Shown here: in pieces, positions 1 through 64,000 of the stretch
How positions within the stretch are numbered: the first letter of the stretch is position 1
Layout: each line of letters starts with the position of its first letter
NCBI GenBank assembly: GCA_024277375.1
Contig: JAJRVD010000027.1
Location: 19,063 to 83,062 of the forward strand
Reading direction: 5' to 3'
DNA length: 64,000 nt
Source of the DNA: Candidatus Omnitrophota bacterium
GTDB lineage: Bacteria > Omnitrophota > Gorgyraeia > Tantalellales > Tantalellaceae
Made by a program: the position numbers and the translations under genes
The notes under the pieces: generated by a model
The model's input: the letters and a program-made list of their open reading frames with translations, nothing else
The model's database searches: none
What the model was told of the DNA's origin: nothing

Positions 1-7
1 GCTTTTC

Positions 8-415
8 GTGATCGCGGTCATTTTGTTATTCTTTAAACGAAAAGACATAAAAATAACAGGAATTCTATTAATGGCTGCTCTTGCATGTTCTTATCAAGTA
101 GTGCATTTTCTTAAGATGTCTTTTTCGCGGCCTAGGCCATTTATTACTCTGGAGGCCGTGAACGTGCTAATTGAGCAAAAAGGTTTTTCATTTCCGTCAG
201 CACATGCCGCAATGGCTTTTACTGCAGCCGTAATATTGACTAAGTGTTTAAAAAAAGGGTATATATTTTTTGCAATAGCTGCAACAGTAGCGATTACAAG
301 GATTTATATAGGCGTGCATTATCCATCTGATGTAATCGTGGGGTCTCTCCTTGGATGCCTGATAGGGTATGCTCTTATCAATATTTCCAGTCGAAGTAGT
401 TTATACAACAAATAA
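8..415 (+). CDS. PAP2-family lipid phosphatase, 5'-partial (reading frame open to window start)
   Basis: All three PAP2 signature motifs are present: KMSFSRPRP (KX6RP), PSAH and TRIYIGVHYPSDV (SRX5HX3D-like). It is hydrophobic and membrane-embedded. The frame is open upstream of position 8, so the N-terminus is probably missing. Confidence 0.6.
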   Translation: MIAVILLFFKRKDIKITGILLMAALACSYQVVHFLKMSFSRPRPFITLEAVNVLIEQKGFSFPSAHAAMAFTAAVILTKCLKKGYIFFAIAATVAITRIYIGVHYPSDVIVGSLLGCLIGYALINISSRSSLYNK

Positions 416-493
416 TGATCATTATTTGAATTAGGTTGCTTGTATTCTAAGCTTTTGTTATAATAACAAAACAATTGTTAGGAGTAAGTAAGT

Positions 494-3400
494 ATGGATA
501 TGAAAGAACCCAGATCTAAAATAATAATCAAAGTTATATCTCTTTCGGTGAGTATTCTCATGCTCTGGCAGGGCCTAGTGTGGGCGAATCCTGAAATCTT
601 CTCAAAAAGTAAAACTACTTTGCAACCGCTTACTTTGCGTGCTCGTGGTGATTATAGTATTTGGTTCGTAAAATCCCTCTTGGTTTCCCTCGAGAAAACC
701 GAAAAAAATATCACTAATCAAAATTTCTCTCAGGTAGCCAATATTGTCAAATCTGAAATACGTGCGATGCTTGCGATAAAAACCGGCGAGGCGGAAACGC
801 ATGATTTCCATTCTAAGCTTTTTGCGCTATTTAGCGATATTGAGACACAGGAAAAGCATAGGTTTTACCGTAAGTTTTTTCTCATTGATATGGGAGTGTT
901 TTGCATAAGATATTATTTTTCGGAAGATGTCCGAGATCCAGGAGATCAATATCAGGTTATTTCTGATGAAAAAATAGGTCGGTATCTTTATAAACAGCTT
1001 TTGCTGAAAAGAGAATTTTCTGACGATGGTATTATCAAGAAAGAAGCTGCATACAGGCTTTATGAAGCGCTTGTAACCCATCCAAAAGAAGAACCGGTTC
1101 CTAAAAAAGAACAAGATACCATATTCTTTGATGGGGAAATGGTAAAAGCAATGGATACTGATCGATATTTAATCGAAGATGCGACTGTCTCTGATGCAGA
1201 AGTAATATCTGAAATGTATAGAAATAGTATAAATCTTGAAGATATGAGTCCTTCACGTTTGATTAAGATAATCAGCCAGGGGAAGATTGGTGAAAACCAG
1301 AATACTTATTTAAAAGTGTGTCGTGATCGTCAAAGCGGGAAAGTTGCCGGTTATATTTTTGCCATTGATGGGGAAAATGGACAGGGAAATGTCTACATAA
1401 AGCATTTAGTGATTTCAACATGGTACAGACGGCAGTACGTCGCCCAGACACTTCTTATGGATATGTGTAGGACGATGCAAACGAAAAGCTATGAGAGTTG
1501 TACTATACTCCCGATTTATCCCGCTGTTACGGATATAACTAAGTTCTTGGGGTTTAAATGGGATCGCAATATAGCGATGTTCAGGAAAACTTTTGAGGAA
1601 AATTCTTGGGATGGATGTATTGCCAGGGGAGATTCGGATGAGTTGTTTAAGCGGTTCGAGGATATGTTTAAGGTCAAAGGAACCATTAAACCTTTGAGGG
1701 ATTCCTTCCGGGATGGATTGTCAGAGGCAATTGATGAGATCAAGGCTAGACTTGAAAAAATGGAAGAGAGTATTCCCAGGAGGGACAATCAGTGGAGAGG
1801 GTCTATAAAAATAGCTAATGATGAGATCGAGAAGATCTTGAAAAACATAAGATCAGATCGGGTTGTAGAATTCAGGGGAATAGTGTTACCGTCCGACTAC
1901 TTAAATATAAAGCCGAAAGAATGGCTCCTAGGATTTAATACAATTGGACTTGATCTTGATGAAAAATACGAGCAAAAAGGAATGAGGGCTTTAAGGCAGA
2001 GGATAAACAAGTTAGTGCCTGGGGCGATCGGTCTTTCATCGCAGGTACTTGATATTATGGAGTCGCGTCCGGCTGGTAGTGTTGTTCAGGAGTTTCTTTT
2101 TCACGAAATTATTTGCCCAAGAATTGGACACCGATTGTCGAGAGTGTTCCAGGAGGAATTGTTTCCTGAAAACTACCAAAGGTTATGGACATCAGGAAAA
2201 GGCGGATACAAAGACGGAATCTTGGGGCATATGTTGAAAGAGGTTATAATCGATGAAAACAAGAAAACTAAAAAGAGAGATAGAGACAGAAAACAAAAGA
2301 GAGTAAAACGAGCTAAAAAAAAGTTATCCAAAGTTGAAGCAGGCGAAAAAAAACCAGTGCGGGAGAAGCCGGGGAACGGCATAGTATTGCGCAAAAAAAC
2401 GTCTCCGGCGAGGATAAAGTGGATAAAGAATAAGTTCTTTCCAAACGCAAAGGATGATCAATATGCCATCGGAGGGGCTCCTCTGTTTGAAGAAGCCATA
2501 TTTTATTATAGTTTCGCCGTTTCAGGGATCCACATGGCGAATCTCACAAATGTGTATTTCGCGGCGTTTTTGGTGGCTCTTAGAATTTTGTTTTATTTTT
2601 TGCATACGGATAAAGATAATAAAAAAACGGAACGCACTTGGTTTGAAAAATGTGGTATTCCATTTATCATGACGATAATAGGTGTGCTGGTTGTATTGGT
2701 GCCTTTTATTTATCCTGTTACCGCCGGTGCGGAAGCAACTTTTATTAAAAGTGCTACGGGAATGCTGATTTTTACGCATAGCCTTCTAAATTGTTTTGCT
2801 GTTAACGCGGGTTGGTCTCCGGCGAATGTATTGAATTTTTTTGGGCCGAAGATACCTGCGACTTCGAAAGATGTTTTAAGGTTTATGGAAAGGATTTTCG
2901 GAAAGTTTAAATTGAAAGGGAAGAATTTTTTAGAAATAGGATTTGTTGATAGAGAAGACTATGTTTCTGACCTGAGAGACGCGGGTGTTAATGTTACCAG
3001 GATAGAATCTGCGTCTTTGAGTGCGCACCTTTTTAAATTTAAAAAATATTCTTTTCAGACTGTATTTATGCATCAGATGCCGGGGGAGATGGCCGATGAG
3101 GTTAAAGTTGTGAAAACCTTTCGTGGTGTAGCGCGTATTATGGATATCCAGGGCCGTTTAGTGATTTTTGATGAAGAAATAAAAAAACACACAAGAAAAT
3201 CTATTGAGAAAGTCTTGTCTCAAGCCGGATTGCGGATAGAGTCTATGAGTAAATATCCGGGAGTATTAGTTGTTTGTAAGGATACTATGTTGGAATATCG
3301 AATGTGGAAGCTTTTGGAAAAGTGGTTGGATCTTCTGGAGAACGATGGATATGATATTGAAGAGGTATCCGATACCCTGCTTGAGCGCGAATATGGCCAT

Positions 3401-4876
3401 GCAATTACACATTATCTCCTGGGTAAAGTCCTCAATATCGTTCGAGATAAGGGTATGACACCATTTGCTGAAAAAATAATAGAATTTATACTTGTTGTTA
3501 ATAAATCCGTAAATGTTTCAGGGATGAGATTGTTTTTTAAATTTCTCAATTCCGCTAAGCCCGCCAAGGTCGAAATCGCTTCTTTCATCATAAAAGGAAT
3601 GGGGATGAAGGCTGTAAGCCACTTAGTGTCCGAAGGTTCAGGGAAGAAGAGTGAATATAAAAGAGATCTCTATTTGGGTTTGTTGGCTCATGTCGTCGCG
3701 GAGAATTTAAATGTAACGCGGTTGGCTGCATATTACAAAAAAGTTAAGCACCCTCGTAAAAAGAAGTTTTTTGTCGAGGCGATGGTAGCTGCCGGAGAGA
3801 AGCTTGTGAAAAAGATAAAGCACAAGAGAAAGGTCGCAAGTGAAATAATCATAACGACAGAAAGTTATAATGAAAAAATATATATGGAAGAATTCATGGG
3901 ATATTCAGGGGAACTATTGAATGATATCGCTGCGGAAAGAGATAGAGCCGCAAAGGTGCTAAAGCCGGGTGTGATACTAAAGCTTCAAAAATGGTTTGCG
4001 CCGCACATGTCACCGGAAAAGTACGCGGTTAAGAGGGCTCCGTGGATTGAGGAGGGTATATTCTTTATGTTGCCGGCCCTAGCCGCGGAAGGTATAAATT
4101 ATTGGGTCCGATGGGGAGGTTGGGGAACACTTGTTCTTATATCCCTTTCGAGGATATTATTATTTTTTCTGCACGAAGGTGCACGCGGTAACGCTCCACC
4201 GAAAGAGTATATTGTTCCATTGATCGTTGCTGCTTTAGGTTTTGTGTATGCAATGCTTGTCCCACAGGTTGCTCTCTCCGGTGTTTTAAACATGTTTTTT
4301 ATCCTGACCCTTTTTTTTGCGATCGGATATACGCACTATAGTCTCAATAAATTCGCCCTCCATACAGGTATCCCCCCGGCGAGTATTGCTAAAAGTAACA
4401 GTAGACACAAAACTTCCTATCTTGTGTTATGTTTAGAGGATGTTGTCAAGGGGAGCAAAGGCAAAGAGAGGCAAGTATTAAGTATTAACGGGGCAGTGTC
4501 AGAAGAAGATATATATTCATTGCTTCAGAAAGGAATTTTTGTGACAAATGTGAAATTAAGCCAAATAGATGACCCTGATTCGGAGCTATTGAGAAATGGT
4601 TATTTTGATGTTACGGTTATAAAGGATTTTGGTGAGGCAAACAATAGGAGGGGCGAAGTATGGAAATATATTTTCCAAAGTCTCAAGCCTTCGGGGTTGG
4701 TAGTTGTTACAGATAAGCAGATCTTTGATGAAAGCGTTGCTGATGAGACATTAGATCTATCAGCTCTTGTTGCTAAGTTGTATAATTCGTCGTCAAAAGT
4801 TTGGCTTATCAAGAAGAAGCGAAGTTTTTCAAGCAGAGAAATACGGAATATTGATGAGGAGTTGTATCGCTTGTAG
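494..4876 (+). CDS. Giant (1460 aa) secreted/polytopic membrane multi-domain protein of unknown function
   Basis: A 4.4-kb uninterrupted ORF with an AGGAG-like RBS before the ATG and an N-terminal signal/TM segment. A GNAT acetyltransferase-like core is visible (GYIFAIDGENGQGNVYIKHLVISTWYRRQYVAQTLLMD, about nt 1180-1560). A K/R-rich linker follows (KKTKKRDRDRKQKRVKRAKKKLSK, about nt 2264-2444). There are several TM helices. Two degenerate SAM-methyltransferase-like segments occur (FLEIGFVDRED...GRLVIFDEE near nt 2900-3280, and GYFDVTVIKDFGE...LKPSGLVVV near nt 4480-4760). Confidence 0.75.
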   Translation: MDMKEPRSKIIIKVISLSVSILMLWQGLVWANPEIFSKSKTTLQPLTLRARGDYSIWFVKSLLVSLEKTEKNITNQNFSQVANIVKSEIRAMLAIKTGEAETHDFHSKLFALFSDIETQEKHRFYRKFFLIDMGVFCIRYYFSEDVRDPGDQYQVISDEKIGRYLYKQLLLKREFSDDGIIKKEAAYRLYEALVTHPKEEPVPKKEQDTIFFDGEMVKAMDTDRYLIEDATVSDAEVISEMYRNSINLEDMSPSRLIKIISQGKIGENQNTYLKVCRDRQSGKVAGYIFAIDGENGQGNVYIKHLVISTWYRRQYVAQTLLMDMCRTMQTKSYESCTILPIYPAVTDITKFLGFKWDRNIAMFRKTFEENSWDGCIARGDSDELFKRFEDMFKVKGTIKPLRDSFRDGLSEAIDEIKARLEKMEESIPRRDNQWRGSIKIANDEIEKILKNIRSDRVVEFRGIVLPSDYLNIKPKEWLLGFNTIGLDLDEKYEQKGMRALRQRINKLVPGAIGLSSQVLDIMESRPAGSVVQEFLFHEIICPRIGHRLSRVFQEELFPENYQRLWTSGKGGYKDGILGHMLKEVIIDENKKTKKRDRDRKQKRVKRAKKKLSKVEAGEKKPVREKPGNGIVLRKKTSPARIKWIKNKFFPNAKDDQYAIGGAPLFEEAIFYYSFAVSGIHMANLTNVYFAAFLVALRILFYFLHTDKDNKKTERTWFEKCGIPFIMTIIGVLVVLVPFIYPVTAGAEATFIKSATGMLIFTHSLLNCFAVNAGWSPANVLNFFGPKIPATSKDVLRFMERIFGKFKLKGKNFLEIGFVDREDYVSDLRDAGVNVTRIESASLSAHLFKFKKYSFQTVFMHQMPGEMADEVKVVKTFRGVARIMDIQGRLVIFDEEIKKHTRKSIEKVLSQAGLRIESMSKYPGVLVVCKDTMLEYRMWKLLEKWLDLLENDGYDIEEVSDTLLEREYGHAITHYLLGKVLNIVRDKGMTPFAEKIIEFILVVNKSVNVSGMRLFFKFLNSAKPAKVEIASFIIKGMGMKAVSHLVSEGSGKKSEYKRDLYLGLLAHVVAENLNVTRLAAYYKKVKHPRKKKFFVEAMVAAGEKLVKKIKHKRKVASEIIITTESYNEKIYMEEFMGYSGELLNDIAAERDRAAKVLKPGVILKLQKWFAPHMSPEKYAVKRAPWIEEGIFFMLPALAAEGINYWVRWGGWGTLVLISLSRILLFFLHEGARGNAPPKEYIVPLIVAALGFVYAMLVPQVALSGVLNMFFILTLFFAIGYTHYSLNKFALHTGIPPASIAKSNSRHKTSYLVLCLEDVVKGSKGKERQVLSINGAVSEEDIYSLLQKGIFVTNVKLSQIDDPDSELLRNGYFDVTVIKDFGEANNRRGEVWKYIFQSLKPSGLVVVTDKQIFDESVADETLDLSALVAKLYNSSSKVWLIKKKRSFSSREIRNIDEELYRL

Positions 4877-4921
4877 AACGGATTAATAAATAAAGAACAA
4901 GCGTGCGACCGTTTTAAAGAT

Positions 4922-5728
4922 ATGGACAATAATTCTGCTGTAACATTTCATTTGATCAAAAGAGTAAAAAAAATATATGCCAAAAAAAATCATGTCATGG
5001 CGGGAATGATTGGAGATATTATTTATGAGCTAAATCATCGATCCGCTTCGGATGGAATATCGTTAATACCATACTTGTTCGATACTGGAGACCCTGTGGC
5101 AACGTTTGTGGGTAGGAAAATTTTGAGAAAAATAGGGAAAAACAGTTTTCATGCACTTATAAACTACGGAGTTAGTGATGGTAGTGGCACTGGAGGCGAG
5201 GTGTGCGGTGAGATTCTTACGGAGCTGATAAGGGAAAATATGGGGATAGGATACGTAGTTGCTATTTACAAGAAGTATTCCGAAAGCGACAAAAGTAGCG
5301 ATTTGGTCAAAAGAATGTTCATTGTCAAAGCGGTATCAGATTCGGGGCAGCAAGGACAGATGCAAGTAAGAAATTTCAAAAAACGAATGAAGGACAAAAT
5401 AAAAAAAGCGCCTTCGAAGATCGGAAAAAGTTCATTGAGAGCGGAACGAGAAGTTGTCAGTATGTTGCTAAGGGATGTAGAGAACTATAGTGCGAGCCAT
5501 AGTTCTCAAAACCGCTTAAGAGACAAGGATTTATCCAAAGAACCCGATGAAAAGATCGCGAAAACGAAAGCGGATAGCATGATGAGTATGTTGATCTCTT
5601 CTGTGAAGCTTAATCGGGGAGTTAAGGTATTGGTGTTTGATCTTGGCGCCGGCAATGGCGAGATGAAAAATACAGTAATGAGTATTGTAGAAACGGATAT
5701 AGCGCGGGTAAAAGAAAATGATATATAG
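4922..5728 (+). CDS. Hypothetical protein (268 aa), co-oriented with and tightly following the giant ORF
   Basis: The ORF follows the upstream giant ORF after a 45-nt gap. No recognisable motif. Its stop (TAG) directly abuts the next ATG. Confidence 0.45.
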   Translation: MDNNSAVTFHLIKRVKKIYAKKNHVMAGMIGDIIYELNHRSASDGISLIPYLFDTGDPVATFVGRKILRKIGKNSFHALINYGVSDGSGTGGEVCGEILTELIRENMGIGYVVAIYKKYSESDKSSDLVKRMFIVKAVSDSGQQGQMQVRNFKKRMKDKIKKAPSKIGKSSLRAEREVVSMLLRDVENYSASHSSQNRLRDKDLSKEPDEKIAKTKADSMMSMLISSVKLNRGVKVLVFDLGAGNGEMKNTVMSIVETDIARVKENDI

Positions 5729-6607
5729 ATGGGGGAAGCTTTAGGAAATATGGATATAATTGTAGGCGTTGGTAAAAGTCTTGCGAAGAAGGCAATGAAG
5801 ATCTCAACTTTAAATGGAGGGAATATAAGTCCTGAAGCTATGGAGATCATTGCCGGCGAACAAAACAGAAGACATTACATTCATTTTATAAACAAAGCTG
5901 CGGTAACTTTTGTAGATAAGGATGAACTTCTCCGAGACGCTAAGGGCAAATACGAATTTGACGAGAAAAGAGCAAAAAGATTAGCAGACAATGTTGTGGG
6001 GGCATTAATTGTCGCTGCTGAAAATAAGGAAAAGCCATTGGAAGCGTTGATATTTGATCTGGAGCTTGGCAAAGGAAAGATGAGAAAGATCATAAGGGGG
6101 ATGGTTGAAGATGGCATAGTGAAGATAAAAAAGAACAATAAGGAGTTAGGTATATTTTTAGAAGGCGTCGAAATATTTTTTGGAGAGGGGGAAGTTTTTG
6201 CCAAAAGGATGGTAAACATTACGACCTTGGGCAAAGGCGTAAGAGATCCTGAGGGTCTTATAGTTATTTCTAATGACAAAAACAAAGAATATTATGCGGA
6301 GCTTATCAACAAAGCGACAATGACATTTGTTAACGATAGCGATCTTGCCGAGGATGATTTTGTGTGCCTGCCGGCTATTTTACTGTGTACTTTGGGTAAA
6401 TATCTAAATTGGCCGGTTGAAGATCTGATTAAGCATTACAAGAATATTCCAAATGCCAAAAAATATAGCGATGATTTTTATAAGAAATTATTTTCACCTA
6501 AGAATAAGACGTTATTGATTAAGCTTATACCAGGCGCGGCAAAAATAGATTTTAACAAGTCTGATGATCTAGTAGATGCTTGGGTAAGGATATTAAAGAG
6601 CGCGTAG
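5729..6607 (+). CDS. Hypothetical protein (292 aa) with an internal duplicated motif
   Basis: The ATG immediately follows the TAG of the upstream ORF, which suggests an operon. An internal repeat is present: HYIHFINKAAVTFVDKDEL (about nt 5873-5930) and EYYAELINKATMTFVNDSDL (about nt 6290-6350). No known domain is recognised. Confidence 0.45.
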   Translation: MGEALGNMDIIVGVGKSLAKKAMKISTLNGGNISPEAMEIIAGEQNRRHYIHFINKAAVTFVDKDELLRDAKGKYEFDEKRAKRLADNVVGALIVAAENKEKPLEALIFDLELGKGKMRKIIRGMVEDGIVKIKKNNKELGIFLEGVEIFFGEGEVFAKRMVNITTLGKGVRDPEGLIVISNDKNKEYYAELINKATMTFVNDSDLAEDDFVCLPAILLCTLGKYLNWPVEDLIKHYKNIPNAKKYSDDFYKKLFSPKNKTLLIKLIPGAAKIDFNKSDDLVDAWVRILKSA

Positions 6608-6621
6608 AGGCCGCTCCTACG
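6604..6621 (+). repeat. Partial copy of REP family B (AGGCCGCTCCTACG core)
   Basis: gtagaggccgctcctacg matches the core of the REP sequences that flank the RAYT gene at 55965-56526. It lies at the 3' end of pabB. Confidence 0.5.
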
Positions 6622-6622
6622 A

Positions 6623-8035
6623 TTATTTAGATAGGCTGTCTATGAGCGCGCGCGCCTTTACGAGAGTTTCTTCATATTCCAGCTCGGGGTCACTGTCGGC
6701 GACAATACCGCCACCCGCGGCGAAATATACTTCGGTCCCTTTTACTACCATTGTGCGGATAGCGATATTAAGGTCCATAGTATCATGGAAACTTATGTAG
6801 CCTATAGAGCCTGTGTAGATGCCCCTTTGTGTAGGTTCCAACTCATCCAGTATTTCCATAGCTCTTATTTTAGGGCAACCTGTTATTGACCCTCCGGGAA
6901 AAGCGGCTTTTATTACCTCCACCAGGCTTGAAGTTTTATTTTGCTCTCCTTGTATAACGGATATTGCCTGAAATACGGTAGGATATGTTTCGATCCTTCT
7001 GGATTCGACAACTCTGATCGATCCTGGTACGCAGACCCGGCCGAGATCGTTCCTCTCGAGGTCCGTTATCATGGATAGTTCCGCTGTATCTTTAGTGCTC
7101 GTGTCTAATTCAAGCTTAAGAGCTTTGTCTTCCTGGGGATTGCCTCCACGTCGGCGAGTTCCTTTCATGGGACGTGTCTCGATAGTGTTTTGGCGTTTTC
7201 TCAAAAAGAGTTCGGGGCTTGAGGAAATGATCTTAGAGTCTATAAAATTCAGATACGCGCTGAAGGGTGAGGGGTTTAATTTGTTTAGTTTTAAGTATAA
7301 ATCATATGGATCATGTGGCCATGTGGTTTTAAAGCGTTGAGAAAGACATGCCTGGTAGATGTCACCCGCGCGAATATGTTCGATAACGCTTTTTATGGCG
7401 TTGGTGTAGGATTTCTTGGTAAAATTTAATTCGATAGATCCTGATACTGATATTGGGGTCAGGTCTCCACATTTGACATTGTGAGGTCTTGTCGGAAGTG
7501 TCAAATGTGGAGACCTGACCCCAATATGCGCGACAGTGATCCGGCCAGGCTCTTGCCTGTCATAGATAAGGATCGTTCGGTAAAAAACAAAGTAGATATC
7601 GGGGAGGTCCAAGTCATCTTGCGCTTTTTGCGGCAGTATTTCCAGACGATCTTTAAGGTCATAGGACAGGTAGCCTATGCCTCCGGCGGTGAAAGGCAAG
7701 TTGGTCGTATTATTGGTTTTATAGTGTGTGAGTATGGACTCCAGGCATTTAAAAGGATCTTCCTGAATGCTGAAACTGTCCCTTTCAGTTCGAATGGTCA
7801 AGTTTGTGCCTTTGCCCTTAAAAGTGAGGAAGGGGTGCGTTCCGATAAAGGAATACCTGCCCGCATCTGTTTCAAGGGAGCTGTTCAGGAAAGAAGTGTC
7901 ATCTTGATCGGAGAAGTGAGAATAGAGATCCTCTATCGAACAGTTAATGGGGATTTGTTCGACAGTTGGGGTAGAGTTTATTTTTGGGAGATTTGATAAT
8001 AGTTCGCGGCCGGAGGCCGCTCCTGCGTTATTCAT
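6623..8035 (-). CDS. pabB: Aminodeoxychorismate synthase component I (PabB; chorismate-binding enzyme, TrpE/PabB family)
   Basis: C-terminal chorismate-utilising signatures are present: PGGSITGCPKIRAMEILDELEP, RGIYTGSIGY and AGGGIVADSDPELEYEETLVKA. These are near-identical in pattern to E. coli PabB. The 470-aa length fits. The first roughly 12 codons are encoded by a REP-B repeat, so the true start is uncertain. Confidence 0.8.
   Translation of the reverse strand: MNNAGAASGRELLSNLPKINSTPTVEQIPINCSIEDLYSHFSDQDDTSFLNSSLETDAGRYSFIGTHPFLTFKGKGTNLTIRTERDSFSIQEDPFKCLESILTHYKTNNTTNLPFTAGGIGYLSYDLKDRLEILPQKAQDDLDLPDIYFVFYRTILIYDRQEPGRITVAHIGVRSPHLTLPTRPHNVKCGDLTPISVSGSIELNFTKKSYTNAIKSVIEHIRAGDIYQACLSQRFKTTWPHDPYDLYLKLNKLNPSPFSAYLNFIDSKIISSSPELFLRKRQNTIETRPMKGTRRRGGNPQEDKALKLELDTSTKDTAELSMITDLERNDLGRVCVPGSIRVVESRRIETYPTVFQAISVIQGEQNKTSSLVEVIKAAFPGGSITGCPKIRAMEILDELEPTQRGIYTGSIGYISFHDTMDLNIAIRTMVVKGTEVYFAAGGGIVADSDPELEYEETLVKARALIDSLSK
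8002..8027 (-). repeat. REP family B copy (gttcgcggccggaggccgctcctgcg)
   Basis: A near-exact match to the REPs flanking the RAYT at 55965-55991 and 56501-56526. It contains the GCGGCC-GGAG-GCCGC hairpin. It overlaps the pabB start and the ispH stop. Confidence 0.7.
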
Positions 8036-8871
8036 GGCGCAATATTCCTAAGTTGTTTTACTATTTCTTTTGTAATGTAGTCAGGAGTGGAGGCGCCGGC
8101 CATTATACCAACTTTTTTTATGTTCTTGAACCATATGGGTTTAAGGTTTTTAGCGCACTCGATCCAATGGGTTTTATCATTTATGCTTTTTGATATCTGA
8201 TAGAGCCTTTTTGTGTTAGCGCTGGTTTTCGAGCCGATAATAAGAATAAGATCATTTTCTTTTGGCAGTGAGTTTATTTCTTCCTGTTTTACCTTTGTCG
8301 TTCGGCATGTTGTATCGTAAAGCTCAACGTCAGGTATTATTTTTACAAGACGTTGCATGATATTGTTTATATTTTCGATCGTCTGTGTAGATTGGGTAAC
8401 TACCGCAGCTTTTTTAATATGTCCCAGCTTTTCGCGTGAAATATCCCGCGGGGACTCGATCGTTATCGGTTTTTTCTTAAGCTGTCCGGCAATGCCCTTA
8501 ACTTCATCATGGTTATTGTCGCCGATTATAATGATCTTATGGTCTTTTTCTAATTTTTGCGCGATTTTGTATATGTCCTTCACCATAGGGCAAGTAGCAT
8601 CTTCGATCTTATAACCCGACGCTGAGGCTTTGTCGAATGTTACTTGCGGGGCGCCATGAGCCCTGATGATAAGAATAGCGTTTTTCGCGGGGCGTATACG
8701 TTGTATCTTTTTTATGCCTTTTTCTTCAAGTTCCCGGACGACAAAGCTGTTATGTACTATGTCGCCCAAGACATATACGGCTTTTTCCCCATCCGCGAGA
8801 TCCTTGCTAAGGTCTATCGCGCGTTTTACGCCGAAACAGAATCCTGAACTTTTGGCTATGTTTATTTTCAT
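8032..8871 (-). CDS. ispH: 4-hydroxy-3-methylbut-2-enyl diphosphate reductase (IspH/LytB)
   Basis: The N-terminus MKINIAKSSGFCFGVKRAI, the three conserved Cys contexts and the VVTQSTQ motif match IspH. At 279 aa it is typical of IspH. It overlaps pabB by ATGA. Confidence 0.9.
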   Translation of the reverse strand: MKINIAKSSGFCFGVKRAIDLSKDLADGEKAVYVLGDIVHNSFVVRELEEKGIKKIQRIRPAKNAILIIRAHGAPQVTFDKASASGYKIEDATCPMVKDIYKIAQKLEKDHKIIIIGDNNHDEVKGIAGQLKKKPITIESPRDISREKLGHIKKAAVVTQSTQTIENINNIMQRLVKIIPDVELYDTTCRTTKVKQEEINSLPKENDLILIIGSKTSANTKRLYQISKSINDKTHWIECAKNLKPIWFKNIKKVGIMAGASTPDYITKEIVKQLRNIAP

Positions 8872-10013
8872 GTTATTAGGGATTTTTTTGTCAGGCCTTC
8901 GGCCTTTCTCTCAATGACAGTTTTTGAGGATAGATCGGTGATGAAGCTTGTGAGGGTATTTTTGTGCTTTATTGCCATCTTTAGGGTTTTGAGAGCGATA
9001 TGTGCTTCTTTGAAAAAAGAATCGGATGTTTTTAAGCAATGATCACGCGCCCCGGTCGTTTTTATTAATTTGCGGATCTTTAAGAGGTCTTGGTAGGTCT
9101 TTTTATCTTTTTTCATAAGACGAGCGAAGGTTGCTTTGTCCTTTCCTTTCAGGTCTTTATAGGTTTTCCATACCAGGAGCGTTTTTTTTGACTCGTCCAG
9201 GTCGGAAAGTATGGGTTTTCCTGTTTTTTTGCTTGTAGAAAAAACATCTAAAAGATCATCTTGTATCTGAAAAGCCTGTCCCAGGGCCAGGGCCAGTCCG
9301 GACAGCTTCTTCTGTTCGGCTTTGGAGGCGCCGGCTAATATCGCGCCGATAAGAAGAGGTCCTTCAAAGGTGTATCTGGCGGTCTTTAGGATATAGGTTA
9401 GAAAAACGTCGCGCCTCGTGATCTTCTCTATCTCTTTGACGTTGTTAACGACATCAAGAAATTCACCGATTCCGGTAGCGGCCGCGATATTGGTAAATAT
9501 CTTTAGAGCTTCTTTTTTACGCTTAGGCGGAGCATCAAATTCAGAAAGGGCGTCTACCGCCATCGCGAACATAATATCGCCCGTCACAATGCTCAAATTC
9601 GCTCCCAGATCGTTATTCAAGGGTACTCCCAGTTTTGAGTTGAATACTCTGTGTAAGGTGGGTTTGCCGCGTCTGAGATCGGAATTGTCTATAACATCGT
9701 CATGTACCAGCAAAAAATCGTGCAAGAGTTCAAGTGATAAAGAGCTCCGTAGAAGCTGTTTTCGTGGAACTTTACGCTTTTTTGTATATCCGAGGTATCC
9801 TAGGATGAAGAGCAGAGGCCGGATACGTTTACCGCTCCGCCCGAGGAAGTTCACGAGGCCGCTGAATAGCAGTCCGGAGGCCTTTTTGAGCTCCAGATTC
9901 TCGGTTGTTTCTTTAAGAAAGAGACCGAGCTCCATATCTATATCATTTCTTAGCTTAGCAAGCATGTTCAATACTGTATCATAAGTGTGATGGAGGGGCA
10001 ATAATATTCGCAT
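8868..10013 (-). CDS. Polyprenyl diphosphate synthase (trans-isoprenyl diphosphate synthase family)
   Basis: The first DDxxD motif is LLVHDDVIDNSDLRRGKPT. The second is FQIQDDLLDVF. KRIRP is near the N-terminus. The 4-nt overlap with ispH suggests an isoprenoid operon. Chain-length specificity cannot be told from the sequence. Confidence 0.85.
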   Translation of the reverse strand: MRILLPLHHTYDTVLNMLAKLRNDIDMELGLFLKETTENLELKKASGLLFSGLVNFLGRSGKRIRPLLFILGYLGYTKKRKVPRKQLLRSSLSLELLHDFLLVHDDVIDNSDLRRGKPTLHRVFNSKLGVPLNNDLGANLSIVTGDIMFAMAVDALSEFDAPPKRKKEALKIFTNIAAATGIGEFLDVVNNVKEIEKITRRDVFLTYILKTARYTFEGPLLIGAILAGASKAEQKKLSGLALALGQAFQIQDDLLDVFSTSKKTGKPILSDLDESKKTLLVWKTYKDLKGKDKATFARLMKKDKKTYQDLLKIRKLIKTTGARDHCLKTSDSFFKEAHIALKTLKMAIKHKNTLTSFITDLSSKTVIERKAEGLTKKSLIT

Positions 10014-10088
10014 TTTTAGCTTGAAATGGGGACCATATATTGTATAATAGGTAGCTCAATCAAGCACATTAAAAGGCGGGAGTTGATC

Positions 10089-10325
10089 ATGAAACCTAGA
10101 AAGAATTTTAGAAGTCGTCCCAAAAAGAATGGGGCAAAGAAAAGACAGAAAGTTTTAAGCCAAAAGAGAAGATTGGTCGCGGCAGGTGAGGACAAAGACA
10201 AAGTGGAAAAGCTGACACCAGTTGAGACCAGAAATCACCTTAAGGTAGTCGCTAAAAAGAAATCCGTAAAACCCGCGGTAAAGAAAAAGGCGAAGGCGCC
10301 TGCTAAAACTAAGGCCAAAGCGTAA
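10089..10325 (+). CDS. Small lysine/alanine-rich basic protein (histone H1/Hc1-like composition)
   Basis: MKPRKNFRSRPKKNGAKKRQ ... KKKSVKPAVKKKAKAPAKTKAKA. GGCGGGAG lies 8 nt upstream of the ATG at 10089. This is a low-complexity call only. Confidence 0.35.
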   Translation: MKPRKNFRSRPKKNGAKKRQKVLSQKRRLVAAGEDKDKVEKLTPVETRNHLKVVAKKKSVKPAVKKKAKAPAKTKAKA

Positions 10326-10352
10326 ATGGGAGGGGTATATTGCAATGTGCCC

Positions 10353-12245
10353 CTATAGAAATCTATTGTAAAAAACAAGGCTTCTTTTAGCTATCTTTAT
10401 CCAGCTGAATTCATCTTTAGCTAATTTAAATCCGTTTTTGGCGACCTTGTTTCGCAAAGCAGTATTCCGATTAAAGACCTTGTAAGCTCCTGCAAGGTCT
10501 TTTTTATTGGCAGGATTTACTATGAGACAGTTTTGTTTGTTCTTAAGGTATTTTGTTATTCCCGCGCGTTCGCTCGCTATCAGGGGGGTCCCGCACGCCA
10601 TCGCTTCCGCTGCCGTCATGCCGAAAGGTTCGAATTTTGAGGGAAGTACAAAGAAATTCGCCCTGCGGTAATAGATGGGCATAAGCTCATCTTTAATGTG
10701 GTGGGCAAAAAACACTCTGCTTTTTATATGAGTTTTGTTGATTATTGCCATAAGGTTTTTTCTTAGTCTTTTCTCTTCGGGGGTGGGGTTCTTGGACCCT
10801 CCGCCGATTACCAGAAAAAGATCCTTTTCTTTTGTTACAATTTGAGCGAAAGCGTTTAACAGGTAGTCGAGACCTTTGTTGGTAGCGAATCTACCTACCC
10901 AGAATATATAATTTTGAGGTACATCTATCTTTTTCTCTTTTTCCCCTTTTTTGAGGGGGCGAAAAAATGACGTATTTACGCCCGCGGGCAGTACAGCATA
11001 ATTCTTCTTATTGTAATTGTAAAACCGCTTGGAGTGTTTTATCATATCTGTCGATGTCATTACCAGGCCCCTGGTTTTTTTGTAAACGATCTTCTCTATT
11101 TTTATACGCTTTTTGAAATTGTAAAGTTTTTCCATCTTGATCGGATCGCCGCCCATGTGTTCTTTTTTCCAGGCACCCAAAGAGTGGAAAGTATGAAAAA
11201 AGCAGGTTCCCAGACGTTCAGTAAGTGTCATCGCTACGTATCCGGCGTCCCAGTAATGAGAGTGATATATGTTGTATTTCAGGTTCTCCTTTTTGATGAA
11301 TTTCTGCATGTTATCTACGAACTCATCCAAATAGGGGAGAAGTCTCTCTTTCGCGATAAATTTTGTTCCTCCACACGGTATCCTGATGATACGAACATCT
11401 TTTGTGACGCGCTCAACCGCTTTTTTCCCTTGAAATTTACGCGTATAGATATCTACTTTTATACCTTTTTCGGCTAGGGCTTTGGAGAGTTCAAGGACAT
11501 ATGTTACTTGCCCGCCGGTATCTGTTTTGCCAAGAATTGGTTTGGGGTCGACATAGCCATGGACAGTAAGCATGGCTATGCTTTTGATTTTTCCCGCGTG
11601 TTTTTTTAACTCAATTATTGAATAATTCGCATCAAGGATGATATCCGCGAGTTTATTATGTTTTGAAATTATTCTGTGTTCGATGGCTAGAATATGTTCG
11701 TCAAATTTATCTATTTTGTCACGTTTTCTGGCCATACGAGCTTCCAGGGTTTCTTTATGCGTGCGCGCGAGGAATATTTTTTTATCTATGTTCTTAAGAA
11801 GAGAAGTGAAGGTTCCTTCTACGATCAGGACCTTAGTGGTTTTACATTTTAGGGTCTCCCTGTCGATCTTATTCTTCTCGAAATCGACAAGAGGTTTGTT
11901 GATCTCGGTCGTTTTAAGATTTTTAAAACGCCTGATATGGCCATTTATCGAGGTGAGGTTTACCTCGCTCGTTCCCACGATTGAGATATCCTTTCGCCGC
12001 AGCTTATAATTGGTCTTTGGCGGATGCTTAAAGTAATCGTCCTGATGGAGTATCAGCGTTTTTATCTTTTTTTTCTCCAAGAGAGCCTTTAGCTCGTATG
12101 CGATCTCAGATTTACCCGATCCGGATTCGCCTCCTATGCCAATGACGTACTTGTCAGATGGGGATATCTCCGGCGAGATCGCTTTAGCTATTTTTCTCGC
12201 CGCGTCGGTATGGTGGGGTTTTATTAAGAGCTTATCGCCTATCAT
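10353..12245 (-). CDS. Fusion protein: N-terminal uridine-kinase/PRK-like P-loop domain plus C-terminal GT4 glycosyltransferase (sucrose-phosphate-synthase-like)
   Basis: The N-terminus carries Walker A VIGIGGESGSGKSEIA and LILHQDDYF, as in uridine kinase/phosphoribulokinase. The C-terminal 420 aa carry GT4/SPS signatures: TGGQVTYVLELSKALAEKG and EPFGMTAAEAMACGTPLIASERAG (the EX7E motif). Confidence 0.75.
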   Translation of the reverse strand: MIGDKLLIKPHHTDAARKIAKAISPEISPSDKYVIGIGGESGSGKSEIAYELKALLEKKKIKTLILHQDDYFKHPPKTNYKLRRKDISIVGTSEVNLTSINGHIRRFKNLKTTEINKPLVDFEKNKIDRETLKCKTTKVLIVEGTFTSLLKNIDKKIFLARTHKETLEARMARKRDKIDKFDEHILAIEHRIISKHNKLADIILDANYSIIELKKHAGKIKSIAMLTVHGYVDPKPILGKTDTGGQVTYVLELSKALAEKGIKVDIYTRKFQGKKAVERVTKDVRIIRIPCGGTKFIAKERLLPYLDEFVDNMQKFIKKENLKYNIYHSHYWDAGYVAMTLTERLGTCFFHTFHSLGAWKKEHMGGDPIKMEKLYNFKKRIKIEKIVYKKTRGLVMTSTDMIKHSKRFYNYNKKNYAVLPAGVNTSFFRPLKKGEKEKKIDVPQNYIFWVGRFATNKGLDYLLNAFAQIVTKEKDLFLVIGGGSKNPTPEEKRLRKNLMAIINKTHIKSRVFFAHHIKDELMPIYYRRANFFVLPSKFEPFGMTAAEAMACGTPLIASERAGITKYLKNKQNCLIVNPANKKDLAGAYKVFNRNTALRNKVAKNGFKLAKDEFSWIKIAKRSLVFYNRFL

Positions 12246-12329
12246 GTGAACCGTCCTTTAGAGTAGAGGGTAGGGGCGTAATGCGTTACGTCCCTACGTT
12301 TTAATATTATTTATTGTGAACGATTTTTA

Positions 12330-12357
12330 TTGCTATATATCTCGCAGTACTTATAAT
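12330..12357 (+). promoter_or_regulatory. Candidate sigma70-type promoter for glgP (TTGCTA-16 nt-TATAAT)
   Basis: TTGCTA at 12330-12335 and TATAAT at 12352-12357 with a 16-nt spacer, about 55 nt upstream of the glgP start. It lies in the divergent intergenic region. Confidence 0.25.
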
Positions 12358-12410
12358 ATACATGAAAATGACGAAATATCCTACACATATAAAGCGTTGA
12401 TCAAATTATC

Positions 12411-14861
12411 GTGAGAAAAACTGAAAAAGAAAAGATTATAGAAGACCTTAAAAGTGATTTTTTGCGTAATCGCAAATACTCGCTTGCCAAAGATGTTTAT
12501 ACCTCCACTGATTACGATAATTTTAAGTCATTGGCTATGACGATACGTGATCGCCTGATCGAGAGATGGATACTGACCCAACAGAGGTATCATGACGAGA
12601 ACAGTAAAAGAGTATATTATCTTTCCCTGGAGTTTCTTCCCGGTCGATTTTTATCTAACAATATGATCAATTTGGATATTCTCGAAGAATGCAAGAGCGC
12701 CGTTAGTGAAATTGGATTAAATCTGGAAGACTTATGCGAACAGGAAGTAGACCCCGGGCTTGGCAATGGCGGGCTTGGCAGGCTAGCGGCTTGTTTTCTC
12801 GACTCGATGGCTACGCTTGGTATCCCAGCGACAGGTTACGGGATCCGGTATGATTATGGAATATTTAAACAAAAAATTGAAAAAGGATTTCAGGTAGAAG
12901 TTCCGGAAGAATGGCTTCGCCTGGGCAACCCATGGGAATTTGAAATGCCGGAGGTGACGCTTAAGATCCGTCTTTACGGTAAAACCATTAAACGTACGGA
13001 CAAAAATGGTAAGTTATGTGTGGATTGGGTGGATACCAGTGACATATTGGCAATGCCTTATGATACCCCGATCGCCGGATACAGGAACGGTGTGGTCAAT
13101 AACCTGAGACTTTGGTCAGCGAGAAGTACTGAAGAATTCGATCTTGATTATTTTCATGATGGAGACTATATAAAAGCATGTGAAGACAAGATAGTTACTG
13201 AAAATATCTCGCGAGTACTCTATCCGAGCGATAATGTGTACAAGGGCCTTGAATTGCGTCTTAAACAGGAATATTTTTTCACCTCCGCGTCAATACAGGA
13301 TATTATTCGTCGTTTCAAGATGCACAATAACGACTTTAGCGCTTTCCCTGAAAAAACAGCGATCCATCTCAATGACACGCATCCGGCTGTAGCGATAATA
13401 GAGTTGATGCGTATTCTTTTGGACGAAGAAGAATTAGATTGGGATATGGCCTGGGGTATTACGACCGGAACATTCGCTTACACCAACCACACGATCCTCC
13501 CCGAGGCCTTAGAGGCCTGGCCGGTATCGCTCTTTGGTAAACTATTGCCCAGGCATCTTGAGTTGATCTATGAAATAAATATGAGGTTTCTTAAGGACGT
13601 AGCCAAACATTTTCCGCACGATCAGGATAGGCTTAAACGTATGTCGTTAATAGAAGAAGGACCAAATAAAAAGTTGAGAATGAGTCACCTATGTATCGTA
13701 GGAAGTCATTCGGTGAATGGAGTTTCAAAGCTTCATACGGAATTATTGAAGACGACTCTTTTTAAAGATTTTTACGAGTTTTGTCCGGAGAAGTTCAATT
13801 CGAAGACGAACGGTATTACACAAAGACGGTGGCTTAAAAAAGCAAATTCTTCTTTAGCTCAGTTAATAACCACCAAGATCGGTGATGAGTGGACCGGAGA
13901 TCTTACACAATTAAAAAAATTAATTCCATTGTCATCCGATCGGCTTTTTAAGAAAAAATGGAGTCAGATCAAAAGGGATAACAAAATAAAGTTTGCCGAG
14001 TACGTAAAGAACGGAACGGGTGTTATTATCGATCCTGATTCTATTTTTGATGTGCAGGTAAAAAGAGTGCATGAATACAAAAGACAAGTTCTTTTCGCGT
14101 TCTATCTGATAGCGCGCTATCTCAGGATAAAACATAATCCAAAAAAAAACGTAGTTCCAAGAACGGCTATTTTTGCCGGGAAGGCCGCCCCGGGATACGC
14201 GAGAGCGAAGCTGATAATAAAATTCATCAATAATATCGCGGATGTTATTAATAAAGATCCGGAGATAAATGATAAGTTGAAAGTTGTTTTTCTGGAAAAC
14301 TATTCTGTGTCCATGGCAGAGAGGATATTTCCGGCAAGTGATCTGTCGGAACAGATATCAACCGCCGGGAAAGAAGCCTCGGGTACCGGAAATATGAAGT
14401 TCATGCTTAATGGCGCGCTTACTATAGGGACATGGGACGGCGCGAATATAGAGATCGCCGAGGAAGTTGGCCTCGATAATATTTTTATTTTTGGACTAAA
14501 AGCGGATAAGATCGCTCAGATCAAGGCAACAGGGTATAATCCGCATGAGTACGTCAAGAAAAACCCGCTTCTGAATGAGTCTCTTTCTCTTATTAAGGAA
14601 GACTTTTTCTCGCAGTTTGAACCCGGGATATTTAAACCTTTGTGCGATTCACTTATCTGGCATGACGAATACATGATCTTTGCCGACTTTGAGGATTATG
14701 TCGCGACACAAGATAAAGTTTCAAAGGCATATCGTGATCAGGAAAAATGGACAGAAAGATCTATAATGAACACCGCTAATTCCGGAAGGTTCTCCAGTGA
14801 CAGGACAGTTGCTGAGTATGCCGAAGACATCTGGGGAGTGGATCATAACGGAAAAAAATGA
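12411..14861 (+). CDS. glgP: Glycogen/alpha-glucan phosphorylase
   Basis: The pyridoxal-phosphate site EASGTGNMKFMLNGALTIGTWDGANIE is present. At 816 aa the length fits. The overall GT35 pattern is present (LGNGGLGRLAACFLDS). GTG start. Confidence 0.9.
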   Translation: MRKTEKEKIIEDLKSDFLRNRKYSLAKDVYTSTDYDNFKSLAMTIRDRLIERWILTQQRYHDENSKRVYYLSLEFLPGRFLSNNMINLDILEECKSAVSEIGLNLEDLCEQEVDPGLGNGGLGRLAACFLDSMATLGIPATGYGIRYDYGIFKQKIEKGFQVEVPEEWLRLGNPWEFEMPEVTLKIRLYGKTIKRTDKNGKLCVDWVDTSDILAMPYDTPIAGYRNGVVNNLRLWSARSTEEFDLDYFHDGDYIKACEDKIVTENISRVLYPSDNVYKGLELRLKQEYFFTSASIQDIIRRFKMHNNDFSAFPEKTAIHLNDTHPAVAIIELMRILLDEEELDWDMAWGITTGTFAYTNHTILPEALEAWPVSLFGKLLPRHLELIYEINMRFLKDVAKHFPHDQDRLKRMSLIEEGPNKKLRMSHLCIVGSHSVNGVSKLHTELLKTTLFKDFYEFCPEKFNSKTNGITQRRWLKKANSSLAQLITTKIGDEWTGDLTQLKKLIPLSSDRLFKKKWSQIKRDNKIKFAEYVKNGTGVIIDPDSIFDVQVKRVHEYKRQVLFAFYLIARYLRIKHNPKKNVVPRTAIFAGKAAPGYARAKLIIKFINNIADVINKDPEINDKLKVVFLENYSVSMAERIFPASDLSEQISTAGKEASGTGNMKFMLNGALTIGTWDGANIEIAEEVGLDNIFIFGLKADKIAQIKATGYNPHEYVKKNPLLNESLSLIKEDFFSQFEPGIFKPLCDSLIWHDEYMIFADFEDYVATQDKVSKAYRDQEKWTERSIMNTANSGRFSSDRTVAEYAEDIWGVDHNGKK

Positions 14862-16879
14862 AGAAATATTTGTTGCACGACGATAATGGTAAACTAGAGA
14901 CCCATATAGATTTCAAAGGGAGTCTTAACGATCAGCAGTATGAAGTTGTAACCGCCGCGGAAGGCCCATGTCTTGTTCTCGCCGGCGCGGGAAGCGGTAA
15001 GACCCGAACTCTCATATATCGCCTGGCATATCTTTTGGAACGTGGAATCCCCCCGGGTAATATTTTGCTTATGACCTTTACTAATAAGGCAGCGAGAGAG
15101 ATGCGCGAGCGCACTGAAATGCTTTTAAAGTACAGGCCCAAAGGGTTATGGAGCGGGACATTCCATCATGTGGGGAATAGATCTTTACGCGCGTACGCTC
15201 CCGAAGTTGGTTACGAACGAGACTTTGGTATACTTGACCAGCATGATTCCCGTGAGATTATTAAGTCATGTGTAAAAAAAATGCGTATTAGTCCGGGAAA
15301 AGAAAAGTTTCCTAAGCCGTCGGTGATACAGGCAGTAATAAGTCTCGCGACAAATACCCAAAGAATCACTAAAGAAGTCTTGGAGGATAGATTCCCGTAT
15401 CTATTGAAATTCGCGCCACAGATAAGCGCGATAAAAGATCTCTATGAAAAAAAGAAAGTTTCATCGGGGAACATGGATTATGACGATCTTCTTTCAAAAT
15501 GGAAATGGCTTCTGGAGAACGTAACTGAGGTAAGAAAAAGATATTCTGAGCAGTTTCGGTACATAATGGTAGATGAATATCAGGATACGAACTTTCTTCA
15601 AGCGGACATAATAAATATCCTTAGCGGTCACCACTGTAATTTATTGGCGGTAGGAGATGACGCCCAATCTATTTATTCATTTCGCGGTGCCCGAGTAGAG
15701 AATATACTACAGTTCCCAAAAAAGTTTAAGAGCGCCAAGGTCTTTAAACTGGAGATCAACTATCGTTCAACTCCCGAAATACTGGACTTGGCGAATGATT
15801 CTCTTTTAAATAATGAGAACCAGTTTGAAAAACAGCTTAAAGCGGTAAACCCGTCTATAGATAAGCCCGCGCTGGTCGAAGTAAGAGATCCTTATGCTCA
15901 GGCGAAATTCATCGCGCAGAGGGTAAAAGAAATGCGTGAAGAGGGTATTGAGATGAAAGATATCGCTGTTCTTTTCAGGGCGCATTATCAGTCAGCCGAG
16001 CTTGAAATGGAGCTTGTTAAGAGAGGAATGCCATATATTGTCCGAGGAGGAATACGCTTTTTTGAACAGGCTCATATCAAGGATGTATTGGCTTATTTGA
16101 AAATAGTCATTAATCCTATTGATGAAGTAGCCTGGATCCGGGCTCTTGTTCTGTGTCCTGGTATCGGACCGGGATATGCGGAGAAGATATATTCCGCTTT
16201 TTGCGGATCGGGCACTGATATTGCAAGATTTCTGAAAAGTGGTTTCGTGAATAATTTGCCCAAAAAAGCGCAGGATGGATACGGGCGATTTCAGAAGATA
16301 ATGCGCGCTATAATTTCTGAAGATGTCAACGGTGATACCGGGAGCATGATAGCAGCCGTATTGGACGCGGGGTATGAAACGCATCTTCAGGTAGCTTTCG
16401 AGAACGCGAAAGACCGCGTAGACGATATACATGAACTGATAAATTTTTCTCATGAATATGAGACATGCGCGGATTTTTTAAGTGATATAACGCTCAGGGA
16501 AGGATTTAGGGGAGAGATTGTTCAGGACGGGCAAGACGAAGAATAACAGCTTGTGCTTTCAACCATACATCAGGCAAAAGGTTTAGAGTGGAAGGCTGTT
16601 TTTGTGATAGGTCTTTGTGAAGGGCAGTTCCCGCATCCCAAGGCTTATGCGGAATCGGCGGAGATGGAAGAAGAGAGGCGTCTTTTTTATGTAGCGGCAA
16701 CCAGAGCGGAAGAATTTTTATACCTTATTCATCCCCGTACGCGTTATGACTATCAGCAGGGGACGGTAATAGCTCGCCAGAGCAGATTTCTTGAAGAATT
16801 GGATCCGGATGATTATGAGGTGTGGGAAGTGGGGTCGAATTCGTTCCCAAGCAACGAAGAAAGGACCATTGAGCTGTAA
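14858..16879 (+). CDS. uvrD: UvrD/PcrA-type ATP-dependent DNA helicase, interrupted by one in-frame TAA (16544-16546); possible pseudogene or readthrough
   Basis: Walker A LAGAGSGKTRTLIYRLAYLL and motif II MVDEYQDTN are present. The C-terminal piece (16553-16879) carries motif VI, LSTIHQAKGLEWKAVFVIGL...RRLFYVAATRAEEFLYL. Both parts are in the same frame and are separated only by TAA, CAG, CTT. The track splits the gene into 562-aa and 108-aa ORFs. Confidence 0.8.
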
Positions 16880-17301
16880 TGAAACAATTTGCCGCGGGCG
16901 GTGTGGTAATAAAAAAAGAAAGAGGAATCCCAAAAATTCTTCTCATAAAAGATAGCTACGGTCATTGGACCTGGCCGAAGGGGCATATGGAGAAGAAAGA
17001 AACGCTTGAAGAAACGGCCCTGAGGGAGATCGCCGAGGAGACCGGCCAGAAGAAAACAGAGATAGTGAAAAAGATAGGGGAGCAGAAATATATTTTTACG
17101 CTTCGTGGTAAAAAAATATCTAAAATCGTTTACATTTTTTTGATAAAAGCACAGGCGCGAGAAAAACTTGTAGTACAAGCTTCGGAAATAGAGAAGGCAA
17201 AGTGGTTCCGGGCAGAAGAGGCGCTGGAGAAGATAGAGTACAAAGGTTCTCGCGCGCTACTTAAGAAGGGAATAGAGGCGTTTAAAAGGAAATATTGCTG
17301 A
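16879..17301 (+). CDS. NUDIX hydrolase
   Basis: A canonical Nudix box GHMEKKETLEETALREIAEETG (GX5EX7REUXEEXGU) is present. TAATG overlap with the helicase stop. Confidence 0.8.
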   Translation: MKQFAAGGVVIKKERGIPKILLIKDSYGHWTWPKGHMEKKETLEETALREIAEETGQKKTEIVKKIGEQKYIFTLRGKKISKIVYIFLIKAQAREKLVVQASEIEKAKWFRAEEALEKIEYKGSRALLKKGIEAFKRKYC

Positions 17302-17306
17302 TAGGT

Positions 17307-17414
17307 GACGTAGGAGCGCCTTCCACCGCCGCCAAGGTCTTCGACGGACAGGCCGGCCGCGAACATAAAAATTGTCATCCTGAGCGAGGCCGTTAGGCCG
17401 AGCCGAAGGATCTC
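17307..17414 (+). repeat. Composite intergenic repeat: REP-B variant (gacgtaggagcgcc...ggccgcgaac) followed by REP family C (tgtcatcctgagcgaggcc...gccgagccgaaggatctc)
   Basis: Both halves recur elsewhere in the window. Family C is at 29647-29695, 42445-42521 and 55372-55415. Confidence 0.6.
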
Positions 17415-17420
17415 TGAAAA

Positions 17421-18044
17421 ATGAGTACTATTATAAAATCCATATTTTTCGATCTTGGTAACGTCTTGGTTAAACTTAAGCCGGAAATGCTTGCGGAGGG
17501 TTTTGCCCCTTATTGTAAGGCTAAAAAGGGTGAGATCATCCCCTATGTTATGGAGCAATCCAAGCAAGTGGATAGATACATGGAAGGTAAATCCACGTCT
17601 TCTCAGTTTTATACAAACACCTGCAAATATTTTAAAATGAAGATCAAGTATTACGACTTTTACGAGATCTGGAACAGTATGTTCGATCCGTATCCGGAGA
17701 TGGATGATATTATAAGGACTCTTAAAAAAGACTATCCCGAAATTAAATTGCTGCTGCTTTCTAATACCAATGAGGCGCATTACGGATATATTAAAGAGAA
17801 GTATAAGATCTTGGAAGTATTGGATCATCATGTGGTTTCACACGAAGTCGGTGCTCAAAAACCTGACCCCAAAATATTTAATGAGGCGTTAAAGATAGCC
17901 GGTAGTATTTCCAAAAATACCTTTTATACGGATGATCGTCAGGATCTGATTGATGCCGCGCGTGTTATGGGTCTTCGGGCGTTTCAATTTACAGATCACG
18001 AATCTTTTAGCAAACAACTCTCCAAGTTTGAAATTAACGTATAA
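17421..18044 (+). CDS. HAD-superfamily phosphatase, YihX-like (alpha-D-glucose-1-phosphate phosphatase type)
   Basis: The N-terminus IFFDLGNVLV matches the YihX-type motif I. A C-terminal YTDDRQDLIDAA motif IV-like segment is present. Confidence 0.7.
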   Translation: MSTIIKSIFFDLGNVLVKLKPEMLAEGFAPYCKAKKGEIIPYVMEQSKQVDRYMEGKSTSSQFYTNTCKYFKMKIKYYDFYEIWNSMFDPYPEMDDIIRTLKKDYPEIKLLLLSNTNEAHYGYIKEKYKILEVLDHHVVSHEVGAQKPDPKIFNEALKIAGSISKNTFYTDDRQDLIDAARVMGLRAFQFTDHESFSKQLSKFEINV

Positions 18045-18060
18045 GAATAGGTAGGCTTGA

Positions 18061-18152
18061 TATATGAGGGGCCATACCGTGCTCAAACATGCGGAAGAAC
18101 AGAAGTATTATTCTGTTCTTCCGAACTGCGCGCGGTATGGCCCCTCATATAT
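18061..18152. repeat. Compound hairpin (20-bp outer stem atatatgaggggccataccg / cggtatggcccctcatatat enclosing an inner 11-bp hairpin)
   Basis: Outer arms at 18061-18080 and 18133-18152 are perfect inverted repeats. The inner segment ggaagaacagaa...ttctgttctcc also pairs. The motif ccgaactgcgcgcggta recurs at 48987-49003. Confidence 0.6.
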
Positions 18153-18240
18153 CAAGCCCTGGAATAGTAATGTTATCCTGAACGAAATGTTCGTAGGGCA
18201 TGAAGCTGAATGATTTCAATTGAAAGCTATTCTGTGGAGT

Positions 18241-18280
18241 GGGGGGACAGAGCCTTTTTGGGCAAAAAGGCTCTGTCCCC
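18241..18280. repeat. Palindromic repeat family A (GGGGACAG-N-CCTTTTTGGGCAAAAAGG-N-CTGTCCCC)
   Basis: A perfect hairpin with a roughly 17-bp stem. Related copies are at 18694-18733 and 55531-55590. Confidence 0.65.
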
Positions 18281-18451
18281 ATTTTAACTATAGATGTAGT
18301 GTGGGATGTTAAATGATTATAATAAAAGCACTTATGCTCAAAAGCCGTTAACATTCAAAAAGGTAGCCATGTGGCCTTGCTAATGTTGTTACTATTGGGT
18401 AACATATAAGTGCAAATAAAAGGTAGATAGGGGCTAAAGAATATATCTTTG

Positions 18452-18597
18452 TGGGGGCGCGGCATGCAGACTGTGTCGTAATTTGTTTCGCGGATGACCG
18501 CATACAACATATTGTAGGGGTTCGATTTATCGAACCCGATATAACGGGCTTGATGAATCAAGCCCCTACATTATGACACAGTCTGATGCCGTGCCCC
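18452..18597 (+). repeat. Family D structured repeat, copy 1. It is about 115 nt, with an outer stem cagactgtg/cacagtctg and two internal hairpins. It could be an ncRNA or a MITE.
   Basis: The core tgtgtcgtaat...gtaggggttcgatttatcgaacccgatataacgggcttgatgaatcaagcccctacattatgacacag is conserved in 4 copies. The outer stem pairs with a G-U wobble (tgtgtcgtaat / attatgacaca). The internal hairpins are ggttcgat..atcgaacc and gggcttga..tcaagccc. Confidence 0.7.
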
Positions 18598-18693
18598 TAC
18601 GGATGATTTTTTTTGCTCGGTTATTTCAAACATTTTAAAAGCATATGAGGTGCAGGCGATGAAACTGTCATTGAGAAGAGGAGCTAAGAGCAA

Positions 18694-18733
18694 GGGGGAC
18701 AGCCTCTTTTTGGCCAAAAAGAGGCTGTCCCCC
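18694..18733. repeat. Palindromic repeat family A copy (gggggacagcctctttttggccaaaaagaggctgtccccc)
   Basis: A perfect hairpin. It lies inside the first 35 codons of the six-frame ORF 18650, so the real start of the giant gene is probably downstream at 18755. Confidence 0.65.
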
Positions 18734-18754
18734 TTGCTACGTTGTTCGCTCGTG

Positions 18755-21700
18755 ATGACGGGGAAGGGTATTGCCTCGCTGGTCACTTTGATAGCTTTTG
18801 TATTAAATATTTTAGGCGCGGAAGTTATTAGTATAAAAGCATATGCCGCTATTTCCCCTGAAATAGCTTCTACCAATCCCGCTGAGTATAATTTTCTGAA
18901 TGTCGATTCTTTTACATTACCCAAATACCTTGGAACCATAAAAGATTTGTGGAAGTCTGCCTCCGGACGAGACACGGTTATTCATATCCAGGACGCTCAT
19001 TGTAACTATGCCGCGCAGGATACGATAGCTAAGATGATAGAACGTATCGATTCGGAGTACGATATAGACGTGATAAATCTTGAAGGCGGCGCGGAGGATT
19101 ATGACCTGTCTTTGTTTACCGATATTGAGGATAAGGGCGTAAGACAAAAAGTAGTCGACTATTTTATGAAGCTTGGCATGGTCTCCGGTGCCGAAAGCTT
19201 TGTTCTTAATAATCAGGATAAAGCAAAGTTATGGGGCGTCGAAGACGTGGATCTTTATTTTGACAACCTTAGCGCCTACCGGAATTCGCTGGAGTACAAG
19301 GAAGAAGTTGACGGGTATCTTAAAATGCTCAGCCGTTTGCTGAATGAACTTAAAATAAACGTTTATTCGAACGAACTTTTGGAGTTTGATCTTAAATATT
19401 CCGCTTACAAGGCGGGTAATCTGGCTTTCAGAGATTATGTGATCTATATTCGTGATAAGGCCGCGAAATGTGCTATCGACATGGAGGAGTTTGAGAATAT
19501 TGCGTTATTGTCTGAGTCTCTTGAACTTGAGGGCAAAATTGATTTCAAAAAGGCCAATCGCGAGAGGGATATGCTCATAGAAGAGCTCCGGCGCATGGTC
19601 TCGAAAAACGAGCTTGAAAACCTGGTGCTCAAGACCTTACAGTTCAAGAAAAAGATAATTTCCCGGAAAGACTATTATACGTATCTTTTTGAAAAAGCGC
19701 GGCTTGTGAACATCGGCTTGGATGGGTTCGGCGAACTCAGGAAATACACTGACTATATCTCAAAGTATCAGACCGTTGATAGATCAAAGATATTAGAAGA
19801 AATGTCTATTATTGAGGATGCGATCAAGGATGTTCTATGCGTAAAAGATAAAGATCGTACGCTTGTCAGGTTGTCCAAGAATTTCGCGCTCCTAAAGAAC
19901 ATATTCAACGTCTCGCTCACAAAAGACGACTATGTGTATTACAAAACCAACGAACCCGCGTTCGCGGTGAAAAACTATATTTCATTCATTAAGGCTAACG
20001 ACTCATCATTGCGTGGAGCTGTGCCTTTCTCGCCGTTGCGAGGAGCCGACCTATCCTCTGTCATTGCGAGCCCGCCGAAGGCGGGAGAAGCAATCTCTGA
20101 AAACATCTATAATCTCGACCGCCACCGCGAACAAATATCCCGTTTTTACGAAGATGGCATCAAGCGTGACGATGCATTCTTGCGCAACCTCAGGTTTCAA
20201 CGTAAGCAGGGAGTAGGAAGCAGGGAGCAGGGTGTCGTAGGAGAGGCCTCTAGCCGTGAACAAAAAACGACAATTTTAGTTACCGGCGGATTTCACACCA
20301 AAAATTTATGCGAGCTGTTTAAAGAGAAAGGTATCTCCTACGTTTCTATCATGCCTAACTTCCGGAATGAGAATGGTTATGAAAGCCCGTATTTTAACCT
20401 TCTCGCTGGTAAGAAAAATGATGTAGCCGCGGCGCTTACAAGTGATATATCTTCGTTGGCGTTATATTCTGATTTATTGCAGAACGGTCTAAACAATGGA
20501 GATTTTACCTCGAATGTTAAAGCGGTTAGAAGGTTGTGGGTAAGTCTGGTTGCCGCTCAGATCAGGAAAAACGGGAGAAATGTCATATTCGGAGATATTA
20601 ATGGTCGTTATAGACGCTATTCATTCAACTCCGAAGATGGTGATCCTGTAGCGGGACTTACAATAAACGGAAAACAGGTATACGCAAGGAATTTTGGTGG
20701 GGAAAGATCCCTTCAGGCTGAAGCGAAGGCATTATATGAGGAAATTTCCAGAGATATTGTATCCTTTGCCGCGGAAAGAGAGGAGATAAAGTCCGCGGTT
20801 GTCAGGTTAAGAGAGATCTTTAGTACTTTTCCCGACGTTGTTATCTCTGAAGTGAGAAATTTCTGGGAAAATGAAAAAGAAAGCACCGGAAATGTTTTCA
20901 GAGCTGTCGAGTTCTTTGATCTGATGCCCGAGATAATGCTTAATGCGAAAGTAGAGCGGTTGAAAGAAGCGGCGTTGAGTTTTGTCGACCGTCAACTGGA
21001 ACATATTTTTGACAGAGAAAACGCGGTGGCCATATATAACGAGATAATATCTACCGACGAAGGTATTCCTCAAGACCTGCTCAAATACGCTTTGTACTAC
21101 AGGAATCTAAAGGAGGGTAAAACTCTTACGGATGAGCAGTTGGCCCTGCATGGCCTCAGCAGCAAAGAGGACTTCCCATATTCCCTCGAGGTCGATCGTG
21201 TCTTAAAACACAAGGATGATAGTAATCCTAAAAAACTTTTGCTTATTTATAATGCTGAACATACCAGTATGGTAGGGATGGGAGACCAGATATCAAATGT
21301 GGTTCCCCTGGTTCAGGCACTTAAGGATAAATATCCCAAGTTGGACATAACCATATATACGGATAAACCCTTTGTGTATGAGGCTCATGACAATGTCCGT
21401 GTATTTAGCATGTCTTCTCCCGGAATAAATGCCGAAGAGGTTTTTGATATGGCGATCGATTATTCGGACAGTAAGAGTCGAGAGGAATATCCGGATAAAT
21501 ATTTAGTTCAAGAAGCGCAGATCTCTATTGTAGGGGATTTCAATAATTTAACAGTTAAGGCTAAGGGGTTACCGCCTTTGGGCATAAAAGTTCGTAATCG
21601 AAGTAATGCATATTCATTAAGCTTACGGTTATGTGCCGAATTGAGACTTCCTGTCAGGATAGGAACAGAACAACCTCAGACAAGTTCGATAGTTCTTGGC

Positions 21701-24700
21701 CCGGGTAGTGAGGAAGCCGATATGTGGTGGGAGGAAAATGTAGTATTGAAAAACACAGAAAAGAGAAAAGTCGTATTTTTGAATCCGTATGGAGGGGAAT
21801 GGAAGGAAAAGGGATACATTTATAACGATAGGCTAGTCAAGGATATAGAAGCCCTTCTTGAAGACGGAAACTATATTGTTATATCTCCAAATGACACTCG
21901 TTGGGGTACTCGTGAAAAAATCGAAGAAATGCTGAAACTATTAGATGCAGCAAAACAAAAATACATTACTATTTCAAAGGGTCCGTCAGAGGCTGGAAAT
22001 TTAATAAAACATTGGTTATATAGGGCTGATCATATTGTCACGGTTGAGGGTGGTACCGCGCATTTGGCCTACAATTTGGGTAAAACATTTACGCTTGTCT
22101 GGAAAAGAGGCGCGGGATTACTACATGATATCCCGCCTATGTGCGATCTTGGTCAGGAGTTAATCCCGATAGGAGGTAAACCGCAGGATATAGTGGATGC
22201 TGTTAAAAGAGCTTTTGAGAGTGACGATGAAGGCTCAAAAGTTACTAGTATCGGAACCGGAATTTTGCGAAAAACAAAAACAGTACTATCCGGTCTTTTG
22301 GTCTTTCTTGCCGGATCTTCAGCTTTGCAAATACTTTTGGCGGGCGATCTCTTCGCGGCGACGCCGGATGCGATTATGCAGGCTACTGCGACGCCGTGGG
22401 GCTGGATTGCAGTAGTGGTGGTTGCGGGTTTTATTGTGTATAGGTATTTTGCGATGTCTGCAGAAAGAATGGGTACAAAAGTTATTCCATTGGGAATAGC
22501 AGGTTTGATCTTTATGGGGGTTCAATGTAGCTATGCAGCCGCGTTGTCTCCACGTGAGGGTAAAACAAAAATATTAGTTTCATCTGCTGAGTTTCAGGAA
22601 AAACAGCAGCAGATCCGAGAAATGATAAAAGGGCTTGCGGATAGCGAAGAACATCTTTCAGGGAAAGAAAGGGAGTTGCTTGAAGGAATATTAAGTCTTA
22701 TCGAGGATGGAGATATCAAGATTAAATATGATCCTGAAAGGAATTATGCGTATGCCGATAAAGAGAATAAAGAAGTCGGGTTGCCTGAGAGTAGCTTCAT
22801 GGACAGGTATCGATTGGCGAGTGCCATAATTCATGAATTATTACATCAGCTATGCGCGAAACGTAATATCGATTTTTCAGATAAGATTAAAACGAGTGGG
22901 TTTAATGATTCAAATGATTATTGGCAATGGCTTGATCCCGGGGAGGAAGGATGGGTGCTCCGAAATACCATGATGATCATGAATCAAATCCCGATGGAAG
23001 CATTAGGCCTGAAACTGCTACTTGCGGAAGTCCCAAATCAAGAATCTTTCAATACTCAGATATTGACATATGATAACGAACCCATTACGAATGTTGACAG
23101 AATTATAGAATTGGCAAAAGATCCGGAAATGGTTATGGAAAAAAGAAGATTTCTGGTGAAGTTGTTACCTCTCATAAGCCTTAATATCGCGGAAAAAGTC
23201 GGAAACACCGGGATCATAAGGCCAGTTGACGCGGAAACCTCAAAAGAGGCAGAAGAGGCTTTGCTGGCTTTGAAAAAGTATTATGAGAGCGAACAAAATA
23301 TATTAGCAACGAAACATAAAATCCTGAAAAACAATAAGAAGAGACCCAAGCTGGTTAATGGGGCGGTCCGTCTGTCCTGGAAAGATCCCTCCAAGCTAAC
23401 ATCAGAAGATAAAGATCTCGTTGAATGGTGGTCAAATGTTAAATTGCTGGAAACGATAGAGCTATCAAGAAGGATGCTTAACGAGAGCAAGGTAAGTGTA
23501 GATAAAAAGTTAGATGAGTTTACTGTCCTAATAGTGGATGGGATCAAGCGTGAAATGAAGGTATCTGATTTGAGAATAGGGATGGCACGTATGTTGTATG
23601 GGAGTGAAGAAAAACTCGTAAAAGATGTCTTGAGGGAGTTGAAGCCTTGGGAAATCGACCTGATCGTGTATTACCAAAAAGAGATAAGGATCAAGCTAAA
23701 ACAGACTATTTCATATTATGAGGGAAGAGAGTTTGAGTTTAATAAGAACAACTTAACGGGAGCAATTAGCACGATAATGATGTCGCTTTTGCGGGATGTC
23801 TCAAAAACCGAGTATAACAGCATTTATGATCATAATAATCGTGGCCTTAAATGGGATGACCCGGGACGGTGGCATGGGCTCACGTTTGATGATAGATGGT
23901 ATGAGATCGGCAACCTGAATGGTTTATCATATAATTACTATAACGAACATCGTAAAAATGAAACAGAGGAAGAAAAGTACAAAGCTGATAATCCAAACAG
24001 GCCGAAAAATTTCGTTAACAATAACGCGACAAAAGGGTTTCGCGTGGATATGAGGGAGACATATTTATTCATGCGCTTCTATCCTGAAGAACTAGCTAAG
24101 ATCGTTAAGAAGGACAGAGGTGTAGCCGCAAAAGTAGAATTATTGGAAGAATATATGGGCAAATTGAAGCGGAATGTTAATAAAACAGCAAAATGGAGAG
24201 GAGACAGACAAAAAAAGAAAGAGAGTGAAAAGACATCAGACGGTATCAATACACTTAAAGGAATAATGGCTTTCGCGATAGCCCTGCCGCTTGTGCAGAT
24301 GCTTTTGGCGGGCGATCTCTTCGCGGCGACACCGGGGGTGCTTGTGCCCTCGATATTTAACTCGTTTAATGTTATAGGGTTCTTGTTAACGGTGGTGTGC
24401 TTAGGTTTAGCCGGGCTTATTCTTTATTATGATACCAATGATGCGGACGAATGGGATGATATCCCAGAGAGTGAGTCGATAAGGGCCTGGCAGGTTCTCT
24501 TAGGAGGGCGTGAGTGGGAAAAGATGGGGAAAGAATTCACTGACCGCTTAGCGATCTTGACCCCACAGGAGAGTGAGAACCGAACACTTCTTTTTGAGTT
24601 TTTGGAGAGATTCGGAAGAAAAGATTTACTCGCCCATATCAAGAGAAAACCGGATGAATTTTTGCCTGTTCTTGAGCATTTGAGGGGTAGTGAATTCATT

Positions 24701-27700
24701 TCAGGATACTTTGGAGAATTACTATATAGGGTAGACCGGTCGGGGGAGAAAGAACAGGAATTGCTGGATCTTGACTTGAAGACAGAACCATTGAAGGTAT
24801 GGGAATTGATAGATATTCTCATTGAAGTTGATTCATTTCAGCAAGATCTATACGAGTTCCTGACAAAAGATACCGCATATTCGGCAATACCCGGACAACA
24901 GTATTTGCCGCTTAATGTGAATGTCGTAAATGTTGTAGGGCAGATGGTTGAAGAAACGAGAAGTGCAAATCGGGTGAATATAAGGGGCAATCTTATCGCG
25001 ATAAGCGGGCAATTCCCCGGATATTATGCCGCTATTTGCGATTCTATTCTGAGGAATCCTGCCAGGATTCTAGAATTTGACATTGCCCCGGAAGTTGTAG
25101 AAAGAAATCTAAAATTTCTTCAACCTGAAAATTCCAAAGATCATATAACCTCTTTTGAGGGGTTTGTGGCGTTTCTGAAGAGGGAAAGTAAAGTTACCGA
25201 TAATATGGGGAAATCACCCATTGGTAAAGGTGTTCTGGATATATCGAAACGTGTTTTTAAATTCTTCGGCAAGGAAATAACTCCGGTTGTTGAAAATACA
25301 TGGATCCCGGTATTTGAAGAACTTGTGATGTTTTTGGTTTTGGCGGGCGGATATTTGGGCGGGTTATTCGTTCTTTCCGCACTGCCGTATATCCTCACCA
25401 GAATTATATTTACCGCATGGCACCTGAAAAACGAAAGTGGCACCTGGTTGCAGAAAATGCTTGTGCCGGGCATCGCGTCTGTGTTTGCGCTTATACCGGT
25501 GATGGCGGTTTTGGTATTGCCGGCGGTGTCCGCAGAGTTAATGTTAGCGGCGGCATTGGCTTTGGGAACCGGAACACATGTGCTAGGAAACCGGAGAGTA
25601 CACAAAAAGCGGATGGATGCATTTAAGCGTATCTTCGAAGAGAAAAAAGAAACTCTCGTTAAACAGGTAAGTGATGAAGAATTATTGGATGAATTTATCG
25701 GATATCTAGATGTGAATGTCAAAGAACTATTCGGGATCGGATTGCTTCTTGAGATAAGAGAGTTCTCTAAGTCTATACCTTTATCCAGAGATGAACAAAC
25801 TCGTCGCGGAAGACAAAGGGCGATTCTTTTAATGGCCGGGTTGAATGTCAGCGAAACGGAGTTGTACAAAGAAAATCAAAGAAAGATCGAGGAAGAACGC
25901 GTAATAGCGGAAGATCTAAATGGTATGGAAAATATTCATGATCTGATAGAGGGAAAGTTTGTTACGGTAAAACAGCTGAAAAGGGCCATAGAACTGTCCG
26001 CTGGGAACATAACCTCAGCGCTTGAAACATTAAATAAACTGAAAGACGTTATTAAAAAACACGGTATCGATGAGCTGTTTGAATTAGCCGATTTGGAGCG
26101 CGTATCCAATAATGTTCCGTGGAATTGTTTTGAATGGGTTGATTATGATTCCGCGCGAGATTTATTGGATCAATACGGCATCAAGCCATTTCTCAAAATG
26201 AGACGTTTGGGAGTAGGAGAATATTCATATCGTTCCATAGATTCTTATTCTCTGACGCTTCGGGGCATATTTAATTTGGTTAGGGACATGAGAGATGGGG
26301 ATATCAGTGAGAGATATGGGATAAGTGTTACCGGTTCTAATGTCGAGAAAATAACCATCAACATCATCAAAGAAAAGATATCGCTAAAAGGGCCGTCCAG
26401 TTTGCCTGTTAACATGTTCCCGGAAGATGAGATCGAATTTTTAGAAAAAAGTCATGAGGATACATACCGGCGTGAGAGCGAAAAAAACATGGATCGTTAT
26501 CTGAACAGGGAAAAACATAAAAAAGCGATATTGTCGTATATGCTGCTTTGCGAACGTTACGGCCCGGATAACATTAGGCGTCTTGTGCGGGATAACGTGC
26601 TGGAGAAGTGGAGCGAAAAAGTAGAGTCAATTAAAGACCAGTTGAGAGATCTAAAATCCGTGATCGACTTGCCGAGTGTCGGGATAGAACCGTTTGTTGA
26701 GTTTTCCGGAGGGAATGAAGACGGGCTTTGGCCGCTGACATTTATTGAAAAAGAAAAATGGGCACAATTTCTTACGTCGATACTAATTCAAAGAGGAGAT
26801 GTCACCGCGAAAAATAAAAGGCTCAGCGATCTTTATATCAACAATATGCTCGCTTCGGTAGGGAACAATATTGTTCCGAATGTGTCTATGATCAATGTTA
26901 TCGCGGAACTCCTTACACATAACGCGCAAAGCGGGGTACATCCCGTAGAGAGTTTTTTGCTTTCCGCGCTTGGTGAAGCGGGATTAAACAAGGGTTCAAT
27001 AGAAAAAATCTTAGAATATCTGGCGAAGAACAAAAAAAGTGAGATAAAAAGGTCGCAAATTATACGGGCCTTAGCCGGTATATATTGGGGATTTAAGTAT
27101 GAACGCTTTTCGGCGGGAACAATAGATACGCGAATGATAAACGCTATTATCGAGACGGAAGACACTCGCCGATTAAGCGCGGCGCTGAATTTTATCCCCG
27201 CGTTAATTGATCTTCTCGAGTCGGGAATACTTGCCAAAGAAGAGATCGAAACCGGGACAAGATCGGGAAATATAGTTGACAAAATCGGAGGGTTATTGAA
27301 AAGTAAGATTGAAGAAACATTTAGTATAAAGATCAGTGATACCGATTTGGAGGTACAGGCGGCTCTTTCCGACACGTATTTTCTGGCGGATTTATTCAGT
27401 TTTCGAAGAAAGTATAAGGAAGAAGACGAAAACGCCTATAAGATATTCCTGGGATTGGTCAAAGCGTATTTTGAGAACGGCAGTAAAGGTGTGAGAGAAT
27501 ATAAAAACTCAAATGAGCTTGTCAATGTACAAATCCCTGAAAGGATAAAGGAGAAAGGATTTGAACAACTTTCGCGCCTCAGGACGTTCGCGCGGTCGGG
27601 GGAAGGTGAAGAGATGAGTGTATTTGACCGACTATTTAAAACAACATTAAGAAATTATGATGAGCATTCTAAGGAAATGAAATTTGATCCCGGTTCGATC

Positions 27701-29623
27701 AGCGCGGCGTCAACGGAAGAAATAAGTAACTTTGAGAAGAGTATAGAGGAGTTTCGCGGGGGAATAAGTAACATTGAATTAAAGAAAGCTGTAGAGCATG
27801 CTATAGCGTCGGGAGATACTAATACGTTAAAGAAGTTAGAAAATCTATCACGTCCGGATAAAAAGTCACGCGGATATGCTATCGGATCGATCGAAAAATT
27901 GTACGCGATGCGGCAAGAAGGTAGCGTGGTCGAAGCGGCTATGATAATCAAGAGCCTGCGCGGTATCAAAGATATTTCCGTCGGGGAACAGGAAAAAGAG
28001 CTCAGGACATTATATTCCTCCAGCAAAGAAAAGATTGAGGAGCTTATTCCGACATTGAGGTATATCCGCGGCAAAATGCAGGCTAAAAATAAACCCGTAG
28101 CGATAATTATAGGAGGAATGATTGGTTTATTGACAGGATTGGAAAAATTCTCAACAGGAAAGAGCGATATATTATCGGAGAAGAAAATCACGGCGGAAAT
28201 AAGTTTTGACCTGAAAGAGATCTTAAAAATAGGGCGTTACGGCGCCAGCGGCGAAGGTAATTGCCAGCATAGCAATAGTCCGGGTGAGAGCAACCATAGT
28301 TTAATGAGTTTTATAGGGGACGCTCATGAACTTATTATTCTGTTTAGAGATGATGACGGTATTGTCGTAGGGCAGGCGCTGATGCACGGAGTATACCTGG
28401 AGACCGGAGATTTTGTTTATATGAAAGAGGATGTTTACACTAATGATAATTCCCTGAAAGCGTTGATGGAAACCGCGGCAAGGAGAATGGGTAAGGCAAT
28501 AGCTAATTTTTACGGAATTAAAGTTTTAGATCCAGGGGCAGTCGAGAATAAAAAGATTTTTAATAACATAAAAATACCGCCAAGTAAGGTATTTCGTTAT
28601 TTAGACTCATTGGGCGGAGAAGTGTACACGTTTATGGAATCCATGCCGCTTGAAAAACCTTTATTGGCAGGGGTAGTTGAACCTATACACATTCGGGGCG
28701 GACGGGAAAGTAGCTATAGATTGTCTCCCATCGGCGGGATGTTGAGTGCGGATCAGCTGATCGCCCGTGCACAGGACCCTAAGATTTCTGCCGCGGAATT
28801 GGTCGGAAATCTGAAGCTGACCGGATTAGATCAAGCACATGTGGTTCAGGAGGCTTTGGCTGATCCGGAATATGCCGACAAGCTCAAAGAATTTAACAGG
28901 TTGCTTGCCAGGGCTCTGGGGGGAACCGAACTTGTCGAAAAGGCGAAAAGGGAGGAGAGGGAAGAAGCGATCGAAGATCGGCAGGCGGTGACGGTGGAGG
29001 TATTTGGGGAGGTTAACAGGAAAACCGATACGGTGAGAGCGGTTATAGGTGTTCCCAAAGGCATGCCGCAGAAAGTACTGCAGAAAATGCTTCGTGAAGT
29101 TAACAGAGGCCTTGCCAAAAATGGGTTTGGAGAGAGAAACGATACGCATCAGGTCATAGTGTTTGAAATGGATGCTGACAATAAAGATTTAACGGAAAGT
29201 AACCAGGCCGCGGCAGTAGAAAAAGCCCGGAAAGATCTATCCAAAAAAGGAATGATCGTTCTTTTTTCGCCCGAGACGGACAAGTTGCCGCTTGCGGAAC
29301 TCACGGTTGAAAAGTACAAGGATCAAGAAAATATTACTATTATCAGAGATGCTTATTCAGATTCCAAGCCGCAAGAAAAACAGTTCCTTGATGTTGATGT
29401 AAGGGCGGCACTCGCTAGGCATATAGCTTTTTATTATAACGGCAGTGATCAAGCATCCGCGATAAGCGCGATAAATGCTTTGATGAGGCAGATATCCGAT
29501 GAGCATAAGGACATATCGGATATAAACGAACTATTGGCCATGGTTGTTAGAATAAGGCCGATCGATTATGGGGAAATAACGCAGTGGGCCGAAGCGCAGA
29601 TAGCGACGGCAACGTCGCTGTAA
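18755..29623 (+). CDS. Giant (about 3620 aa) polytopic membrane multi-domain protein with an embedded GT9 (heptosyltransferase-like) domain
   Basis: A 10.9-kb open frame. The ATG at 18755 is the first start downstream of the family-A palindrome. An N-terminal TM helix is present. Region nt 18920-20450 carries IHIQDAHCNYAAQ and ILVTGGFHT, a weak resemblance to the TraB/GumN/ChaN fold. Region nt 21230-22110 matches the GT9 pattern: KKLLLIYNAEHTSMVGMGDQISNVVPLVQALKDKYPKLDITIYTD and ADHIVTVEGGTAHLAYNLGKTFTLVW. An HExxH motif (IIHELLHQL) is near nt 22835. There are two TM bundles, each beginning with the identical motif LLAGDLFAATP (nt 22339 and 24301). A further 4-helix TM bundle is near nt 25300-25600. 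Confidence 0.8.
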   Translation: MTGKGIASLVTLIAFVLNILGAEVISIKAYAAISPEIASTNPAEYNFLNVDSFTLPKYLGTIKDLWKSASGRDTVIHIQDAHCNYAAQDTIAKMIERIDSEYDIDVINLEGGAEDYDLSLFTDIEDKGVRQKVVDYFMKLGMVSGAESFVLNNQDKAKLWGVEDVDLYFDNLSAYRNSLEYKEEVDGYLKMLSRLLNELKINVYSNELLEFDLKYSAYKAGNLAFRDYVIYIRDKAAKCAIDMEEFENIALLSESLELEGKIDFKKANRERDMLIEELRRMVSKNELENLVLKTLQFKKKIISRKDYYTYLFEKARLVNIGLDGFGELRKYTDYISKYQTVDRSKILEEMSIIEDAIKDVLCVKDKDRTLVRLSKNFALLKNIFNVSLTKDDYVYYKTNEPAFAVKNYISFIKANDSSLRGAVPFSPLRGADLSSVIASPPKAGEAISENIYNLDRHREQISRFYEDGIKRDDAFLRNLRFQRKQGVGSREQGVVGEASSREQKTTILVTGGFHTKNLCELFKEKGISYVSIMPNFRNENGYESPYFNLLAGKKNDVAAALTSDISSLALYSDLLQNGLNNGDFTSNVKAVRRLWVSLVAAQIRKNGRNVIFGDINGRYRRYSFNSEDGDPVAGLTINGKQVYARNFGGERSLQAEAKALYEEISRDIVSFAAEREEIKSAVVRLREIFSTFPDVVISEVRNFWENEKESTGNVFRAVEFFDLMPEIMLNAKVERLKEAALSFVDRQLEHIFDRENAVAIYNEIISTDEGIPQDLLKYALYYRNLKEGKTLTDEQLALHGLSSKEDFPYSLEVDRVLKHKDDSNPKKLLLIYNAEHTSMVGMGDQISNVVPLVQALKDKYPKLDITIYTDKPFVYEAHDNVRVFSMSSPGINAEEVFDMAIDYSDSKSREEYPDKYLVQEAQISIVGDFNNLTVKAKGLPPLGIKVRNRSNAYSLSLRLCAELRLPVRIGTEQPQTSSIVLGPGSEEADMWWEENVVLKNTEKRKVVFLNPYGGEWKEKGYIYNDRLVKDIEALLEDGNYIVISPNDTRWGTREKIEEMLKLLDAAKQKYITISKGPSEAGNLIKHWLYRADHIVTVEGGTAHLAYNLGKTFTLVWKRGAGLLHDIPPMCDLGQELIPIGGKPQDIVDAVKRAFESDDEGSKVTSIGTGILRKTKTVLSGLLVFLAGSSALQILLAGDLFAATPDAIMQATATPWGWIAVVVVAGFIVYRYFAMSAERMGTKVIPLGIAGLIFMGVQCSYAAALSPREGKTKILVSSAEFQEKQQQIREMIKGLADSEEHLSGKERELLEGILSLIEDGDIKIKYDPERNYAYADKENKEVGLPESSFMDRYRLASAIIHELLHQLCAKRNIDFSDKIKTSGFNDSNDYWQWLDPGEEGWVLRNTMMIMNQIPMEALGLKLLLAEVPNQESFNTQILTYDNEPITNVDRIIELAKDPEMVMEKRRFLVKLLPLISLNIAEKVGNTGIIRPVDAETSKEAEEALLALKKYYESEQNILATKHKILKNNKKRPKLVNGAVRLSWKDPSKLTSEDKDLVEWWSNVKLLETIELSRRMLNESKVSVDKKLDEFTVLIVDGIKREMKVSDLRIGMARMLYGSEEKLVKDVLRELKPWEIDLIVYYQKEIRIKLKQTISYYEGREFEFNKNNLTGAISTIMMSLLRDVSKTEYNSIYDHNNRGLKWDDPGRWHGLTFDDRWYEIGNLNGLSYNYYNEHRKNETEEEKYKADNPNRPKNFVNNNATKGFRVDMRETYLFMRFYPEELAKIVKKDRGVAAKVELLEEYMGKLKRNVNKTAKWRGDRQKKKESEKTSDGINTLKGIMAFAIALPLVQMLLAGDLFAATPGVLVPSIFNSFNVIGFLLTVVCLGLAGLILYYDTNDADEWDDIPESESIRAWQVLLGGREWEKMGKEFTDRLAILTPQESENRTLLFEFLERFGRKDLLAHIKRKPDEFLPVLEHLRGSEFISGYFGELLYRVDRSGEKEQELLDLDLKTEPLKVWELIDILIEVDSFQQDLYEFLTKDTAYSAIPGQQYLPLNVNVVNVVGQMVEETRSANRVNIRGNLIAISGQFPGYYAAICDSILRNPARILEFDIAPEVVERNLKFLQPENSKDHITSFEGFVAFLKRESKVTDNMGKSPIGKGVLDISKRVFKFFGKEITPVVENTWIPVFEELVMFLVLAGGYLGGLFVLSALPYILTRIIFTAWHLKNESGTWLQKMLVPGIASVFALIPVMAVLVLPAVSAELMLAAALALGTGTHVLGNRRVHKKRMDAFKRIFEEKKETLVKQVSDEELLDEFIGYLDVNVKELFGIGLLLEIREFSKSIPLSRDEQTRRGRQRAILLMAGLNVSETELYKENQRKIEEERVIAEDLNGMENIHDLIEGKFVTVKQLKRAIELSAGNITSALETLNKLKDVIKKHGIDELFELADLERVSNNVPWNCFEWVDYDSARDLLDQYGIKPFLKMRRLGVGEYSYRSIDSYSLTLRGIFNLVRDMRDGDISERYGISVTGSNVEKITINIIKEKISLKGPSSLPVNMFPEDEIEFLEKSHEDTYRRESEKNMDRYLNREKHKKAILSYMLLCERYGPDNIRRLVRDNVLEKWSEKVESIKDQLRDLKSVIDLPSVGIEPFVEFSGGNEDGLWPLTFIEKEKWAQFLTSILIQRGDVTAKNKRLSDLYINNMLASVGNNIVPNVSMINVIAELLTHNAQSGVHPVESFLLSALGEAGLNKGSIEKILEYLAKNKKSEIKRSQIIRALAGIYWGFKYERFSAGTIDTRMINAIIETEDTRRLSAALNFIPALIDLLESGILAKEEIETGTRSGNIVDKIGGLLKSKIEETFSIKISDTDLEVQAALSDTYFLADLFSFRRKYKEEDENAYKIFLGLVKAYFENGSKGVREYKNSNELVNVQIPERIKEKGFEQLSRLRTFARSGEGEEMSVFDRLFKTTLRNYDEHSKEMKFDPGSISAASTEEISNFEKSIEEFRGGISNIELKKAVEHAIASGDTNTLKKLENLSRPDKKSRGYAIGSIEKLYAMRQEGSVVEAAMIIKSLRGIKDISVGEQEKELRTLYSSSKEKIEELIPTLRYIRGKMQAKNKPVAIIIGGMIGLLTGLEKFSTGKSDILSEKKITAEISFDLKEILKIGRYGASGEGNCQHSNSPGESNHSLMSFIGDAHELIILFRDDDGIVVGQALMHGVYLETGDFVYMKEDVYTNDNSLKALMETAARRMGKAIANFYGIKVLDPGAVENKKIFNNIKIPPSKVFRYLDSLGGEVYTFMESMPLEKPLLAGVVEPIHIRGGRESSYRLSPIGGMLSADQLIARAQDPKISAAELVGNLKLTGLDQAHVVQEALADPEYADKLKEFNRLLARALGGTELVEKAKREEREEAIEDRQAVTVEVFGEVNRKTDTVRAVIGVPKGMPQKVLQKMLREVNRGLAKNGFGERNDTHQVIVFEMDADNKDLTESNQAAAVEKARKDLSKKGMIVLFSPETDKLPLAELTVEKYKDQENITIIRDAYSDSKPQEKQFLDVDVRAALARHIAFYYNGSDQASAISAINALMRQISDEHKDISDINELLAMVVRIRPIDYGEITQWAEAQIATATSL

Positions 29624-29646
29624 CAGTGGATAGTTGTTAGTGAATA

Positions 29647-29695
29647 GAGATCCTTCGACTTCGTGCTCTTCGGGCACTCCGCTCAGGATGACAGG
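29647..29695 (-). repeat. REP family C copy, reverse orientation (cctgtcatcctgagcggagtgcccgaag...)
   Basis: It is the reverse complement of the family C consensus. It is intergenic, between the giant ORF stop and the era stop. Confidence 0.55.
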
Positions 29696-29756
29696 GGTGG
29701 AGGCATTACATAGCATCATATACTACGTGCGCTGTACGCTATACGATGTACGCAAA

Positions 29757-30653
29757 TTAGTCTGAATATCCCATCTCTCTGAGGGCGTTGGGGTCTCTTT
29801 TCCATTTCTCGGATACTTTTACCCAGAGGTCCAGGTATATGTGGGTGTCCACAAGCAGTTCTATGTCGCGCCGGGCGAGTTTACCTATTTTTTTCATCAT
29901 CTCGCCCCCTTTGCCGATGATGATCGATTTCTGGCTGGCGCGCTCGACAAAAACTGTCGCGAAGATCTTTAAAGCTTTGGTTTCTTCATCTTCGGTAATG
30001 TCGTCTACGATAACGGCAATAGAGTGGGGAACTTCTTCATGAGTGAGTATTAATATTTTTTCACGTATGATCTCCTGTATGTGGAACTGTTCACTTTTAT
30101 CCGTTAGCTGGTCTTCCGGATAGAGAGGGGGACCTTCTATGAGATATGATTTTATAACTTTGAGGAGATTGTCCAGGTCTCCCTGTTTAAGGGCGCATAG
30201 GGGCACGATCTCGTCAAACGGATACATCTTCTGAGCTTTTTCTATCAAGGGCAGAAGAATCCTTTTATTCTTCACTTTATCAACTTTGTTTATGACTAGT
30301 ATCACTATTTTGTCCCCCTTAGGATCAGGAAGACGTTTTATGATATTTTTGTCTCTTTCGTCAAAAGCTTTTCCTTTCTCTGTAACAAAAAGGACTATTT
30401 CCGATTCCATGAGAGCCGATTGTGCTCTAGAAAGCATGAGTTTTCCCAATAAGTCATGAGGTTTGTGTATGCCGGGTGTGTCAATAAACACTATCTGAGA
30501 GTTTTTATCGCTAAGAATACCGGTAATAGTGTCCCTGGTCGTTTCCGGCTTTTTAGAGATAATGGCAAGTTTTTCTCTTAAAAACCCGTTCAGCATGGTG
30601 CTTTTGCCCACGTTTGGCTGTCCTGATATGGCTACAATTCCTGATCTATACAT
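29757..30653 (-). CDS. era: GTPase Era
   Basis: G1 motif AISGQPNVGKST, a DTPG G3 motif, NKVD G4 and a C-terminal KH domain are present. At 298 aa it is typical. Confidence 0.9.
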   Translation of the reverse strand: MYRSGIVAISGQPNVGKSTMLNGFLREKLAIISKKPETTRDTITGILSDKNSQIVFIDTPGIHKPHDLLGKLMLSRAQSALMESEIVLFVTEKGKAFDERDKNIIKRLPDPKGDKIVILVINKVDKVKNKRILLPLIEKAQKMYPFDEIVPLCALKQGDLDNLLKVIKSYLIEGPPLYPEDQLTDKSEQFHIQEIIREKILILTHEEVPHSIAVIVDDITEDEETKALKIFATVFVERASQKSIIIGKGGEMMKKIGKLARRDIELLVDTHIYLDLWVKVSEKWKRDPNALREMGYSD

Positions 30654-30762
30654 AGTGGGATGATTATAACATAAGTAAGCGGGTTATGTCCTTAAATAAA
30701 AATTTTATTGGCATTTCAGGTTTTAACCGTATAATGTAATAGTAATTCGTATGTAGCTCGTT

Positions 30763-30810
30763 AAAGGGACAGTCCACGCACTCACTACGTTAGTTTGGGA
30801 CAGTCCCTTT
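30763..30810. repeat. Palindromic repeat family A-prime (AAAGGGACAGTCC-acgcactc...-GGGACAGTCCCTTT)
   Basis: Related copies are at 32247-32292, 48932-48983 (inverted) and 51151-51192. It lies in the era/mgtE divergent intergenic region. Confidence 0.6.
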
Positions 30811-30832
30811 CCCGATGCGTGAGGAATTTTAT

Positions 30833-32194
30833 ATGACAAATCCACAAGACAAAAAGATCATCACACAGAAAGAGCGTTTGACCCTGCTCAGGTCTCTTTT
30901 AGAGGAAGCGCGGAGTGAACGTTTTTTGGCGTTCCTGAAAGAAACCAAGCCTGAAGATGTCGCTGAACTTTTAGGAGAGTTTTCCTCTGACGAGAAGCTC
31001 ACTATATTTAATTCTCTCTCAGACGAGAATGCCGCGGTTGTTCTTGATGATACCGATCCGCAGACTCGTTTGCAATTATTGCAGAGAGTTAATAACGACA
31101 AGCTGGCTAAAGTGCTTGATGAGATGCCTGTTGATGAAGCCGCTGACGTCATAGAGGAAGTTCCGAAAAAAGAAAGAGAAGACCTGCTTGACCTTATGGA
31201 AGAAAAAGACGCCGAAGAGGTCGAGGAGATATTAAGTTATCCGGAGGACTCCGCCGCGCGCGTCATGAACCCGGAGTTTATTTCAGTAAAAGGTGACGCT
31301 GATGTGGAAGACTCCATCCAAAATATCAGAGGTCAGGAGCTGGATGAAGACGTTTTTTATATTTACGTTATCGGGGAAAAAGATAAGTTTTTGGGTGTTG
31401 TACCGATAAGAAAGCTCTTGACGTCCAAGGCGGGGACGTTGGTGAAGGATATAATGGAAGAAGATGTTCAATCTGTTCTGGTTGATACTGACCAGGAAGA
31501 GGCCGCTTTGATCATGAAAAAGTATGACATTTTTTCTTTGCCGGTCGTAGATGATAAAGGGTGCCTGGTGGGGCGTATCACGGCAGACGACATTATTGAC
31601 GTTATGGATGAAGAGCGAGGGGAAGATATAAGCCGCATGACAGGAACCATAGAGGAAGAGCAGGGTACGGAGACGGCTTTTGCCGCGACACAGAACAGGC
31701 TTCCCTGGCTTATTGTCTGTATGCTGGGTAGCATTGTCACGGGTTTGGTTATTCAAATGTTTGAAGTTACGCTTGCCGAGACCATCGCGTTGGTTTCTTT
31801 TATTCCGGTGATCACGGCGACCGGCGGCAATTCCGGGGTTCAGGCGTCAACTGTTGTAGTTCGGGAAATAGCTCTGGGGCAGATGAAGTATTCTAAGGTT
31901 GGGGGCGAACTTTGGAGGCAACTGAAAGTAGCGTTAAGTCTGGGGCTTGTGTGCGGAACTTCCTTAACGATCTTAGCGAATTTCTGGAAAAAGAACAGCC
32001 TGGTGGGAATGGTAGCGGGACTTTCTATTTTTCTGGTTGTGATATGGTCGAATTTTGTAGGCGTATTGATCCCTGTCATATTCAAAAGAATACGTATAGA
32101 CCCGGCGATAGCCTCAGGGCCCCTCATTACCACTCTGAACGACGTTATTGGTGTATTCATATATTTGAGTGTTGCCGCTTTTATTCTGGCATAA
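30833..32194 (+). CDS. mgtE: Magnesium transporter MgtE
   Basis: An acidic N-terminal domain, tandem CBS domains and C-terminal TM helices with the GGNSGVQASTVVVR motif are present. The ATG at 30833 has a GAGGA RBS 8 nt upstream. The track ORF starts 18 nt earlier. Confidence 0.85.
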   Translation: MTNPQDKKIITQKERLTLLRSLLEEARSERFLAFLKETKPEDVAELLGEFSSDEKLTIFNSLSDENAAVVLDDTDPQTRLQLLQRVNNDKLAKVLDEMPVDEAADVIEEVPKKEREDLLDLMEEKDAEEVEEILSYPEDSAARVMNPEFISVKGDADVEDSIQNIRGQELDEDVFYIYVIGEKDKFLGVVPIRKLLTSKAGTLVKDIMEEDVQSVLVDTDQEEAALIMKKYDIFSLPVVDDKGCLVGRITADDIIDVMDEERGEDISRMTGTIEEEQGTETAFAATQNRLPWLIVCMLGSIVTGLVIQMFEVTLAETIALVSFIPVITATGGNSGVQASTVVVREIALGQMKYSKVGGELWRQLKVALSLGLVCGTSLTILANFWKKNSLVGMVAGLSIFLVVIWSNFVGVLIPVIFKRIRIDPAIASGPLITTLNDVIGVFIYLSVAAFILA

Positions 32195-32246
32195 TTGAGT
32201 TCGTTGCGTTTGTTGTGGAGTTTATTGAGTTGTTCGAGAATGCTAA

Positions 32247-32292
32247 CCGGGGACAGTCCACGCACTCGCGTTGCTCGCTTGGGACAGTCCCC
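32247..32292. repeat. Palindromic repeat family A-prime copy (ccggggacagtccacgcactcgcgttgctcgcttgggacagtcccc)
   Basis: About 85% identical to 30763-30810. It sits directly after the mgtE stop and may act as a terminator. Confidence 0.6.
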
Positions 32293-32323
32293 TAACGCAA
32301 GAAACTCTAAAAGGGAGAATGAA

Positions 32324-32515
32324 ATGGGAAAGATATTGAGCCTGTTGATCGGAGCGATCGTTGTTGTTGCCGGACTGATCCTTCTTTTCGCGTGGTGGTA
32401 CGAGCTTGTTATTGTTTTTAAGGGGATACTGCCATTGGTACTTTTGGCGGGCGGAGTTATAGCTGTTTTTGCCGGTATCGGCGAATTTAAAGATGTTTTG
32501 AAGAGTAAGAAATAA
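32324..32515 (+). CDS. Small (63 aa) two-TM membrane protein
   Basis: MGKILSLLIGAIVVVAGLILLFAWWYELVIVFKGILPLVLLAGGVIAVFAGI. An AAGGGAGAAT RBS precedes the ATG at 32324. The upstream part of track ORF 32195 is repeat sequence. Confidence 0.4.
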   Translation: MGKILSLLIGAIVVVAGLILLFAWWYELVIVFKGILPLVLLAGGVIAVFAGIGEFKDVLKSKK

Positions 32516-32521
32516 ATCATG

Positions 32522-32609
32522 ACGTAGAAGTCGTATTATCCTTCGGATAATGGGCGGCGAACAATAAATTTATTCGCGGTCCATCGCCGAAGGCGATACC
32601 GCTCCTACG
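32522..32609. repeat. Inverted doublet of REP family B variants (acgtagaagtcgtattatccttcgg ... ccgaaggcgataccgctcctacg)
   Basis: The two arms are reverse complements of each other (about 22/25 positions). They are separated by an AT-rich spacer gcgaacaataaatttattcgc. Confidence 0.6.
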
Positions 32610-32621
32610 GGACAGAAAAAA

Positions 32622-33173
32622 ATGAACACAACAATAATTATATTTCTTGTATTGTTTTTGCAGGGGTGCGGGGATCGCGGGGTCGATATAGAGAAAAAGG
32701 TATTAGCCTTTGATCCGTCTTTTCAAAACGCTATCAACGTGCGGAATTCGTTGGCTGAAGAGATAAGCGCTCGTCAAATAAGTTATAACGAAAAAGAAGC
32801 TGATTTTGTAGAGAGGATAAATGTTCTTAATGCCAAAAAAGAAACGGCAAAAAGAGAGTATTTTGCCTCGGTTGAAGAGATAAAAAGACGGTTGGATCCC
32901 AGAAAAAGAAGTTTAAGGCAGGAGCTTATTGATATTGAACGACGTTACAGAAACCAGAAGACAGAATTAGAGTACATTGATCGGGATATAAAAGAGATCA
33001 GCGCGCTGATCGATAAAAAGGATCGACTGATATTAACCCCAGAGGAGATACGTTCCTGGAATGAACGGCTTGCTGTTCTGATAGACAAAAGGTCCGACAT
33101 AACTTCGAAAAAAGAAGAACTAAAGCAAGAGATAGAAATAACGAAATTAAAAATAAAGGTGCTGGAAATATAG
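32622..33173 (+). CDS. Coiled-coil lipoprotein (183 aa)
   Basis: A lipobox LFLQGC follows a signal peptide. The rest is charged, heptad-like coiled-coil sequence. Confidence 0.5.
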   Translation: MNTTIIIFLVLFLQGCGDRGVDIEKKVLAFDPSFQNAINVRNSLAEEISARQISYNEKEADFVERINVLNAKKETAKREYFASVEEIKRRLDPRKRSLRQELIDIERRYRNQKTELEYIDRDIKEISALIDKKDRLILTPEEIRSWNERLAVLIDKRSDITSKKEELKQEIEITKLKIKVLEI

Positions 33174-33220
33174 TGCAGAGGTTGCCACGTCGTCCGCTTC
33201 GCGGACTCCTCGCGGTCGAA

Positions 33221-33331
33221 TTGTGTCGTAATTCGTTTTGCGGACGCTCGCATGCAATATATCGTAGGGGTTTGATCCATAGAACCCGATATAACGGGCT
33301 TGATGAACCAAGCCCCTACATTATGACACAG
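33221..33331 (+). repeat. Family D structured repeat, copy 2
   Basis: ttgtgtcgtaattcgttttgcgg...gtaggggtttgatccatagaacccgatataacgggcttgatgaaccaagcccctacattatgacacag. It is 55 nt upstream of purH. Confidence 0.7.
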
Positions 33332-33385
33332 CTTGAATGACGGGAGAGGCACTGTACGCTAAACGCTAGAAAAAAGGAAGTTTTC

Positions 33386-34945
33386 ATGAAAATTAAACGA
33401 GCATTGATCAGTGTGTCGGATAAGGCTCACTTGGAGGGTTTTGTAAAAGTGTTGGATCAGCTGGGAGTAGAGATAATTTCTACCGGTGGAACCGCAAAGA
33501 TGATCAGTTCCTTAGGTGTCTCCGTTGTGGAAGTTTCTGATTATACAGGGCTCCCTGAAATGATGGATGGAAGGGTAAAAACACTCCATCCGAAAATACA
33601 CGCCGGACTTTTAGCTGTTCGTGATAATGATGAACATATGAGCCAAATGAAAGAGCAGTCCATCCCGACAATAGATATGGTAGTGGTTAATCTTTATCCG
33701 TTCGAAGAGACTGTCGCGCGTCCAGGGGTGACAATGGAAGACGCGATCGAAAATATTGATATCGGAGGACCTAGTATGCTTCGCAGCGCGGCAAAAAATT
33801 TCAGATCGGTCGCTGTTCTAAGCTCGCCGGAGCAGTATGGAAGTATTATTGATGAGTTGGAGGCTACCGGCGGCGAAATCTCAGAGGCCACTATGAAAGG
33901 TCTTGCGGAGAGCGTATTCGCGAGGACAGCTCAGTATGACGGTGCTATAGCCAATTACCTCTCCGGTGCCTCCGCGGCCTCAGAGGATGAGGATGATCTT
34001 CCGGATGAGATAAGCATAAAATTAAATAAAGTGCGGTCTCTCAGGTATGGTGAGAACCCGCATCAGAAAGCGGCTTTTTACGCGGAAGCCGCGTCTAAGA
34101 ATTCGTGGATAACCGAAGCTGAACAGTTGCAGGGTAAGGAACTTTCGTTCAATAATATAATAGACCTTTCATCCGCGTATGAGATGGTAAAGGTTTTTGA
34201 GCAGCCTGCCGTAAGTATCGTCAAACATAATAATCCTTGCGGCGCGGCAACAGCTGAAACGTTGGAACAAGCCTACTTAGGCGCGCTTGATTGTGACCGC
34301 CTAAGCGCGTTCGGCGGTATCATGGGGTTTAATCGGGCCATAGGCGGGCAGATGGCCGAAGTTATATTAGAAGAGGCTGATTTTGTGGAATGCGTGATCG
34401 CACCGGACTTTGACGCGGAGTCTTTAAAAGCGTTCAGTGTTAAGAAGAACCTCAGGGTATTGAAAGTTCCGATCTCGGATGTATCGACCGAAAAAGATAT
34501 CAAAAAAGTCCCGGGCGGTGCTTTGGTCCAGGATGCCGATGCCGGGGTGATATCTGAAAGTGACATTAAAGTTGTTACGAAAAATAAACCTTCGACGGAA
34601 TTGTTGGACGCGATGATGTTCGCGTGGAAGATCGTAAAATTCGTTAAAAGTAACGCCATAGTGTTAGCTAACGGGACTAAAACCGTTGGTATAGGCGCGG
34701 GGCAAATGTCACGAGTGGACTCGGTGATAATCTCTATACGCAAAGCCGCCGACAGAACAAAAGGTGCCGTTCTTGCCAGTGACGCTTTTTTCCCGAAAGC
34801 GGATTCTATTGAAGAAGCGCACAAAGCGGGTGTAGCCGCTATCATCCAGCCGGGTGGCTCTATACGAGATGAAGAGGTTATCGCCGCTTGCGATAAGTTC
34901 GGGATCCCGATGGTTTTGACAGGTATGAGACATTTTAGACACTGA
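33386..34945 (+). CDS. purH: Bifunctional AICAR transformylase / IMP cyclohydrolase PurH
   Basis: The N-terminal MGS-like domain KRALISVSDK and the typical C-terminal end ...GMRHFRH are present. At 519 aa the length fits. Confidence 0.9.
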   Translation: MKIKRALISVSDKAHLEGFVKVLDQLGVEIISTGGTAKMISSLGVSVVEVSDYTGLPEMMDGRVKTLHPKIHAGLLAVRDNDEHMSQMKEQSIPTIDMVVVNLYPFEETVARPGVTMEDAIENIDIGGPSMLRSAAKNFRSVAVLSSPEQYGSIIDELEATGGEISEATMKGLAESVFARTAQYDGAIANYLSGASAASEDEDDLPDEISIKLNKVRSLRYGENPHQKAAFYAEAASKNSWITEAEQLQGKELSFNNIIDLSSAYEMVKVFEQPAVSIVKHNNPCGAATAETLEQAYLGALDCDRLSAFGGIMGFNRAIGGQMAEVILEEADFVECVIAPDFDAESLKAFSVKKNLRVLKVPISDVSTEKDIKKVPGGALVQDADAGVISESDIKVVTKNKPSTELLDAMMFAWKIVKFVKSNAIVLANGTKTVGIGAGQMSRVDSVIISIRKAADRTKGAVLASDAFFPKADSIEEAHKAGVAAIIQPGGSIRDEEVIAACDKFGIPMVLTGMRHFRH

Positions 34946-34949
34946 TCCC

Positions 34950-36290
34950 ATGGAAGCTCACACCGATACTATTACCTATCTCAATTCTTTGATCAATTAT
35001 GAGAAGAGCGGGTTTGGCCCGGATTGTAAACATTTTGATCTGGATAAATTGCGCGTGGTTCTTGAAAAATCAGGGAATCCCCATCATGATTACAGGTGTG
35101 TGCATGTTGCCGGGACAAAAGGCAAGGGGTCCATATGTGAATTTGCCTCAGGTATTTTGCAAGCATCTGGCTATAGGGTGGGTCTATTTACTTCACCTCA
35201 TCTTAGTTCTCCGAACGAAAGAATAAAGATAAACGGAAATATGATACGCGATGATGACATTGCCGGCGTGGTCAGTTGTCTGAGGGAACATCTGGGGCAC
35301 GCGGAAGGTGAGTTCACTTTTTTCGAGGTATATACGCTGCTTGCCTTGTTATATTTCAGCAAAGAAAAAGTAGATCATGCTATTTTTGAAGTGGGTCTTG
35401 GGGGACGGTTAGACGCTACCAATGTGATATTTCCGGACGTGTGCGCCATTAGTCCTGTAAGTTACGATCATATGGAAGTTTTGGGCTCTAAGATCGATGA
35501 GATAGCTATTGAGAAAGCGGCGATAATAAAAAAAGGCACACATTGTGTAAGTGCCGAGCAGATCCCATCGGTTTTGAATGTTATAGATAAAAGATGCCGG
35601 GAGGTCGGGGCATCTTTGTCTGTTGTCGGCAAGGATATAACGTATAAGCCTACCAGTTTATCCGAGGTCGGAAGCTGTTTTGACGTAATAAGCAGGGACA
35701 CGGCGCGCCGTGCCCCTGCCATAAAAAGATACGAGGGATGCAAGGCGAATATGCCCGGTGAGTTCCAAGTTTCTAATGCCGCCACGGCTGTAGGTATATG
35801 TGAAAAACTTCTCGGCGCAGAAAAAACGGATATGGAGGCGTTTAAGCGCGGTATCCAGAACGCGTTTCTCCCCGGGAGATTGGAGACCTTGTGTCGGTGT
35901 CCTGCAATTGTTATTGATGGCGCCCAAAATGGTGCCAGCGCGGAACATCTGAAATATTCTGTTGAACAAATCTTCAAATATGATAAATTAATACTCCTCC
36001 TGGGGATCTCGGACGATAAATACGTAAAAAGTGTATGTCGCGAGCTTGTGCCTATAGCGGATGAAATAATACTTACTCGTTAGTCTAGCAGTCGAGCTAC
36101 GGATCCACACTTGATAAGAGGCCATATAAGAGGTAAGCGAGTTAATGTAACTAAAAACACGATCGAAGCTCTGGGGTTGGCGCTTAAGACCGCCGGAGAA
36201 AATGATATGATCCTGGCGACGGGGTCGTTTTTTTTGATTGGAGAAGTTAGGGGATTAGTATTAGCACAACAAATTCAAACGACACAATAG
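34950..36290 (+). CDS. folC: Folylpolyglutamate synthase/dihydrofolate synthase FolC with a single in-frame TAG at 36081-36083
   Basis: The Mur-ligase P-loop VHVAGTKGKGS is present. The same frame continues past the TAG for 68 codons. These encode the conserved FolC C-terminus ...[34 protein letters not shown], consistent with the VLVCGSFHTVAHV end of E. coli FolC. The track ORF stops at 36083. Confidence 0.8.
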
Positions 36291-37657
36291 CGGCGATATC
36301 TACACCTCTCGGAGAGGGGGGTATCGGGGTAATACGTCTAAGCGGAAAAGACTCTCTCGAGATCGCGGATAAGATCTTCTCTTCGCCCAAGGATAAGGGT
36401 TTATCTTCTTCAGAGAGTCATACGGTGCGTTATGGACATATTAAATCCCCTTCAAGCGGTGAGATCGTGGACGAGGTTCTCCTTACCGTTCTTCGCGCTC
36501 CAAGAACTTACACCGCTGAAGATGTCATCGAAATAAGCTGTCATGGCGGCACCATGTCCCTGAAGAAGGTACTTGAGCTGTGTCTTACCGAAGGTGCGCG
36601 TCTGGCGGAACCCGGCGAATTTACCAAACGCGCTTTTTTAAGCGGCAGGATCGATCTGTCTCAGGCGGAAGCGGTATTGGATATTATCAAGTCTGAAACA
36701 GATACTTCTCGCAAGGTTTCTGTCGATCAGCTTCGCGGTGTTTTTTCTGAGGAGATCCGCGCTTTACGTGCGGCTATCGTGGAAACCCTCGCTCTTATTG
36801 AGCTGACGATCGACTTTTCTCAGGAGGACGTGGATTTTCCTGAACCTGAAGAGACGATCGAAAAAATAAATGATATAAATCAGTCGCTTCAAAAGGTTCT
36901 CGGGACTTATGACAAGGGGATGATCCTGCGTCAGGGGGCTAGTGTTGTTATCTGCGGAAGACCAAATGTAGGCAAATCGAGCCTTATGAACGCTTTGTTA
37001 AAACATGACAGGGTAATAGTAACTCCTGTCGCCGGGACGACCAGAGATGTGATAGAGGAGTCCATAGACCTGTCGGGAGTTAAAGTAAGGTTATCTGATA
37101 CGGCAGGCATAATAGAAACTCGCGACAGAGTCGAAGTCGAGGGCATAAAGCGATCAAAGGAAAAATTAGAAGCTGCGGATATTGTTATCTTTATGTTGGA
37201 CTATAGCCGTGTTTTTTCTGAAAAAGACGCGGCCATATTCAATACTATCAAGGACAAAAAGGTTGTCGTGGTTGTGAATAAGACAGATCTTTCCGGAAAA
37301 CTCAGGATCAAAGAAGTTAAAGAAATGTTGGGTGTCAAAAATACCGTGGAACTGTCGGTTCTGAAAAATAAAGGTATTGAAGAACTGGAAGACGCCATAG
37401 CGGAAAAACTTTTTGAAGGCAAAAGCGGTATTCCGGAAGGTCCCATAGTTACGAATATGCGGCATAAAACGCTTTTGGAGAAAGCTGTCAGGAGTATGGA
37501 CAGATGTATTAAAGAAGCGATAGATAAAGAGTTTAAAAGTGAACTGGTTGCCAGCGACCTTAATGACGTGGTTTATCATCTTGGCCTTATCATAGGTGAA
37601 TCCGTCAGTGACGACGTGCTGGACAAGATATTCTCACAGTTCTGTGTGGGCAAATGA
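36260..37657 (+). CDS. mnmE: tRNA modification GTPase MnmE (TrmE); probable non-canonical ATT start
   Basis: The conserved N-terminus [23 protein letters not shown], the G domain [16 protein letters not shown] and the C-terminal CVGK are present. There is no ATG, GTG or TTG in frame between the upstream stop (36248) and the conserved N-terminus. ATT at 36260 is preceded by AGGGGA 5 nt upstream. The track ORF starts at an internal GTG (36425). Confidence 0.8.
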
Positions 37658-37674
37658 CGCATAAAGGAGTGATC

Positions 37675-38244
37675 ATGGATAAAGAAAAAATAAAAAAGGC
37701 AATAAGAGACATCTTAGAAGCGGTAGGTGACGATCCGGAAAGAGAGGGCCTTAAAAATACCCCTGAGAGGGTCGCGAATATGTATGAAGAGATCCTGGGC
37801 GGTATGCATCGTTCGGTCGATGATGACCTTAAGGTGTTTTTTGAGCAGGAGCATGACGAGATCATTCTTCTTAAAGACATACCTCTATACTCTCTATGTG
37901 AGCATCATATGGTTCCGTTTATGGGTAAAGCCCATGTGGCATACATACCTGACGCGAACAGAATAACGGGACTTAGTAAAATCGCGAGGGTTGTTGATAC
38001 TCTCTCCAGGAGGCTTCAAGTGCAGGAACGGCTCACGACGGAAATAGCCGGTGTGCTGATGAGAAAGCTTAAACCGAAAGGTGTACTTGTGGTGATAGAG
38101 GCGGAACATCTTTGTATGAGCATGAGAGGTGTAAAAAAACCCGGAGTTCTCACTACCACAAGTGCCGTTAAGGGAATATTTCGTACAAGTCAGAAAACGC
38201 GAATGGAAGCGTTATCCTTAATAGGTCAGCCGAGAAGGTGGTAA
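37675..38244 (+). CDS. folE: GTP cyclohydrolase I FolE
   Basis: The region contains CEHHMVPF, and a Cys-containing C-terminal region is present. An AAAGGAG RBS precedes the ATG at 37675. Confidence 0.9.
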
Positions 38245-38347
38245 TTGATGGATTTTGAAAGACAGTTTGCCTTTTGGGCGTTATTATAATATAATTACAG
38301 CGTATAACCTGACCCACATGTCATTAAAACGTGGAAATTCGTAAAAT

Positions 38348-38809
38348 ATGGAAACACACGGTATTTTTTACCAATTCTTTCATAACCCGGTTGTCGGGGC
38401 TACCTTTTTGGGTTGGTTCATAGCCCAGACTGTTAAGGTGGTCGTTGGTGTTGTGAAGGAGAGGCGATTTAACTTTAAATGGTTCGTGGGCACCGGAGGT
38501 ATGCCGAGTTCACACGCGGCCGGGGTGACGGCTATGGCCACCAGCGTGGGGTTGTATGAAGGTACGGGGACGGCGATCTTTGGTGTAACACTTATGTTTA
38601 CGGTTGTAGTTATCTGTGATGCCCAGGGGGTCAGGCGAGCGACCGGACAACAGGCCGAGATATTGAATAGGATCATGGAAGATATCTACTGGAAGAAGAA
38701 GATCCAGGAGAATCGTCTTAAGGAGCTTATCGGGCATACTCCGATACAGGTAATAGCGGGCATTTTTCTCGGGCTTTTTGTGGGTTTTGTGTTGTATTGG
38801 ATGGGGTAA
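38348..38809 (+). CDS. Divergent PAP2-family membrane protein (DUF212-like)
   Basis: GMPSSHAAGVTAMATSVG lies in a small four-TM protein. The pattern is that of the acid-phosphatase/vanadium-haloperoxidase-related divergent PAP2 family. Confidence 0.55.
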   Translation: METHGIFYQFFHNPVVGATFLGWFIAQTVKVVVGVVKERRFNFKWFVGTGGMPSSHAAGVTAMATSVGLYEGTGTAIFGVTLMFTVVVICDAQGVRRATGQQAEILNRIMEDIYWKKKIQENRLKELIGHTPIQVIAGIFLGLFVGFVLYWMG

Positions 38810-38817
38810 AAGGAGAT

Positions 38818-39747
38818 ATGATTAATCGTAGACTTTTATTGATTCTTATAACCATTATCGCGGTTTTGGCGACCGGATGGTCTTTTGTAGCGCTGAATGG
38901 GGAACGAAGTAAGGTCCCTATAGAGCGTCTGGATAAAGCGGAGCTTGTGTATTCCAGAGCTGAGAGTTTCCTGAAAGGTGCCGATCAGGAGAAAGCGATA
39001 AACGCTTTTATAACGACTGTTAACCAGTACTCGGGCTCTAAATACGCCGAAAAAGCTCTAAGGAAACTGGCATCCATTAGTGTCGGTGACGACGACTACA
39101 AAAAGGCTAATTACTATTACAAACGTCTTTTAAAAGCTTTTCCGGAGATAAAAGATGGAGATCAGATACGTTCCTCTATCGACGAACTTAATGTTAAAAT
39201 GATACAGTCGGCTCTTGTGACTGAAGACAGTATAGAATATGTGGTCCAATCGGGAGATACACTTTTTGTTATAGCAAAAAGATTCAATACGACCGTTGAG
39301 TTGATCAAAAAAACTAATAATCTCAGCAATGATATCATAAGGCTTGGTCAAAAACTAAAGATAATTATTTCTAAATTCTCTATTTTTGTCGATAAATCCG
39401 ACAATATGCTTATACTTAAAAAAGACGGAGAACCGTTTAAGACGTATATGGTGTCCACCGGAAGAAACAACTCAACTCCGGTGGGAGTGTTCACTGTTAC
39501 TGACAAGATGATAAAACCTCCATGGACAAAGCCGGGAGTCGGGATAATTACGGCTGATAGCGACGAATACGAGCTGGGAGAACGATGGATAGCTATATCC
39601 GCTCAGGGGTATGGAATACATGGAACCAATGACGAGAATTCAATAGGTGGACAGGTTACAGCCGGATGTGTGCGAATGCATAATGACGAGGTTATAGAGC
39701 TTTATGATATAATCCCCAGGGGCACAGAGGTAGAAATAATTGATTAA
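38818..39747 (+). CDS. L,D-transpeptidase with LysM domain
   Basis: LysM: YVVQSGDTLFVIAKRFNTTVELIKKTNNL. YkuD catalytic domain: HGTNDENSIGGQVTAGCVRMHNDEV (the H...GC.R catalytic pair). An AAGGAG RBS precedes the ATG at 38818. N-terminal TM anchor. Confidence 0.75.
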   Translation: MINRRLLLILITIIAVLATGWSFVALNGERSKVPIERLDKAELVYSRAESFLKGADQEKAINAFITTVNQYSGSKYAEKALRKLASISVGDDDYKKANYYYKRLLKAFPEIKDGDQIRSSIDELNVKMIQSALVTEDSIEYVVQSGDTLFVIAKRFNTTVELIKKTNNLSNDIIRLGQKLKIIISKFSIFVDKSDNMLILKKDGEPFKTYMVSTGRNNSTPVGVFTVTDKMIKPPWTKPGVGIITADSDEYELGERWIAISAQGYGIHGTNDENSIGGQVTAGCVRMHNDEVIELYDIIPRGTEVEIID

Positions 39748-39760
39748 GAGGTGCAAATTA

Positions 39761-39835
39761 ACGTAGGAGCCGCCTCTGGCGGCGAATTGTAAATAATGTT
39801 CGCGGAATATCACCGAAGGTGATACCGCTCCCACG
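39761..39835. repeat. Inverted doublet of REP family B variants (acgtaggagccgcctctggcggcgaa ... ccgaaggtgataccgctcccacg)
   Basis: Same architecture as 32522-32609. It lies between the L,D-transpeptidase and accA. Confidence 0.6.
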
Positions 39836-39852
39836 AAATATGGAGAGTTGAA

Positions 39853-40809
39853 ATGGCGATAGTTCTGGATTTTGAAAAACCTATAATTGAGCTGGAAGAC
39901 AAGATAGAAGAGCTTAAAAAATTTACCAGCAAAGAAGATATAGATCTTTCCGCTGAGATAGTAAGCCTTACCAGGAGATTGGAACGGCTCAAAAAAGAGA
40001 TCTTTGAGAATCTGACTTCGTGGCAAAGGGTTTTACTGTCACGTCACCCGGAACGTCCGTATACACTTGATTATATAGGTCTGATCATGGATGAGTTCGT
40101 TGAAATACATGGAGACCGACATTTTTCCGATGATAAAGCTCTCATCGCTGGATTAGCTGAGATGGATGGGCAGAAGTTGATGGTGATGGGGCATCAGAAA
40201 GGGCGTGAGACAACCGAGAATCTGGAAAGGAATTTCGGGTGCGCGCATCCTGAAGGATACCGTAAAGCGATGCGGCTTATGCGTTTGGCGGAGAAATTTG
40301 AGATCCCGATAGTTACTTTCATAGATACGCCGGGGGCTTACCCGGGGGTGGGGGCTGAAGAACGTGGGCAAGCTGAGGCCATAGCTTATAATTTGAGAGA
40401 AATGGCGGGATTAAAAGTTCCGGTTGTTGTGGTGGTAATAGGTGAAGGCGGTTCCGGTGGAGCTCTTGGTATAGGTGTAGGCGATAAAATATTTGTTTTG
40501 GAAAACGCGTATTATTCGGTCATATCTCCGGAAGGATGCGCGGCTATTTTGTGGAGAGAGCGTTCGAAAGCGCCGGCGGCCGCTAAAGCACTCAGGCTAA
40601 CGGCACCGGAACTCCTTGAACTCGGAATAATCGATGGCATGATCAAGGAATCTCTGGGCGGTGCTCATAGGAACTCGGCAAAAACGGCAGCTCGCATAAA
40701 ATCGGCGATAAAAAAGAGTTTGCAGGAGCTATCTGTGCTTTCTCCCGACGAATTAGTGCAGCAGCGGTATGAAAAATACAGAGAAATGGGTGAGTATAGA
40801 GAGAGTTAA
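39853..40809 (+). CDS. accA: Acetyl-CoA carboxylase carboxyltransferase subunit alpha
   Basis: [66 protein letters not shown] matches AccA nearly motif for motif. 318 aa. Confidence 0.9.
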
Positions 40810-40812
40810 AAT

Positions 40813-41223
40813 ATGAAACAAAAAACAAGCATAGCAAATGATAGCAACCTTTTAAAAGAAGTCAGCAAGGACCTGATAAGCGCCTTGAAAGATAAAGAGG
40901 TCGTTGAAGAGATCATTTTTGATATTCATGTGGCTTTTGAAGAAGCCTTACGCAATGCCATGATCCATGGTAATAAGAATGATCCGGATAAAGAGGTTAG
41001 TGTGGAAATAGAACTATCGGACGATGCTGTAACTATTTGCATTGAAGACGAGGGAGAGGGCTTCGACCCGGATAAATTACCGGATCCGACGTTTGGTGAG
41101 AATTTACTCAAAGAAAGCGGACGCGGGGTATATCTCATGCGACACCTTATGGATGAAGTGGAACATGAGAATGATGGCAGAAAAGTAGTTATGAAGAAAC
41201 TTTTCGAAAAAAAACATTTGTAA
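40813..41223 (+). CDS. Anti-sigma-factor-type serine kinase (RsbW/SpoIIAB-like HATPase)
   Basis: N-box EALRNAMIHGN and G-box ICIEDEGEGFDPD are present. The 136-aa size is typical of RsbW. Confidence 0.7.
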   Translation: MKQKTSIANDSNLLKEVSKDLISALKDKEVVEEIIFDIHVAFEEALRNAMIHGNKNDPDKEVSVEIELSDDAVTICIEDEGEGFDPDKLPDPTFGENLLKESGRGVYLMRHLMDEVEHENDGRKVVMKKLFEKKHL

Positions 41224-41240
41224 AAATAGATGGAGGCAAA

Positions 41241-41573
41241 ATGCAGATCAACCTGGAAGAAAAAAATGACATAGCCGTTTATCGTGTAACGGGTGATATC
41301 GACATCGAGTCGTCTCCGGAGGTTAAAAAATTTTTTGATAAAGTAGCGAAAGAACAAAGGAGCAAGGTTCTGGTCAACTTAAAGGAAGTGAATTATGTTG
41401 ATTCGTCCGGTCTTGCCACGCTGGTTGAGATATTCAAGAACCTTCGAACATATGGAGGGAAACTTAAACTATCGAATCTTTCCGCTAAAGTTAATGGTCT
41501 TTTTGAAATAACAAAGCTGGACAAGCTGTTTGATATTTCCGAAGAAGAGGATGACGCTTTAAGCTCGTTCTAA
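41241..41573 (+). CDS. STAS-domain anti-sigma-factor antagonist (RsbV/SpoIIAA-like)
   Basis: 110 aa. The phosphorylatable Ser context is VNYVDSSGLATLVEI. Confidence 0.75.
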   Translation: MQINLEEKNDIAVYRVTGDIDIESSPEVKKFFDKVAKEQRSKVLVNLKEVNYVDSSGLATLVEIFKNLRTYGGKLKLSNLSAKVNGLFEITKLDKLFDISEEEDDALSSF

Positions 41574-41593
41574 ATCAGTGTAGGATTAAAAAC

Positions 41594-42391
41594 ATGAATA
41601 ATCCAATAGCCGCTATAGGCAGAGTATCAATTAATGTTTTTCAGGATACGATCAAAATACTGGGTCTTTTTTTTAATACGATCTGGTGGATAATTGTTGG
41701 TCCGTTTAAAGGAAAAACCGCCAGTCGCACGAGTGTTTTTGAACAGCTGGTATTCGCGGGGACCCAATCCGTCATTATCGTCTTTTTTATAACCTTTTTC
41801 ACCGGTATAGTTATAGCTATGCAGAGCGCTTATCAGCTTAAACAACTGGGTGCTGTAATATATGTCGCGCCCATGGTAAGCATAAGCATGGCGAGAGAAT
41901 TAGGCCCGGTGTTTGCCGCGTTAGTTGTTACCGGGAGAGTCGGCTCGGCTATTACAGCGGAACTCGGTACAATGAAGGTTTCTGAGCAGATAGAAGCATT
42001 AGAGACAATAGCGCTTGATCCGGTCAGATATCTTGTGGTTCCTCGTTTTCTGGCATTATTGATCATGTTGCCGTGTCTGACTATCATGGGGGACCTGATG
42101 GGGATATTGGGTGGCTTGGTCGTAGGAGTGTTTAACCTCAACATTAACCCATATAGATATGTTACTTTCTCATTCGACCTTATGACCTGGAAAGACATAT
42201 GGACGGGTTTGGTGAAAAGCGGAGCGTTCGCGATCATTATATCGCTAATTTCATGTCATGTAGGGTTGGAGACCCGCGGCGGCGCGGAAGGTGTTGGAAA
42301 ATCTACAACGCTAAGTGTTGTTTTAAGTTTTATTTTGATTATTTTGTTCGATTGTATTTTGACGGGAATATTTTTCTTTTCTAACATGTAA
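41594..42391 (+). CDS. mlaE: Phospholipid ABC transporter permease MlaE
   Basis: A 265-aa polytopic MlaE/Ttg2B-type permease. It is followed by the mlaF and mlaD homologues. Confidence 0.8.
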   Translation: MNNPIAAIGRVSINVFQDTIKILGLFFNTIWWIIVGPFKGKTASRTSVFEQLVFAGTQSVIIVFFITFFTGIVIAMQSAYQLKQLGAVIYVAPMVSISMARELGPVFAALVVTGRVGSAITAELGTMKVSEQIEALETIALDPVRYLVVPRFLALLIMLPCLTIMGDLMGILGGLVVGVFNLNINPYRYVTFSFDLMTWKDIWTGLVKSGAFAIIISLISCHVGLETRGGAEGVGKSTTLSVVLSFILIILFDCILTGIFFFSNM

Positions 42392-42400
42392 ATTCCTCAC

Positions 42401-42553
42401 ATAACTTACGCGACCGAAGGAAGCGTAAGTTATAAGTGGGGAATTTATCCTGAGCGAACGAACGAAGTGAGAGAGCCGAAGGATCTCATTCCAGATTCTT
42501 CGCTTCGCTCAGAATGACAGGAGTAGAGATTGCACGGGCCTGCGGCCCGCGCA
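42401..42553. repeat. Cluster of three hairpins between mlaE and mlaF, including an inverted doublet of REP family C (42445-42521)
   Basis: First hairpin: ataacttacgc..gcgtaagttat (42401-42433). Family C doublet: atcctgagcgaacgaacgaag...cttcgcttcgctcagaatgacagg. Third hairpin: gggcctgcggcccgcgc (42536-42553). Confidence 0.6.
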
Positions 42554-42593
42554 ATGAGGACATGACGAAAAGGCGAAACACAACAAGAATATC

Positions 42594-43394
42594 ATGGAAA
42601 ATAGAGAAGTAGTGATAGAAGTAAAAGATCTGGTGCGTAAGTTCGGAGACAGGACCGTTCTTAACGGAGTTAATCTCAAGGTGCATAGAGGTGAGATATT
42701 CGTTATTATGGGTGGTTCCGGATGCGGGAAAAGCACGCTTTTACGCCATATTATAGGTAATTTAAAACCCACATCGGGAAGGGTCGAATTGCTGGGTACG
42801 GATATTACGGACTTTTATGGGACAGAACTGGATGGTGTGCGCAAAAAGATAGGCATGTCATTCCAGTCTTCAGCGCTTTTTGACTCAATGACGGTTGCCG
42901 AGAATGTGAGTCTTCCCCTGAGAGAGCATACAAAACTCGAACAAAGCGTTATAGATATAATGGTGAAGATGAAGCTGGAGCTTGTGGGGCTCAGAGGGTT
43001 TGAAGACCTGTTGCCCAGTGAGATATCCGGTGGGATGAAAAAACGTGTGGGTCTTGCGCGCGCGATCGCCATGGACCCTGAAATTATTTTTTATGATGAA
43101 CCGACGGCCGGGTTGGATCCCATCGTCGCGGCAGTTGTAGATAAGCTTATTATCGACCTTGCCCGTAAACTTGCTATTACAAGTGTTGTTGTTACGCACG
43201 ATATGAAAAGCGTTATGACTATCGCGGATAGTGTAGCGATGCTTTACGAGGGGAAAGTGCTGGAAACCGGGACGGTAGAGGAGATAAAAAATTCAAAGAA
43301 TGAGATGGTTCAACAGTTCATTAATGGTGATCCGGACGGCCCTATACGATTTTTTCAACAGAAAGACGATTATTTAGAGCATTTAACGCAATAA
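42594..43394 (+). CDS. mlaF: Phospholipid ABC transporter ATP-binding protein MlaF
   Basis: Walker A GGSGCGKSTLL, signature LSGGMKKRVGLARA and Walker B IIFYDEPTAGLD are present. Confidence 0.85.
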   Translation: MENREVVIEVKDLVRKFGDRTVLNGVNLKVHRGEIFVIMGGSGCGKSTLLRHIIGNLKPTSGRVELLGTDITDFYGTELDGVRKKIGMSFQSSALFDSMTVAENVSLPLREHTKLEQSVIDIMVKMKLELVGLRGFEDLLPSEISGGMKKRVGLARAIAMDPEIIFYDEPTAGLDPIVAAVVDKLIIDLARKLAITSVVVTHDMKSVMTIADSVAMLYEGKVLETGTVEEIKNSKNEMVQQFINGDPDGPIRFFQQKDDYLEHLTQ

Positions 43395-43409
43395 AAGAAG
43401 GAGATAAAA

Positions 43410-44003
43410 ATGAGATTTAACAATGAAATAAAAGCCGGGATAGTTGTTGCGGCAGCGATCGCCGCGGGGATGCTTTTCTTTCTTAAAACAGGGACAAATT
43501 ATACTGAGACATATGAGGTGAAGACATATTTTCAATACGCCGGAAATCTTACTGCTGATGCTACAGTGAAACTCGCGGGAATTGAAGTGGGTAGGCTTAA
43601 AGAAATGAAATTCGTGTATACTCCCGAGACGAAAGTTGAGTGTATTCTTGAAATTGACGGAGTGGCGAGAATACGAGAGGATTCGCTTGCCTACATAGAT
43701 ACCGCGGGTTTCGTGGGCGACGCGTATATCGGTATTACCGCGGGAGAATCTTCTGAATTTTTGAAGGCTGGAACCACACTCAATAGTGAAGATCCGGTCC
43801 AGATGCGGCTTTTGATGAAAAAGGCTGATGATATTACGAAGAATCTGGATAGTATTCTTGTCGATATCAAATCTATTGTTTCCGATAATAAGGGGAACAT
43901 AGATGATATCGTAGTCAACTTAGAAGCTACTACTGAGAATTTCAAGGAATTCAGCGAGGATGTTAAAAAACATCCGTGGAAACTCATGTTCAAAGGGGAA
44001 TAG
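43410..44003 (+). CDS. mlaD: MCE-domain substrate-binding protein MlaD
   Basis: An N-terminal TM anchor and the MCE domain VKLAGIEVGRLKEMKF are present. It lies in an operon with mlaE and mlaF. Confidence 0.75.
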   Translation: MRFNNEIKAGIVVAAAIAAGMLFFLKTGTNYTETYEVKTYFQYAGNLTADATVKLAGIEVGRLKEMKFVYTPETKVECILEIDGVARIREDSLAYIDTAGFVGDAYIGITAGESSEFLKAGTTLNSEDPVQMRLLMKKADDITKNLDSILVDIKSIVSDNKGNIDDIVVNLEATTENFKEFSEDVKKHPWKLMFKGE

Positions 44004-44012
44004 TATATAAAC

Positions 44013-44528
44013 ATGATAAAAAAAATTATCATATGTGTTGCCTTCCTCTTAAGCCTGACTTATCTTACGTACGCCTCTAGCGATACGATCGTAATACTTT
44101 CTTTTGCCGGTGATGTGAAAATCATACCTTCCGGCGGAACAGATCCTGTTTTTTGTAATCCCGGTATGATATTGAAAGAAGGGACGCGTATTATTACGGG
44201 AGAAGAATCCTATCTTGAAATGGCTTTTGATAGATCCAGCCGAAACATCGTAATAGTAAAAGAGAACAGCGAAGTCGTCATTAGGCTGGACGGGATAGAC
44301 AAGATCAGTCTTATAGACGGTAAAATGTATACGCTTCTGCGGGAGCTTAAGAAAGGCGCGACTTTCAGGGTCCGGACACCAAGTGCCATATGCGGTGCTC
44401 GTGGTACCGGATGGAGCGTGTCGGCGGATGAAAACGTAACAGAGATCATATCTTTTGACGGCAGGGTTTTTGTTCGGGGCATAAACAGTGACGGGTCGGG
44501 AGCGGAAGAAGAGGTCTGGATCGAGTAA
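44013..44528 (+). CDS. Secreted FecR-domain protein (171 aa)
   Basis: A signal peptide is followed by the FecR-domain pattern GDVKIIPSGG...LKEGTRIITGEESYLEMAFDRSSRNIVIVKENSEV...FRVRTPSAICGARGTGWSV. Confidence 0.6.
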   Translation: MIKKIIICVAFLLSLTYLTYASSDTIVILSFAGDVKIIPSGGTDPVFCNPGMILKEGTRIITGEESYLEMAFDRSSRNIVIVKENSEVVIRLDGIDKISLIDGKMYTLLRELKKGATFRVRTPSAICGARGTGWSVSADENVTEIISFDGRVFVRGINSDGSGAEEEVWIE

Positions 44529-44872
44529 GGATATTCCAGGAAGATAAGAAAGTTCGAACGCCCCGGTAAAATGGAGAAGGTATCAGAAGCTAAGCTATCA
44601 GACTTGTTGGCGGAATTCGGGATCAAGAAAAACATACAAGATCATGACAAAATAAAAGCTATCAGTAAAATGCAGCGGATGAGAGAGGAACACACCGAAC
44701 ATTTGCTTGAGAAAAAAGATGAGAGTAGGTTTGATCAGATGCGTGATGATAAAAAAAATGACAGATCCTCGGGCGGCGGTCAGAAACACTAGGGTTAGAT
44801 TGGTCACACTGCCAAGTGGTCAATAAATAGGCTTGTGCAAAATGGAACTTTTGTTATTCAGGGTGTGTCGTA

Positions 44873-44977
44873 ATTCGTTTTGCGGATGACAGCATACAAC
44901 ATATTGTAGGGGTTCGATTCATCGAACCCGATATAACGGGCTTGATAAATCAAGCCCGTACATTATGACACAGTCTG
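44873..44977 (+). repeat. Family D structured repeat, copy 3
   Basis: gtgtgtcgtaattcgttttgcggatgacagcatacaacatattgtaggggttcgattcatcgaacccgatataacgggcttgataaatcaagcccgtacattatgacacagtctg. It lies between the two FecR-domain paralogues. Confidence 0.7.
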
Positions 44978-45030
44978 ATAAAAAACAGCGTTTCGCACAA
45001 GTCTAGTCAATGAATACAAAGGAGGGTGAT

Positions 45031-45930
45031 ATGAAATTTTTTTTAACCTTTACAGTATGCGCGATATTCGCGATCTGTGCCTCTTTCTCAGGGCATGCTT
45101 TGCCGGAGAAAGTAAGTATCATTTCTTATGGAGGGGATGCCAAAGTTGTTTTCGCGGGCCAGACAGACTCTATCGCGTGTAAGCCGGGAATGCTTTTAGA
45201 GGCGGGAGCGCGTCTCATAACCGGCAAGAACTCTTTTATCGAAATAGCTTTTGATGAAAACGCGGACAATATCGTAAAAGTTGAAGAAGAAACAGAGGTT
45301 ATTATCAAATTGTCGGGTATAGACAAGATCGAACTTGTTGATGGTGAGATGTTCACGCTGTTACAGGCTTTGGATGGAAAAGAAACTTTTCAGGTTCGTA
45401 CGCCGTTCGCGACCTGTGGAGCCAGGGGAACCGGGTGGAGGACTAAAACAGATGGCAATACCACTGATGTGGCGGTTATCAGGGACAAAGTTTACATTCG
45501 CGGTATAAATAAAGACGGGTCTGACATGGAAAAGAAATTTTGGGTTAAGGAGGGTTTTGAGAGAAAGGTAAATAAATTTGAGCGTCCCGGAAAAACGCAA
45601 AAAATAGATAAGGTAAGGTTTTCTGGCATGGAAAAAGAGATCAAGGTTCTTCAAAAGACCAAAGACAAAAAAAGAGTCCTGCCTAAGGAACCGATAAGGA
45701 CGCTGGAGAATCCTATTGTGAATAAATTGGACGATACTATCGACAAGATGGATAGGATCGACAGAATAGTGGGCCGTCAGGAGAAAGTAGAGATTAGAGA
45801 AAGGATAGACGACAGAAGAGAAGGCTTCAGAGATATAAAGAGAGATAATGTTTTAGACCGTAAGAGTGACAACAAAGTAGTGAATATACGTTTACGGAAA
45901 CCGAAGCCCGATGGCGGAGGAAATCAATAA
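45031..45930 (+). CDS. Secreted FecR-domain protein paralogue with a K/R/D/E-rich C-terminal extension
   Basis: Signal peptide. Its FecR-like segment (…FQVRTPFATCGARGTGWRT) aligns with the 44013 paralogue over about 150 aa. An AAGGAGGG RBS precedes the ATG at 45031. The C-terminal 120 aa are highly charged. Confidence 0.6.
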   Translation: MKFFLTFTVCAIFAICASFSGHALPEKVSIISYGGDAKVVFAGQTDSIACKPGMLLEAGARLITGKNSFIEIAFDENADNIVKVEEETEVIIKLSGIDKIELVDGEMFTLLQALDGKETFQVRTPFATCGARGTGWRTKTDGNTTDVAVIRDKVYIRGINKDGSDMEKKFWVKEGFERKVNKFERPGKTQKIDKVRFSGMEKEIKVLQKTKDKKRVLPKEPIRTLENPIVNKLDDTIDKMDRIDRIVGRQEKVEIRERIDDRREGFRDIKRDNVLDRKSDNKVVNIRLRKPKPDGGGNQ

Positions 45931-46961
45931 TGCGAAGATATTTCCTCGGCACATGTGTCCTTTTTATAGCCTTAGCCTTCGGTGGGGTAAGATCTTTTGC
46001 CGTTGATGAACAGATAACGGATAGGTATCCTTCTACAAGCCAGCCTCCGGAGAAAATAAAAGAAGTTGAGGAAGATGTTCCTTTCGAGCGAAAGCTCACA
46101 GAAATTACCGGATTTGTAGATCTACAGCAGGGCTATGACAATAATGTTGATCTTAATTCACAAAGACACAAAGATGGATTTTTGCAGGGGACGGCAAATA
46201 TAGACGTCAAATATGAACAGGCGGATAATTTAAAGTTGCGTGCGGGGGTAGATCTCTTTGAAGCGATTTACTATAAGCACAATGTTAATAACCTGTTAGA
46301 TGTGTCTCCTTATGCTGGTTTTGATCTGGAGATAACGCCTGAGATCATTTCCCGTAATCGTGTTATGTTTGAATATTTTTCTTATCCGAACAAGAAGGAA
46401 AGTACGTTTTCCGGGATCGTCCTTACATCGTATCTAAGGCATTATATTTCAAGAACGTTATATCAGGAAGTCGGATATGAATATATTCGGAGGTGGTATC
46501 CTGATAAGAAGGTGGCTCTCCATGAAGCGCAAGAAGGAAATATTGACAGGGGTGACGAGCGATATAGAGTCAAGTATAACGTAGGGATGTATTCGGATCG
46601 TTTTTTTGTGCGACTGAGCAATGAGTTCGCCCGGAATAACTCGAATTATACGTATCAGGAATATTATGATTATTGGTACTACAGGGTTAAGCCGTCAATC
46701 ATGTATTTCTTTACGGAAAAATTATATACAGCGGTAGGCGTTATTTATAAACGCACGAAATACAAGGATCGGCGTAGTACCGACGATCCCACGAAGATAG
46801 TAATAGATAACACTGTCATATGCGATGCTACCCTGTATTACGATATTACTTCCGGTATGACGTTCGGCCTTACGTATGCTTATAGCGAAAATTTTTCTAA
46901 TGATCCATATCAGCAATATTCAGGCAGTGTGGTTTCCGGAGGGATCTACTACAGTTTCTAA
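45930..46961 (+). CDS. Putative outer-membrane beta-barrel protein
   Basis: A signal peptide (ALAFGGVRSFA) is present. The sequence alternates and is rich in aromatic and Tyr residues. The C-terminus ...GGIYYSF ends in Phe. The stop overlaps the start of the upstream gene. Confidence 0.45.
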   Translation: MRRYFLGTCVLFIALAFGGVRSFAVDEQITDRYPSTSQPPEKIKEVEEDVPFERKLTEITGFVDLQQGYDNNVDLNSQRHKDGFLQGTANIDVKYEQADNLKLRAGVDLFEAIYYKHNVNNLLDVSPYAGFDLEITPEIISRNRVMFEYFSYPNKKESTFSGIVLTSYLRHYISRTLYQEVGYEYIRRWYPDKKVALHEAQEGNIDRGDERYRVKYNVGMYSDRFFVRLSNEFARNNSNYTYQEYYDYWYYRVKPSIMYFFTEKLYTAVGVIYKRTKYKDRRSTDDPTKIVIDNTVICDATLYYDITSGMTFGLTYAYSENFSNDPYQQYSGSVVSGGIYYSF

Positions 46962-46963
46962 AT

Positions 46964-48880
46964 ATGTTTAAAGAGTTTGATAGAACGAAAGTATTTTATT
47001 TTTTATTAATAGCCTCTCTAGTGGGGTTATTCCTCTATTTTTCATATTCCAGAGCATTTGATGAATTTGAGAACAGTGCTATTGATTTCCGTTTAAAATT
47101 GCGTCCGCACCAGGATGTTAGTGATGATATAGTTATTATTGAGATTGGTGATGACTCTATAGAGAAACTGGGGAAATGGCCTTTTCCCCGTAATTATCAC
47201 GCCCTTCTTACAAACGCGCTAAAACATTCCGGGGTAAAGACCATAGTTTTTGATATATTTTTCAGTGAAGGCAAAAAAGAGGATGAAGAGTTTGCCAGGG
47301 CTATTAGAGAAGCCGGTAACGTATATATGCCTCATGTTTTTGAGTTGGATAGGGAGAATCCGGACAGATCACGTCTTTGTGCCACAGGTTTTGCCGCTCG
47401 TTTGATAGAAGTGTACAAAAAGCCCGCTAAGGGTGTTGGTTTTATTAATGTTGTTCCGGAGATCGATGGTAAGATCCGCAGAGTTCCCCCTTTTGTCGAA
47501 TATGAAGGTGTATACCATCCGCATATAACCGTTTTAGCTGTACTGAATAACTTGGGATATAGCTTCAGCGACGTCAAGATCATTCCTCAGAAAAGTTTTA
47601 TTGTCTCTGAGGATCTGGTTATCCCTTTGGACGAGAATTCTTCGATCCTGGTTAATTATCCGGATGTTTGGGGCAAAGCTTTTCGACACTATTCCTACAT
47701 AGATATATTGCAATCTTACCTGGCGGATGTAACAGGACAGGAACCCATCGTGGACTTAAGTGAACTGAAAGACACGGTTTGCTTTATAGGCCTTACAGCG
47801 ACAGCATCACCGGATGCTCATCCATCGCCGATGGAACCGCTTTATCCGGGAGTAGGGGTTCATACGAGTCTTTATAACAGTGTGTTGAATAAAAGTCTTT
47901 TAGTAAGATTGAACCGGTGGTGGAATCTTCTTATTCTGATTATGCTGTGGGTGCTTACGGCATTCGTTACATCAAGAAGTCGTAAAAGGTTTGTTATCCC
48001 TTTTATTGTTCTTCTTATGGTGTCCTTTGTCTCCGCGGCGGTACTGCTCTTTTGTTTCGCGGGTATATGGATAGATGTTTTTTATCCTGTTGTTACGGTA
48101 GCCGCCGTGTATGTTGTTTTCGCGTTCAAAAAATATGTGGGTGAAATACAAAAGCGTGAGATATTAGAGAAAGAACTGGATATCGCGAAAAATATACAAC
48201 AGAGTTTTCTCCCCAGAGAGATCCCGGAGGTGGGAGGCATTAAGATAGGCGTTGAAATGTTAACGGCACGTCAGGTAGGTGGGGATCTTTATGATATTGT
48301 GCAGCTTGACGAGGATAGACTTGGCGTTATGTTGGGCGATGTTTCGGGGAAGGGGGTTCCGGCGGCTCTTTATATGGCAAGGGTTGTAAGTGTTTTTAAA
48401 ACCTATGTAAGGAAAGGCGCCGTCGCCGAGGTCGTAAAAAAAGTAAATGAAAGGTTGGTTGACGAGGGCGGCAGTAATCTTTTTGTAACGTTGACGTATA
48501 TGGAGTTCAAGACAAAGACCAATACTGTAGACATGGCGATAGGAGGGCATTTGCCTACTATTGTTATAGGCCCGGATGGGAATGTGGAGCTTCTTAATGT
48601 TGAGGAAGGAATGCCTTTGGGGCTTATAAGCAGTGACTTTTCACAAATAACATATAAGTATAAACCCGGAAGCATCTTTGTGCTTTATACCGATGGTGTT
48701 ACCGAGGCGATGAACCTGAAAAAAGATATGTTTGAAGAAGAGCGTCTTGTAGAACTTTCTAAAACACTAAAAGGATGTTCGCCAGAAGAAGTTGTAAAAA
48801 CAATTCACAAGGCCGTAGATGACTTTGCTGGTAAGGCCAAGCAATTCGATGACATCACGGTGATGGCGATTAAAACGTAA
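46964..48880 (+). CDS. CHASE2 sensor domain - PP2C-type serine phosphatase (RsbU/SpoIIE-like)
   Basis: The N-terminal CHASE2 pattern is DDIVIIEIGDDSIEKLGKWPFPRNYHALLTNALKHSGVKTIVFDIFF. TM helices follow. The C-terminal PP2C signature is GDVSGKGVPAALYMA...DGVTEA. Confidence 0.8.
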   Translation: MFKEFDRTKVFYFLLIASLVGLFLYFSYSRAFDEFENSAIDFRLKLRPHQDVSDDIVIIEIGDDSIEKLGKWPFPRNYHALLTNALKHSGVKTIVFDIFFSEGKKEDEEFARAIREAGNVYMPHVFELDRENPDRSRLCATGFAARLIEVYKKPAKGVGFINVVPEIDGKIRRVPPFVEYEGVYHPHITVLAVLNNLGYSFSDVKIIPQKSFIVSEDLVIPLDENSSILVNYPDVWGKAFRHYSYIDILQSYLADVTGQEPIVDLSELKDTVCFIGLTATASPDAHPSPMEPLYPGVGVHTSLYNSVLNKSLLVRLNRWWNLLILIMLWVLTAFVTSRSRKRFVIPFIVLLMVSFVSAAVLLFCFAGIWIDVFYPVVTVAAVYVVFAFKKYVGEIQKREILEKELDIAKNIQQSFLPREIPEVGGIKIGVEMLTARQVGGDLYDIVQLDEDRLGVMLGDVSGKGVPAALYMARVVSVFKTYVRKGAVAEVVKKVNERLVDEGGSNLFVTLTYMEFKTKTNTVDMAIGGHLPTIVIGPDGNVELLNVEEGMPLGLISSDFSQITYKYKPGSIFVLYTDGVTEAMNLKKDMFEEERLVELSKTLKGCSPEEVVKTIHKAVDDFAGKAKQFDDITVMAIKT

Positions 48881-48931
48881 CCTGCTATATGTGCTGAGAT
48901 AAATATGTGGATGATGCTAAAACATGTGGAG

Positions 48932-49011
48932 AAATAGGGGACTGTGCCAAGCGGCGAAGCCGCGCGTGGACTGTCCCCTATTTCTCCCGAACTGCGCGCG
49001 GTACCCCTGCC
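48932..49011 (-). repeat. Family A-prime palindrome (inverted orientation) followed by the ccgaactgcgcgcggta motif
   Basis: ggggactgtgccaagcggcgaagccgcgcgtggactgtcccc is the reverse complement of the 32247-32292 copy at about 85% identity. The 17-nt motif is shared with 18121-18137. Confidence 0.55.
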
Positions 49012-49092
49012 AATACCTGAGAAGCATGAAGTAAAATAGAAGCGGGATCTGCCCGCGAACCAAAAAAGTGTCAAAATATCAAAAGGAAAAAT

Positions 49093-50721
49093 ATGAAGTT
49101 AGAATTAAAAAAATTAAATAATTTTACACCTCGGAAAGGGCCGCTTTTGCTTATAATTATGGATGGTGTGGGGATAGGGCCTGAAGATGAGTCCAATGCC
49201 GTCTATGTTGCTAAGACACCATGCCTGGATCGTTTGTTTAGCAGCGATTTGTACTCTACGCTACAAGCGCACGGTGTCGCGGTGGGGCTTCCGAGCGATG
49301 AAGATATGGGAAATAGCGAAGTCGGACATAATGCTTTGGGTGCGGGACGTGTTTTTGCTCAAGGCGCTAAAATGGTAAATAATGCCATAAGCGATGGGAC
49401 TATTTTTAAAACGGATATATGGAATAAATTGTCGAATAAAGGGGAAAATGATGGCGGTACGATCCATTTTATAGGGCTCTTGTCGGATGGCAATGTTCAT
49501 TCTCATATTGAACAGTTGTTCGCGATGATAAAACAGCTTGCCAATGACGGTGTTAGAAGTGTGCGTGTGCATGTGCTTTTGGATGGTAGAGATGTTTACG
49601 AGAAATCCGCGTTGACGCACATAGATAAGACAGAGGAAGTGCTTGTTAAGATACGTTCCGAGAAAGGATATGATTATAGGATAGCTTCAGGCGGCGGACG
49701 AATGGTGACGACAATGGATCGATATAGTGCTGATTGGAGTGTTGTGAAAAACGGATGGGACGCGCATGTGCTCGGCAAGGCACGTCGGTTCTCTTCAGCG
49801 CGCGAAGCGGTAGAGACGTATTATAACGAAGATCCTAAAGCGACCGATCAGTATTTGCCGACTTTTGTCGTCGAGGAGGATGATAAGCCCGTGGGTCCTA
49901 TTGTTGACGGGGATTCGGTGATATTTTTTAATTTTAGAGGTGATCGCGCGATCGAGATCTCTCGCGCGTTTGAAGAGAAAGATTTTTCTGAATTTGATCG
50001 AGAAAGGGTTCCTGATGTTCTTTATGTCGGGATGATGGAATATGACGGAGATCTGCATATCCCTGAACATTTTCTGGTAGATCCGCCGCAGATCGACCGT
50101 ACGCTTTCAGAATATCTGTGTTCAGCGAACGTTAGTATGTTCGCGATCTCTGAAACTCAAAAATTCGGACATGTGACTTATTTCTGGAACGGGAATAAAT
50201 CGGGATATATTTGTCCCGATATTGAAGAGTATATCGAGATCCCTTCGGATAAAATACGGTTTGATAAAGCGCCCGGGATGAAAGCGGCGGAAATCACGGA
50301 TAAGACCATAGAATTATTAAAAAGCGGTAAATTCCGCTTTGGACGTCTTAATTTCCCGAACGGGGATATGGTAGGGCATACGGCATCGGAAAAAGCCGTA
50401 ATAGAAGCGGTAGAGTCGGTAGATGCCTCTGTTCAAAGACTTCTGGATGTTATAAAAGAACTCGGCGGTGTTGCTCTAATTACGGCCGATCATGGGAATT
50501 CTGATGAGATGTTTACTATAAAGGATGGTAAACACATACCTAAAACGGCCCATACCCTTAATCCTGTGCCTTTTGTGATATATGATCCTGAGTACTCAGA
50601 GGAATATAAGATGCGGGATCTGTCCGAAAGAGGACTTTCTAATGTAGCGGGTACGATCCTCAACCTTCTGGGGTATGAGAATGTAGAAGATTATGATCCA
50701 TCGCTGGTGGAGCTTAAATAG
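49093..50721 (+). CDS. gpmI: 2,3-bisphosphoglycerate-independent phosphoglycerate mutase
   Basis: N-terminal LLIIMDGVGI is present. The metal-binding region contains TADHGN. 542 aa. Confidence 0.85.
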   Translation: MKLELKKLNNFTPRKGPLLLIIMDGVGIGPEDESNAVYVAKTPCLDRLFSSDLYSTLQAHGVAVGLPSDEDMGNSEVGHNALGAGRVFAQGAKMVNNAISDGTIFKTDIWNKLSNKGENDGGTIHFIGLLSDGNVHSHIEQLFAMIKQLANDGVRSVRVHVLLDGRDVYEKSALTHIDKTEEVLVKIRSEKGYDYRIASGGGRMVTTMDRYSADWSVVKNGWDAHVLGKARRFSSAREAVETYYNEDPKATDQYLPTFVVEEDDKPVGPIVDGDSVIFFNFRGDRAIEISRAFEEKDFSEFDRERVPDVLYVGMMEYDGDLHIPEHFLVDPPQIDRTLSEYLCSANVSMFAISETQKFGHVTYFWNGNKSGYICPDIEEYIEIPSDKIRFDKAPGMKAAEITDKTIELLKSGKFRFGRLNFPNGDMVGHTASEKAVIEAVESVDASVQRLLDVIKELGGVALITADHGNSDEMFTIKDGKHIPKTAHTLNPVPFVIYDPEYSEEYKMRDLSERGLSNVAGTILNLLGYENVEDYDPSLVELK

Positions 50722-50778
50722 TCTTGACTATTAGGCCTTAAAATAATACAATTATTCCTCTGATCTTTCGAATATAAA

Positions 50779-50865
50779 GCCGGAGTGGTGGAATTGGCAG
50801 ACGCGCTGGATTCAAAATCCAGTGAGGGCAACCTCATGTGGGTTCAAGTCCCACCTCCGGTACCA
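50779..50865 (+). tRNA. tRNA-Leu (anticodon CAA)
   Basis: A cloverleaf can be drawn by hand. Acceptor gccggag/ctccggt. Anticodon arm ctgga-ttCAAaa-tccag. Long variable arm. Encoded CCA. Confidence 0.8.
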
Positions 50866-51020
50866 AAATTCCTGAATAACAGGAATTTTGTGAACAGATA
50901 TCTTGAAAAACAGATATCTGTTCAGTTCGTTCGGCGCAAAACCATCGGAAATAAATTCCCGTGATTTTGCTTCTCGCGAACTTTTACCGGAATGGGGATC
51001 TTCTTGGTGGGGGCGCTTAA

Positions 51021-51043
51021 GGGATTTCCCACCTCCGGTACCA
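51021..51043 (+). other. Duplicated 3'-terminal fragment of tRNA-Leu(CAA)
   Basis: gggatttcccacctccggtacca; the last 17 nt are identical to the 3' end of the tRNA-Leu 160 bp upstream. This is a candidate att-type direct repeat or a decayed tandem tRNA. Confidence 0.5.
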
Positions 51044-51060
51044 GTTTGCATGAAATATGT

Positions 51061-51136
51061 GGGGCTGTAGCTCAGCTGGGAGAGCGCGTGCATGGCATGC
51101 ATGAGGTCAGGGGTTCGAGCCCCCTCAGCTCCACCA
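51061..51136 (+). tRNA. tRNA-Ala (anticodon GGC)
   Basis: ggggctgtagctcagctgggagagc...cgtgc-atGGCat-gcatg... Carries the G3:U70 identity pair. T arm aggggttcgagcccct. Encoded CCA. Confidence 0.8.
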
Positions 51137-51150
51137 TTTCAACAAAAAAG

Positions 51151-51192
51151 AGGGACTGTCCCGAGTGAGCGCAGCGAACGGGTGGACTGTTT
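51151..51192 (-). repeat. Family A-prime palindrome copy directly downstream of tRNA-Ala
   Basis: agggactgtcccgagtgagcgcagcgaacgggtggactgttt is related to 48932-48983. It may serve as a terminator for the tRNA pair. Confidence 0.5.
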
Positions 51193-51339
51193 AAAAATAT
51201 ACTTTTTTAGTCTGTTGTGGGCGTAAGTACGCGTTATTGGAATAGTTTACGAAGTTCAAGGGTTTTTACTCTGTTTTTTGTCTGCTTTGTATCATGTATC
51301 ACACAAAGTTCCCCTTGAACCGGACGCGAGATAACAAAA

Positions 51340-51759
51340 ATGGAGGGGAAAATGGATAAGACGAAAATGGAGGGGTTCGGACCGCATTTGATGCTGGACC
51401 TCAGACAATGTAATCAGGAAAAACTAAAAGACTATAGTCTTATATTTAATATTCTGCATGAGCTTCCCAAAAAGATCGGGATGACAAAAATAACTCAGCC
51501 GTATGTATTTCCGTATTCCGGCCTTGTTCCTGAAGATAAAGGCATAACGGGAACGGTGATCATAGCGGAAAGTCATATTTCAATACATACTTTTCAGGAG
51601 AAAGACTATTGTTTTGTAGATGTATTTTCCTGTAAGGAATTCTCCGTTGAATTCGCCGCGGAATACCTTATAAATGCTTTTGAATCAAAGGAATTCGATA
51701 AACACATAGTTCATAGGGGTAGATATTTTGCGATACATCCAGAACTTGAAAAAGTATAG
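51340..51759 (+). CDS. speH: S-adenosylmethionine decarboxylase proenzyme (SpeH type, pyruvoyl-dependent)
   Basis: GPHLMLDL and the self-cleavage site context IIAESHISIHTFQE (the E-S bond) are present. A second in-frame ATG at 51352 lies after GGAGGGG and may be the real start. Confidence 0.8.
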   Translation: MEGKMDKTKMEGFGPHLMLDLRQCNQEKLKDYSLIFNILHELPKKIGMTKITQPYVFPYSGLVPEDKGITGTVIIAESHISIHTFQEKDYCFVDVFSCKEFSVEFAAEYLINAFESKEFDKHIVHRGRYFAIHPELEKV

Positions 51760-52609
51760 AAACTTCGGAGATATTTCGGGATCATTAACAGAGCTGGATT
51801 CGGCACGAATAGTGATCTTGCCGATCCCTTATGATAAAACAAGTACATGGATCAAGGGGGCCGATAATGGCCCCCTTGCTATTTTAGAGGCCTCGCGCGC
51901 GCTTGAATTATACGACATTGAAACTGATTATGAGGTTTATAAACACGGTATATATACCTGTCAACCGATTGTAACCGATTCCTCGCCCGAGGAAATGGTG
52001 CGGGAGGTCAAAAAAACAGTGCTTGGCCTTTTAGAGGATGAGAAGTTCGTTGTTACTCTCGGCGGCGAACATTCGGTAAGTATAGGCGCGGCGCAGGCTT
52101 ATGCCGATCAGTTTGATGATATTTCCGTGCTTCAATTGGACGCTCATTCGGACCTGAGAGATGAATATGAGGGGAGCCGATATAATCATGCCTGCGCGAT
52201 GGCTAGAATTAGTGAAATAGCTCCAATAGCGCAAGTCGGAATAAGGAGTATGGATTCGTCCGAGAAAAGTAAATTGGATAGTAAGAATGTATTTTTCGCC
52301 AGGGACATATGCGGGAAAGACGATTGGATAGACAAAGCAGTTGGTTGCCTTAAGCCTAACGTATATGTTACTATAGACTTGGATATGTTCGATCCGTCCA
52401 TTATGCCGGCAACCGGTACCCCGGAACCCGGTGGTCTTGATTGGTATTCGGTATTACGCTTTTTAAAATCCCTTAGCGAAAATAAAAATGTAGTGGGGTT
52501 TGATATCGCCGAACTTTGTCCGATGAAAGACAATAAGATCTCGGACTTTACAGCGGCAAAGCTTGTGTATAAGTTTTTAAGTTATGTGTTTAAAACTAAG
52601 GGAAAATGA
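51728..52609 (+). CDS. speB: Agmatinase / arginase-family ureohydrolase
   Basis: Mn-binding motifs GGEHSVSIGA, DAHSDLRD and DLDMFDP are present. It overlaps speH, which suggests a polyamine operon. Confidence 0.8.
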   Translation: MRYIQNLKKYRNFGDISGSLTELDSARIVILPIPYDKTSTWIKGADNGPLAILEASRALELYDIETDYEVYKHGIYTCQPIVTDSSPEEMVREVKKTVLGLLEDEKFVVTLGGEHSVSIGAAQAYADQFDDISVLQLDAHSDLRDEYEGSRYNHACAMARISEIAPIAQVGIRSMDSSEKSKLDSKNVFFARDICGKDDWIDKAVGCLKPNVYVTIDLDMFDPSIMPATGTPEPGGLDWYSVLRFLKSLSENKNVVGFDIAELCPMKDNKISDFTAAKLVYKFLSYVFKTKGK

Positions 52610-55116
52610 TGAAATTATATAATTTCAATGAAATAGAGGAAACCTGGCAGGACTGGTGGCGCGAGACGGGTCTGTTCAAGGTTGATGAAAAAAACATTAA
52701 AGATAAATACTATTGTCTGATGATGTTCCCTTATCCGTCCGCGGCCCTGCATGTCGGTCATGGACGCAATTATATAATTGGCGATGTTGTGGCCAGATAT
52801 AACATGATGAAGGGGCTTAATGTCCTTACTCCTATGGGCTGGGACGCGTTCGGTCTGCCCGCTGAAAACGCGGCTATCAAAAATGGGATCGATCCCAAAA
52901 AGTCTACACTTAGCAATATTAACATGATGAAAGCTCAGTTGGCTTCCTGGGGTGTAAATTACGATTGGGATCGTGAGGTTACTTCATGCATGCCGGACTA
53001 TTATAAATGGACCCAGTGGATATTTCTGAAATTATATGAAAAAGTACTTGCGTATCGAAAAAATGCTTTCGTTAACTGGTGCTCTTCGTGTAATACGGTT
53101 CTCGCGAACGAACAGGTCATAGATGGAGCTTGCGAAAGATGTGATACCGAGGTCGATCAAAAAAGGCTGGAACAATGGTTTTTTAAGATCACGGATTACG
53201 CGCAGAAACTTATCGATGACCTGGATAAACTGGATGAATGGCCGGATAAGGTTAAAACAATGCAACGCAACTGGATCGGTCGATCAGAGGGTGTGAATAT
53301 CGATTTTCCTGTCTGTCATTCTGAGGCCTCGCCTGTCCCGAGTGAAGTCGAGGGGAAGAGCCCGAAGGATCTCAACCTTACCTGTTTTACTACCCGTGTA
53401 GATACTATTTATGGCTGTACATATATGGTTCTTGCCGCCGAGCATCCTATGATAGAAGAGCTCATAGCCGATAATCCCGAAAAAGACAAGATAATGAAAT
53501 TTGTGCAGGAAGTTCGCTCTAAATCACGCATACAACGCGTACAAACAGATACCGAAAAGAGAGGTATCTTTACGGGGCGTTACGTAATAAATCAGGTGAA
53601 TGGCAGGAAAATACCTTTATGGATAGCCGATTATGTCCTTATGGAATATGGCACGGGAGCCGTTATGGCAGTTCCCGCGCATGATCAGAGAGATTTTGAA
53701 TTCGCTAAAAAGTATGACCTCCCCGTCGAAGTCGTTATAGATGATCCAAAGGATCATCTAGATGCCGGTAAGTTGACCGAAGCTTATGAGAACGAAGGCG
53801 TGCTTACCGCTTCAGCGCAGTTTGACGGAATGAAAAATAAAGACGCGATGGAGTCTATAGCCGACTACATGGAAAAAGAAAAGATCGGCGAGAGAACTAT
53901 TCACTTCAAACTCAGAGACTGGCTTATTTCACGCCAAAGATATTGGGGCGCTCCCATACCGATGGTATATTGCGATAAGTGCGGTATTGTCCCGGTCCCG
54001 GAGGAAGACCTGCCTGTTCTTCTCCCCGAAGGTGTGGAATTCAGGCCCACGGGCGAATCCCCTTTAAAAGAAGCCTCGGATTTTGTTAAGACAACGTGCC
54101 CTGAATGCGGAGGAAATGCCAGGCGTGAAATTGATACTATGGATACTTTTGTGGATTCAAGCTGGTACTACCTGAGATATATATCACCGAAGGCTGATGA
54201 CAAGCCTTTTGAAAAGGCTGACGTGAACGGCTGGTTGCCGGTAGATCAATATATCGGTGGGGTAGAGCACGCGATATTGCACTTACTGTATTCGCGTTTT
54301 ATTACCAAAGTTCTTTCCGATATGGATTATATAGGCTTTGATGAGCCGTTCAAGCGTCTTTTTACTCAAGGGATGATAGTTAAAGACGGCGCTAAGATGT
54401 CTAAATCTAAGGGCAATGTGGTAGATCCGGCTGAACTTATAAAAAAATATGGAGCGGACACGGTTCGTTTGTATACACTCTTTTTAGGCCCGCCGGAAAA
54501 AGACGCCGAGTGGTCGGATAGGGGAGTTGAAGGGTCGTTCAGATTTGTAAAAAGAGCATGGAATCTTCTTGAAGTTCTTGGATCAGCGCCTGAGTTTGAG
54601 GGGAATAAAGAGGCCTCTCTGGGGCTTTTAAGAAAAATGCATCAGACCATAAAAAAGGTAACAGATGACATAGAGGATTCTTTTCATTTTAACACGGCCA
54701 TAAGTGCTGTTATGGAGCTTGTCAATTATGTGTACTCCGGGTTGAATGATAACGGCAAAGATTGTTTTAGCAAAAAATGTATGGAAGAAGTAGTAAAGAA
54801 TATGACGCTTCTCTTGGCGCCGTTCGTGCCGCATATCGCGGAAGAGATGCATAAACAAACCGGTGGAGAGAAGAGCGTTTTTGAGGAAACCTGGCCGTCT
54901 TTTAACGAAGATATGTTAGTGGAAGACATTATAGTTATTCCTGTCCAAGTTAATGGTAAACTTCGAAATACCATAGAGATGGCTAGAGGCATTGACGAAG
55001 AGACGGTCAGGGAGACCATTTTAGCGGACGATAAAACGAAGCCATGGTTAGAGGGTAAACAGATCCGCAAGTGGATAATAATCCCCGATAAGTTAGTGAA
55101 TATAGTTGTGCAGTAG
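52606..55116 (+). CDS. leuS: Leucine--tRNA ligase
   Basis: HIGH motif HVGHGRNYIIGDV, KMSKS motif KMSKSKGN, and the editing and Zn-binding regions are present. 836 aa. Confidence 0.9.
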   Translation: MMKLYNFNEIEETWQDWWRETGLFKVDEKNIKDKYYCLMMFPYPSAALHVGHGRNYIIGDVVARYNMMKGLNVLTPMGWDAFGLPAENAAIKNGIDPKKSTLSNINMMKAQLASWGVNYDWDREVTSCMPDYYKWTQWIFLKLYEKVLAYRKNAFVNWCSSCNTVLANEQVIDGACERCDTEVDQKRLEQWFFKITDYAQKLIDDLDKLDEWPDKVKTMQRNWIGRSEGVNIDFPVCHSEASPVPSEVEGKSPKDLNLTCFTTRVDTIYGCTYMVLAAEHPMIEELIADNPEKDKIMKFVQEVRSKSRIQRVQTDTEKRGIFTGRYVINQVNGRKIPLWIADYVLMEYGTGAVMAVPAHDQRDFEFAKKYDLPVEVVIDDPKDHLDAGKLTEAYENEGVLTASAQFDGMKNKDAMESIADYMEKEKIGERTIHFKLRDWLISRQRYWGAPIPMVYCDKCGIVPVPEEDLPVLLPEGVEFRPTGESPLKEASDFVKTTCPECGGNARREIDTMDTFVDSSWYYLRYISPKADDKPFEKADVNGWLPVDQYIGGVEHAILHLLYSRFITKVLSDMDYIGFDEPFKRLFTQGMIVKDGAKMSKSKGNVVDPAELIKKYGADTVRLYTLFLGPPEKDAEWSDRGVEGSFRFVKRAWNLLEVLGSAPEFEGNKEASLGLLRKMHQTIKKVTDDIEDSFHFNTAISAVMELVNYVYSGLNDNGKDCFSKKCMEEVVKNMTLLLAPFVPHIAEEMHKQTGGEKSVFEETWPSFNEDMLVEDIIVIPVQVNGKLRNTIEMARGIDEETVRETILADDKTKPWLEGKQIRKWIIIPDKLVNIVVQ

Positions 55117-55371
55117 CAATAGTAAACACAGTTCGAATTCTTTCCCCGCGGAAATTTTTAACGCTTTTTTATCTTATTCTTAGCCCCGGCAAAACTCGTC
55201 CTTGATCAAACAAGTTTGTTCAAGGACTCAAACAGTTGCCGGTAGGTAGTTTGCCTTGCGAACAAGCTGAAAAGGCTAAATTTCCGAGGGGCCCCTTTAA
55301 TCCGAACTGTTTTTACTGTATTCACTCATTCATCGACGGCTGTATCTGCCGGTATTTCAAGTTCCCGCGAG

Positions 55372-55415
55372 CTGTCATCCTGAGCGAGGCCCGAAGGGCC
55401 GAGTCGAAGGATCTC
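55372..55415 (+). repeat. REP family C copy (ctgtcatcctgagcgaggcccgaagggccgagtcgaaggatctc)
   Basis: Matches 17373-17414 at about 90% identity. It carries an internal ggcc-N-ggcc hairpin. Confidence 0.6.
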
Positions 55416-55530
55416 ATAATATTGAATAAACAACATTTTTATTATACTTAACTTTGACTTAAAAGATAAGATATATTGAATAAAAATCAATAAAATGATA
55501 AAATTAAGAGCAACAGAAAGATAGTTGACA

Positions 55531-55590
55531 ATAGGAGCAATGGGGACAGCCTCCTTTTGACCAAAAGGAGGCTGTCCCCATTGCTCCTAT
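55531..55590. repeat. Family A-type perfect 28-bp-stem palindrome (ataggagcaatggggacagcctcctttt-gacc-aaaaggaggctgtccccattgctcctat)
   Basis: The two arms are exact reverse complements. It ends 18 nt upstream of the comEA start codon. Confidence 0.7.
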
Positions 55591-55608
55591 TGCCAGGAGA
55601 GATGAATT

Positions 55609-55965
55609 ATGGAACAAAAATCCGATTATTCTGAAAGAATAGTGCTGATCGGTCTTTGCGTTATATTATTCGCGGGTGCACTGTTCCTGAATGAGAAAGA
55701 CTCTCTTCAAGTCGAACGGCCGGATCTTATGAAAATTAAAGAGTTCTTGGATGAGAGGAAAATAGTTAATATAAATTCGGCTACTCCCGGTGAACTTACA
55801 GATCTTCCCGGGATCGGGAACGTGATGGCTCAAAGGATAGTGAAATATAGAAATGAGAATGGTAGTTTTAGTTTCGCTGATGATCTGTTAAAAATTAAAG
55901 GTATAGGCCCGAAGAAACTCGAGAAGATGAAGAGCTACATTAACGTAGGAGTGGCCTCAAGATAA
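55609..55965 (+). CDS. comEA: ComEA-like competence protein (TM anchor plus tandem helix-hairpin-helix DNA-binding motif)
   Basis: INSATPGELTDLPGIGNVMAQRIVKYRNENGSFSFADDLLKIKGIGPKKLEKM. The last 6 codons are REP-B sequence. Confidence 0.7.
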   Translation: MEQKSDYSERIVLIGLCVILFAGALFLNEKDSLQVERPDLMKIKEFLDERKIVNINSATPGELTDLPGIGNVMAQRIVKYRNENGSFSFADDLLKIKGIGPKKLEKMKSYINVGVASR

Positions 55966-56526
55966 CGTAGGAGCGGCCTCCGGCCGCGAACATTATGAAA
56001 AAAATTCACAAACAAAATAATTTACGAAAGGCCAGGATATACAATTCGGAATATCCGTACTTTGTAACAATTTGTACCGACAGTGGGCAGGAGTTGTTTG
56101 TGGGGAAAAATATTCCGGAATTATTGATAGAGAGCATTAAATGGTTCGCGGATAATTCATTGATACTGAATCTCGGATTTGTGATTATGCCTGATCACTT
56201 ACATTGGGCGTTTGCTTTAGTAAGGGGAGAAAAATTGGATAATATTATGCGACGATACAAAAATTGTACCGCTCAAAAGAGAAAAGATCTTAAAGATGAT
56301 GACATTCGGATGTGGCAAAAAGGATGTTATGATCACTTATTGAGGAATGTATAGGATTGTGAAGTAAAACTCAAATATATGCATAACAACCCTGTTCGAA
56401 AAGGCCTGGTAGATATCCCAGAGGAATATCTATACTCTACAGCTAATGAGAAATACACGGATATGATAAATTGGGAGTATGTCTGGGGTTTATGAAATAT
56501 GTTCGCGGCCGGAGGCCGCTCCTACG
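55943..56526 (+). mobile_element. REP-RAYT unit: IS200/IS605-like Y1 HUH transposase gene flanked by inverted REP family B copies
   Basis: Left REP at 55965-55991 (acgtaggagcggcctccggccgcgaac), with a partial copy at 55943-55958. Right REP at 56501-56526 (gttcgcggccggaggccgctcctacg) is the exact reverse complement. It is inserted in the 560-bp gap between comEA and comEC. Confidence 0.75.
55995..56495 (+). pseudogene. REP-associated tyrosine transposase (RAYT, IS200-like TnpA) with an in-frame TAG at 56352-56354 between the HUH and catalytic Tyr motifs
   Basis: The HUH motif is VIMPDHLHWAF. The same frame continues after the TAG as DCEVKLKYMHNNPVRKGLVDIPEEYLYST. This is the Y-x3-NPV-K/R-GLV catalytic-Tyr region typical of RAYTs. 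The total would be 166 codons. Confidence 0.7.
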
Positions 56527-58092
56527 ATGAAAAGGCCGATATTATTGTTGATAATTTCATATTTCGCGGGATTAATAGTTGTCGGGGTGACCGGAATTGC
56601 GATAGTTCCCGGGATTACAGTCGTCTTAATAACGTTTATTACTCTATCCGCCGTATTCTCGAAGAAGAAAAAAGTTTTTTATGCGCTTCTATGTGTTTTC
56701 TTTTTTTTGTTGGGAATTTTTAGATACTCTTCTGCCGTAACACCGGGCGCGGGGAATATATGTAATTTTGTGTCTGAAGAACCTGAGAGAGCTGTTCTTT
56801 ACGGAATTGTCGCTAGCCCCGGCGAGCATAAAGGGAAGTCATTTCGGGAACGTTTTGTGTTCCAGATAAAAGCGGAACGGCTGCTTATAGATGGGGAGGA
56901 ACATAAGGTTACGGGAGGCGTACAAATAGACCTTTATTCTTTGCGCAAGAAGCCCGCATTGGGGAATAGATTGGTTATTGGCGGTAAAATATTTCTGCCA
57001 AAAGGGGAAAGCGGACCCGATGGTTTTGACTATAAGGCTTACCTAAAGCGAAATAGTATTTACGCGGTAATGAGATCTTCGGAGGATGATTATTTTTTAA
57101 AGGTTGAGACCGGAAAGAACCCGATTATGCAATGCCAGCGATTTCTTTCGGAGGCCAGGACCCAAACGGACAGGCTATTCACCAAATATCTTCATGGTCA
57201 GACTCGTGACATTACCCGATCCATAGTTCTCGGCCTGCGTAGTACTCTAACCAAAGGCACAACTACCATATTCAGAAGGACAGGTACGATGCATATCCTG
57301 GCGGTAAGCGGTTTGCATATAGGGGTTGTAGCACTGATGTTGATGGGATCTTTGAAACTTATCAAGTGTCCGAAGATGGTAATGTGTTTCCTTGTGATAG
57401 CCGGGATATGTTCGTTTGCTGTTTTTACGGGCGCGCGAACATCTTCGATACGCGCCGCGATAATGGCGTCGTTCCTCTTGGTGGGTTTGGCGATGGAATG
57501 GAGGGTAGACATAATAAATACACTCATCCTGTCAGCGTTTATAATTACGTTTTTTCTCCCGGGGCAATTATTTCAACCGGGTTTTATCCTCTCGTACACA
57601 GCGGTCCTTTCGATAATTTACATAACACCCGTTACGGATCGGATGTTGAGAATCGTAAAGGGCGAAAGGTTTGAAAGCAGGATGGCGAGAATCCGGAGGT
57701 ACGCGTTAAAGTCAGTATCGGTATCGGTCGCGGTGTGGATAGGTATGGCCCCGGTGATCGCGGCATATTTCAACATAGTTACGCCTTCGGTGATATTGTC
57801 TAATCTTGTAGCGATCCCGATGCTTATAGTCGTGATCGGCCTGGGTTTTTCTCTGGCATTGGTTGGCGCGGTAAAGATTCTTGTGCCGATAGCCTTTGCT
57901 GTTTCCGGCATCCTGAATTTTTTGATACCACTTTTTTTAAAGACACTCCGGGACATCTCCAGTGTGCCTTTTTCGTTTATCGAAGTGCCCACGCCAAATT
58001 GGTTATTTATAGCGGGATACTATGCCGTTCTGGCGGGAGGATTAGTGAGAATTCGTTCAAACTGGTACGCCCGACAGGATTCGAACCTGTGA
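56527..58092 (+). CDS. comEC: ComEC/Rec2-family DNA internalisation channel protein (lacks C-terminal metallo-beta-lactamase domain)
   Basis: The ATG at 56527 immediately follows the right REP. A DUF4131-like N-terminal region is present (DYKAYLKRNSIYAVM). The competence-domain signature is HILAVSGLHIGVV. Polytopic. The last 10 codons overlap tRNA-Arg on the opposite strand. Confidence 0.75.
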   Translation: MKRPILLLIISYFAGLIVVGVTGIAIVPGITVVLITFITLSAVFSKKKKVFYALLCVFFFLLGIFRYSSAVTPGAGNICNFVSEEPERAVLYGIVASPGEHKGKSFRERFVFQIKAERLLIDGEEHKVTGGVQIDLYSLRKKPALGNRLVIGGKIFLPKGESGPDGFDYKAYLKRNSIYAVMRSSEDDYFLKVETGKNPIMQCQRFLSEARTQTDRLFTKYLHGQTRDITRSIVLGLRSTLTKGTTTIFRRTGTMHILAVSGLHIGVVALMLMGSLKLIKCPKMVMCFLVIAGICSFAVFTGARTSSIRAAIMASFLLVGLAMEWRVDIINTLILSAFIITFFLPGQLFQPGFILSYTAVLSIIYITPVTDRMLRIVKGERFESRMARIRRYALKSVSVSVAVWIGMAPVIAAYFNIVTPSVILSNLVAIPMLIVVIGLGFSLALVGAVKILVPIAFAVSGILNFLIPLFLKTLRDISSVPFSFIEVPTPNWLFIAGYYAVLAGGLVRIRSNWYARQDSNL

Positions 58093-58139
58093 CCCTCTGC
58101 TTAGAAGGCAGATGCTCTATCCAGCTGAGCTACGGGCGC
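58063..58139 (-). tRNA. tRNA-Arg (anticodon TCT)
   Basis: The reverse complement is gcgcccgtagctcagctggatagagcatctgc-ctTCTaa-gcagagggtcacaggttcgaatcctgtcgggcgtacca. Confidence 0.8.
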
Positions 58140-58147
58140 TCCAAGTT

Positions 58148-58231
58148 TGGTGCGGATGAAGGGATTCGAACCCCCACGGTAAAACCACTGGCTCCTAAGG
58201 CCAGCGCGTCTGCCAGTTCCGCCACATCCGC
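58148..58231 (-). tRNA. tRNA-Leu (anticodon TAG)
   Basis: The reverse complement is gcggatgtggcggaactggcagacgcgctggc-ctTAGga-gccag + long variable arm + gggggttcgaatccc...cacca. Confidence 0.8.
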
Positions 58232-58247
58232 ATTTATGCATATATAG

Positions 58248-58325
58248 TGGTCGGGAAGGTGGGATTCGAACCCACGACCCCCTGCTCCCAAAGCAGGTAC
58301 GCTAGCCAAACTGCGCCACTCCCCG
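58248..58325 (-). tRNA. tRNA-Pro (anticodon TGG)
   Basis: The reverse complement is cggggagtggcgcagtttggctagcgtacctgc-ttTGGga-gcagggggtcgtgggttcgaatcccaccttcccgacca. Confidence 0.8.
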
Positions 58326-58550
58326 AAATATTCTCAAAATAGAAACCTCATTATAGCAATGCCGTTTTTCGAAGTCAAGAACTGTTCGATATTTACCCGA
58401 TCCGGGTCTTTTCCGGGCCCTTTCCAGACCTTTCAGAAACTTCTTGTCTGCCAAATAGTACTGTAATATAATAACTTATCTTTTTTATGCAGGGAGTAGG
58501 GGCACAGCATACCGTGCTTCCACGTATACGAAATTACAAACAGAGAGGAT

Positions 58551-60065
58551 GTGGCGGGGATGTTTAGAACTTTTCTTGTATTAGTGTTGTGTCTATCTTT
58601 TTCCTGCGGTGATGTTTTTGCCCAGGCGAAGGCGGATGACGAGCTTTTGAAAAAGGGTATTTATCTGTTTCGTCAGGAAAACTATGATGAGGCTCTTGAC
58701 GCTTTCAGCGAGGTGATAAAAAAAGATCCGAAGTCTTCTCTGGCAGAGTACTACATGGCTCTCACGTATAAGAGAACAGAAAACTATGTTGCTTCAAGAG
58801 AACATTTCGAGAAATCCTTAAGTTTAACTCCGAAGATCAAAGGCGCGCTTATAGAGTTGGTCGATCTCCTTTACCGTCTTGGGGAATATGACGAAGCTAA
58901 GAAATGGATCAAGATTGCGGAAGAGGAAGGTGTACGTCCCGCCCAGACAAAATTCCTTAAAGGTCTTACTCTTCAGAAGAACGGGGAATACGTTGAAGCC
59001 ATAAAAGCGTTCGCGGACGCTAAAGATCTGGATGATAAGCTGATACAATCGGCGGATTATCAGACCGGTGTTTGTTATCTGAAAATGAAGAGATATTCTG
59101 ACGCTCGGGATCTTTTTAAAGATGTTTTTGCCGTGGACCCTTATTCGGATATTGCCGAACAGGCTAACACATATGTCGTGGCTTTGGAACGTAAGATCGA
59201 AAAAGACAAACCTTTTCATTTTACGGCTAAAGCCGCCTTCGAGTACGATTCTAATGTTATTTTAAAACCTACGGATTCCACTCTTGTCTCGGGGGTGACC
59301 GACCAGGATGACACCCGACAGGTATTTGACCTGAAAGGCGATTATACGTTCAAGACGGAAGATAATTTCCTCAGCCTGAAGACAGGATATGGGTTTAAGG
59401 TCTCCAAACAAAATGATTTCGGCGCTTACGATCTCGTCGGCCACAACGTTTCGGCCCAGGGTAGTATTTCGTTTAAGAAAGTGCTTGTTACATTTCCGGT
59501 GAACTACAGCTATACGGTAGTTAACGAGAAAAATTATCTTTCAAGTTTTACCGCCGGAAACATTAATAATTTCATGTTGGGTAAAACTCAAATGGCGCAG
59601 TTAGGCGCGCTCTATACACACGATGACTATTTGCGACCCTCGGCTACCGCAAGTGAAGACAGAACAGGAAATGAGCTTACGGCGATCGCCGGATGGTTCC
59701 ATTTTTTTAACGGGGGAAAAGGATTTGTGAATTTGAAATACAGCTATAACAAAGATTGGACGAAAGGTGCTAACTGGCAATACTCCGGACATAAGATCAA
59801 TGCCGGTGTTTTGTATCCCTTTTGGGACAAATTTAAGTTGAGCGTAAATGGTGAAGTGTTCCTGCAAAATTTTGATAATACCCATACGGTTTTTGACAAA
59901 AAGCGGCAGGATCAGGTATATACGGCCGCGTCACTTTTGTCTTATGAATTTTTAAAGAATATGGAAGTTCAGGTTCGGTATACATATGTGAACGAAAGAT
60001 CGAATCTTAGTGTTTATGAGTACGACAGGCACATAATAAGCACGGGTGTACAATATAAGTTTTAG
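58551..60065 (+). CDS. Secreted TPR-repeat protein with C-terminal outer-membrane beta-barrel (Slam/DUF560-like architecture)
   Basis: A signal peptide is present. About 200 aa of TPR-like repeats follow (YYMALTYKRTENYVASREHFEKSL...). The C-terminal half alternates in beta-strand-like fashion and ends GVQYKF. Confidence 0.55.
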   Translation: MAGMFRTFLVLVLCLSFSCGDVFAQAKADDELLKKGIYLFRQENYDEALDAFSEVIKKDPKSSLAEYYMALTYKRTENYVASREHFEKSLSLTPKIKGALIELVDLLYRLGEYDEAKKWIKIAEEEGVRPAQTKFLKGLTLQKNGEYVEAIKAFADAKDLDDKLIQSADYQTGVCYLKMKRYSDARDLFKDVFAVDPYSDIAEQANTYVVALERKIEKDKPFHFTAKAAFEYDSNVILKPTDSTLVSGVTDQDDTRQVFDLKGDYTFKTEDNFLSLKTGYGFKVSKQNDFGAYDLVGHNVSAQGSISFKKVLVTFPVNYSYTVVNEKNYLSSFTAGNINNFMLGKTQMAQLGALYTHDDYLRPSATASEDRTGNELTAIAGWFHFFNGGKGFVNLKYSYNKDWTKGANWQYSGHKINAGVLYPFWDKFKLSVNGEVFLQNFDNTHTVFDKKRQDQVYTAASLLSYEFLKNMEVQVRYTYVNERSNLSVYEYDRHIISTGVQYKF

Positions 60066-60080
60066 CGGATCCCCGTCTTT

Positions 60081-60200
60081 CAGACTATGTCAAGATGTAG
60101 GGGCTTGATTTATCAAGCCCGTTATATCGGGTTCGATGAATCGAACCCCTACAACATTATTGCAGGCAGCCCGTCGCGAAATGACTTTTGGTACAGTCTG
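60081..60200 (-). repeat. Family D structured repeat, copy 4 (inverted orientation)
   Basis: The reverse complement reads cagactgtacc...gtaggggttcgattcatcgaacccgatataacgggcttgataaatcaagcccctacatcttgacatagtctg. The core and outer stem are conserved and the 5' arm has diverged. Confidence 0.65.
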
Positions 60201-60239
60201 TTCGCGATGGATGACAGACAAGACAATGGAGGTAATATA

Positions 60240-63200
60240 ATGAAGAGTATAAAACTGGTCGTAGCGGTAGCGGTTTCGCTGTTACTCGCGTTTCCTATGA
60301 GTGTTCTTGCTGATGTGGTTGGTACGGTTACTTGCATCGAAGGCAGGGTTGATAGACTGGATATAGAAGGGGATAAGTATCTTCCTCTCGTAGTAGGCGA
60401 GGATATCTCAGTCGGCGACGCGATAAGAACAAAGAGTTTTTCTAAAATGGAAATTTCTTTTGAGGATAATTCTGTTGTTCAGCTGGGTGATAGCTCTCAG
60501 ATCAGGATCAAGGATTATACCGTGGGTGATGATGGATATAGGAAAAGCAGCGCCATAGATCTTGATAGAGGCAAGATACGTGCTATTGTGTCAAAAACTC
60601 CGGAGTTAACGCCGTTTGATATCAACACACCAAACGCATCCGGTTTTGTTAAAGGATCCGATATTTTCGTATCGTTCCTGCAGTCATCCACGAATGTATT
60701 GGTGACGGAAGGGACATTTACAATGGCCAACCCGACGTTTCCTGATGATCGTATAGACGTGAATCCCGGTATGACTTCGCTGGTGCCTTACAACGCGCCC
60801 CCCAAAGATCCGCGTGCTTTTTTGCCATCGGAGAAAGCAAAATACGAAGATGCAATTAGTCCCATTGTTAAAAAAACCGAAGGCGTAACGGAGAAACATT
60901 TCACCAAAGCTACGGTTTCCAAAACGTCCGGTGAGGTTAGAGTGCAGTCCAAAGGCACAAAAGAGTGGAAGGTGGTAACGAAAGATGTTGTGCTGAACGT
61001 GGGAGATCGAGTCGAAACGGGTAAAACCGGGAATATTCAGATAGTTTTTGATAACGGCCTTATCATAGAGCTACGCCCAAATACGCAACTTATTATTGTG
61101 AAGCTTAATCGTAACCCGAAAACAGGTGATTACGAAAGCATATTTGAATCAAAATACGGTAAGCTTATAGCCAAACTTCAGAATAAACCTGCCACGTCTA
61201 CGTTTCAGGTTAAGACTCCGCATGCGGTATGCGGTATACGCGGAACGATAATGTATCTTGATATCCTGCCTAATGCTACCAGAAGTTTTTTTGAAGGTGG
61301 TGAAGGTTTTGTGGCGGACGCCGCTACAGGCACGGCAAGAATAATACAGTTGGGAACTACCGCAACGACAGATGGTCAGGGGAATACGACAGAATCTGAG
61401 ACTACCGATGAGGAACGTTCCGGATTCGGTAGTGGTTTTGGTTCTGAGGGTGGCGATGAATACGGTTATTCAGGCGGAGGAGGTGGTGATCCCGCTGGTG
61501 ACCCTGATCCGGATCCGGCTCCGGCACCGGATCCCGCGCCGGTAGACCCGGACCCATCGGGTGGTGATGACCCCACAGGAGGTGATGTCGGAGACAATAT
61601 TACGAACGATATTATCGTTGACTTGACCAACCAGGAGCAGATAGTTCCGGTGGTGATAAATGATGAAAATACCGGCCCTGTTGATGTGAGAGCCGATTAT
61701 AACGGCACATATGGGTGTTACGGCTCTTTCGCGGCCGATCCGGAAAGTTGGGTGAGAGGCGTAATATCGGGTTCAACCAGCGGTGCTCCATGGATGGGTA
61801 TCTATCCGGCGGCGTTTGCGGGGGAATACTTCAATCCGAACGGATTAGACCTTTTTTGGGGTGAACTCGAAGGTGAAGGCTCGGACGGTGGAAGCATATA
61901 CGGGCGCATGGTCGGCGCTTCCGGTGATGCGCATGGAACGGAAACAGTGCTAGCGTCCCTATATGTGGATCCGTCCAATACGACGGGATGGATCTTTAAC
62001 GGTAATGACACTTCGGATGTCTTCTTTATACCCGTTACAGAAAGCCCTGTCCCGGCGGAAAATTTGCTGGATTCGATAAATGAAAGCGATGTGGAAACCG
62101 AATTGTGGTTTGATTTTTATAGAGATGAAGGCTATTTCGAAGGTGAATGCGAGGTCAATCAAATAAGCATCGACAGAGAAAACTGGGGTATATGGGAAGG
62201 TATTTTTAGCGCGTGGTATGACAACCCTGAAGGCATTGAGAACTGGACCGGTGTCAATATAGATGAGGCATTTGGTTCATGGCAGTATGGCCTTTTGATG
62301 GAAAGAAGAGTGTTGTCAGCACGAGTGATGGATTTTGACGGATTCGGCGAGGGTTATTCCATCACTGTTGTTGAGGGGATAGATGATCTGGAAGGATTTC
62401 TCCGAATGGATGTTATGGGGATGTATCTGGATTCTTACAGTCTTAACACTATGTATGGGACTATCGTGGGTACGTATGAGGCTAGAGATGGTTATTATTT
62501 CGAGGGTGTTGGCGCGGGAGGATGGAGTCAAAGTCCGCTTGCGTGGAGTGCGGAAGTGGATGCGTATTATCACTATCTCGATTATGGTGAGATTACTAGT
62601 GACGATTGTGAGTACGTTCATGCCGGTTTAGCGGGCGCTGTAACTTCACCGTTCGTTTCGCCCGGGACTCCGGTCGCGATCACCCTTATGGGGGAGACAG
62701 AACCCTATGGGTATATTTCATGGTGGGGGTATGTGTCCGAAAATGAGATGAGCGATGGTAGTGTTCTTCCCGACGGTTTTATCGGGGGGCGCACGAATTC
62801 CTGCGAGGGGATGCTTGCCAGTTTGTATATAGACGGCGACGGTCATGCCGGAACATTGTGGGGCAACTTTGACGGTGAATATTATGAGAATTTTGACATG
62901 TGGATGGCGACGGGAAGTATGACCGCTACGCAAAGAACCGTAGGGTATGACCCAGGGAGCTATGACACGGATGTTTACTATATGGATGGCGATATATACG
63001 GAGACTTTAATGATACGGGAGGGGAGATCTATTCTGACTATGGGATATACGGTGTGGCATATGGAGAACTGGGCGCGTACACAGCGTGGTTGATCAATCC
63101 CGAAACGGGTGATGCTGAACCGTGGGGTATATACAATATTGAACTTGGTGGTTATTTTGACTATCCAGATACATCGGACGACTGGACTCTTTATCTTGGT

Positions 63201-64000
63201 TGTGATAACGGTGAATGGCGTGATCTGGATCCGGATGAAAGATGGTTTGCGACCGTAGAAGGCAGTCAGTGGTCGGATCAAAGAATAGCGGGTACCTTAT
63301 ACGGAAGATATATGACTTCCAGGGTGCTGGGGACTATCAGCGGCGAAGTTCTCGGAAGCTATGATACGGAAGATTATGAGTCTTGGGAGGCGATAGCTCT
63401 CGGGGTGTTTACGGAAGAACCTCTTTCTCACCGTGGAAAAATCGAAGATGGTGAATTTTACGCGTTTACATTTGATGGGAGAATGGAATTCGGATTGAAT
63501 CCGGAACCCATCGGAGACATGAATGGTGTTATGGGTGGTGTGGGATCCTTGTGGTCGGGAGCGGATGACGTAACGTTATTGGGGTCGAGCCAATTGTATG
63601 ATAGTCTATCTTCTTGTGTGTGGAGGGCTCCTGTGTATAGTCGTAATGATGGAAGAATAACTTACACTACTTATGATGGCGGCGCTTACTATGGTTTCCT
63701 TCTCGGTTCACAGCGTGAGACTGAGATTGAAGGGGTGATGAGAGCACTGTACTTAGGACCGCCTGACGAGGATGGGAATATGGACGTTGGATTTGTTTCC
63801 GGTGATTTTTCCGGGGTGAATGCTCCCGATCTGGATATGTTCTGGATGGAAGGTTCCCTAGAGACAAATAGTATGGGTGTTTTTACGGAAATGCCGGGGA
63901 TATCATCACCTGAAGATCTGTACTTTTATTTCTCCGAGAACGATGAAGAGAGTTTCTTGGCCGGGGTAGGTGTTTGCCTGGGGGATCCGGAAGGAGAATC
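60240..64000 (+). CDS. Giant secreted protein (more than 1250 aa, 3'-partial). Two N-terminal FecR domains, a Pro/Asp/Gly-rich linker, and a long W/Y/G/D-rich repetitive region
   Basis: The ORF runs from the ATG at 60240 to the window end without a stop. It is absent from the track because it is unterminated. The signal peptide is MKSIKLVVAVAVSLLLAFPMSVLA. FecR domain 1 spans about aa 25-130. FecR domain 2 spans about aa 235-340 (…FQVKTPHAVCGIRGTIMYLD). The linker is PDPDPAPAPDPAPVDPDPSGGDDPTGGD, near nt 61490-61600. Confidence 0.75.
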   Translation, partial: MKSIKLVVAVAVSLLLAFPMSVLADVVGTVTCIEGRVDRLDIEGDKYLPLVVGEDISVGDAIRTKSFSKMEISFEDNSVVQLGDSSQIRIKDYTVGDDGYRKSSAIDLDRGKIRAIVSKTPELTPFDINTPNASGFVKGSDIFVSFLQSSTNVLVTEGTFTMANPTFPDDRIDVNPGMTSLVPYNAPPKDPRAFLPSEKAKYEDAISPIVKKTEGVTEKHFTKATVSKTSGEVRVQSKGTKEWKVVTKDVVLNVGDRVETGKTGNIQIVFDNGLIIELRPNTQLIIVKLNRNPKTGDYESIFESKYGKLIAKLQNKPATSTFQVKTPHAVCGIRGTIMYLDILPNATRSFFEGGEGFVADAATGTARIIQLGTTATTDGQGNTTESETTDEERSGFGSGFGSEGGDEYGYSGGGGGDPAGDPDPDPAPAPDPAPVDPDPSGGDDPTGGDVGDNITNDIIVDLTNQEQIVPVVINDENTGPVDVRADYNGTYGCYGSFAADPESWVRGVISGSTSGAPWMGIYPAAFAGEYFNPNGLDLFWGELEGEGSDGGSIYGRMVGASGDAHGTETVLASLYVDPSNTTGWIFNGNDTSDVFFIPVTESPVPAENLLDSINESDVETELWFDFYRDEGYFEGECEVNQISIDRENWGIWEGIFSAWYDNPEGIENWTGVNIDEAFGSWQYGLLMERRVLSARVMDFDGFGEGYSITVVEGIDDLEGFLRMDVMGMYLDSYSLNTMYGTIVGTYEARDGYYFEGVGAGGWSQSPLAWSAEVDAYYHYLDYGEITSDDCEYVHAGLAGAVTSPFVSPGTPVAITLMGETEPYGYISWWGYVSENEMSDGSVLPDGFIGGRTNSCEGMLASLYIDGDGHAGTLWGNFDGEYYENFDMWMATGSMTATQRTVGYDPGSYDTDVYYMDGDIYGDFNDTGGEIYSDYGIYGVAYGELGAYTAWLINPETGDAEPWGIYNIELGGYFDYPDTSDDWTLYLGCDNGEWRDLDPDERWFATVEGSQWSDQRIAGTLYGRYMTSRVLGTISGEVLGSYDTEDYESWEAIALGVFTEEPLSHRGKIEDGEFYAFTFDGRMEFGLNPEPIGDMNGVMGGVGSLWSGADDVTLLGSSQLYDSLSSCVWRAPVYSRNDGRITYTTYDGGAYYGFLLGSQRETEIEGVMRALYLGPPDEDGNMDVGFVSGDFSGVNAPDLDMFWMEGSLETNSMGVFTEMPGISSPEDLYFYFSENDEESFLAGVGVCLGDPEGE

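Follow-up and report, generated by a model that had tools for sequence, protein, structure and literature searches.

Bacterial MITEs are exemplified by the Correia elements of Neisseria, ERIC/IRU, RUP, and MITEAba12. The repeat designated here family D, located upstream of a giant gene in an Omnitrophota chromosome, resembles these elements in its size (~120 nt), its non-coding character, its 16-nt terminal inverted repeats and short target-site duplication (TSD), its multiple and mostly intergenic copies, and its ability to form a long hairpin. Unlike the described MITEs, family D targets the apex of an existing hairpin rather than a sequence motif, and its 3-bp TSD may be of any sequence. 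Its interior has also been swapped between palindrome classes while the ends stayed fixed, and the parent insertion sequence (IS) was not found. Insertion into loops, with duplication of 3-4 bp, is a property of IS1397 and ISKpn1. Termini typical of the IS3 family, TG...CA, differ from the family-D ends (GAGAC.../CAGAC...). GAG termini and a 3-bp TSD might recall IS5/IS1031, but no affinity is claimed. Extragenic palindromes are specifically targeted by IS1397 and ISKpn1, of the IS3 family, and by others (IS110, IS4, IS256, IS5; Tobes & Pareja 2006, PMC1525189). Family D likewise inserts into palindromes, and a loop-insertion mechanism is proposed for it below, but it is non-autonomous, and its hosts are Omnitrophota and probably Desulfobacterota.

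REP, REPIN, and BIME elements are mobilized by RAYT (Y1) transposases (Nunvar 2010, PMC2817692; Bertels & Rainey 2011, PMC3116915). The interior of the family-D copies in the window (the whole 64-kb stretch of DNA analyzed), referred to here as their cargo, similarly consists of two GTAG-headed imperfect palindromes, inverted and joined by a short linker, and the cargo palindrome TGTAGGGGTTCGATTTATCGAACCCGAT is comparable to the REP listed for P. entomophila, TGTAGGAGCGGATTCATCCGCGAT (REP table, Nunvar 2010, PMC2817692). Unlike a REPIN, however, this doublet lies between inverted repeats of DDE style that are themselves bordered by a TSD, and the window contains no RAYT gene. Rickettsia palindromic elements (RPE) are among the repeats that have become in-frame parts of genes (Ogata 2000, as cited in PMC3184786). 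A comparable case may be the second copy of another repeat, family A, a palindrome read through in frame near the N-terminus of the giant protein; its sequence and host are nevertheless unrelated to those of RPE, it is shorter (50-54 nt), and its translation depends on the start-codon call. SPRITE-type repeats and intrinsic terminators find a parallel in the first family-A copy (a stem followed by ATTTT) and in a split hairpin followed by T8, both Rho-independent in shape. The other two family-A copies differ in having no U tract, and family A has yielded neither evidence of mobility nor any sequence relation to SPRITE. A search of the literature on Omnitrophota repeats returned nothing specific.

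On one side of the hairpin-rich region is a HAD hydrolase gene, and on the other an open reading frame (ORF) of 3,654 aa. Its features, with the related copies elsewhere in the window, are as follows.

17421-18044, forward strand: HAD-family hydrolase gene, the upstream neighbor (Pfam PF00702/PF13419), stop codon at 18042-18044
18054-18158, no strand: hairpin 1, a 105-nt compound nested palindrome delimited by inverted repeats (MFE -81.9 kcal/mol, z -14.1)
18243-18280, no strand: family-A copy 1 (A1), 18-bp perfect arms with a 2-nt center (MFE -37.5, z -7)
18320-18325, forward strand: perfect TATAAT hexamer with a poor -35, read by eye in unique AT-rich spacer; low-confidence candidate promoter
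18451-18463, no strand: left arm of an older GC-rich palindrome, GTGGGGGCGCGGC, from the sequence and the refolded empty site
18464-18466, no strand: left copy of the TSD, ATG, 3 bp
18467-18585, forward strand: family-D MITE, 119 nt, from alignment of the window copies, terminal inverted repeats, and TSD
18513-18570, no strand: MITE cargo, a REPIN-like inverted pair of GTAG-headed palindromes (MFE -40.3, z -9.8)
18586-18588, no strand: right copy of the TSD, ATG, 3 bp
18589-18600, no strand: right arm of the split palindrome, CCGTGCCCCTAC, from the sequence and the refolded empty site
18607-18614, forward strand: T8 tract, immediately downstream of the split hairpin's base
18647-18661, forward strand: Shine-Dalgarno-like GAGGTG (18647-18652) and ATG 18659, with GAGGT 7 nt upstream of the ATG
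18659-29623, forward strand: giant ORF, 3,654 aa, whose N-terminal ~600-aa domain belongs to a multi-copy Omnitrophota membrane-protein family
18689-18738, no strand: family-A copy 2 (A2), 25-bp perfect arms (MFE -50.1)
33217-33335, forward strand: family-D copy, 82% identical, with degenerate ends and no TSD, between an ORF of no known family and purH
44859-44977, forward strand: family-D copy with 93% identity, lying upstream of a gene with a FecR domain
55526-55595, no strand: family-A copy 3 (A3), 34-nt arms, 97% complementary, upstream of a ComEA-like gene
60081-60200, reverse strand: degenerate family-D copy in inverted orientation, upstream of another very long ORF, one cut off by the window edge

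An earlier note on this DNA had described a 700-bp intergenic region holding four hairpin or repeat elements. All four are present, well above chance and with edges slightly wider than noted: hairpin 1, placed at 18061-18152, extends to 18054-18158, and the second family-A palindrome, placed at 18694-18733, extends to 18689-18738. The inventory had missed a fifth element. What was drawn as a single family-D structure at 18452-18597 exists, but as two things, the 119-nt element at 18467-18585 and the older palindrome that it splits. If arms of 12 bp or more are required, the window contains twelve hairpins, compared with 0-3 (mean ~1) in 20 block-wise dinucleotide shuffles, and three of the twelve are concentrated in the studied region, 1.1% of the window's length. 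A Pfam scan of essentially all window ORFs found no transposase, RAYT, or Y1 domain, and no identical sequence that would point to a sister strain is on record for either the HAD or the Era protein encoded in the window.

Family D is a MITE. Its 16-nt terminal inverted repeats, CAGACTGTGTCGTAAT (18467-18482) and ATTATGACACAGTCTG (18570-18585), pair with a single G·T mismatch and are bounded by the TSD; the element is small and non-coding, and four copies are dispersed over 64 kb. Among the elements of the region, only family D bears a demonstrable insertion signature. The local fold of 18440-18610 is very stable (-102.2 kcal/mol, z = -13.2). Removal of the MITE together with one TSD copy rebuilds an empty site with an 18-bp stem and a 4-nt loop followed by U8 (-29.9 kcal/mol, z -4.65), and the MITE sits exactly in the apex of this hairpin. 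A GC-rich stem followed by a U tract is the form of an intrinsic terminator, and the base of the stem and the U8 are unaltered with the MITE present. The split hairpin and T8 could affect expression of the giant gene, conceivably even as a real regulatory terminator.

The preference for a hairpin apex is a property of the family as a whole. The same pair of ends, conserved as GAGAC/CAGAC-TGTGTCGTAAT...ATTATGACACAG-TCTC/TCTG, was recovered on at least 120 metagenome contigs. Among the matches listed, a perfect 3-bp direct repeat is found at 80 of 121 copies, versus 3 in a shifted control and ~2 by chance, and 75 of the 79 empty sites that were rebuilt are hairpin apexes, with 7 bp or more of pairing across the duplicated triplet. 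The mean MFE of the rebuilt sites is -23.4, versus -10.1 for random 53-mers. Also among the matches listed, 113 of 120 copies fall outside any ORF of 90 aa or more, and orientation relative to flanking ORFs is unbiased (++ 30, -- 19, +- 14, -+ 11). Family D is common across environmental bacteria, with the hairpin apex nearly always the target; it is a MITE family whose target is clearly structural and whose insertion duplicates 3 bp. Elements range from ~119 to 155 nt; an apparently constant length of 121-123 nt was dropped as a finding because the search pattern allowed nothing longer than these values. The interior is exchanged between unrelated palindrome classes with the ends unchanged, and family D is found in many sediment and groundwater bacteria carrying host-specific palindromes. 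An exact 23-mer of the core of the window element had no match in species-representative genomes or JGI metagenomes. Among the unpaired family-D ends in 1.5 Mb of loci, no autonomous element came to light, and none of these ends is associated with an ORF for a transposase.

The cargo of the window element conforms to published REPs, in which a GTAG (or GTGG) head precedes a GC-rich imperfect palindrome 20-35 nt long; its heads are GTAG at 18514-18517 and CTAC at 18566-18569. It is an inverted pair with arms at 18508-18541 and 18542-18575 that are 79% complementary, and its palindromes are TGTAGGGGTTCGATTTATCGAACCCGAT and the inverse of TGTAGGGGCTTGATTCATCAAGCCCGTT. Four copies of the GTAG-type doublet occur in the 64 kb, every one inside family D, as do four copies of GTAGGAGCGGCCTCCGGCCGCGAA in the window; REPs typically number tens to hundreds per genome. 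The split palindrome also fits the REP form (GTGGGGGC...GCCCCTAC).

Family A and hairpin 1 are perfect or nearly perfect palindromes for which no target duplication was found, the inner hairpin of hairpin 1 included. A1 is followed by ATTTTAA and is weakly terminator-like. A2 is 89% identical to the intergenic A3, which ends 14 nt before the ATG of the ComEA-like gene, and two of the three family-A copies adjoin a gene start. The outer arms of hairpin 1 (32 nt, 94% complementary) enclose a separate inner hairpin at 18092-18123 with a 13-bp stem and a 6-nt loop, and the whole begins 9 nt past the HAD stop codon. It is an orphan, with no second copy in the window and no match in the 1.5 Mb of loci compared. 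In blastn searches of 80 Omnitrophota loci and then of all 200 loci, family A, hairpin 1, and the unique spacer had no match. Within the window, the neighbors of families A and D are genes that have nothing in common: purH, genes with a FecR domain, and the comEA-like gene.

The size of the spacer depends on where the giant gene begins. ATG 18659 is the most likely start, judging from its Shine-Dalgarno-like motif and from a weak N-terminal alignment to one homologue that begins at residue 9; ATG 18755, which has no Shine-Dalgarno sequence before it, is a possible alternative. The true spacer is therefore likely ~614 nt (18045-18658) rather than 700, and A2 is probably within the coding sequence. 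As the earlier note observed, the second family-A palindrome is read through by the ORF (18650/18659-29623). A2 is in frame and contains no stop codon, and if ATG 18659 is used it would encode approximately residues 11-27, in an N-terminal cytoplasmic leader. The locus should accordingly be re-drawn with the start at ATG 18659, A2 inside the gene, and a shortened spacer. The start region itself (18640-18700) is unstructured (MFE -8.6, z -0.26). A sigma-70 promoter scan returned no plus-strand site and did not call the TATAAT at 18320; candidates found by hand are weak.

The giant ORF has no Pfam match. Its relatives comprise 388 loci, all from Omnitrophota, and since none exceeds 49% identity the comparison is at the level of paralogues only. 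The ORF-free gap upstream of 59 homologous loci has a median of 236 nt and reaches at least 600 nt in only 7, and between -700 and +100 hairpins whose arms measure 12 bp or more are absent from 44 of the 59. By blastn, no sequence is shared between the region and the upstream sequences of the homologues, except for a solo family-D end in one locus (L074). The comparison with related genomes that the earlier note proposed drew on these relatives, at or below 49% identity, and yielded no orthologous empty site. In-frame palindromes do occur at the same N-terminal position in three of the loci (L009, L036, L034) and in several database proteins, and palindrome hairpins recur at +30 to +90 in the giant-gene family. 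In-frame N-terminal insertion may be tolerated in this family; the recurrence at gene starts could instead reflect selection.

The region is probably a repeat-insertion hotspot, in which the spacer and the first ~80 nt of coding sequence have been filled with non-autonomous palindromic repeats, rather than an evolved leader. Both readings had been entertained in the earlier note, and it is the former that the evidence supports: family D has inverted ends and a TSD, its excision restores a clean hairpin, families A and D lie beside unrelated genes, and the leader is not shared by the 59 homologues. A dedicated cis-regulatory leader (riboswitch, attenuator, or thermosensor), in which the hairpins form one long 5' UTR controlling the 11-kb gene, is very unlikely and gained no positive support. 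The 614-nt spacer is long and very strongly structured, a hairpin with T8 is located 45 nt before the start codon, a perfect TATAAT is present at 18320, and very long genes might plausibly need tight control. Rfam 15, however, gave nothing at the gathering score, and at E <= 10 only generic miRNA-hairpin models far below threshold. The elements belong to dispersed repeats that adjoin unrelated genes in either orientation, one of them a transposon with a TSD, and the hairpins are self-contained perfect palindromes with no mutually exclusive folds. Nor is the Shine-Dalgarno and start region sequestered, and the 59 homologous loci have no upstream sequence or hairpin pattern in common. Annotation of the sequence structure ahead of the giant gene as a riboswitch-like leader should be avoided. 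The same TATAAT could mark a small RNA gene starting at ~18332 (-10 at 18320-18325) and ending at the T8 at 18614, ~280 nt long or ~160 nt before the MITE arrived. The canonical terminator shape at 18445-18614 and the lack of a convincing ORF between the hexamer and the terminator would suit such a gene, which is highly improbable given the poor -35 that the promoter scan did not call, the lack of an Rfam match, and the absence of homologous sequence from all loci compared.

A selected insulator or terminator stack deserves somewhat more weight, while still being improbable. In this view the repeats would have been retained because hairpin 1, A1, and the split hairpin with T8, stable and in succession, keep HAD-operon transcription from continuing into the giant gene and shield the upstream mRNA at its 3' end, with A2 and A3 as stabilizing hairpins close to mRNA 5' ends. 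The close approach of hairpin 1 to the HAD stop codon is as expected, A1 and the split hairpin scored as terminator-like, the empty site is a textbook hairpin with U8, and A3 ends just before the comEA-like ATG, as A2 ends 16 nt before the alternative ATG 18755. REP elements are known to stabilize transcripts (reviewed in PMC3184786). On the other hand, only one hairpin has a U tract, the insertion of family D in the terminator loop looks accidental, A1 adjoins no gene end, and such stabilization is a generic side effect of these repeats that gives no reason for this particular arrangement. Palindromes can also arise as artifacts of assembly or amplification, for example by fold-back chimeras, and MDA chimeras can yield perfect palindromes of 50-105 nt. 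Such an origin is scarcely credible for palindromes that are short and set in unique sequence, confined to gene-free spacers or in frame, and recurrent at several loci, with family D found in at least 120 independent assemblies.

For a repeat-insertion hotspot the following mechanism is inferred. A DDE-type transposase acting in trans would recognize the 16-nt ends and cut and paste family D into extruded or single-stranded hairpin loops, with IS1397 and ISKpn1, which use REP loops, as the model; the REPIN-like cargo might in addition be a substrate for an enzyme of RAYT type whose gene lies outside the window. Template-switch (quasi-palindrome) correction, rather than selection, would keep family A and hairpin 1 perfectly symmetrical. 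A2 would have inserted in frame where the giant protein tolerates it, in the N-terminal cytoplasmic leader. The likely consequences are generic and incidental: the HAD transcript would be stopped or stabilized by hairpin 1 and the split terminator, leaving expression of the giant gene to read-through or to a weak promoter within the last ~45 nt.

A bolder proposal, which we regard as speculative and on balance unlikely, is that family D is the non-autonomous form of an undescribed transposon that recognizes DNA hairpin apexes instead of sequence, crosses phyla (Omnitrophota, Desulfobacterota), and takes up as its interior any REP-like doublet currently active in a host, generating "Russian-doll" palindromes. 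Its landing in terminator loops, together with the repeated arrival of palindromes in the first ~30 codons of the giant-gene family, could then represent selected tuning, for very long genes, of transcription termination or early translation. In general, such elements lengthen spacers, split terminators, add peptides to proteins, and create spurious ORFs in metagenome-assembled genomes, and recognizing them would improve annotation of Omnitrophota and similar uncultivated lineages. The giant ORF itself contains further in-frame repeat modules, at 20060-20097 and 20238-20261.

Hairpins whose arms reach 12 bp or more occur in the window at roughly 12 times their frequency in shuffled sequence, and one quarter of them are concentrated in a 716-nt stretch before and into the giant gene. 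The earlier note placed four hairpin or repeat elements here. All are present, each within a few bases of its reported position, although they number five rather than four because the family-D block is a MITE nested in an older hairpin. The region and its borders comprise:

17421-18044, HAD hydrolase gene, upstream border
18054-18158, hairpin 1, a nested palindrome with 32-nt arms (94% complementary) and a separate 13-bp hairpin in its centre
18243-18280, family A, first copy (A1), perfect palindrome
18464-18466 and 18586-18588, target duplication ATG
18467-18585, family-D MITE, ends at 18467-18482 and 18570-18585
18689-18738, family A, second copy (A2), perfect palindrome
55526-55595, family A, third copy (A3), elsewhere in the window

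The downstream border is the giant ORF (3,654-3,657 aa). Hairpin 1 folds at an MFE of -81.9 kcal/mol (z = -14), and the local fold near 18440-18610 reaches -102 kcal/mol (z = -13).

Rather than a strand-specific RNA element, family D is a MITE with hairpin loops as its target, as its terminal inverted repeats, 3-bp duplication, apex sites, intergenic location and lack of orientation preference indicate. The interiors of the window copies had no exact match in species-representative genomes or JGI metagenomes. A pattern of the two ends alone (TGTGTCGTAAT, 72-100 nt, ATTATGACACAG) matched at least 120 metagenome contigs. Alignment of flanks revealed conserved 16-nt terminal inverted repeats reading GAGACTGTGTCGTAAT, with a CAGAC... 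variant in the window copies and a small number of others. These ends (GAGAC/CAGAC-TGTGTCGTAAT) are near-invariant over 16 nt across the dispersed metagenome copies and the four window copies (18467-18585, 33217-33335, 44859-44977, and 60081-60200). Among the matches listed, an identical 3-bp direct repeat lies directly outside the inverted repeats in 80 of 121 copies, versus 3 copies in a one-base-shifted control. When empty sites were rebuilt by deleting the element and one repeat copy and then folded, at least 7 bp spanned the duplicated triplet in 75 of 79 among the matches listed, and thus the element sits in a hairpin apex; mean MFE was -23.4 kcal/mol, versus -10.1 for 53-mers drawn at random from those contigs. 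Copies among these matches are overwhelmingly intergenic and show no preferred orientation with respect to adjacent ORFs. One CAGAC-type copy is placed in Omnitrophota by a flanking pitrilysin gene that shares 80% identity with a protein from an Omnitrophica MAG. One GAGAC-type copy is probably from Desulfobacterota, as weakly suggested by a single gene of an often-transferred kind, a flanking P-type ATPase sharing 79% identity with a protein from a Deltaproteobacteria MAG. A solo right end (AATTATGACACAGTCTG then TTCGCGGGGATGAC) occurs at 5510-5540 of L074, a locus in a different Omnitrophota genome, ~450 nt upstream of a giant-gene family member; its flank is similar to the one beside the window's 60-kb copy.

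Excision of the MITE before the giant gene restores GTGGGGGCGCGGC-ATG-CCGTGCCCCTAC, an 18-bp GC-rich stem (-29.9 kcal/mol) leading straight into T8 at 18607-18614; the two together are shaped like an intrinsic terminator. As cargo the window copies carry an inverted pair of GTAG-headed palindromes (18513-18570 in this copy), a layout shared with published REP/REPIN sequences (PMC2817692, PMC3116915). In an Omnitrophota relative (contig L167) this layout recurs with stems that differ but remain complementary, and in other family members the same ends enclose quite different palindromes. The interiors represent three or more palindrome classes unrelated to one another (GTCAT..ATGAC, CCGTTC..GTCGAA, and GTAG..CTAC) and the target outside is in most cases a hairpin of CCCTCTCCCC/GGGGAGAGGG type, giving three nested palindrome layers. 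The wider interest lies in a MITE family that targets hairpin apexes and bears exchangeable palindromic cargo. A second very long ORF (60237-63998, >1,254 aa, N-terminal FecR domain) runs past the window end and has an inverted, degenerate family-D copy upstream; a second FecR-domain gene (45031-45930) is likewise preceded by a copy.

Family A has the consensus GGGGACAG-NNN-CTTTTTGG/CCAAAAAG-NNN-CTGTCCCC, a perfect palindrome whose NNN triplets vary among copies while retaining complementarity. It can only be called a dispersed palindromic repeat, because no target duplication was found and no relatives were found beyond the window. A1 has ATTTT after it and weakly resembles a terminator; A3 ends 14 nt upstream of a ComEA-like gene. 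Hairpin 1 starts 9 nt past the HAD stop codon and had no second copy in the window or fetched loci; it resembles the family-D site in that a different hairpin occupies the middle of the palindrome.

The region had been read as either a regulatory leader or a repeat-insertion hotspot, and the second half of that interpretation is supported while the first is not. The hairpin and T8 directly upstream of the giant gene may possibly have a functional role, as may the hairpins recurring just inside the coding region of its family. Against a leader, an Rfam search of the region gave no match, competing folds are lacking among the self-contained palindromes, folding calculations show an unstructured ribosome-binding region, and families A and D are dispersed. 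Insertion is supported by the MITE nature of family D, by the unrelated genes that adjoin A and D, and, indirectly, by shorter gaps in homologues: among 59 homologous loci, which are distant, paralogue-level relatives, the median upstream ORF-free gap is 236 nt, and only 7 loci reach 600 nt. No long hairpin lies between -700 and +100 in 44 of these 59 paralogue-level loci, and none of the 59 shares sequence with the region. The 614-nt spacer includes hairpin 1 (105 nt), A1 (38 nt), and MITE plus duplication (122 nt); without these, ~350 nt remain, inside the usual range of homologue gaps.

ATG 18659 is somewhat favoured as the start of the giant gene. GAGGT precedes it with 7-nt spacing, a motif of a kind present at ~17 of 45 window genes, and nothing comparable lies upstream of ATG 18755. 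The N-terminus of one homologue, ARSDRDTIGLLKKR, aligns weakly with window AKSKGDSLFLAKKR, partly encoded by A2. Homologues have 10-40 residues ahead of the membrane helix, and the distance to the conserved HIQDAHCN motif is acceptable from either start. With a start at 18659, A2 would be in frame inside a cytoplasmic N-terminal leader, a position that appears to tolerate palindrome insertions. In-frame palindromic repeats within the first ~30 codons recur in several independent lineages of this Omnitrophota family, and several database proteins have "LRQAQDK"-type repeat peptides at the same position:

window 18689-18738, A2
L009 5983-6010 and L036 4645-4676, homologous loci, GTAG...CTAC palindromes
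L034 5992-6023, homologous locus, another palindrome
P0032, P0038, P0050, P0061, P0063, P0064, database proteins with in-frame N-terminal palindromes

Farther inside, the giant gene also holds two in-frame repeat modules, at window 20060-20097 and 20238-20261, and both fall where homologues lack residues. One, GTCATTGCGAGCCCGCCGAAGGCGGGAGAAGCAATCTC, encodes VIASPPKAGEAIS and belongs to a module class also seen inside many metagenome family-D copies; the second, GTAGGAGAGGCCTCTAGCCGTGAA, is degenerate and REP-like.

The elements are of known kinds: a MITE, REP/REPIN-like palindromes, and in-frame palindromic insertions. A DDE transposase acting in trans would recognise the 16-nt ends and mobilise family D; unpaired ends in the fetched loci yielded no autonomous partner. 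Insertion into hairpin loops has a precedent in REP-loop-targeting IS elements (PMC1525189). A RAYT might act on the cargo, template-switch correction could keep the palindromes perfect, and termination and mRNA stability may be affected as a generic by-product. A Pfam scan found no RAYT gene among the window ORFs, and a scan of the region found no promoter.

The window is a bacterial chromosome segment (43% GC) dense in housekeeping genes (glycogen phosphorylase, UvrD-like helicase, NUDIX, HAD, Era, MgtE, purH, LeuRS, ComEA/ComEC, and five tRNAs). Exact-sequence look-ups for two window proteins gave no match. The host is an Omnitrophota bacterium that lacks any close sequenced relative, since the N-terminal 700 residues of the giant ORF match Omnitrophota proteins only, at 48-49% identity at best. 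The Pfam scan found no domain in this ORF. Its ~600-aa N-terminal domain (motifs HIQDAHCN and TGGFHTEN), for which there is no Pfam model, is a multi-copy family with 388 loci in a genome contig scan, all Omnitrophota; proteins bearing it are mostly 900-1,200 aa, and in the window gene it is fused to ~3,000 further residues. The UvrD/PcrA-like helicase gene is split by an in-frame TAA at 16544-16546 into same-frame ORFs (14858-16546 and 16553-16879) that jointly span UvrD_C; a pseudogene, a split gene or a sequencing error could each explain the interruption.

Other repeats are scattered through the window. A REP-style GTAGGAGCGGCCTCCGGCCGCGAA, strikingly similar to Pseudomonas REPs, has four copies, at 8003-8026(-), 39763-39786(+), 55967-55990(+), and 56502-56525(-), and suggests a RAYT transposase encoded elsewhere in the genome, outside the window. 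GTAG...CTAC-type palindromes akin to the one split by the MITE occur at 12270-12297 and 35692-35719, one between divergent genes and the other (GCAGGGACACGGCGCGCCGTGCCCCTGC) inside a Mur-ligase-like ORF. A further family built on GGGACAGTCC...GGGACAGTCCC occupies 30766-30807, 32250-32291, and 51151-51190, with one copy directly upstream of mgtE and one adjoining a tRNA-Ala gene.

Follow-up and report, generated by a model that had tools for sequence, protein, structure and literature searches.

Classical bacterial MITEs, such as the Correia elements, RUP and ERIC, are defined by the terminal repeats of DDE insertion sequences and by target-site duplications, and to our knowledge none of these three carries GTAG-headed internal REP dimers. 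The GTAG-tagged REPs comprise 24 families, with stems of 6-13 bp and loops of 2-3 nt, in the text of the survey by Di Nocera, De Gregorio & Rocco (2013, PMC3733652), where dimers with the GTAG tags on the outside are named 'HH', heterodimers are described as common, G-T pairs as frequent, and the location as usually between unidirectional genes. One of the families covered there, GTAG-15 of A. variabilis (Anabaena variabilis), has its dimers inside a longer conserved palindrome that, according to that text, never occurs empty (PMC3733652). REPs are often paired in inverse orientation, an arrangement referred to as BIMEs (PMC8266576), and in the REPIN the inverted doublet together with its flanks constitutes the replicative unit (Bertels & Rainey 2011, PMC3116915). 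The REPIN folds into a stable hairpin or a less stable 'clover', with compensatory changes in the hairpins being common (PMC3116915), and reports of G-T pairs and of compensatory changes are routine, in the text of the GTAG survey and elsewhere, for REP and REPIN hairpins acting as single-stranded DNA (PMC3733652, PMC3116915).

Direct reading and subsequent alignment of the sequences within the 64-kb window, i.e. the whole stretch of DNA that was analysed, yielded a repeat family of four copies of 119-120 nt each (Table 1). A four-copy repeat had been proposed from the sequence-only reading, and its existence was borne out by a 56-nt core pattern that matched four times in the window, with 0, 3, 1 and 0 mismatches in copies 1 to 4, and not once in 100 shuffles, placing the four copies far beyond chance. 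A repeat finder independently returned a three-member direct family and three inverted pairs that resolve to the same four copies, and a covariance model of the element, built from the four window copies, was in agreement, with no fifth or partial copy detected when the window was scanned with it. Copy 1 is the best preserved, with 39 Watson-Crick pairs and one G-U among 40, copy 2 is the most decayed, at 82% identity to copy 1, and copy 4 combines a consensus core with a diverged left arm. The pairwise identities of 82-93% among the copies give no obvious sign of current activity. The full 119 nt are conserved in all four copies, and there is no lone unit of the element's hairpin class elsewhere in the window. 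With respect to the bounds proposed earlier, those of copy 4 were exact and those of copy 2 nearly so, but the start given for copy 3, 44873, lies 14 nt inside the element.

Table 1. Positions in the 64-kb window of the repeat copies, the parts of copy 1, the split REP-3 hairpin and the RAYT locus.
Feature	Position	Strand	Remark
Copy 1	18467-18585	+	Covariance model 147.8 bits
Copy 2	33217-33335	+	Covariance model 128.4 bits
Copy 3	44859-44977	+	Covariance model 137.3 bits
Copy 4	60081-60200	- (inverted)	Covariance model 119.7 bits
Left outer inverted repeat CAGACTGTGTCGTAAT, 16 nt	18467-18482	+	Copy 1
Small left-arm hairpin GCGG atga CCGC (4 bp)	18490-18501	+	Helix 2, 87.5% of cells paired
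Inner unit a (named REP-2): GTAG, then GGGTTCGAT tt ATCGAACCC	18514-18537	+	Helices 3 and 4
Spacer GATATAAC, 8 nt, between units a and b	18538-18545	+	Invariant in 4/4 copies
Inner unit b: GTAG, then GGGCTTGAT tc ATCAAGCCC on the minus strand	18546-18569	-	Helix 5
Right outer inverted repeat ATTATGACACAGTCTG, 16 nt	18570-18585	+	Copy 1, complementary to the left arm
REP-3 hairpin, 3' arm	18452-18466	-	Pairs with 18586-18600; separated by copy 1
REP-3 hairpin, 5' arm with GTAG head, GTAGGGGCACGGCAT on the minus strand	18586-18600	-	14/15 identical to 58496-58510
REP-1 unit CGTAGGAGCGGCCTCCGGCCGCGAACAT	55966-55993	+	Immediately upstream of the RAYT gene
RAYT gene (REP-associated tyrosine transposase)	55995-56496	+	NF047646; in-frame TAG at 56352-56354
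REP-1 unit, inverted	56499-56526	-	Immediately downstream of the RAYT gene

In the orientation of copies 1-3, the element reads from 5' to 3' as CAGACTGTGTCGTAAT, approximately 31 nt, the GTAG-headed unit a, GATATAAC, unit b ending in CTAC, and ATTATGACACAGTCTG. The stretch of approximately 31 nt between the outer repeat and unit a forms the left arm and contains the small GCGG atga CCGC hairpin, which is badly preserved in copies 3 and 4. Units a and b are each approximately 25 nt long and consist, in all four copies, of GTAG, a 9-bp stem and a loop of 2-3 nt, the exception being one head in copy 3 that reads GTAC rather than GTAG. The two units are inverted relative to each other with the GTAG heads facing outward, i.e. 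they form an 'HH' heterodimer. The outer inverted repeat is complementary at 15 of its 16 positions in copies 1 and 3, and CAGACTGTGTCGTAAT has no free-standing occurrence in the window outside the element copies. The structural features described from the letters alone, namely two inner hairpins, their GTAG/CTAC closure, an outer inverted repeat (16 nt in length) and a G-U wobble in the outer stem (G12-T109 in copies 1-3), are all present. Predicted folds were strong on both strands, with z-scores of -4.8 to -10.6 and energies of -44 to -62 kcal/mol, and two alternatives were predicted: a single long, imperfect hairpin formed by pairing of unit a with unit b, and a separate hairpin for each unit.

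As had been claimed previously, the family is always intergenic, with all four copies lying between plus-strand genes. Copy 1 lies between a HAD hydrolase gene and a giant ORF of 3657 aa without a Pfam domain, copy 2 is preceded at 44 nt by a gene for a 183-aa protein and followed after 51 nt by purH, copy 3 has a FecR-domain gene on either side, and copy 4 follows a TPR/porin-like gene at 16 nt, with a FecR-domain gene 40 nt beyond the copy. The gene order from uvrD to FecR is common to the window and two relatives, L021 (GCA_042564445.1) and L022 (GCA_030765685.1), with protein identities of 42-85%, allowing the spacers to be compared. The spacer that holds copy 2 is 212 nt in the window versus 14 nt in L021, and the purH-upstream spacer of L022 consists of 301 nt of unrelated sequence without a copy. 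The L021 spacer orthologous to that of copy 3 is only 23 nt, and neither L021 nor L022 has, between HAD and era, the 11.7-kb segment that carries copy 1 and the giant ORF. Searches with the covariance model detected no full copy of the element in approximately 120 kb of Omnitrophota loci, and its matches outside the window were limited to the core. The spacers of 14 and 23 nt in relatives at the positions where copies 2 and 3 sit indicate that these copies are insertions.

Copy 1 provides an additional indication of insertion. It is flanked by the mutually complementary arms GGGGCGCGGCAT and ATGCCGTGCCCC-TAC of a split REP-3 hairpin, an intact relative of which is located at 58496-58523. As these arms both pair and match the intact hairpin, copy 1 sits in the loop of another GTAG hairpin, which also explains why the interval originally assigned to it, 18452-18597, was longer than the element and takes in the REP-3 arms. 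The 3-nt flanks match at all three positions at copy 1 (ATG/ATG, a palindromic target) and at 2/3, 2/3 and 1/3 positions at the other copies; a target-site duplication is not consistent across the four copies. The view that the element is mobile, which the sequence-only reading had raised as a MITE-like alternative, is supported at the sequence level by its occurrence at unrelated loci and in both orientations, its absence from the short spacers of relatives, and the position of one copy inside another palindrome.

The element is probably a miniature, non-autonomous mobile repeat of the REPIN/BIME type, composed of GTAG REPs. Its core would correspond to an HH heterodimer, in which GTAG-GGGTTCGAT-nnn-ATCGAACCC and an inverted partner, GTAG-GGGCTTGAT-nnn-ATCAAGCCC, are held apart by the invariant 8-nt spacer. 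The small hairpin and the 16-nt outer inverted repeat would extend this dimer, with the whole 119-nt piece being copied. In transiently single-stranded DNA, the element may fold either as two hairpins (the 'clover') or as one long hairpin, and a RAYT of the HUH/Y1 type would then recognise the GTAG head and hairpin, cleave, and rejoin the unit at another intergenic site, where the targets could include the loops of other palindromes. Where the hairpins are transcribed, a by-product could be an influence on mRNA decay or processing, as for REPs.

Within the window, GTAGGRG is enriched, with 24 sites versus 9.3 expected, and heads several other hairpin classes, and a RAYT gene is present. When read through its in-frame TAG, the RAYT ORF scores 101.5 bits against NCBIfam NF047646, for which the cutoff is 80, its best PDB match is 4ER8, the E. 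coli TnpA-REP, and the HUH motif and the catalytic Tyr are present, with HLH and YDH motifs. The closest homologs share 59-61% identity, are 165-166 aa in length and belong to Candidatus Omnitrophota where named. At the position of the stop codon these homologs have K/R/G, and the window RAYT is therefore either a nonsense mutant or the product of a sequencing error. With the stop, the protein lacks its C-terminal 46 residues, and the E. coli enzyme is crippled when this region is deleted (PMC8266576). The REP-1 units on either side of the gene have 28-nt arms that are 100% complementary, and, judged from this arrangement, REP-1, the RAYT and the inverted REP-1 form a REPtron. RAYT orthologs (approximately 60% identity) in three other Omnitrophota contig families are flanked by REP-1 too, and other GTAG classes occur at three RAYTs that are more distant. 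REP-1 (GTAGGAGCGGCC...) is a class different from the hairpin of the element, and this latter class (GTAGGGGYTYGAT) was found neither beside the window RAYT nor at any of seven further RAYT loci (L023-L034). The absence of such a pairing and the stop codon in the window RAYT count against the REPIN/BIME reading. The element's own hairpin class may be moved by a RAYT, possibly a second one encoded elsewhere in the genome or one that has since been lost. A separate reading of the left-arm hairpin, TTTCGCGG...CCGC, as a decayed REP-1 unit was dropped because TTCGCGR is too common in the window, where it occurs at 47 sites, mostly coding.

A second explanation for the mobility of the element is that it is a classical MITE, i.e. 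that it derives by deletion from an insertion sequence and is mobilised in double-stranded form by a DDE transposase binding the 16-nt terminal inverted repeats, with the GTAG hairpins present as cargo or by coincidence. The complementarity of the terminal repeats (15/16 in copy 1), the length of approximately 120 nt, the occurrence in both orientations and the intergenic locations are all consistent with such an origin, as is the ATG on either side of copy 1, a possible 3-bp duplication, and there are insertion sequences, IS1397/ISKpn1, whose targets are REP loops. However, the ATG is part of a palindromic target and so does not represent a clean duplication, and the sites of the other three copies are without one. 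There is also no transposase gene or longer element with these ends in the window, nor was a parent insertion sequence with the element's ends found in the window, plasmids or fetched loci. Further, the part of the element that is best conserved is the GTAG dimer core (0-3 mismatches) rather than the termini, which differ at up to 3/16 positions among copies, and the core has relatives across phyla that do not possess these termini. Taken with the evidence in its favour, a classical MITE is considered a distinctly unlikely origin for the family.

A third explanation is that the primary role of the element is that of a structured RNA, acting either as a cis element in 5' leaders and operon spacers or as a small RNA gene, with selection on the fold. 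Such a role would be in keeping with the very stable predicted folds, with the greater predicted stability of the plus-strand fold in three of the four copies, and with the location of the copies within strings of same-strand genes, from which they are probably transcribed. It would also be in keeping with an excess of G-U pairs on the plus strand of the window, which is the sense strand of every flanking gene: non-Watson-Crick pairs there comprise 12 G-U to 9 mismatches, the corresponding figures for the minus strand being 4 and 17, and in the inverted copy 4 the bias follows the genomic strand and not the orientation of the element. However, this excess amounts to approximately 10 against 4 independent events, and the GC skew of the plus strand, close to +0.2 over the entire window, is enough by itself to favour G-T over A-C there in the absence of selection. 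The strand asymmetry was thus rejected as proof of RNA function, being confounded by GC skew and drawn from too few events.

Comparison among the copies likewise failed to provide support for selection on an RNA fold. Although 93% of cells are paired across the four copies, changes on both sides of a pair occur in only 2 of the 40 pairs, as they also do in 143 of 500 shuffles, so that covariation is not significant relative to the controls, and the outer stem of copy 4, in its own orientation, contains four mismatches. The outer stem had been described as covarying, a description that these counts do not confirm, and the associated argument that the wobble and copy 4 favour an RNA-level over a DNA-level structure is not supported, given that G-T pairs and compensatory changes are routine in REPs and that the plus strand of the window is skewed as above. 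An Rfam scan, which had been suggested as a check, gave no match to a known family at either gathering or relaxed thresholds: Rfam 15 at gathering scores returned only five tRNAs across the whole window, and at E up to 10 copy 1 gave two chance-level matches to eukaryotic families, neither of them relevant. No promoter or terminator common to the copies was found, with no terminator-like site at copies 2, 3 and 4 and with the sole T run at copy 1 following the flanking REP-3 arm, outside the element. The absence of the element from the orthologous spacers of relatives rules it out as a conserved leader of purH or the FecR genes, and with one copy inverted, no single element sequence could serve as the functional RNA at every site. 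A primary role as a structured RNA is accordingly regarded as very improbable. An RNA-level effect of a secondary nature is a different matter, as all copies lie inside same-strand gene strings and would probably form very stable hairpins in the polycistronic transcripts. The operon junctions that the copies interrupt are tight in relatives, which makes a by-product effect of the sort described for REPs plausible on this analysis.

A fourth explanation, that the 6-3-6 palindromes TTCGAT-n3-ATCGAA and CTTGAT-n3-ATCAAG form a double-stranded DNA binding array of operators or nucleoid-protein sites, draws on the presence of two adjacent, near-identical, dyad-symmetric sites at a fixed spacing upstream of genes, but can hardly be correct, given that the downstream genes (the giant ORF, purH and FecR-domain genes) are functionally unrelated, that the GTAG heads, the long G-C extended stems and the covariation are more readily explained by hairpins than by operator half-sites, and that the orthologous genes of relatives lack the sites.

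For the favoured reading as a REPIN/BIME-type repeat, the distribution of the hairpin class outside the window is also of relevance. The single-unit pattern GTAGGGGYTYGATNNNATCRARCCC was matched at 17 loci in MAGs of other phyla, namely Acidobacteriota, Aminicenantes, Ratteibacteria, Cyanobacteria, Anaerolineae (Anaerolineaceae), Planctomycetota, Fibrobacteria, Patescibacteria and Proteobacteria, where approximately one match would be expected by chance if equal base frequencies are assumed. The HH heterodimer of TTYGAT and CTTGAT also occurs at loci L011, L012 and L015, with spacers of 20-22 nt, and at the Ratteibacteria locus L014, with an 8-nt spacer (GAAACAAC) that has 2/8 differences from that of the element. 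At L014, the core of the covariance model was matched at 48.8 bits, and hairpin 1 contains a compensatory change from G-C to A-T. Across 11 genomes, the two stem positions that the pattern leaves free covary, the first being occupied by four C-G, ten T-A, one T-G and no C-A pairs (Fisher p=0.004), and the second by 3, 9, 1 and 2 of these, respectively (p=0.08). One unit of the hairpin class is also present in L021, where it follows folC and its TAG is the folC stop codon.

These cross-phylum relatives of the core are without the outer termini of the element, and no RAYT was found within approximately 4 kb of the hairpin at any of the 17 loci. The 20-mer spanning the exact core junction had no match in 185,579 species genomes, the hairpin pattern had none in IMG/VR, and a blastn comparison of copy 1 to plasmids gave no match. 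Three JGI metagenome matches to a core 18-mer were discarded as chance, all being without hairpins. The exact core junction is absent from both the species genomes and the JGI metagenomes.

It is conceivable, though unlikely, that GTAGGGG-YTYGAT-nnn-ATCRAR-CCC, and even the heterodimer, represents one REP family that is present in Omnitrophota, Ratteibacteria, Acidobacteriota, Aminicenantes and at least six further phyla. If this were true, then the cause would be either horizontal transfer of a RAYT/REPIN system from phylum to phylum or a shared constraint under which one hairpin was retained or arose anew, and either outcome would go against the present view, in which REPIN-RAYT systems are inherited vertically and are specific to lineages. 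In the Omnitrophota genome considered here, the family may survive as an orphan, and the sense-strand G-U bias may reflect secondary selection as an mRNA hairpin.

With these results, a candidate 'novel structured RNA' is replaced by the annotation of a REP-doublet mobile repeat, with a RAYT/REPtron alongside, in a little-studied phylum. The annotation explains several intergenic spacers of the MAG that are 100-500 nt in length versus 14-40 nt in relatives. It also offers a caution: in genomes with a strong GC skew, a stable hairpin containing G-U pairs is weak evidence for an RNA gene. The recurrence of a GTAG hairpin class in approximately ten phyla, sometimes as the same heterodimer, provides a testable handle on RAYT-REP exchange between distant bacteria, and this cross-phylum recurrence of hairpin and heterodimer is the one aspect that could be of interest to specialists.

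In comparison to known systems, the element shares with classical MITEs a length of approximately 100-150 nt, terminal inverted repeats, a hairpin fold, intergenic locations, occurrence in both orientations and, often, co-transcription. With REPINs, it shares the copying of a doublet together with its flanks, alternative long-hairpin and 'clover' folds, compensatory changes, intergenic and lineage-specific occurrence, and the presence of a RAYT in the genome (PMC3116915). It differs from REPINs in that no RAYT flanked by the element's own REP class was found among the window and seven RAYT loci, and in its layout: in Pseudomonas REPINs the REPs are at both ends and separated by a spacer of approximately 70 nt, whereas in the element the REPs are adjacent in the centre and an extra palindrome lies outside.

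The resemblance to GTAG REP dimers and BIMEs, as these are described in the text of the GTAG survey, extends to the GTAG head, the sizes of stem and loop, the arrangement as an HH heterodimer and the location between unidirectional genes, as well as to the G-T pairs in the stems, the occurrence of several REP classes per genome and the embedding of the dimer in a longer palindrome (PMC3733652). Unlike the dimers described in that text, the element has a spacer of only 8 nt, an asymmetric left arm of 31 nt and a 16-nt outer inverted repeat, and its host phylum, Omnitrophota, is not named among the species given there (PMC3733652). The stem GGG-YTYGAT does not appear in the text or supplements of the survey, figures aside, or in the other literature searched (PMC3733652). 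The novelty originally claimed for the family consequently holds for one aspect of it and not for the other: the exact sequence is new, and the architecture, which had gone unrecognised in the sequence-only reading, is that of the already known GTAG-tagged REP dimers.

The RAYT (REP-associated tyrosine transposase) gene of the window, which with its flanking units of the GTAG-headed palindromic class REP-1 forms a REPtron, is interrupted by an in-frame TAG at 56352-56354, a position at which homologs carry K, R or G, and is either a recent pseudogene or affected by a sequencing error. A second interrupted gene within the 64 kb is the first FecR-domain gene, for which similarity to the ortholog in the syntenic relative L021 (GCA_042564445.1) extends beyond the TAA codon, up to 44606. 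The additional REP-1 copies in the window consist of the sequence cGTAGGAGCGGCCTCCGGCCGCGAAC and longer-loop variants, and include an inverted pair at 39754-39835 for which the corresponding spacer in L021 is 14 nt long. At a fetched locus with an Omnitrophota RAYT ortholog (L024), tandem REP-1 arrays with a 64-nt period were present on both sides of the gene (9720-10000 and 10500-10625), and a tRNA gene is immediately adjacent.

Repeats, hairpins and genes (window positions unless a locus is named)
Feature	Position	Remarks
REPtron	55966-56526	RAYT gene 55995-56496 between perfect 28-nt inverted REP-1 units
Additional REP-1 class copies	8002-8031, 32573-32609, 39754-39835, 49027-49059, 55945-55965, 6614-6620	
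REP-1-like unit cGTAGGAGAGGCCTCTAGCCGTGAAC	20236-20260	In frame within the 3657-aa ORF
Giant ORF, 3657 aa	18650-29623	GTG start listed
First FecR-domain gene	44013-44793	In-frame TAA at 44526-44528
Long perfect palindromes, separate family	18233-18286, 18685-18738, 55526-55595	Built on GGGGACAGCCTC...GAGGCTGTCCCC
Small repeat family	30766-30807, 32250-32291, 51151-51190	Ends GGGACAGTCC...GGGACAGTCCC
GCCGAAGGATCTC-containing repeat	17396-17427, 42440-42520, 55397-55428; L022 9820-9900	Flanked by GAGCGAA-type motifs
'Double-headed' single hairpins	12270-12297; L010 3772-3800; L019 619-647	GTAG at one end, CTAC at the other

Among the other repeats, the long palindromes have arms of up to 34 nt and one member is terminator-like by score. 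The double-headed hairpins, found in the window and at the fetched loci L010 and L019, are exemplified by GTAGGGGCGTAATGCGTTACGTCCCTAC. A motif resembling the GCCGAAGGATCTC repeat is located upstream of purH in a second syntenic relative, L022 (GCA_030765685.1), and this family may therefore be shared among members of the phylum. Within one Acidobacteriota MAG, at least 150 nt are conserved around the GTAGGGGCTTGATCTAATCAAGCCC hairpin at five loci (L012, L016, L017, L018 and L020), which suggests a longer multi-copy element carrying the hairpin in a subterminal position. GC skew is positive and strong throughout window positions 1-64000 (0.06-0.24) and almost all genes there lie on the + strand, which has to be taken into account whenever G-U pairing is interpreted for one of this genome's hairpins.

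The segment containing the giant ORF (18045-29756) is entirely missing between the HAD and era genes in two syntenic relatives, and no Pfam domains were found in the ORF's 3657 aa. Its true start is probably later than the listed GTG, since this codon sits 5' of the perfect 54-nt palindrome at 18685-18738. The REP-1-like unit inside the ORF is possibly an intragenic REP of the type reported for Opitutus terrae.

Follow-up and report, generated by a model that had tools for sequence, protein, structure and literature searches.

The giant gene in the 64,000-nucleotide stretch of DNA analysed here (the window) encodes one continuous protein of about 3,620-3,654 aa, and this protein belongs to an undescribed, Omnitrophota-only family in which a conserved N-terminal module (the head) and a conserved C-terminal module (the tail) bracket a variable middle. 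We infer that it is probably a modular protein of several enzymes that is exported or anchored in the envelope, a mid-sized counterpart of the Omnitrophota giants. A preliminary description had presented it as one contiguous membrane protein of giant size that lacks a characterised full-length homologue, and this is borne out; given its family, however, the protein is no isolated oddity.

A single continuous reading frame

The reading frame runs without interruption from 18650 to 29623 on the + strand (3,657 codons counted from the GTG at 18650, stop included). Initiation at the GTG at 18755 gives the 3,622-aa product whose numbering is used for all residues. The candidate starts and the parts of the protein are as follows.

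18659, +: candidate start ATG, preceded by GAGGTG at 18647-18652; start of the public gene call P0084
18755 and 18758, +: candidate starts GTG and ATG, respectively; 3,622 aa
18776..18850, +: N-terminal hydrophobic helix, aa 8-32, then AYA/A (sequence inspection)
18902..20434, +: family N-module (head), aa ~50-560; predicted TIKI/TraB/Ere/ChaN-fold alpha/beta core
18992-19000, 19082-19084, 20165-20167 and 20294-20296, +: head residues D80-A-H82, E110, R471 and H514 (TGGFH), respectively; invariant, putatively catalytic
20465..21223, +: soluble linker, aa 571-823; poorly conserved, low-confidence prediction
21224..22129, +: very divergent GT9-like domain, aa 824-1125 (hhalign against E. coli GT9)
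22280..22546, +: TM cluster 1, aa 1176-1264, three predicted helices (Kyte-Doolittle)
22592..23491, +: HExxH domain, aa ~1280-1579, containing HELLH (nt 22832-22846; phmmer, alignments)
23492..24262, +: basic soluble segment, aa 1580-1836; no relatives detected
24263..24430, +: TM cluster 2, aa 1837-1892, a hairpin of two helices, duplicated from helices 1 and 2 of cluster 1 or vice versa
24431..25117, +: acidic soluble segment, aa 1893-2121; no relatives detected
25118..25651, +: cassette common to P0087, aa 2122-2299, 34% identity; contains TM cluster 3
aa 2186-2277, +: TM cluster 3, 3-4 helices (Kyte-Doolittle); a strongly basic stretch follows the cassette
25652..28855, +: orphan soluble region, aa 2300-3367; coding-like codon usage
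28856..29620, +: family C-module (tail), aa 3368-3622; predicted flavodoxin/Rossmann-like alpha/beta fold with terminal helices

A protein of this kind might be an artefact, either of neighbouring genes fused by sequencing or assembly errors or of a decaying, non-functional frame. Errors or pseudogenes do occur in the window, where the uvrD gene next to the giant gene is interrupted by an in-frame TAA, and about 1,100 aa of the giant have no homologue anywhere. However, there are zero stops in the 3,657 codons at 42% GC, and in all 18 windows of 200 codons only the annotated frame has a positive codon-usage log-likelihood, both other frames being negative, with scores within the range of 20 reference genes from the same window. 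In addition, a public protein from an independent collection, P0084 (3,654 aa), matches with 100% identity across the 1,099 residues searched. The single 10.9-kb ORF of about 3,620 aa that had been described is thus borne out by the uninterrupted frame, its one-frame codon usage and the matching public call. Finally, rather than unrelated neighbours joined by missed stops, the two ends of the ORF are the N-module and C-module of one family, in the same frame and 10 kb apart, as is also seen in dozens of relatives of 1-5.8 kaa. The single coding frame, together with the family head and tail at its two ends, excludes fusion of neighbouring genes by missed stops, and the artefact reading is effectively refuted.

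Fixed ends and an exchangeable middle

Searching with aa 4-570 of the giant matched at least 82 proteins, all from Omnitrophota, with E values down to 1e-145, and 516 family loci were found in GTDB species genomes. There are several paralogues per genome, the same MAG appearing for two or three proteins or loci. Members consist of a Sec-like signal or anchor, an N-module of ~510 aa, the variable middle and a C-module of ~255 aa that ends in the motif IRPIDYgEItqWaeAQiAtatSL-COOH. Their lengths run from roughly 935 aa to over 5,700 aa; complete ORFs at the loci span 983-3,997 aa, and others exceed 4,000 aa. The giant's tail matches an HMM of family C-termini at E=8e-27, and conserved tails are present in 39 complete locus ORFs. 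The tail is modelled by AF2 at pLDDT 60-89 and is nearly devoid of invariant residues across the family. Three long relatives, P0085, P0086 and P0087 (2,478, 5,313 and 5,782 aa, respectively), all carry the head; by BLAST the tail is matched in P0087 and weakly in P0085.

The syntenic positional orthologue, L061, differs substantially from the giant in length, at only 1,469 aa. The flanking genes are 56-75% identical between the two loci, while the head is 44% and the tail 47% identical, so that head and tail evolve faster than the genes around them. The middle of L061 (~710 aa) is unrelated to the ~2,800 aa of the giant, which give one match or none in 5.8e9 clusters and none in 78 related loci. 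The middle is therefore replaced and expanded quickly, and the family is phylum-restricted, vertically inherited and multi-paralogue, with conserved head and tail around a variable centre. Family genes lie at conserved positions among housekeeping genes, not in islands, in at least two lineages, and no secretion-system, chaperone or immunity partner gene was found to be conserved near family loci. In relatives the middle carries methyltransferase, GT2, GGDEF, SpoIIE, GNAT, macro and metallophosphoesterase domains, as well as cellulase, Ser/Thr kinase, PPDK, cNMP-binding and HATPase domains.

In the giant itself, much of the middle stands alone. No homologue of aa 2261-3400 was found in 5.8e9 clusters in a word-indexed search, and the orphan region (aa 2300-3367) has no match in the 78 related loci and none in Pfam or NCBIfam. 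More than 1,500 aa are without a recognisable relative, consistent with the more than 1,500 aa of motif-free soluble sequence that had been noted.

The head resembles the TIKI/TraB/Ere/ChaN superfamily

The AF2 model of the head (pLDDT 85-94) predicts a parallel-sheet alpha/beta core with flanking helices, split by a helical insertion of ~315 aa (aa 165-480). Foldseek ranked EreC first with this model, but at E=0.18. The quoted motifs VIHIQDAHCNYAAQ and ILVTGGFHT are present at aa 75-88 and 507-515, and D80-x-H82, E110, R471 and H514 are invariant across 34 family members. The TIKI-fold catalytic set consists of two His, two Glu and a conserved basic residue, exemplified by E3900, H3902, E3930, R4001 and H4030 of RRSP and by H85/E113 of Bcr135 (PMC6254334). 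The spacing from H82 to E110 is 28, equal to that in Bcr135 (H85/E113) and RRSP (H3902/E3930). Similarly, Arg and His lie 29 residues apart both in the L061 orthologue and in RRSP (R4001/H4030); a 14-aa insertion brings this distance to 43 in the giant.

Compared with Bcr135 (3B55/2RAD), EreC (6XCQ), ChaN (2G5G), HopBA1 (5T09) and RRSP (5W6L), the head thus shares the predicted parallel-sheet core and, with Bcr135 and RRSP, the acid-x-His...Glu...Arg...His pattern and its spacings, but it differs in four respects. It has Asp in place of the first Glu; its core carries the inserted helical domain; it is the N-terminal module of proteins of 1-6 kaa, paired with a fixed C-terminal module; and its sequence-profile similarity to the superfamily is undetectable. 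Indeed, the giant has no TraB/PrgY/GumN, erythromycin esterase or ChaN match in Pfam or NCBIfam at E<=1, the 34 family members give zero curated TIKI-superfamily matches at E<=10, and a PDB sequence search with the family head profile turns up no superfamily member. Because Pfam, NCBIfam and PDB profiles give no match, the homology rests on predicted structure and motif geometry, by which the head is predicted to have a TIKI/TraB/erythromycin-esterase/ChaN fold with its catalytic residues intact. Thus, of the weak TraB/GumN/ChaN-like character proposed earlier, the motifs hold and a predicted fold now accompanies them, while a curated profile match is lacking.

The ~315-aa helical insertion repeatedly drew Foldseek matches to alpha-pore-forming toxins of the ClyA family (AhlB, AhlC, SmhB, MakE and ClyA), all at non-significant E values.

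A very divergent GT9-like domain

Standard HMMs do not recognise the domain that had been called a convincing GT9: neither the excised domain nor its homologue P0083 matches Pfam at E<=10, the whole giant has no GT9 match in Pfam or NCBIfam, and there is no match to PDB sequences. The GT9 likeness is upheld by profile-profile comparison. P0083, at 27% identity, is the sole homologue in 5.8e9 clusters, and hhalign of the giant plus P0083 against E. coli WaaC, WaaF and WaaU gave a local score of 37.6 (P=1.7e-4) with very shallow profiles of 2 and 3 sequences. Both halves align collinearly (246 columns, query 13-301, WaaC 2-278, about 21% identity), and global mode gave a probability of 95%. None of 120 column shuffles reached this score (mean 14.2, sd 2.0, maximum 22.6), and the GT4 control was negative (P=0.3).

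The alignment pairs D844 (in GMGD), K1019 and E1098, all kept in P0083, with WaaC D13, K192 and D261, which we take to be catalytic and donor-binding residues of heptosyltransferase I; VTVEGGTAH (E1098, H1103) falls on D261 and the HL motif. Alignment confidence is modest for both pairings. On this alignment the domain would keep three features of WaaC/WaaF/WaaU, namely a GD motif near the N-terminus, a Lys in mid-domain and, towards the C-terminus, the (D/E)-x-G-x-x-HLA motif, but it differs from GT9 enzymes in having Glu at the D261 position and in being embedded in a 3.6-kaa protein, immediately ahead of a TM cluster. The AF2 model from the 2-sequence alignment has pLDDT mostly 25-50, with unreliable strand/helix alternation, and gave no significant Foldseek match. 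Taken together, the comparisons support the assignment of aa 824-1125 as a very divergent but specifically GT9-like domain.

If the giant were an ordinary LPS-core heptosyltransferase, or another envelope-biogenesis enzyme with fused accessory domains, the apparent retention of equivalents of D13, K192 and D261 would follow, and carbohydrate-metabolism genes (a GT4-PRK fusion and glycogen phosphorylase) do lie nearby. This reading is nevertheless very improbable: the GT9 HMM fails to recognise so divergent a domain, P0083 is its one homologue among 5.8e9 clusters, and it is missing from both the positional orthologue and the 78 related loci. From its absence at those loci we conclude that the domain is dispensable cargo and not conserved housekeeping.

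An HExxH domain shared with two relatives

The HELLH motif is present in a single copy (aa 1360-1364), as the preliminary description had it, and lies in a domain whose homologues by exhaustive phmmer are P0085 (2e-30) and P0086 (6e-23). NYA.AD, HExLH, WxWLxPGEEGWV and EKRxF are invariant in the giant, P0085 and P0086, the three sequences available; among these motifs, the invariant PGEEGW, 33-34 residues downstream of HExLH, offers a candidate third-ligand Glu. AF2 (pLDDT 65-89) predicts three short strands and then the HExxH helix. Foldseek returned no significant neighbour (LTA4H at E=0.69), Pfam returned WLM alone (E=0.12), and the PDB profile search returned BoNT/F alone (E=0.27). Both the GT9-like and the HExxH domains could be inactive relics.

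Membrane segments and the side on which the enzymes lie

By Kyte-Doolittle hydropathy only, the protein has the N-terminal hydrophobic segment at aa 8-32 and internal clusters at 1176-1264, 1837-1892 and 2186-2277, about 10 hydrophobic helices (about 9 internal) in 3,622 aa or roughly 1 per 360 aa. The N-terminal anchor and the minimum of three TM bundles proposed from the sequence were thus recovered. The proposed duplication of TM modules is real though small: LLAGDLFAATP occurs both in the initial helix pair of cluster 1 and in cluster 2, and BLAST of the giant against itself found no longer internal repeats.

The predictions disagree on which side of the membrane the head and GT9-like domain occupy. 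On inspection, family N-termini show a basic n-region followed by an h-region and then an AWA-like site, and that of the giant appears to be a Sec-like signal peptide or signal anchor. The positive-inside rule assigns aa 1265-1836, 1893-2185 and 2278-3622, including the tail, to the cytoplasm, and the basic RKTK ahead of TM cluster 1 suggests that the GT9-like domain is cytoplasmic as well. However, a classical N-in signal would place the head and the GT9-like domain outside the cytoplasm, opposed to the positive-inside assignment. Where minimal members lack internal TM helices, head and tail are bound to share one side.

These features bear on a rather unlikely alternative, in which the protein is a regulatory or metabolic scaffold tethered to the membrane, the helices serve only as anchors, and head, cargo and tail all face the cytoplasm, with a role in, for instance, the assembly of lipid-linked glycans and signalling. 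Basic residues lie on the cytoplasm-predicted sides of most TM clusters and before the junction of the GT9-like domain with cluster 1, and the GT9 enzymes WaaC and WaaF work on the membrane's cytoplasmic side. A nucleotide-sugar glycosyltransferase, or the ATP-, GTP- and SAM-dependent cargo of relatives, would make little sense away from a cytoplasm, which counts against an envelope-exported protein, and the cytoplasmic cofactors that the relatives' cargo needs speak for the scaffold. Moreover, Nielsen & Lui report that among long Omnitrophota proteins the most numerous class, at 46%, is TM-only and cytoplasm-facing (10.64898/2026.06.07.730766). Against the scaffold, family N-termini resemble cleavable signal peptides, with AWA or AYA after the helix, an orientation in which the part after it would be exported; the helix count of TM cluster 1 is odd, by crude prediction; and many members of 3.3-3.5 kaa are without any internal TM helix.

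In the exported or envelope-anchored multi-enzyme protein that we favour, the N-terminal signal would target the protein to the inner membrane, and the internal TM clusters would stitch it through the membrane, placing enzymatic modules on alternating faces. The head would be a putative hydrolase (peptidase or esterase), and the GT9-like and metallopeptidase-like cargo might modify glycoconjugates and proteins of the envelope or of partner cells. The fixed head and tail may provide targeting, processing or docking, with the middle as a lineage-specific payload.

Relation to Omnitrophota giants and to MARTX toxins

The favoured reading has its closest comparison in the same phylum. In the published accounts, a signal peptide, scattered TM helices and enzyme domains within dark sequence are the hallmark of long and giant Omnitrophota proteins (10.1101/2023.11.21.568195; 10.64898/2026.06.07.730766; PMC10066038), and those of at least 10 kaa are reported to contain methyltransferase, GNAT, HATPase, PPDK and glycosyltransferase domains (10.64898/2026.06.07.730766; 10.1101/2023.11.21.568195). 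The giant resembles these proteins ('Archaeovorins' and the multi-enzyme class; West-Roberts et al. 2023, Nielsen & Lui 2026, Seymour et al. 2023) in its Sec-like signal, in a TM density of ~1 per 360 residues against the published ~1 per 370 (10.64898/2026.06.07.730766), in isolated enzyme domains, glycosyltransferase-like and peptidase-like in the giant and methyltransferase, kinase, PPDK and GNAT in relatives, embedded in mostly unannotatable, sequence-unique polypeptide, and in the same paradox of cytoplasm-type enzymes predicted to be extracellular. It differs in size, 10.9 kb and 3.6 kaa falling under the published thresholds (>20-kb ORF, >=10,000 aa, >30,000 aa), and in content, being without SecA-DEAD, C39/S8 peptidase, dockerin, TSP3, HEAT, GT5 or GT1 domains (Pfam E<=1). 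The family here is defined instead by its predicted TIKI-fold head and its conserved tail, features not mentioned in the available text of those three reports; nor did a literature search joining Omnitrophota with TIKI, TraB or Ere find any mention of them.

The conserved ends and exchangeable centre also invite comparison with MARTX toxins and polymorphic toxins. In an unlikely reading as a secreted effector-delivery system, the signal peptide would export the protein, and the head, as a TIKI-type protease, and the tail would serve in processing, docking or translocation. The variable middle would be a payload active inside a host or prey cell, whose cytoplasm offers ATP, GTP, SAM and nucleotide sugars. 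Sec-like signal peptides throughout the family, cytoplasm-type cargo (kinase, PPDK, GGDEF, methyltransferases, GTs), a middle that is hypervariable between positional orthologues with head and tail that outpace the flanking genes, and the several paralogues per genome are all in keeping with it. Similarly, secreted toxin effectors (RRSP of MARTX, PMT and HopBA1) have the TIKI fold (PMC6254334), and it has been proposed that Omnitrophota, as predators or episymbionts, direct long proteins at partner cells (PMC10066038; 10.1101/2023.11.21.568195).

The likeness to MARTX is a functional analogy only: both are very long, with conserved termini and a variable, modular enzymatic centre, but the TIKI domain of RRSP is one of the MARTX effectors, whereas here it is the conserved head and not cargo. 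The giant is without internal or RTX-type repeats, a cysteine-protease autoprocessing domain (Pfam) or a T1SS signal or context, having a Sec-like signal and internal TM helices instead, and no linked transporter or other secretion genes were found in the window or the related loci. The roughly nine internal helices would keep it in the membrane of its producer, family genes sit among housekeeping genes with no immunity-like neighbour, and a tail with almost no invariant residues scarcely suggests a machine.

A bolder version, which we regard as speculative and improbable, is a cargo-carrying system in which a Sec-exported TIKI-type protease head and a C-terminal docking domain bracket swappable payloads (enzymes and membrane-inserting hairpins) that are processed and delivered or displayed to host or prey, and in which the same cassette accretion would have built the giants of 10-150 kaa. 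The non-significant ClyA-family matches of the head's helical insertion are a weak hint in this direction.

The enormous and mostly unannotatable membrane proteins of Omnitrophota, widespread ultra-small bacteria thought to be predators or episymbionts, are an open problem, and the giant gene exposes a tractable mid-size class with a fixed hydrolase-like head, a fixed tail and a freely exchangeable middle at hundreds of loci. The family may show how the phylum builds very long proteins: cassette gain and loss become directly accessible in positional orthologues with a difference of about 2,100 aa of unrelated sequence, the predicted catalytic site of the head is open to mutation and assay, and the catalogues of giants already published could be re-examined with a family HMM. 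Should the effector-delivery reading prove true, the family would represent a new secretion and payload architecture.

The region upstream of the gene

The gene is preceded by a region with four inverted-repeat structures, which is context outside the protein.

18045..18754, no strand: upstream region, 710 bp
18054-18158: inverted repeat 1
18243-18280: inverted repeat 2
18467-18585: inverted repeat 3, nested hairpins
18689-18738: inverted repeat 4, a perfect 50-nt palindrome

The four structured repeats noted earlier are indeed present, although they are not specific to the giant gene; they are copies of generic, dispersed palindromic elements that occur elsewhere in the window.

The giant is encoded by a single gene

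The long ORF that we call the giant is free of stop codons from 18650 to 29623 on the plus strand (3,657 codons), and amounts to 3,622 aa from the GTG codon at 18755, from which residues are numbered here. A 3,654-aa entry in a public protein collection, 100% identical to the giant across the 1,099 residues searched, implies a start at ATG 18659, with GAGGTG just before the ATG. A perfect 50-nt palindrome (18689-18738) sits between these two starts, and the further copies of this palindrome in the window all lie outside ORFs of ≥150 aa; thus, the start of the giant stays ambiguous between 18659 and 18755/18758. If the true start is ATG 18659, this copy of the palindrome falls within the coding sequence.

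Using a codon model derived from 20 other genes in the window, we scored the giant in 18 windows of 200 codons. The annotated frame is positive, with 0.10-0.22 per codon compared to 0.09-0.23 for the reference genes, while both alternative frames are negative in 18 of 18 windows. Since only the annotated frame scores positive, the giant is one coding unit with native codon usage, and it is encoded by one gene. The single contiguous ORF reported in the preliminary description is thus upheld, as it has no stop within 18650-29623 and one coding-like frame in 18/18 windows, and all of the motifs quoted there are found in the translation. An artefact in which neighbouring genes have been fused is essentially excluded by the same result.

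Conserved ends enclose a hypervariable middle

The whole giant matched nothing in Pfam or NCBIfam at E<0.1 and no PDB sequence. We searched it piecewise against a word-indexed database of 5.8e9 clusters and, for aa 1172-2270, by exhaustive phmmer against 1.84 billion representatives. The cluster search with aa 1-1172 returned at least 82 proteins, exclusively from Omnitrophota, with E-values as low as 1e-145; the matches are confined to aa ~4-570, and several of the proteins also align to aa ~3400-3622. Similarly, an HMM of family C-termini matched aa 3368-3622 (E=8e-27). We refer to these conserved modules as the head (aa ~50-560) and the tail (aa 3368-3622). The shortest complete family members have ~935-970 aa, and complete members end in the motif ...(L)(R/K)I(R/K)P(I/V)D(Y/W)xxIxxWxxAQxAVxx(S/A)(L/V)-COOH.

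Matches to the stretch between head and tail are scarce. Residues 640-1840 found one protein in the 5.8 billion clusters, P0083, which aligns to aa 824-1121, and aa 2261-3400 found none. The phmmer search with aa 1172-2270 recovered the giant itself and three other proteins: P0085 (2,478 aa) and P0086 (5,313 aa), which align to aa ~1280-1579, and P0087 (5,782 aa), which aligns to aa 2122-2299. All three carry the family head, and BLAST detects the tail in P0087 and, weakly, in P0085. Thus, the giant is a member of a family bookended by head and tail, with a ~2,800-aa middle that is almost unique; judged from these alignments, two cassettes of the middle are common to other family members.

The middle differs even at the same chromosomal position. 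The genes around the giant are ordinary chromosomal genes:

Giant gene and its neighbours, in order
10353-12245, minus strand: GT4-PRK fusion
glycogen phosphorylase (GlgP)
14858-16879, plus strand: UvrD/Rep helicase
NUDIX protein
HAD protein
18650/18755-29623, plus strand: giant
opposite strand: Era
MgtE
further on: PurH, MnmE and FolE

In L061, a syntenic locus from another GTDB species genome, the equivalents of GT4-PRK, GlgP, UvrD, NUDIX and HAD share 56-75% protein identity with those of the window and precede a family gene of 1,469 aa whose head and tail are 44% and 47% identical to those of the giant; head and tail therefore evolve faster than their housekeeping neighbours. The middle of this positional orthologue (~710 aa) contains no Pfam domain and has no similarity to the ~2,800-aa middle of the giant, and therefore the middle has been replaced outright. 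Indeed, the giant's middle had no match in any of 78 loci fetched from GTDB species genomes. We conclude that the middle is hypervariable.

These 78 loci belong to the 516 head-encoding loci that we found by a pattern search through one genome from each GTDB species. The closest relatives of the giant's head in GTDB are about 48-50% identical to it. Complete ORFs in the fetched loci range from 983 to 3,997 aa, with the tail motif at the end of most, and 11 further ORFs of >3,380 aa overrun the 10-kb flank. Two or three family proteins or loci can be named for one and the same MAG. Most family members have no Pfam domain; in those that do, the cargo includes methyltransferases, GT2, GGDEF, SpoIIE, GNAT, macro, metallophosphoesterase, cellulase, GlnD-type nucleotidyltransferase, Ser/Thr kinase + ABC1, PPDK, cNMP-binding and HATPase domains.

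The titles of the 78 listed loci (of 516) name Omnitrophota or, in TPA assemblies, 'uncultured Planctomycetia bacterium' (L002, L003, L016, L021, L032, L043, L047, L048, L050, L051, L056, L061, L074 and L076). Since the family otherwise occurs only in genomes labelled Omnitrophota, the latter title is probably a coarse or outdated label.

A second paralogue lineage occupies another conserved position, after ETF beta/alpha, acyl-CoA dehydrogenase, FabF, FabG, GT2, a MiaB-like radical SAM protein and RsmE (upstream 8 kb of L004, L010, L013, L014, L020, L022, L028 and L030). This lineage always lies behind the conserved housekeeping block, which marks the family genes as long established in the core chromosome rather than island cargo. 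We sought a conserved partner gene around the family loci and found none; their shared surroundings are housekeeping synteny only (ETF, acyl-CoA dehydrogenase, FabF/FabG, MiaB-like, RsmE). A processed, delivered effector carrier might likewise bear a hypervariable middle, and we consider such a carrier improbable; no secretion, chaperone or immunity gene recurs beside the family loci.

The head resembles TIKI-superfamily hydrolases

For AF2 modelling, head and tail were combined in an artificial construct that fuses aa 1-640 to 3300-3622 and mimics minimal members; the alignment comprised 34 sequences. The head (aa 50-560; pLDDT 85-94) is predicted to contain an alpha/beta core, whose strands lie at 60-66, 73-80, 106-109, 158-162, 504-511 and 528-534 and which is interrupted by a helical domain at aa 165-480. 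Construct residues 563-748 (linker and junction) are unstructured, and the model supports no claim of contact between head and tail.

Foldseek gave no significant match for the head in the PDB, with EreC ranked first and Bcr135 (two entries), ChaN and HopBA1 within the top 50. The structural neighbours (values in parentheses) are Bcr135 (9.7), HopBA1 (8.9), ChaN (8.6), a TraB-family protein (8.3) and Bcr136 (8.2), followed by EreC (7.9), RRSP (7.3) and PMT (6.4). These proteins have been grouped as the TIKI superfamily, with a catalytic set of 2His/2Glu and a basic residue, which is E3900, H3902, E3930, R4001 and H4030 in RRSP and includes H85/E113 in Bcr135 (PMC6254334). In the 34-sequence alignment, H77, Q79, D80, H82, E110, R471 and H514 are invariant. 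The H82-to-E110 spacing of 28 residues is identical to that in Bcr135 and RRSP; the R-to-H spacing in the L061 orthologue is 29 residues, as in RRSP, while the giant has a 14-aa insertion there.

TIKI-superfamily sequence models in Pfam and NCBIfam matched neither the giant nor the 34 family members, and the family profile found only low-complexity matches among PDB sequences. Given the fold model, the catalytic spacing and the lack of a model match, we take the head to be a putative TIKI-like hydrolase domain that existing families do not cover, with a predicted TIKI-like fold and catalytic motif. The TraB/GumN/ChaN-like character first guessed for this region is therefore borne out by predicted fold and residue spacing, with no sequence-model match.

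GT9-like and HExxH domains in the middle

A convincing GT9 domain had been proposed within the giant. Neither the excised domain nor its sole homologue, P0083, matched Pfam at E≤10. We compared profiles by hhalign, with E. coli K-12 WaaC, WaaF and WaaU as GT9 references and WaaG and WaaB as GT4 controls. Over 246 columns (query 13-301, WaaC 2-278), the giant + P0083 profile aligned to that of GT9 with a local score of 37.6 (P=1.7e-4) and a global-mode probability of 95%; the GT4 control, to which the GT4 domain of the window had been added, gave P=0.3, and shuffling the query columns 120 times gave scores of 14.2 ± 2.0 (maximum 22.6). In the GT9 alignment, GMGD(844) lies opposite WaaC GD(13), K1019 opposite K192, and VTVEGGTAHLA opposite VSVDTGLSHLT, with E1098 in place of D261. 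A PDB profile search with giant + P0083 matched only the HEAT repeats of P0083. The AF2 model of the GT9-like region is unreliable (pLDDT mostly 25-50), and Foldseek with the model of aa 800-1600, which is poor in this part, gave no significant match. Thus the GT9-like assignment stands by hhalign, above all 120 shuffles, and the word 'convincing' does not, given the Pfam result; we regard aa 824-1125 as a real, extremely divergent GT9-like domain, putative in both fold and activity.

Since the positional orthologue lacks this domain, it is lineage-specific cargo. The alignment to WaaC could also be read to mean that the giant is an ordinary LPS-core heptosyltransferase or envelope-biogenesis enzyme with fused accessory domains, which we consider very improbable. 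To deepen the GT9 profile comparison, we also ran tblastn with the E. coli GT9 enzymes; neither the window nor the 78 Omnitrophota loci yielded a GT9 gene.

The HELLH motif noted previously is present, and HExLH is conserved in P0085 and P0086; together with NYA.AD, WxWLxPGEEGWV and EKRxF, it is invariant in these three sequences. The model of this domain (pLDDT 65-89) places the HExxH helix after three short strands, a zincin-like layout. Family and fold searches gave nothing significant (WLM E=0.12, BoNT/F E=0.27, LTA4H E=0.69).

Topology and proposed mechanism

A Kyte-Doolittle scan places one helix at aa 8-32 and internal clusters at 1176-1264, 1837-1892 and 2186-2277, in agreement with the N-terminal anchor and at least three TM bundles described before. 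The string LLAGDLFAATP is common to clusters 1 and 2 of the giant and absent from other family members. Family N-termini are Sec-signal-like, with a basic n-region, a hydrophobic core and AWA or AYA, which would export the head. Basic stretches precede clusters 1 and 2 and follow cluster 3; their positions suggest a cytoplasmic location for aa 1265-1836, 1893-2185 and 2278-3622 and possibly for the GT9-like domain. The giant might then be a cytoplasm-facing tethered scaffold, which we think unlikely; the Sec-like N-terminus would place the head outside. In members that lack internal TM helices, head and tail must share one side. An even number of internal TM helices would keep head and tail on one side, but counts across the family from a crude hydropathy predictor (52 even versus 33 odd) show no informative parity.

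The tail (aa 3419-3622; pLDDT 60-89) is modelled as a beta-alpha repeat domain followed by helices, with weak structural neighbours among flavodoxin-like and Rossmann-like domains (PTS IIA, SIS, Argonaute MID). Apart from the terminal motif it has nearly no invariant residues, which would argue for a structural, docking or sorting role over catalysis.

We infer that the giant may be a modular protein, Sec-targeted and stitched through the membrane, in which the conserved head would act as a hydrolase, the conserved tail would be a docking or sorting module, and the middle would supply an exchangeable enzymatic payload directed at substrates of the envelope or of partner cells. We give a modest preference to the composite reading of one gene, a family member, a TIKI-like head, GT9-like and HExxH modules and this mechanism; the bulk of its uncertainty is in the mechanistic half.

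In about 10 helices across 3,622 aa, the giant resembles the published Omnitrophota giants on a smaller scale. Two of those reports describe the same contradiction, with cytoplasm-type enzymes predicted outside (West-Roberts et al., 10.1101/2023.11.21.568195; Nielsen & Lui, 10.64898/2026.06.07.730766). However, the giant is under the size cut-offs of the published studies and by Pfam lacks the SecA-DEAD, C39 and dockerin domains recurrent in them, and a TIKI-like head or conserved tail is mentioned neither in the consulted sections of these two papers nor in what term searches of Nielsen & Lui, of Seymour et al. (PMC10066038) and of the searched Omnitrophota literature returned.

In P0086, a hydrophobic stretch (aa ~2720-2750) ends in a lipobox-like LAGC directly before the HExxH domain. 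This hints that long family proteins could contain internal segments that are read as signal-peptide-like or lipoprotein-like sequences.

Dispersed repeats and neighbouring genes

Two palindromic elements recur in the window:

~116-nt structured element, copies 88-95% identical
18472-18587
33222-33331
44864-44979
60080-60154 (inverted)
Near-perfect palindrome of 38-50 nt (GGGGACAG..CTGTCCCC)
18243-18280
18689-18738
55535-55586

ORFs of ≥150 aa are absent from the stretches that hold the four copies of the ~116-nt element, which resembles a dispersed repeat of the REP/MITE type. The hairpin into which the giant's upstream copy folds is long (146 nt, -89 kcal/mol, z = -12.7). An Rfam search of the upstream repeats gave no family match and only sub-threshold hairpin look-alikes. 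As these elements are dispersed through the window, we reject the upstream repeats as giant-specific regulators.

The window also contains tRNAs. The uvrD gene has an in-frame TAA (16544-16546) that breaks it into two ORFs sharing one frame (562 aa and 108 aa), and the L061 uvrD is unbroken (692 aa, 70% identical); the TAA reflects a nonsense mutation, a pseudogene or a sequencing error. The GT4-PRK fusion (630 aa), which adjoins glycogen phosphorylase and is kept in L061, carries a phosphoribulokinase/uridine-kinase-family domain at its N-terminus and, fused to it, a GT4 glycosyltransferase whose first GT-B domain is sucrose-synthase-like. A 1,460-aa ORF (494-4876, plus strand) with a signal-peptide-like N-terminus has no Pfam domain, nor do the ORFs that come next (4922-5728 and 5729-6607). 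In two of the fetched loci, L032 and L066, homologues of the 1,460-aa ORF lie directly beside bookended-family genes (tblastn E down to 1e-23); the ORF may represent a second family of 'dark' exported proteins specific to Omnitrophota.
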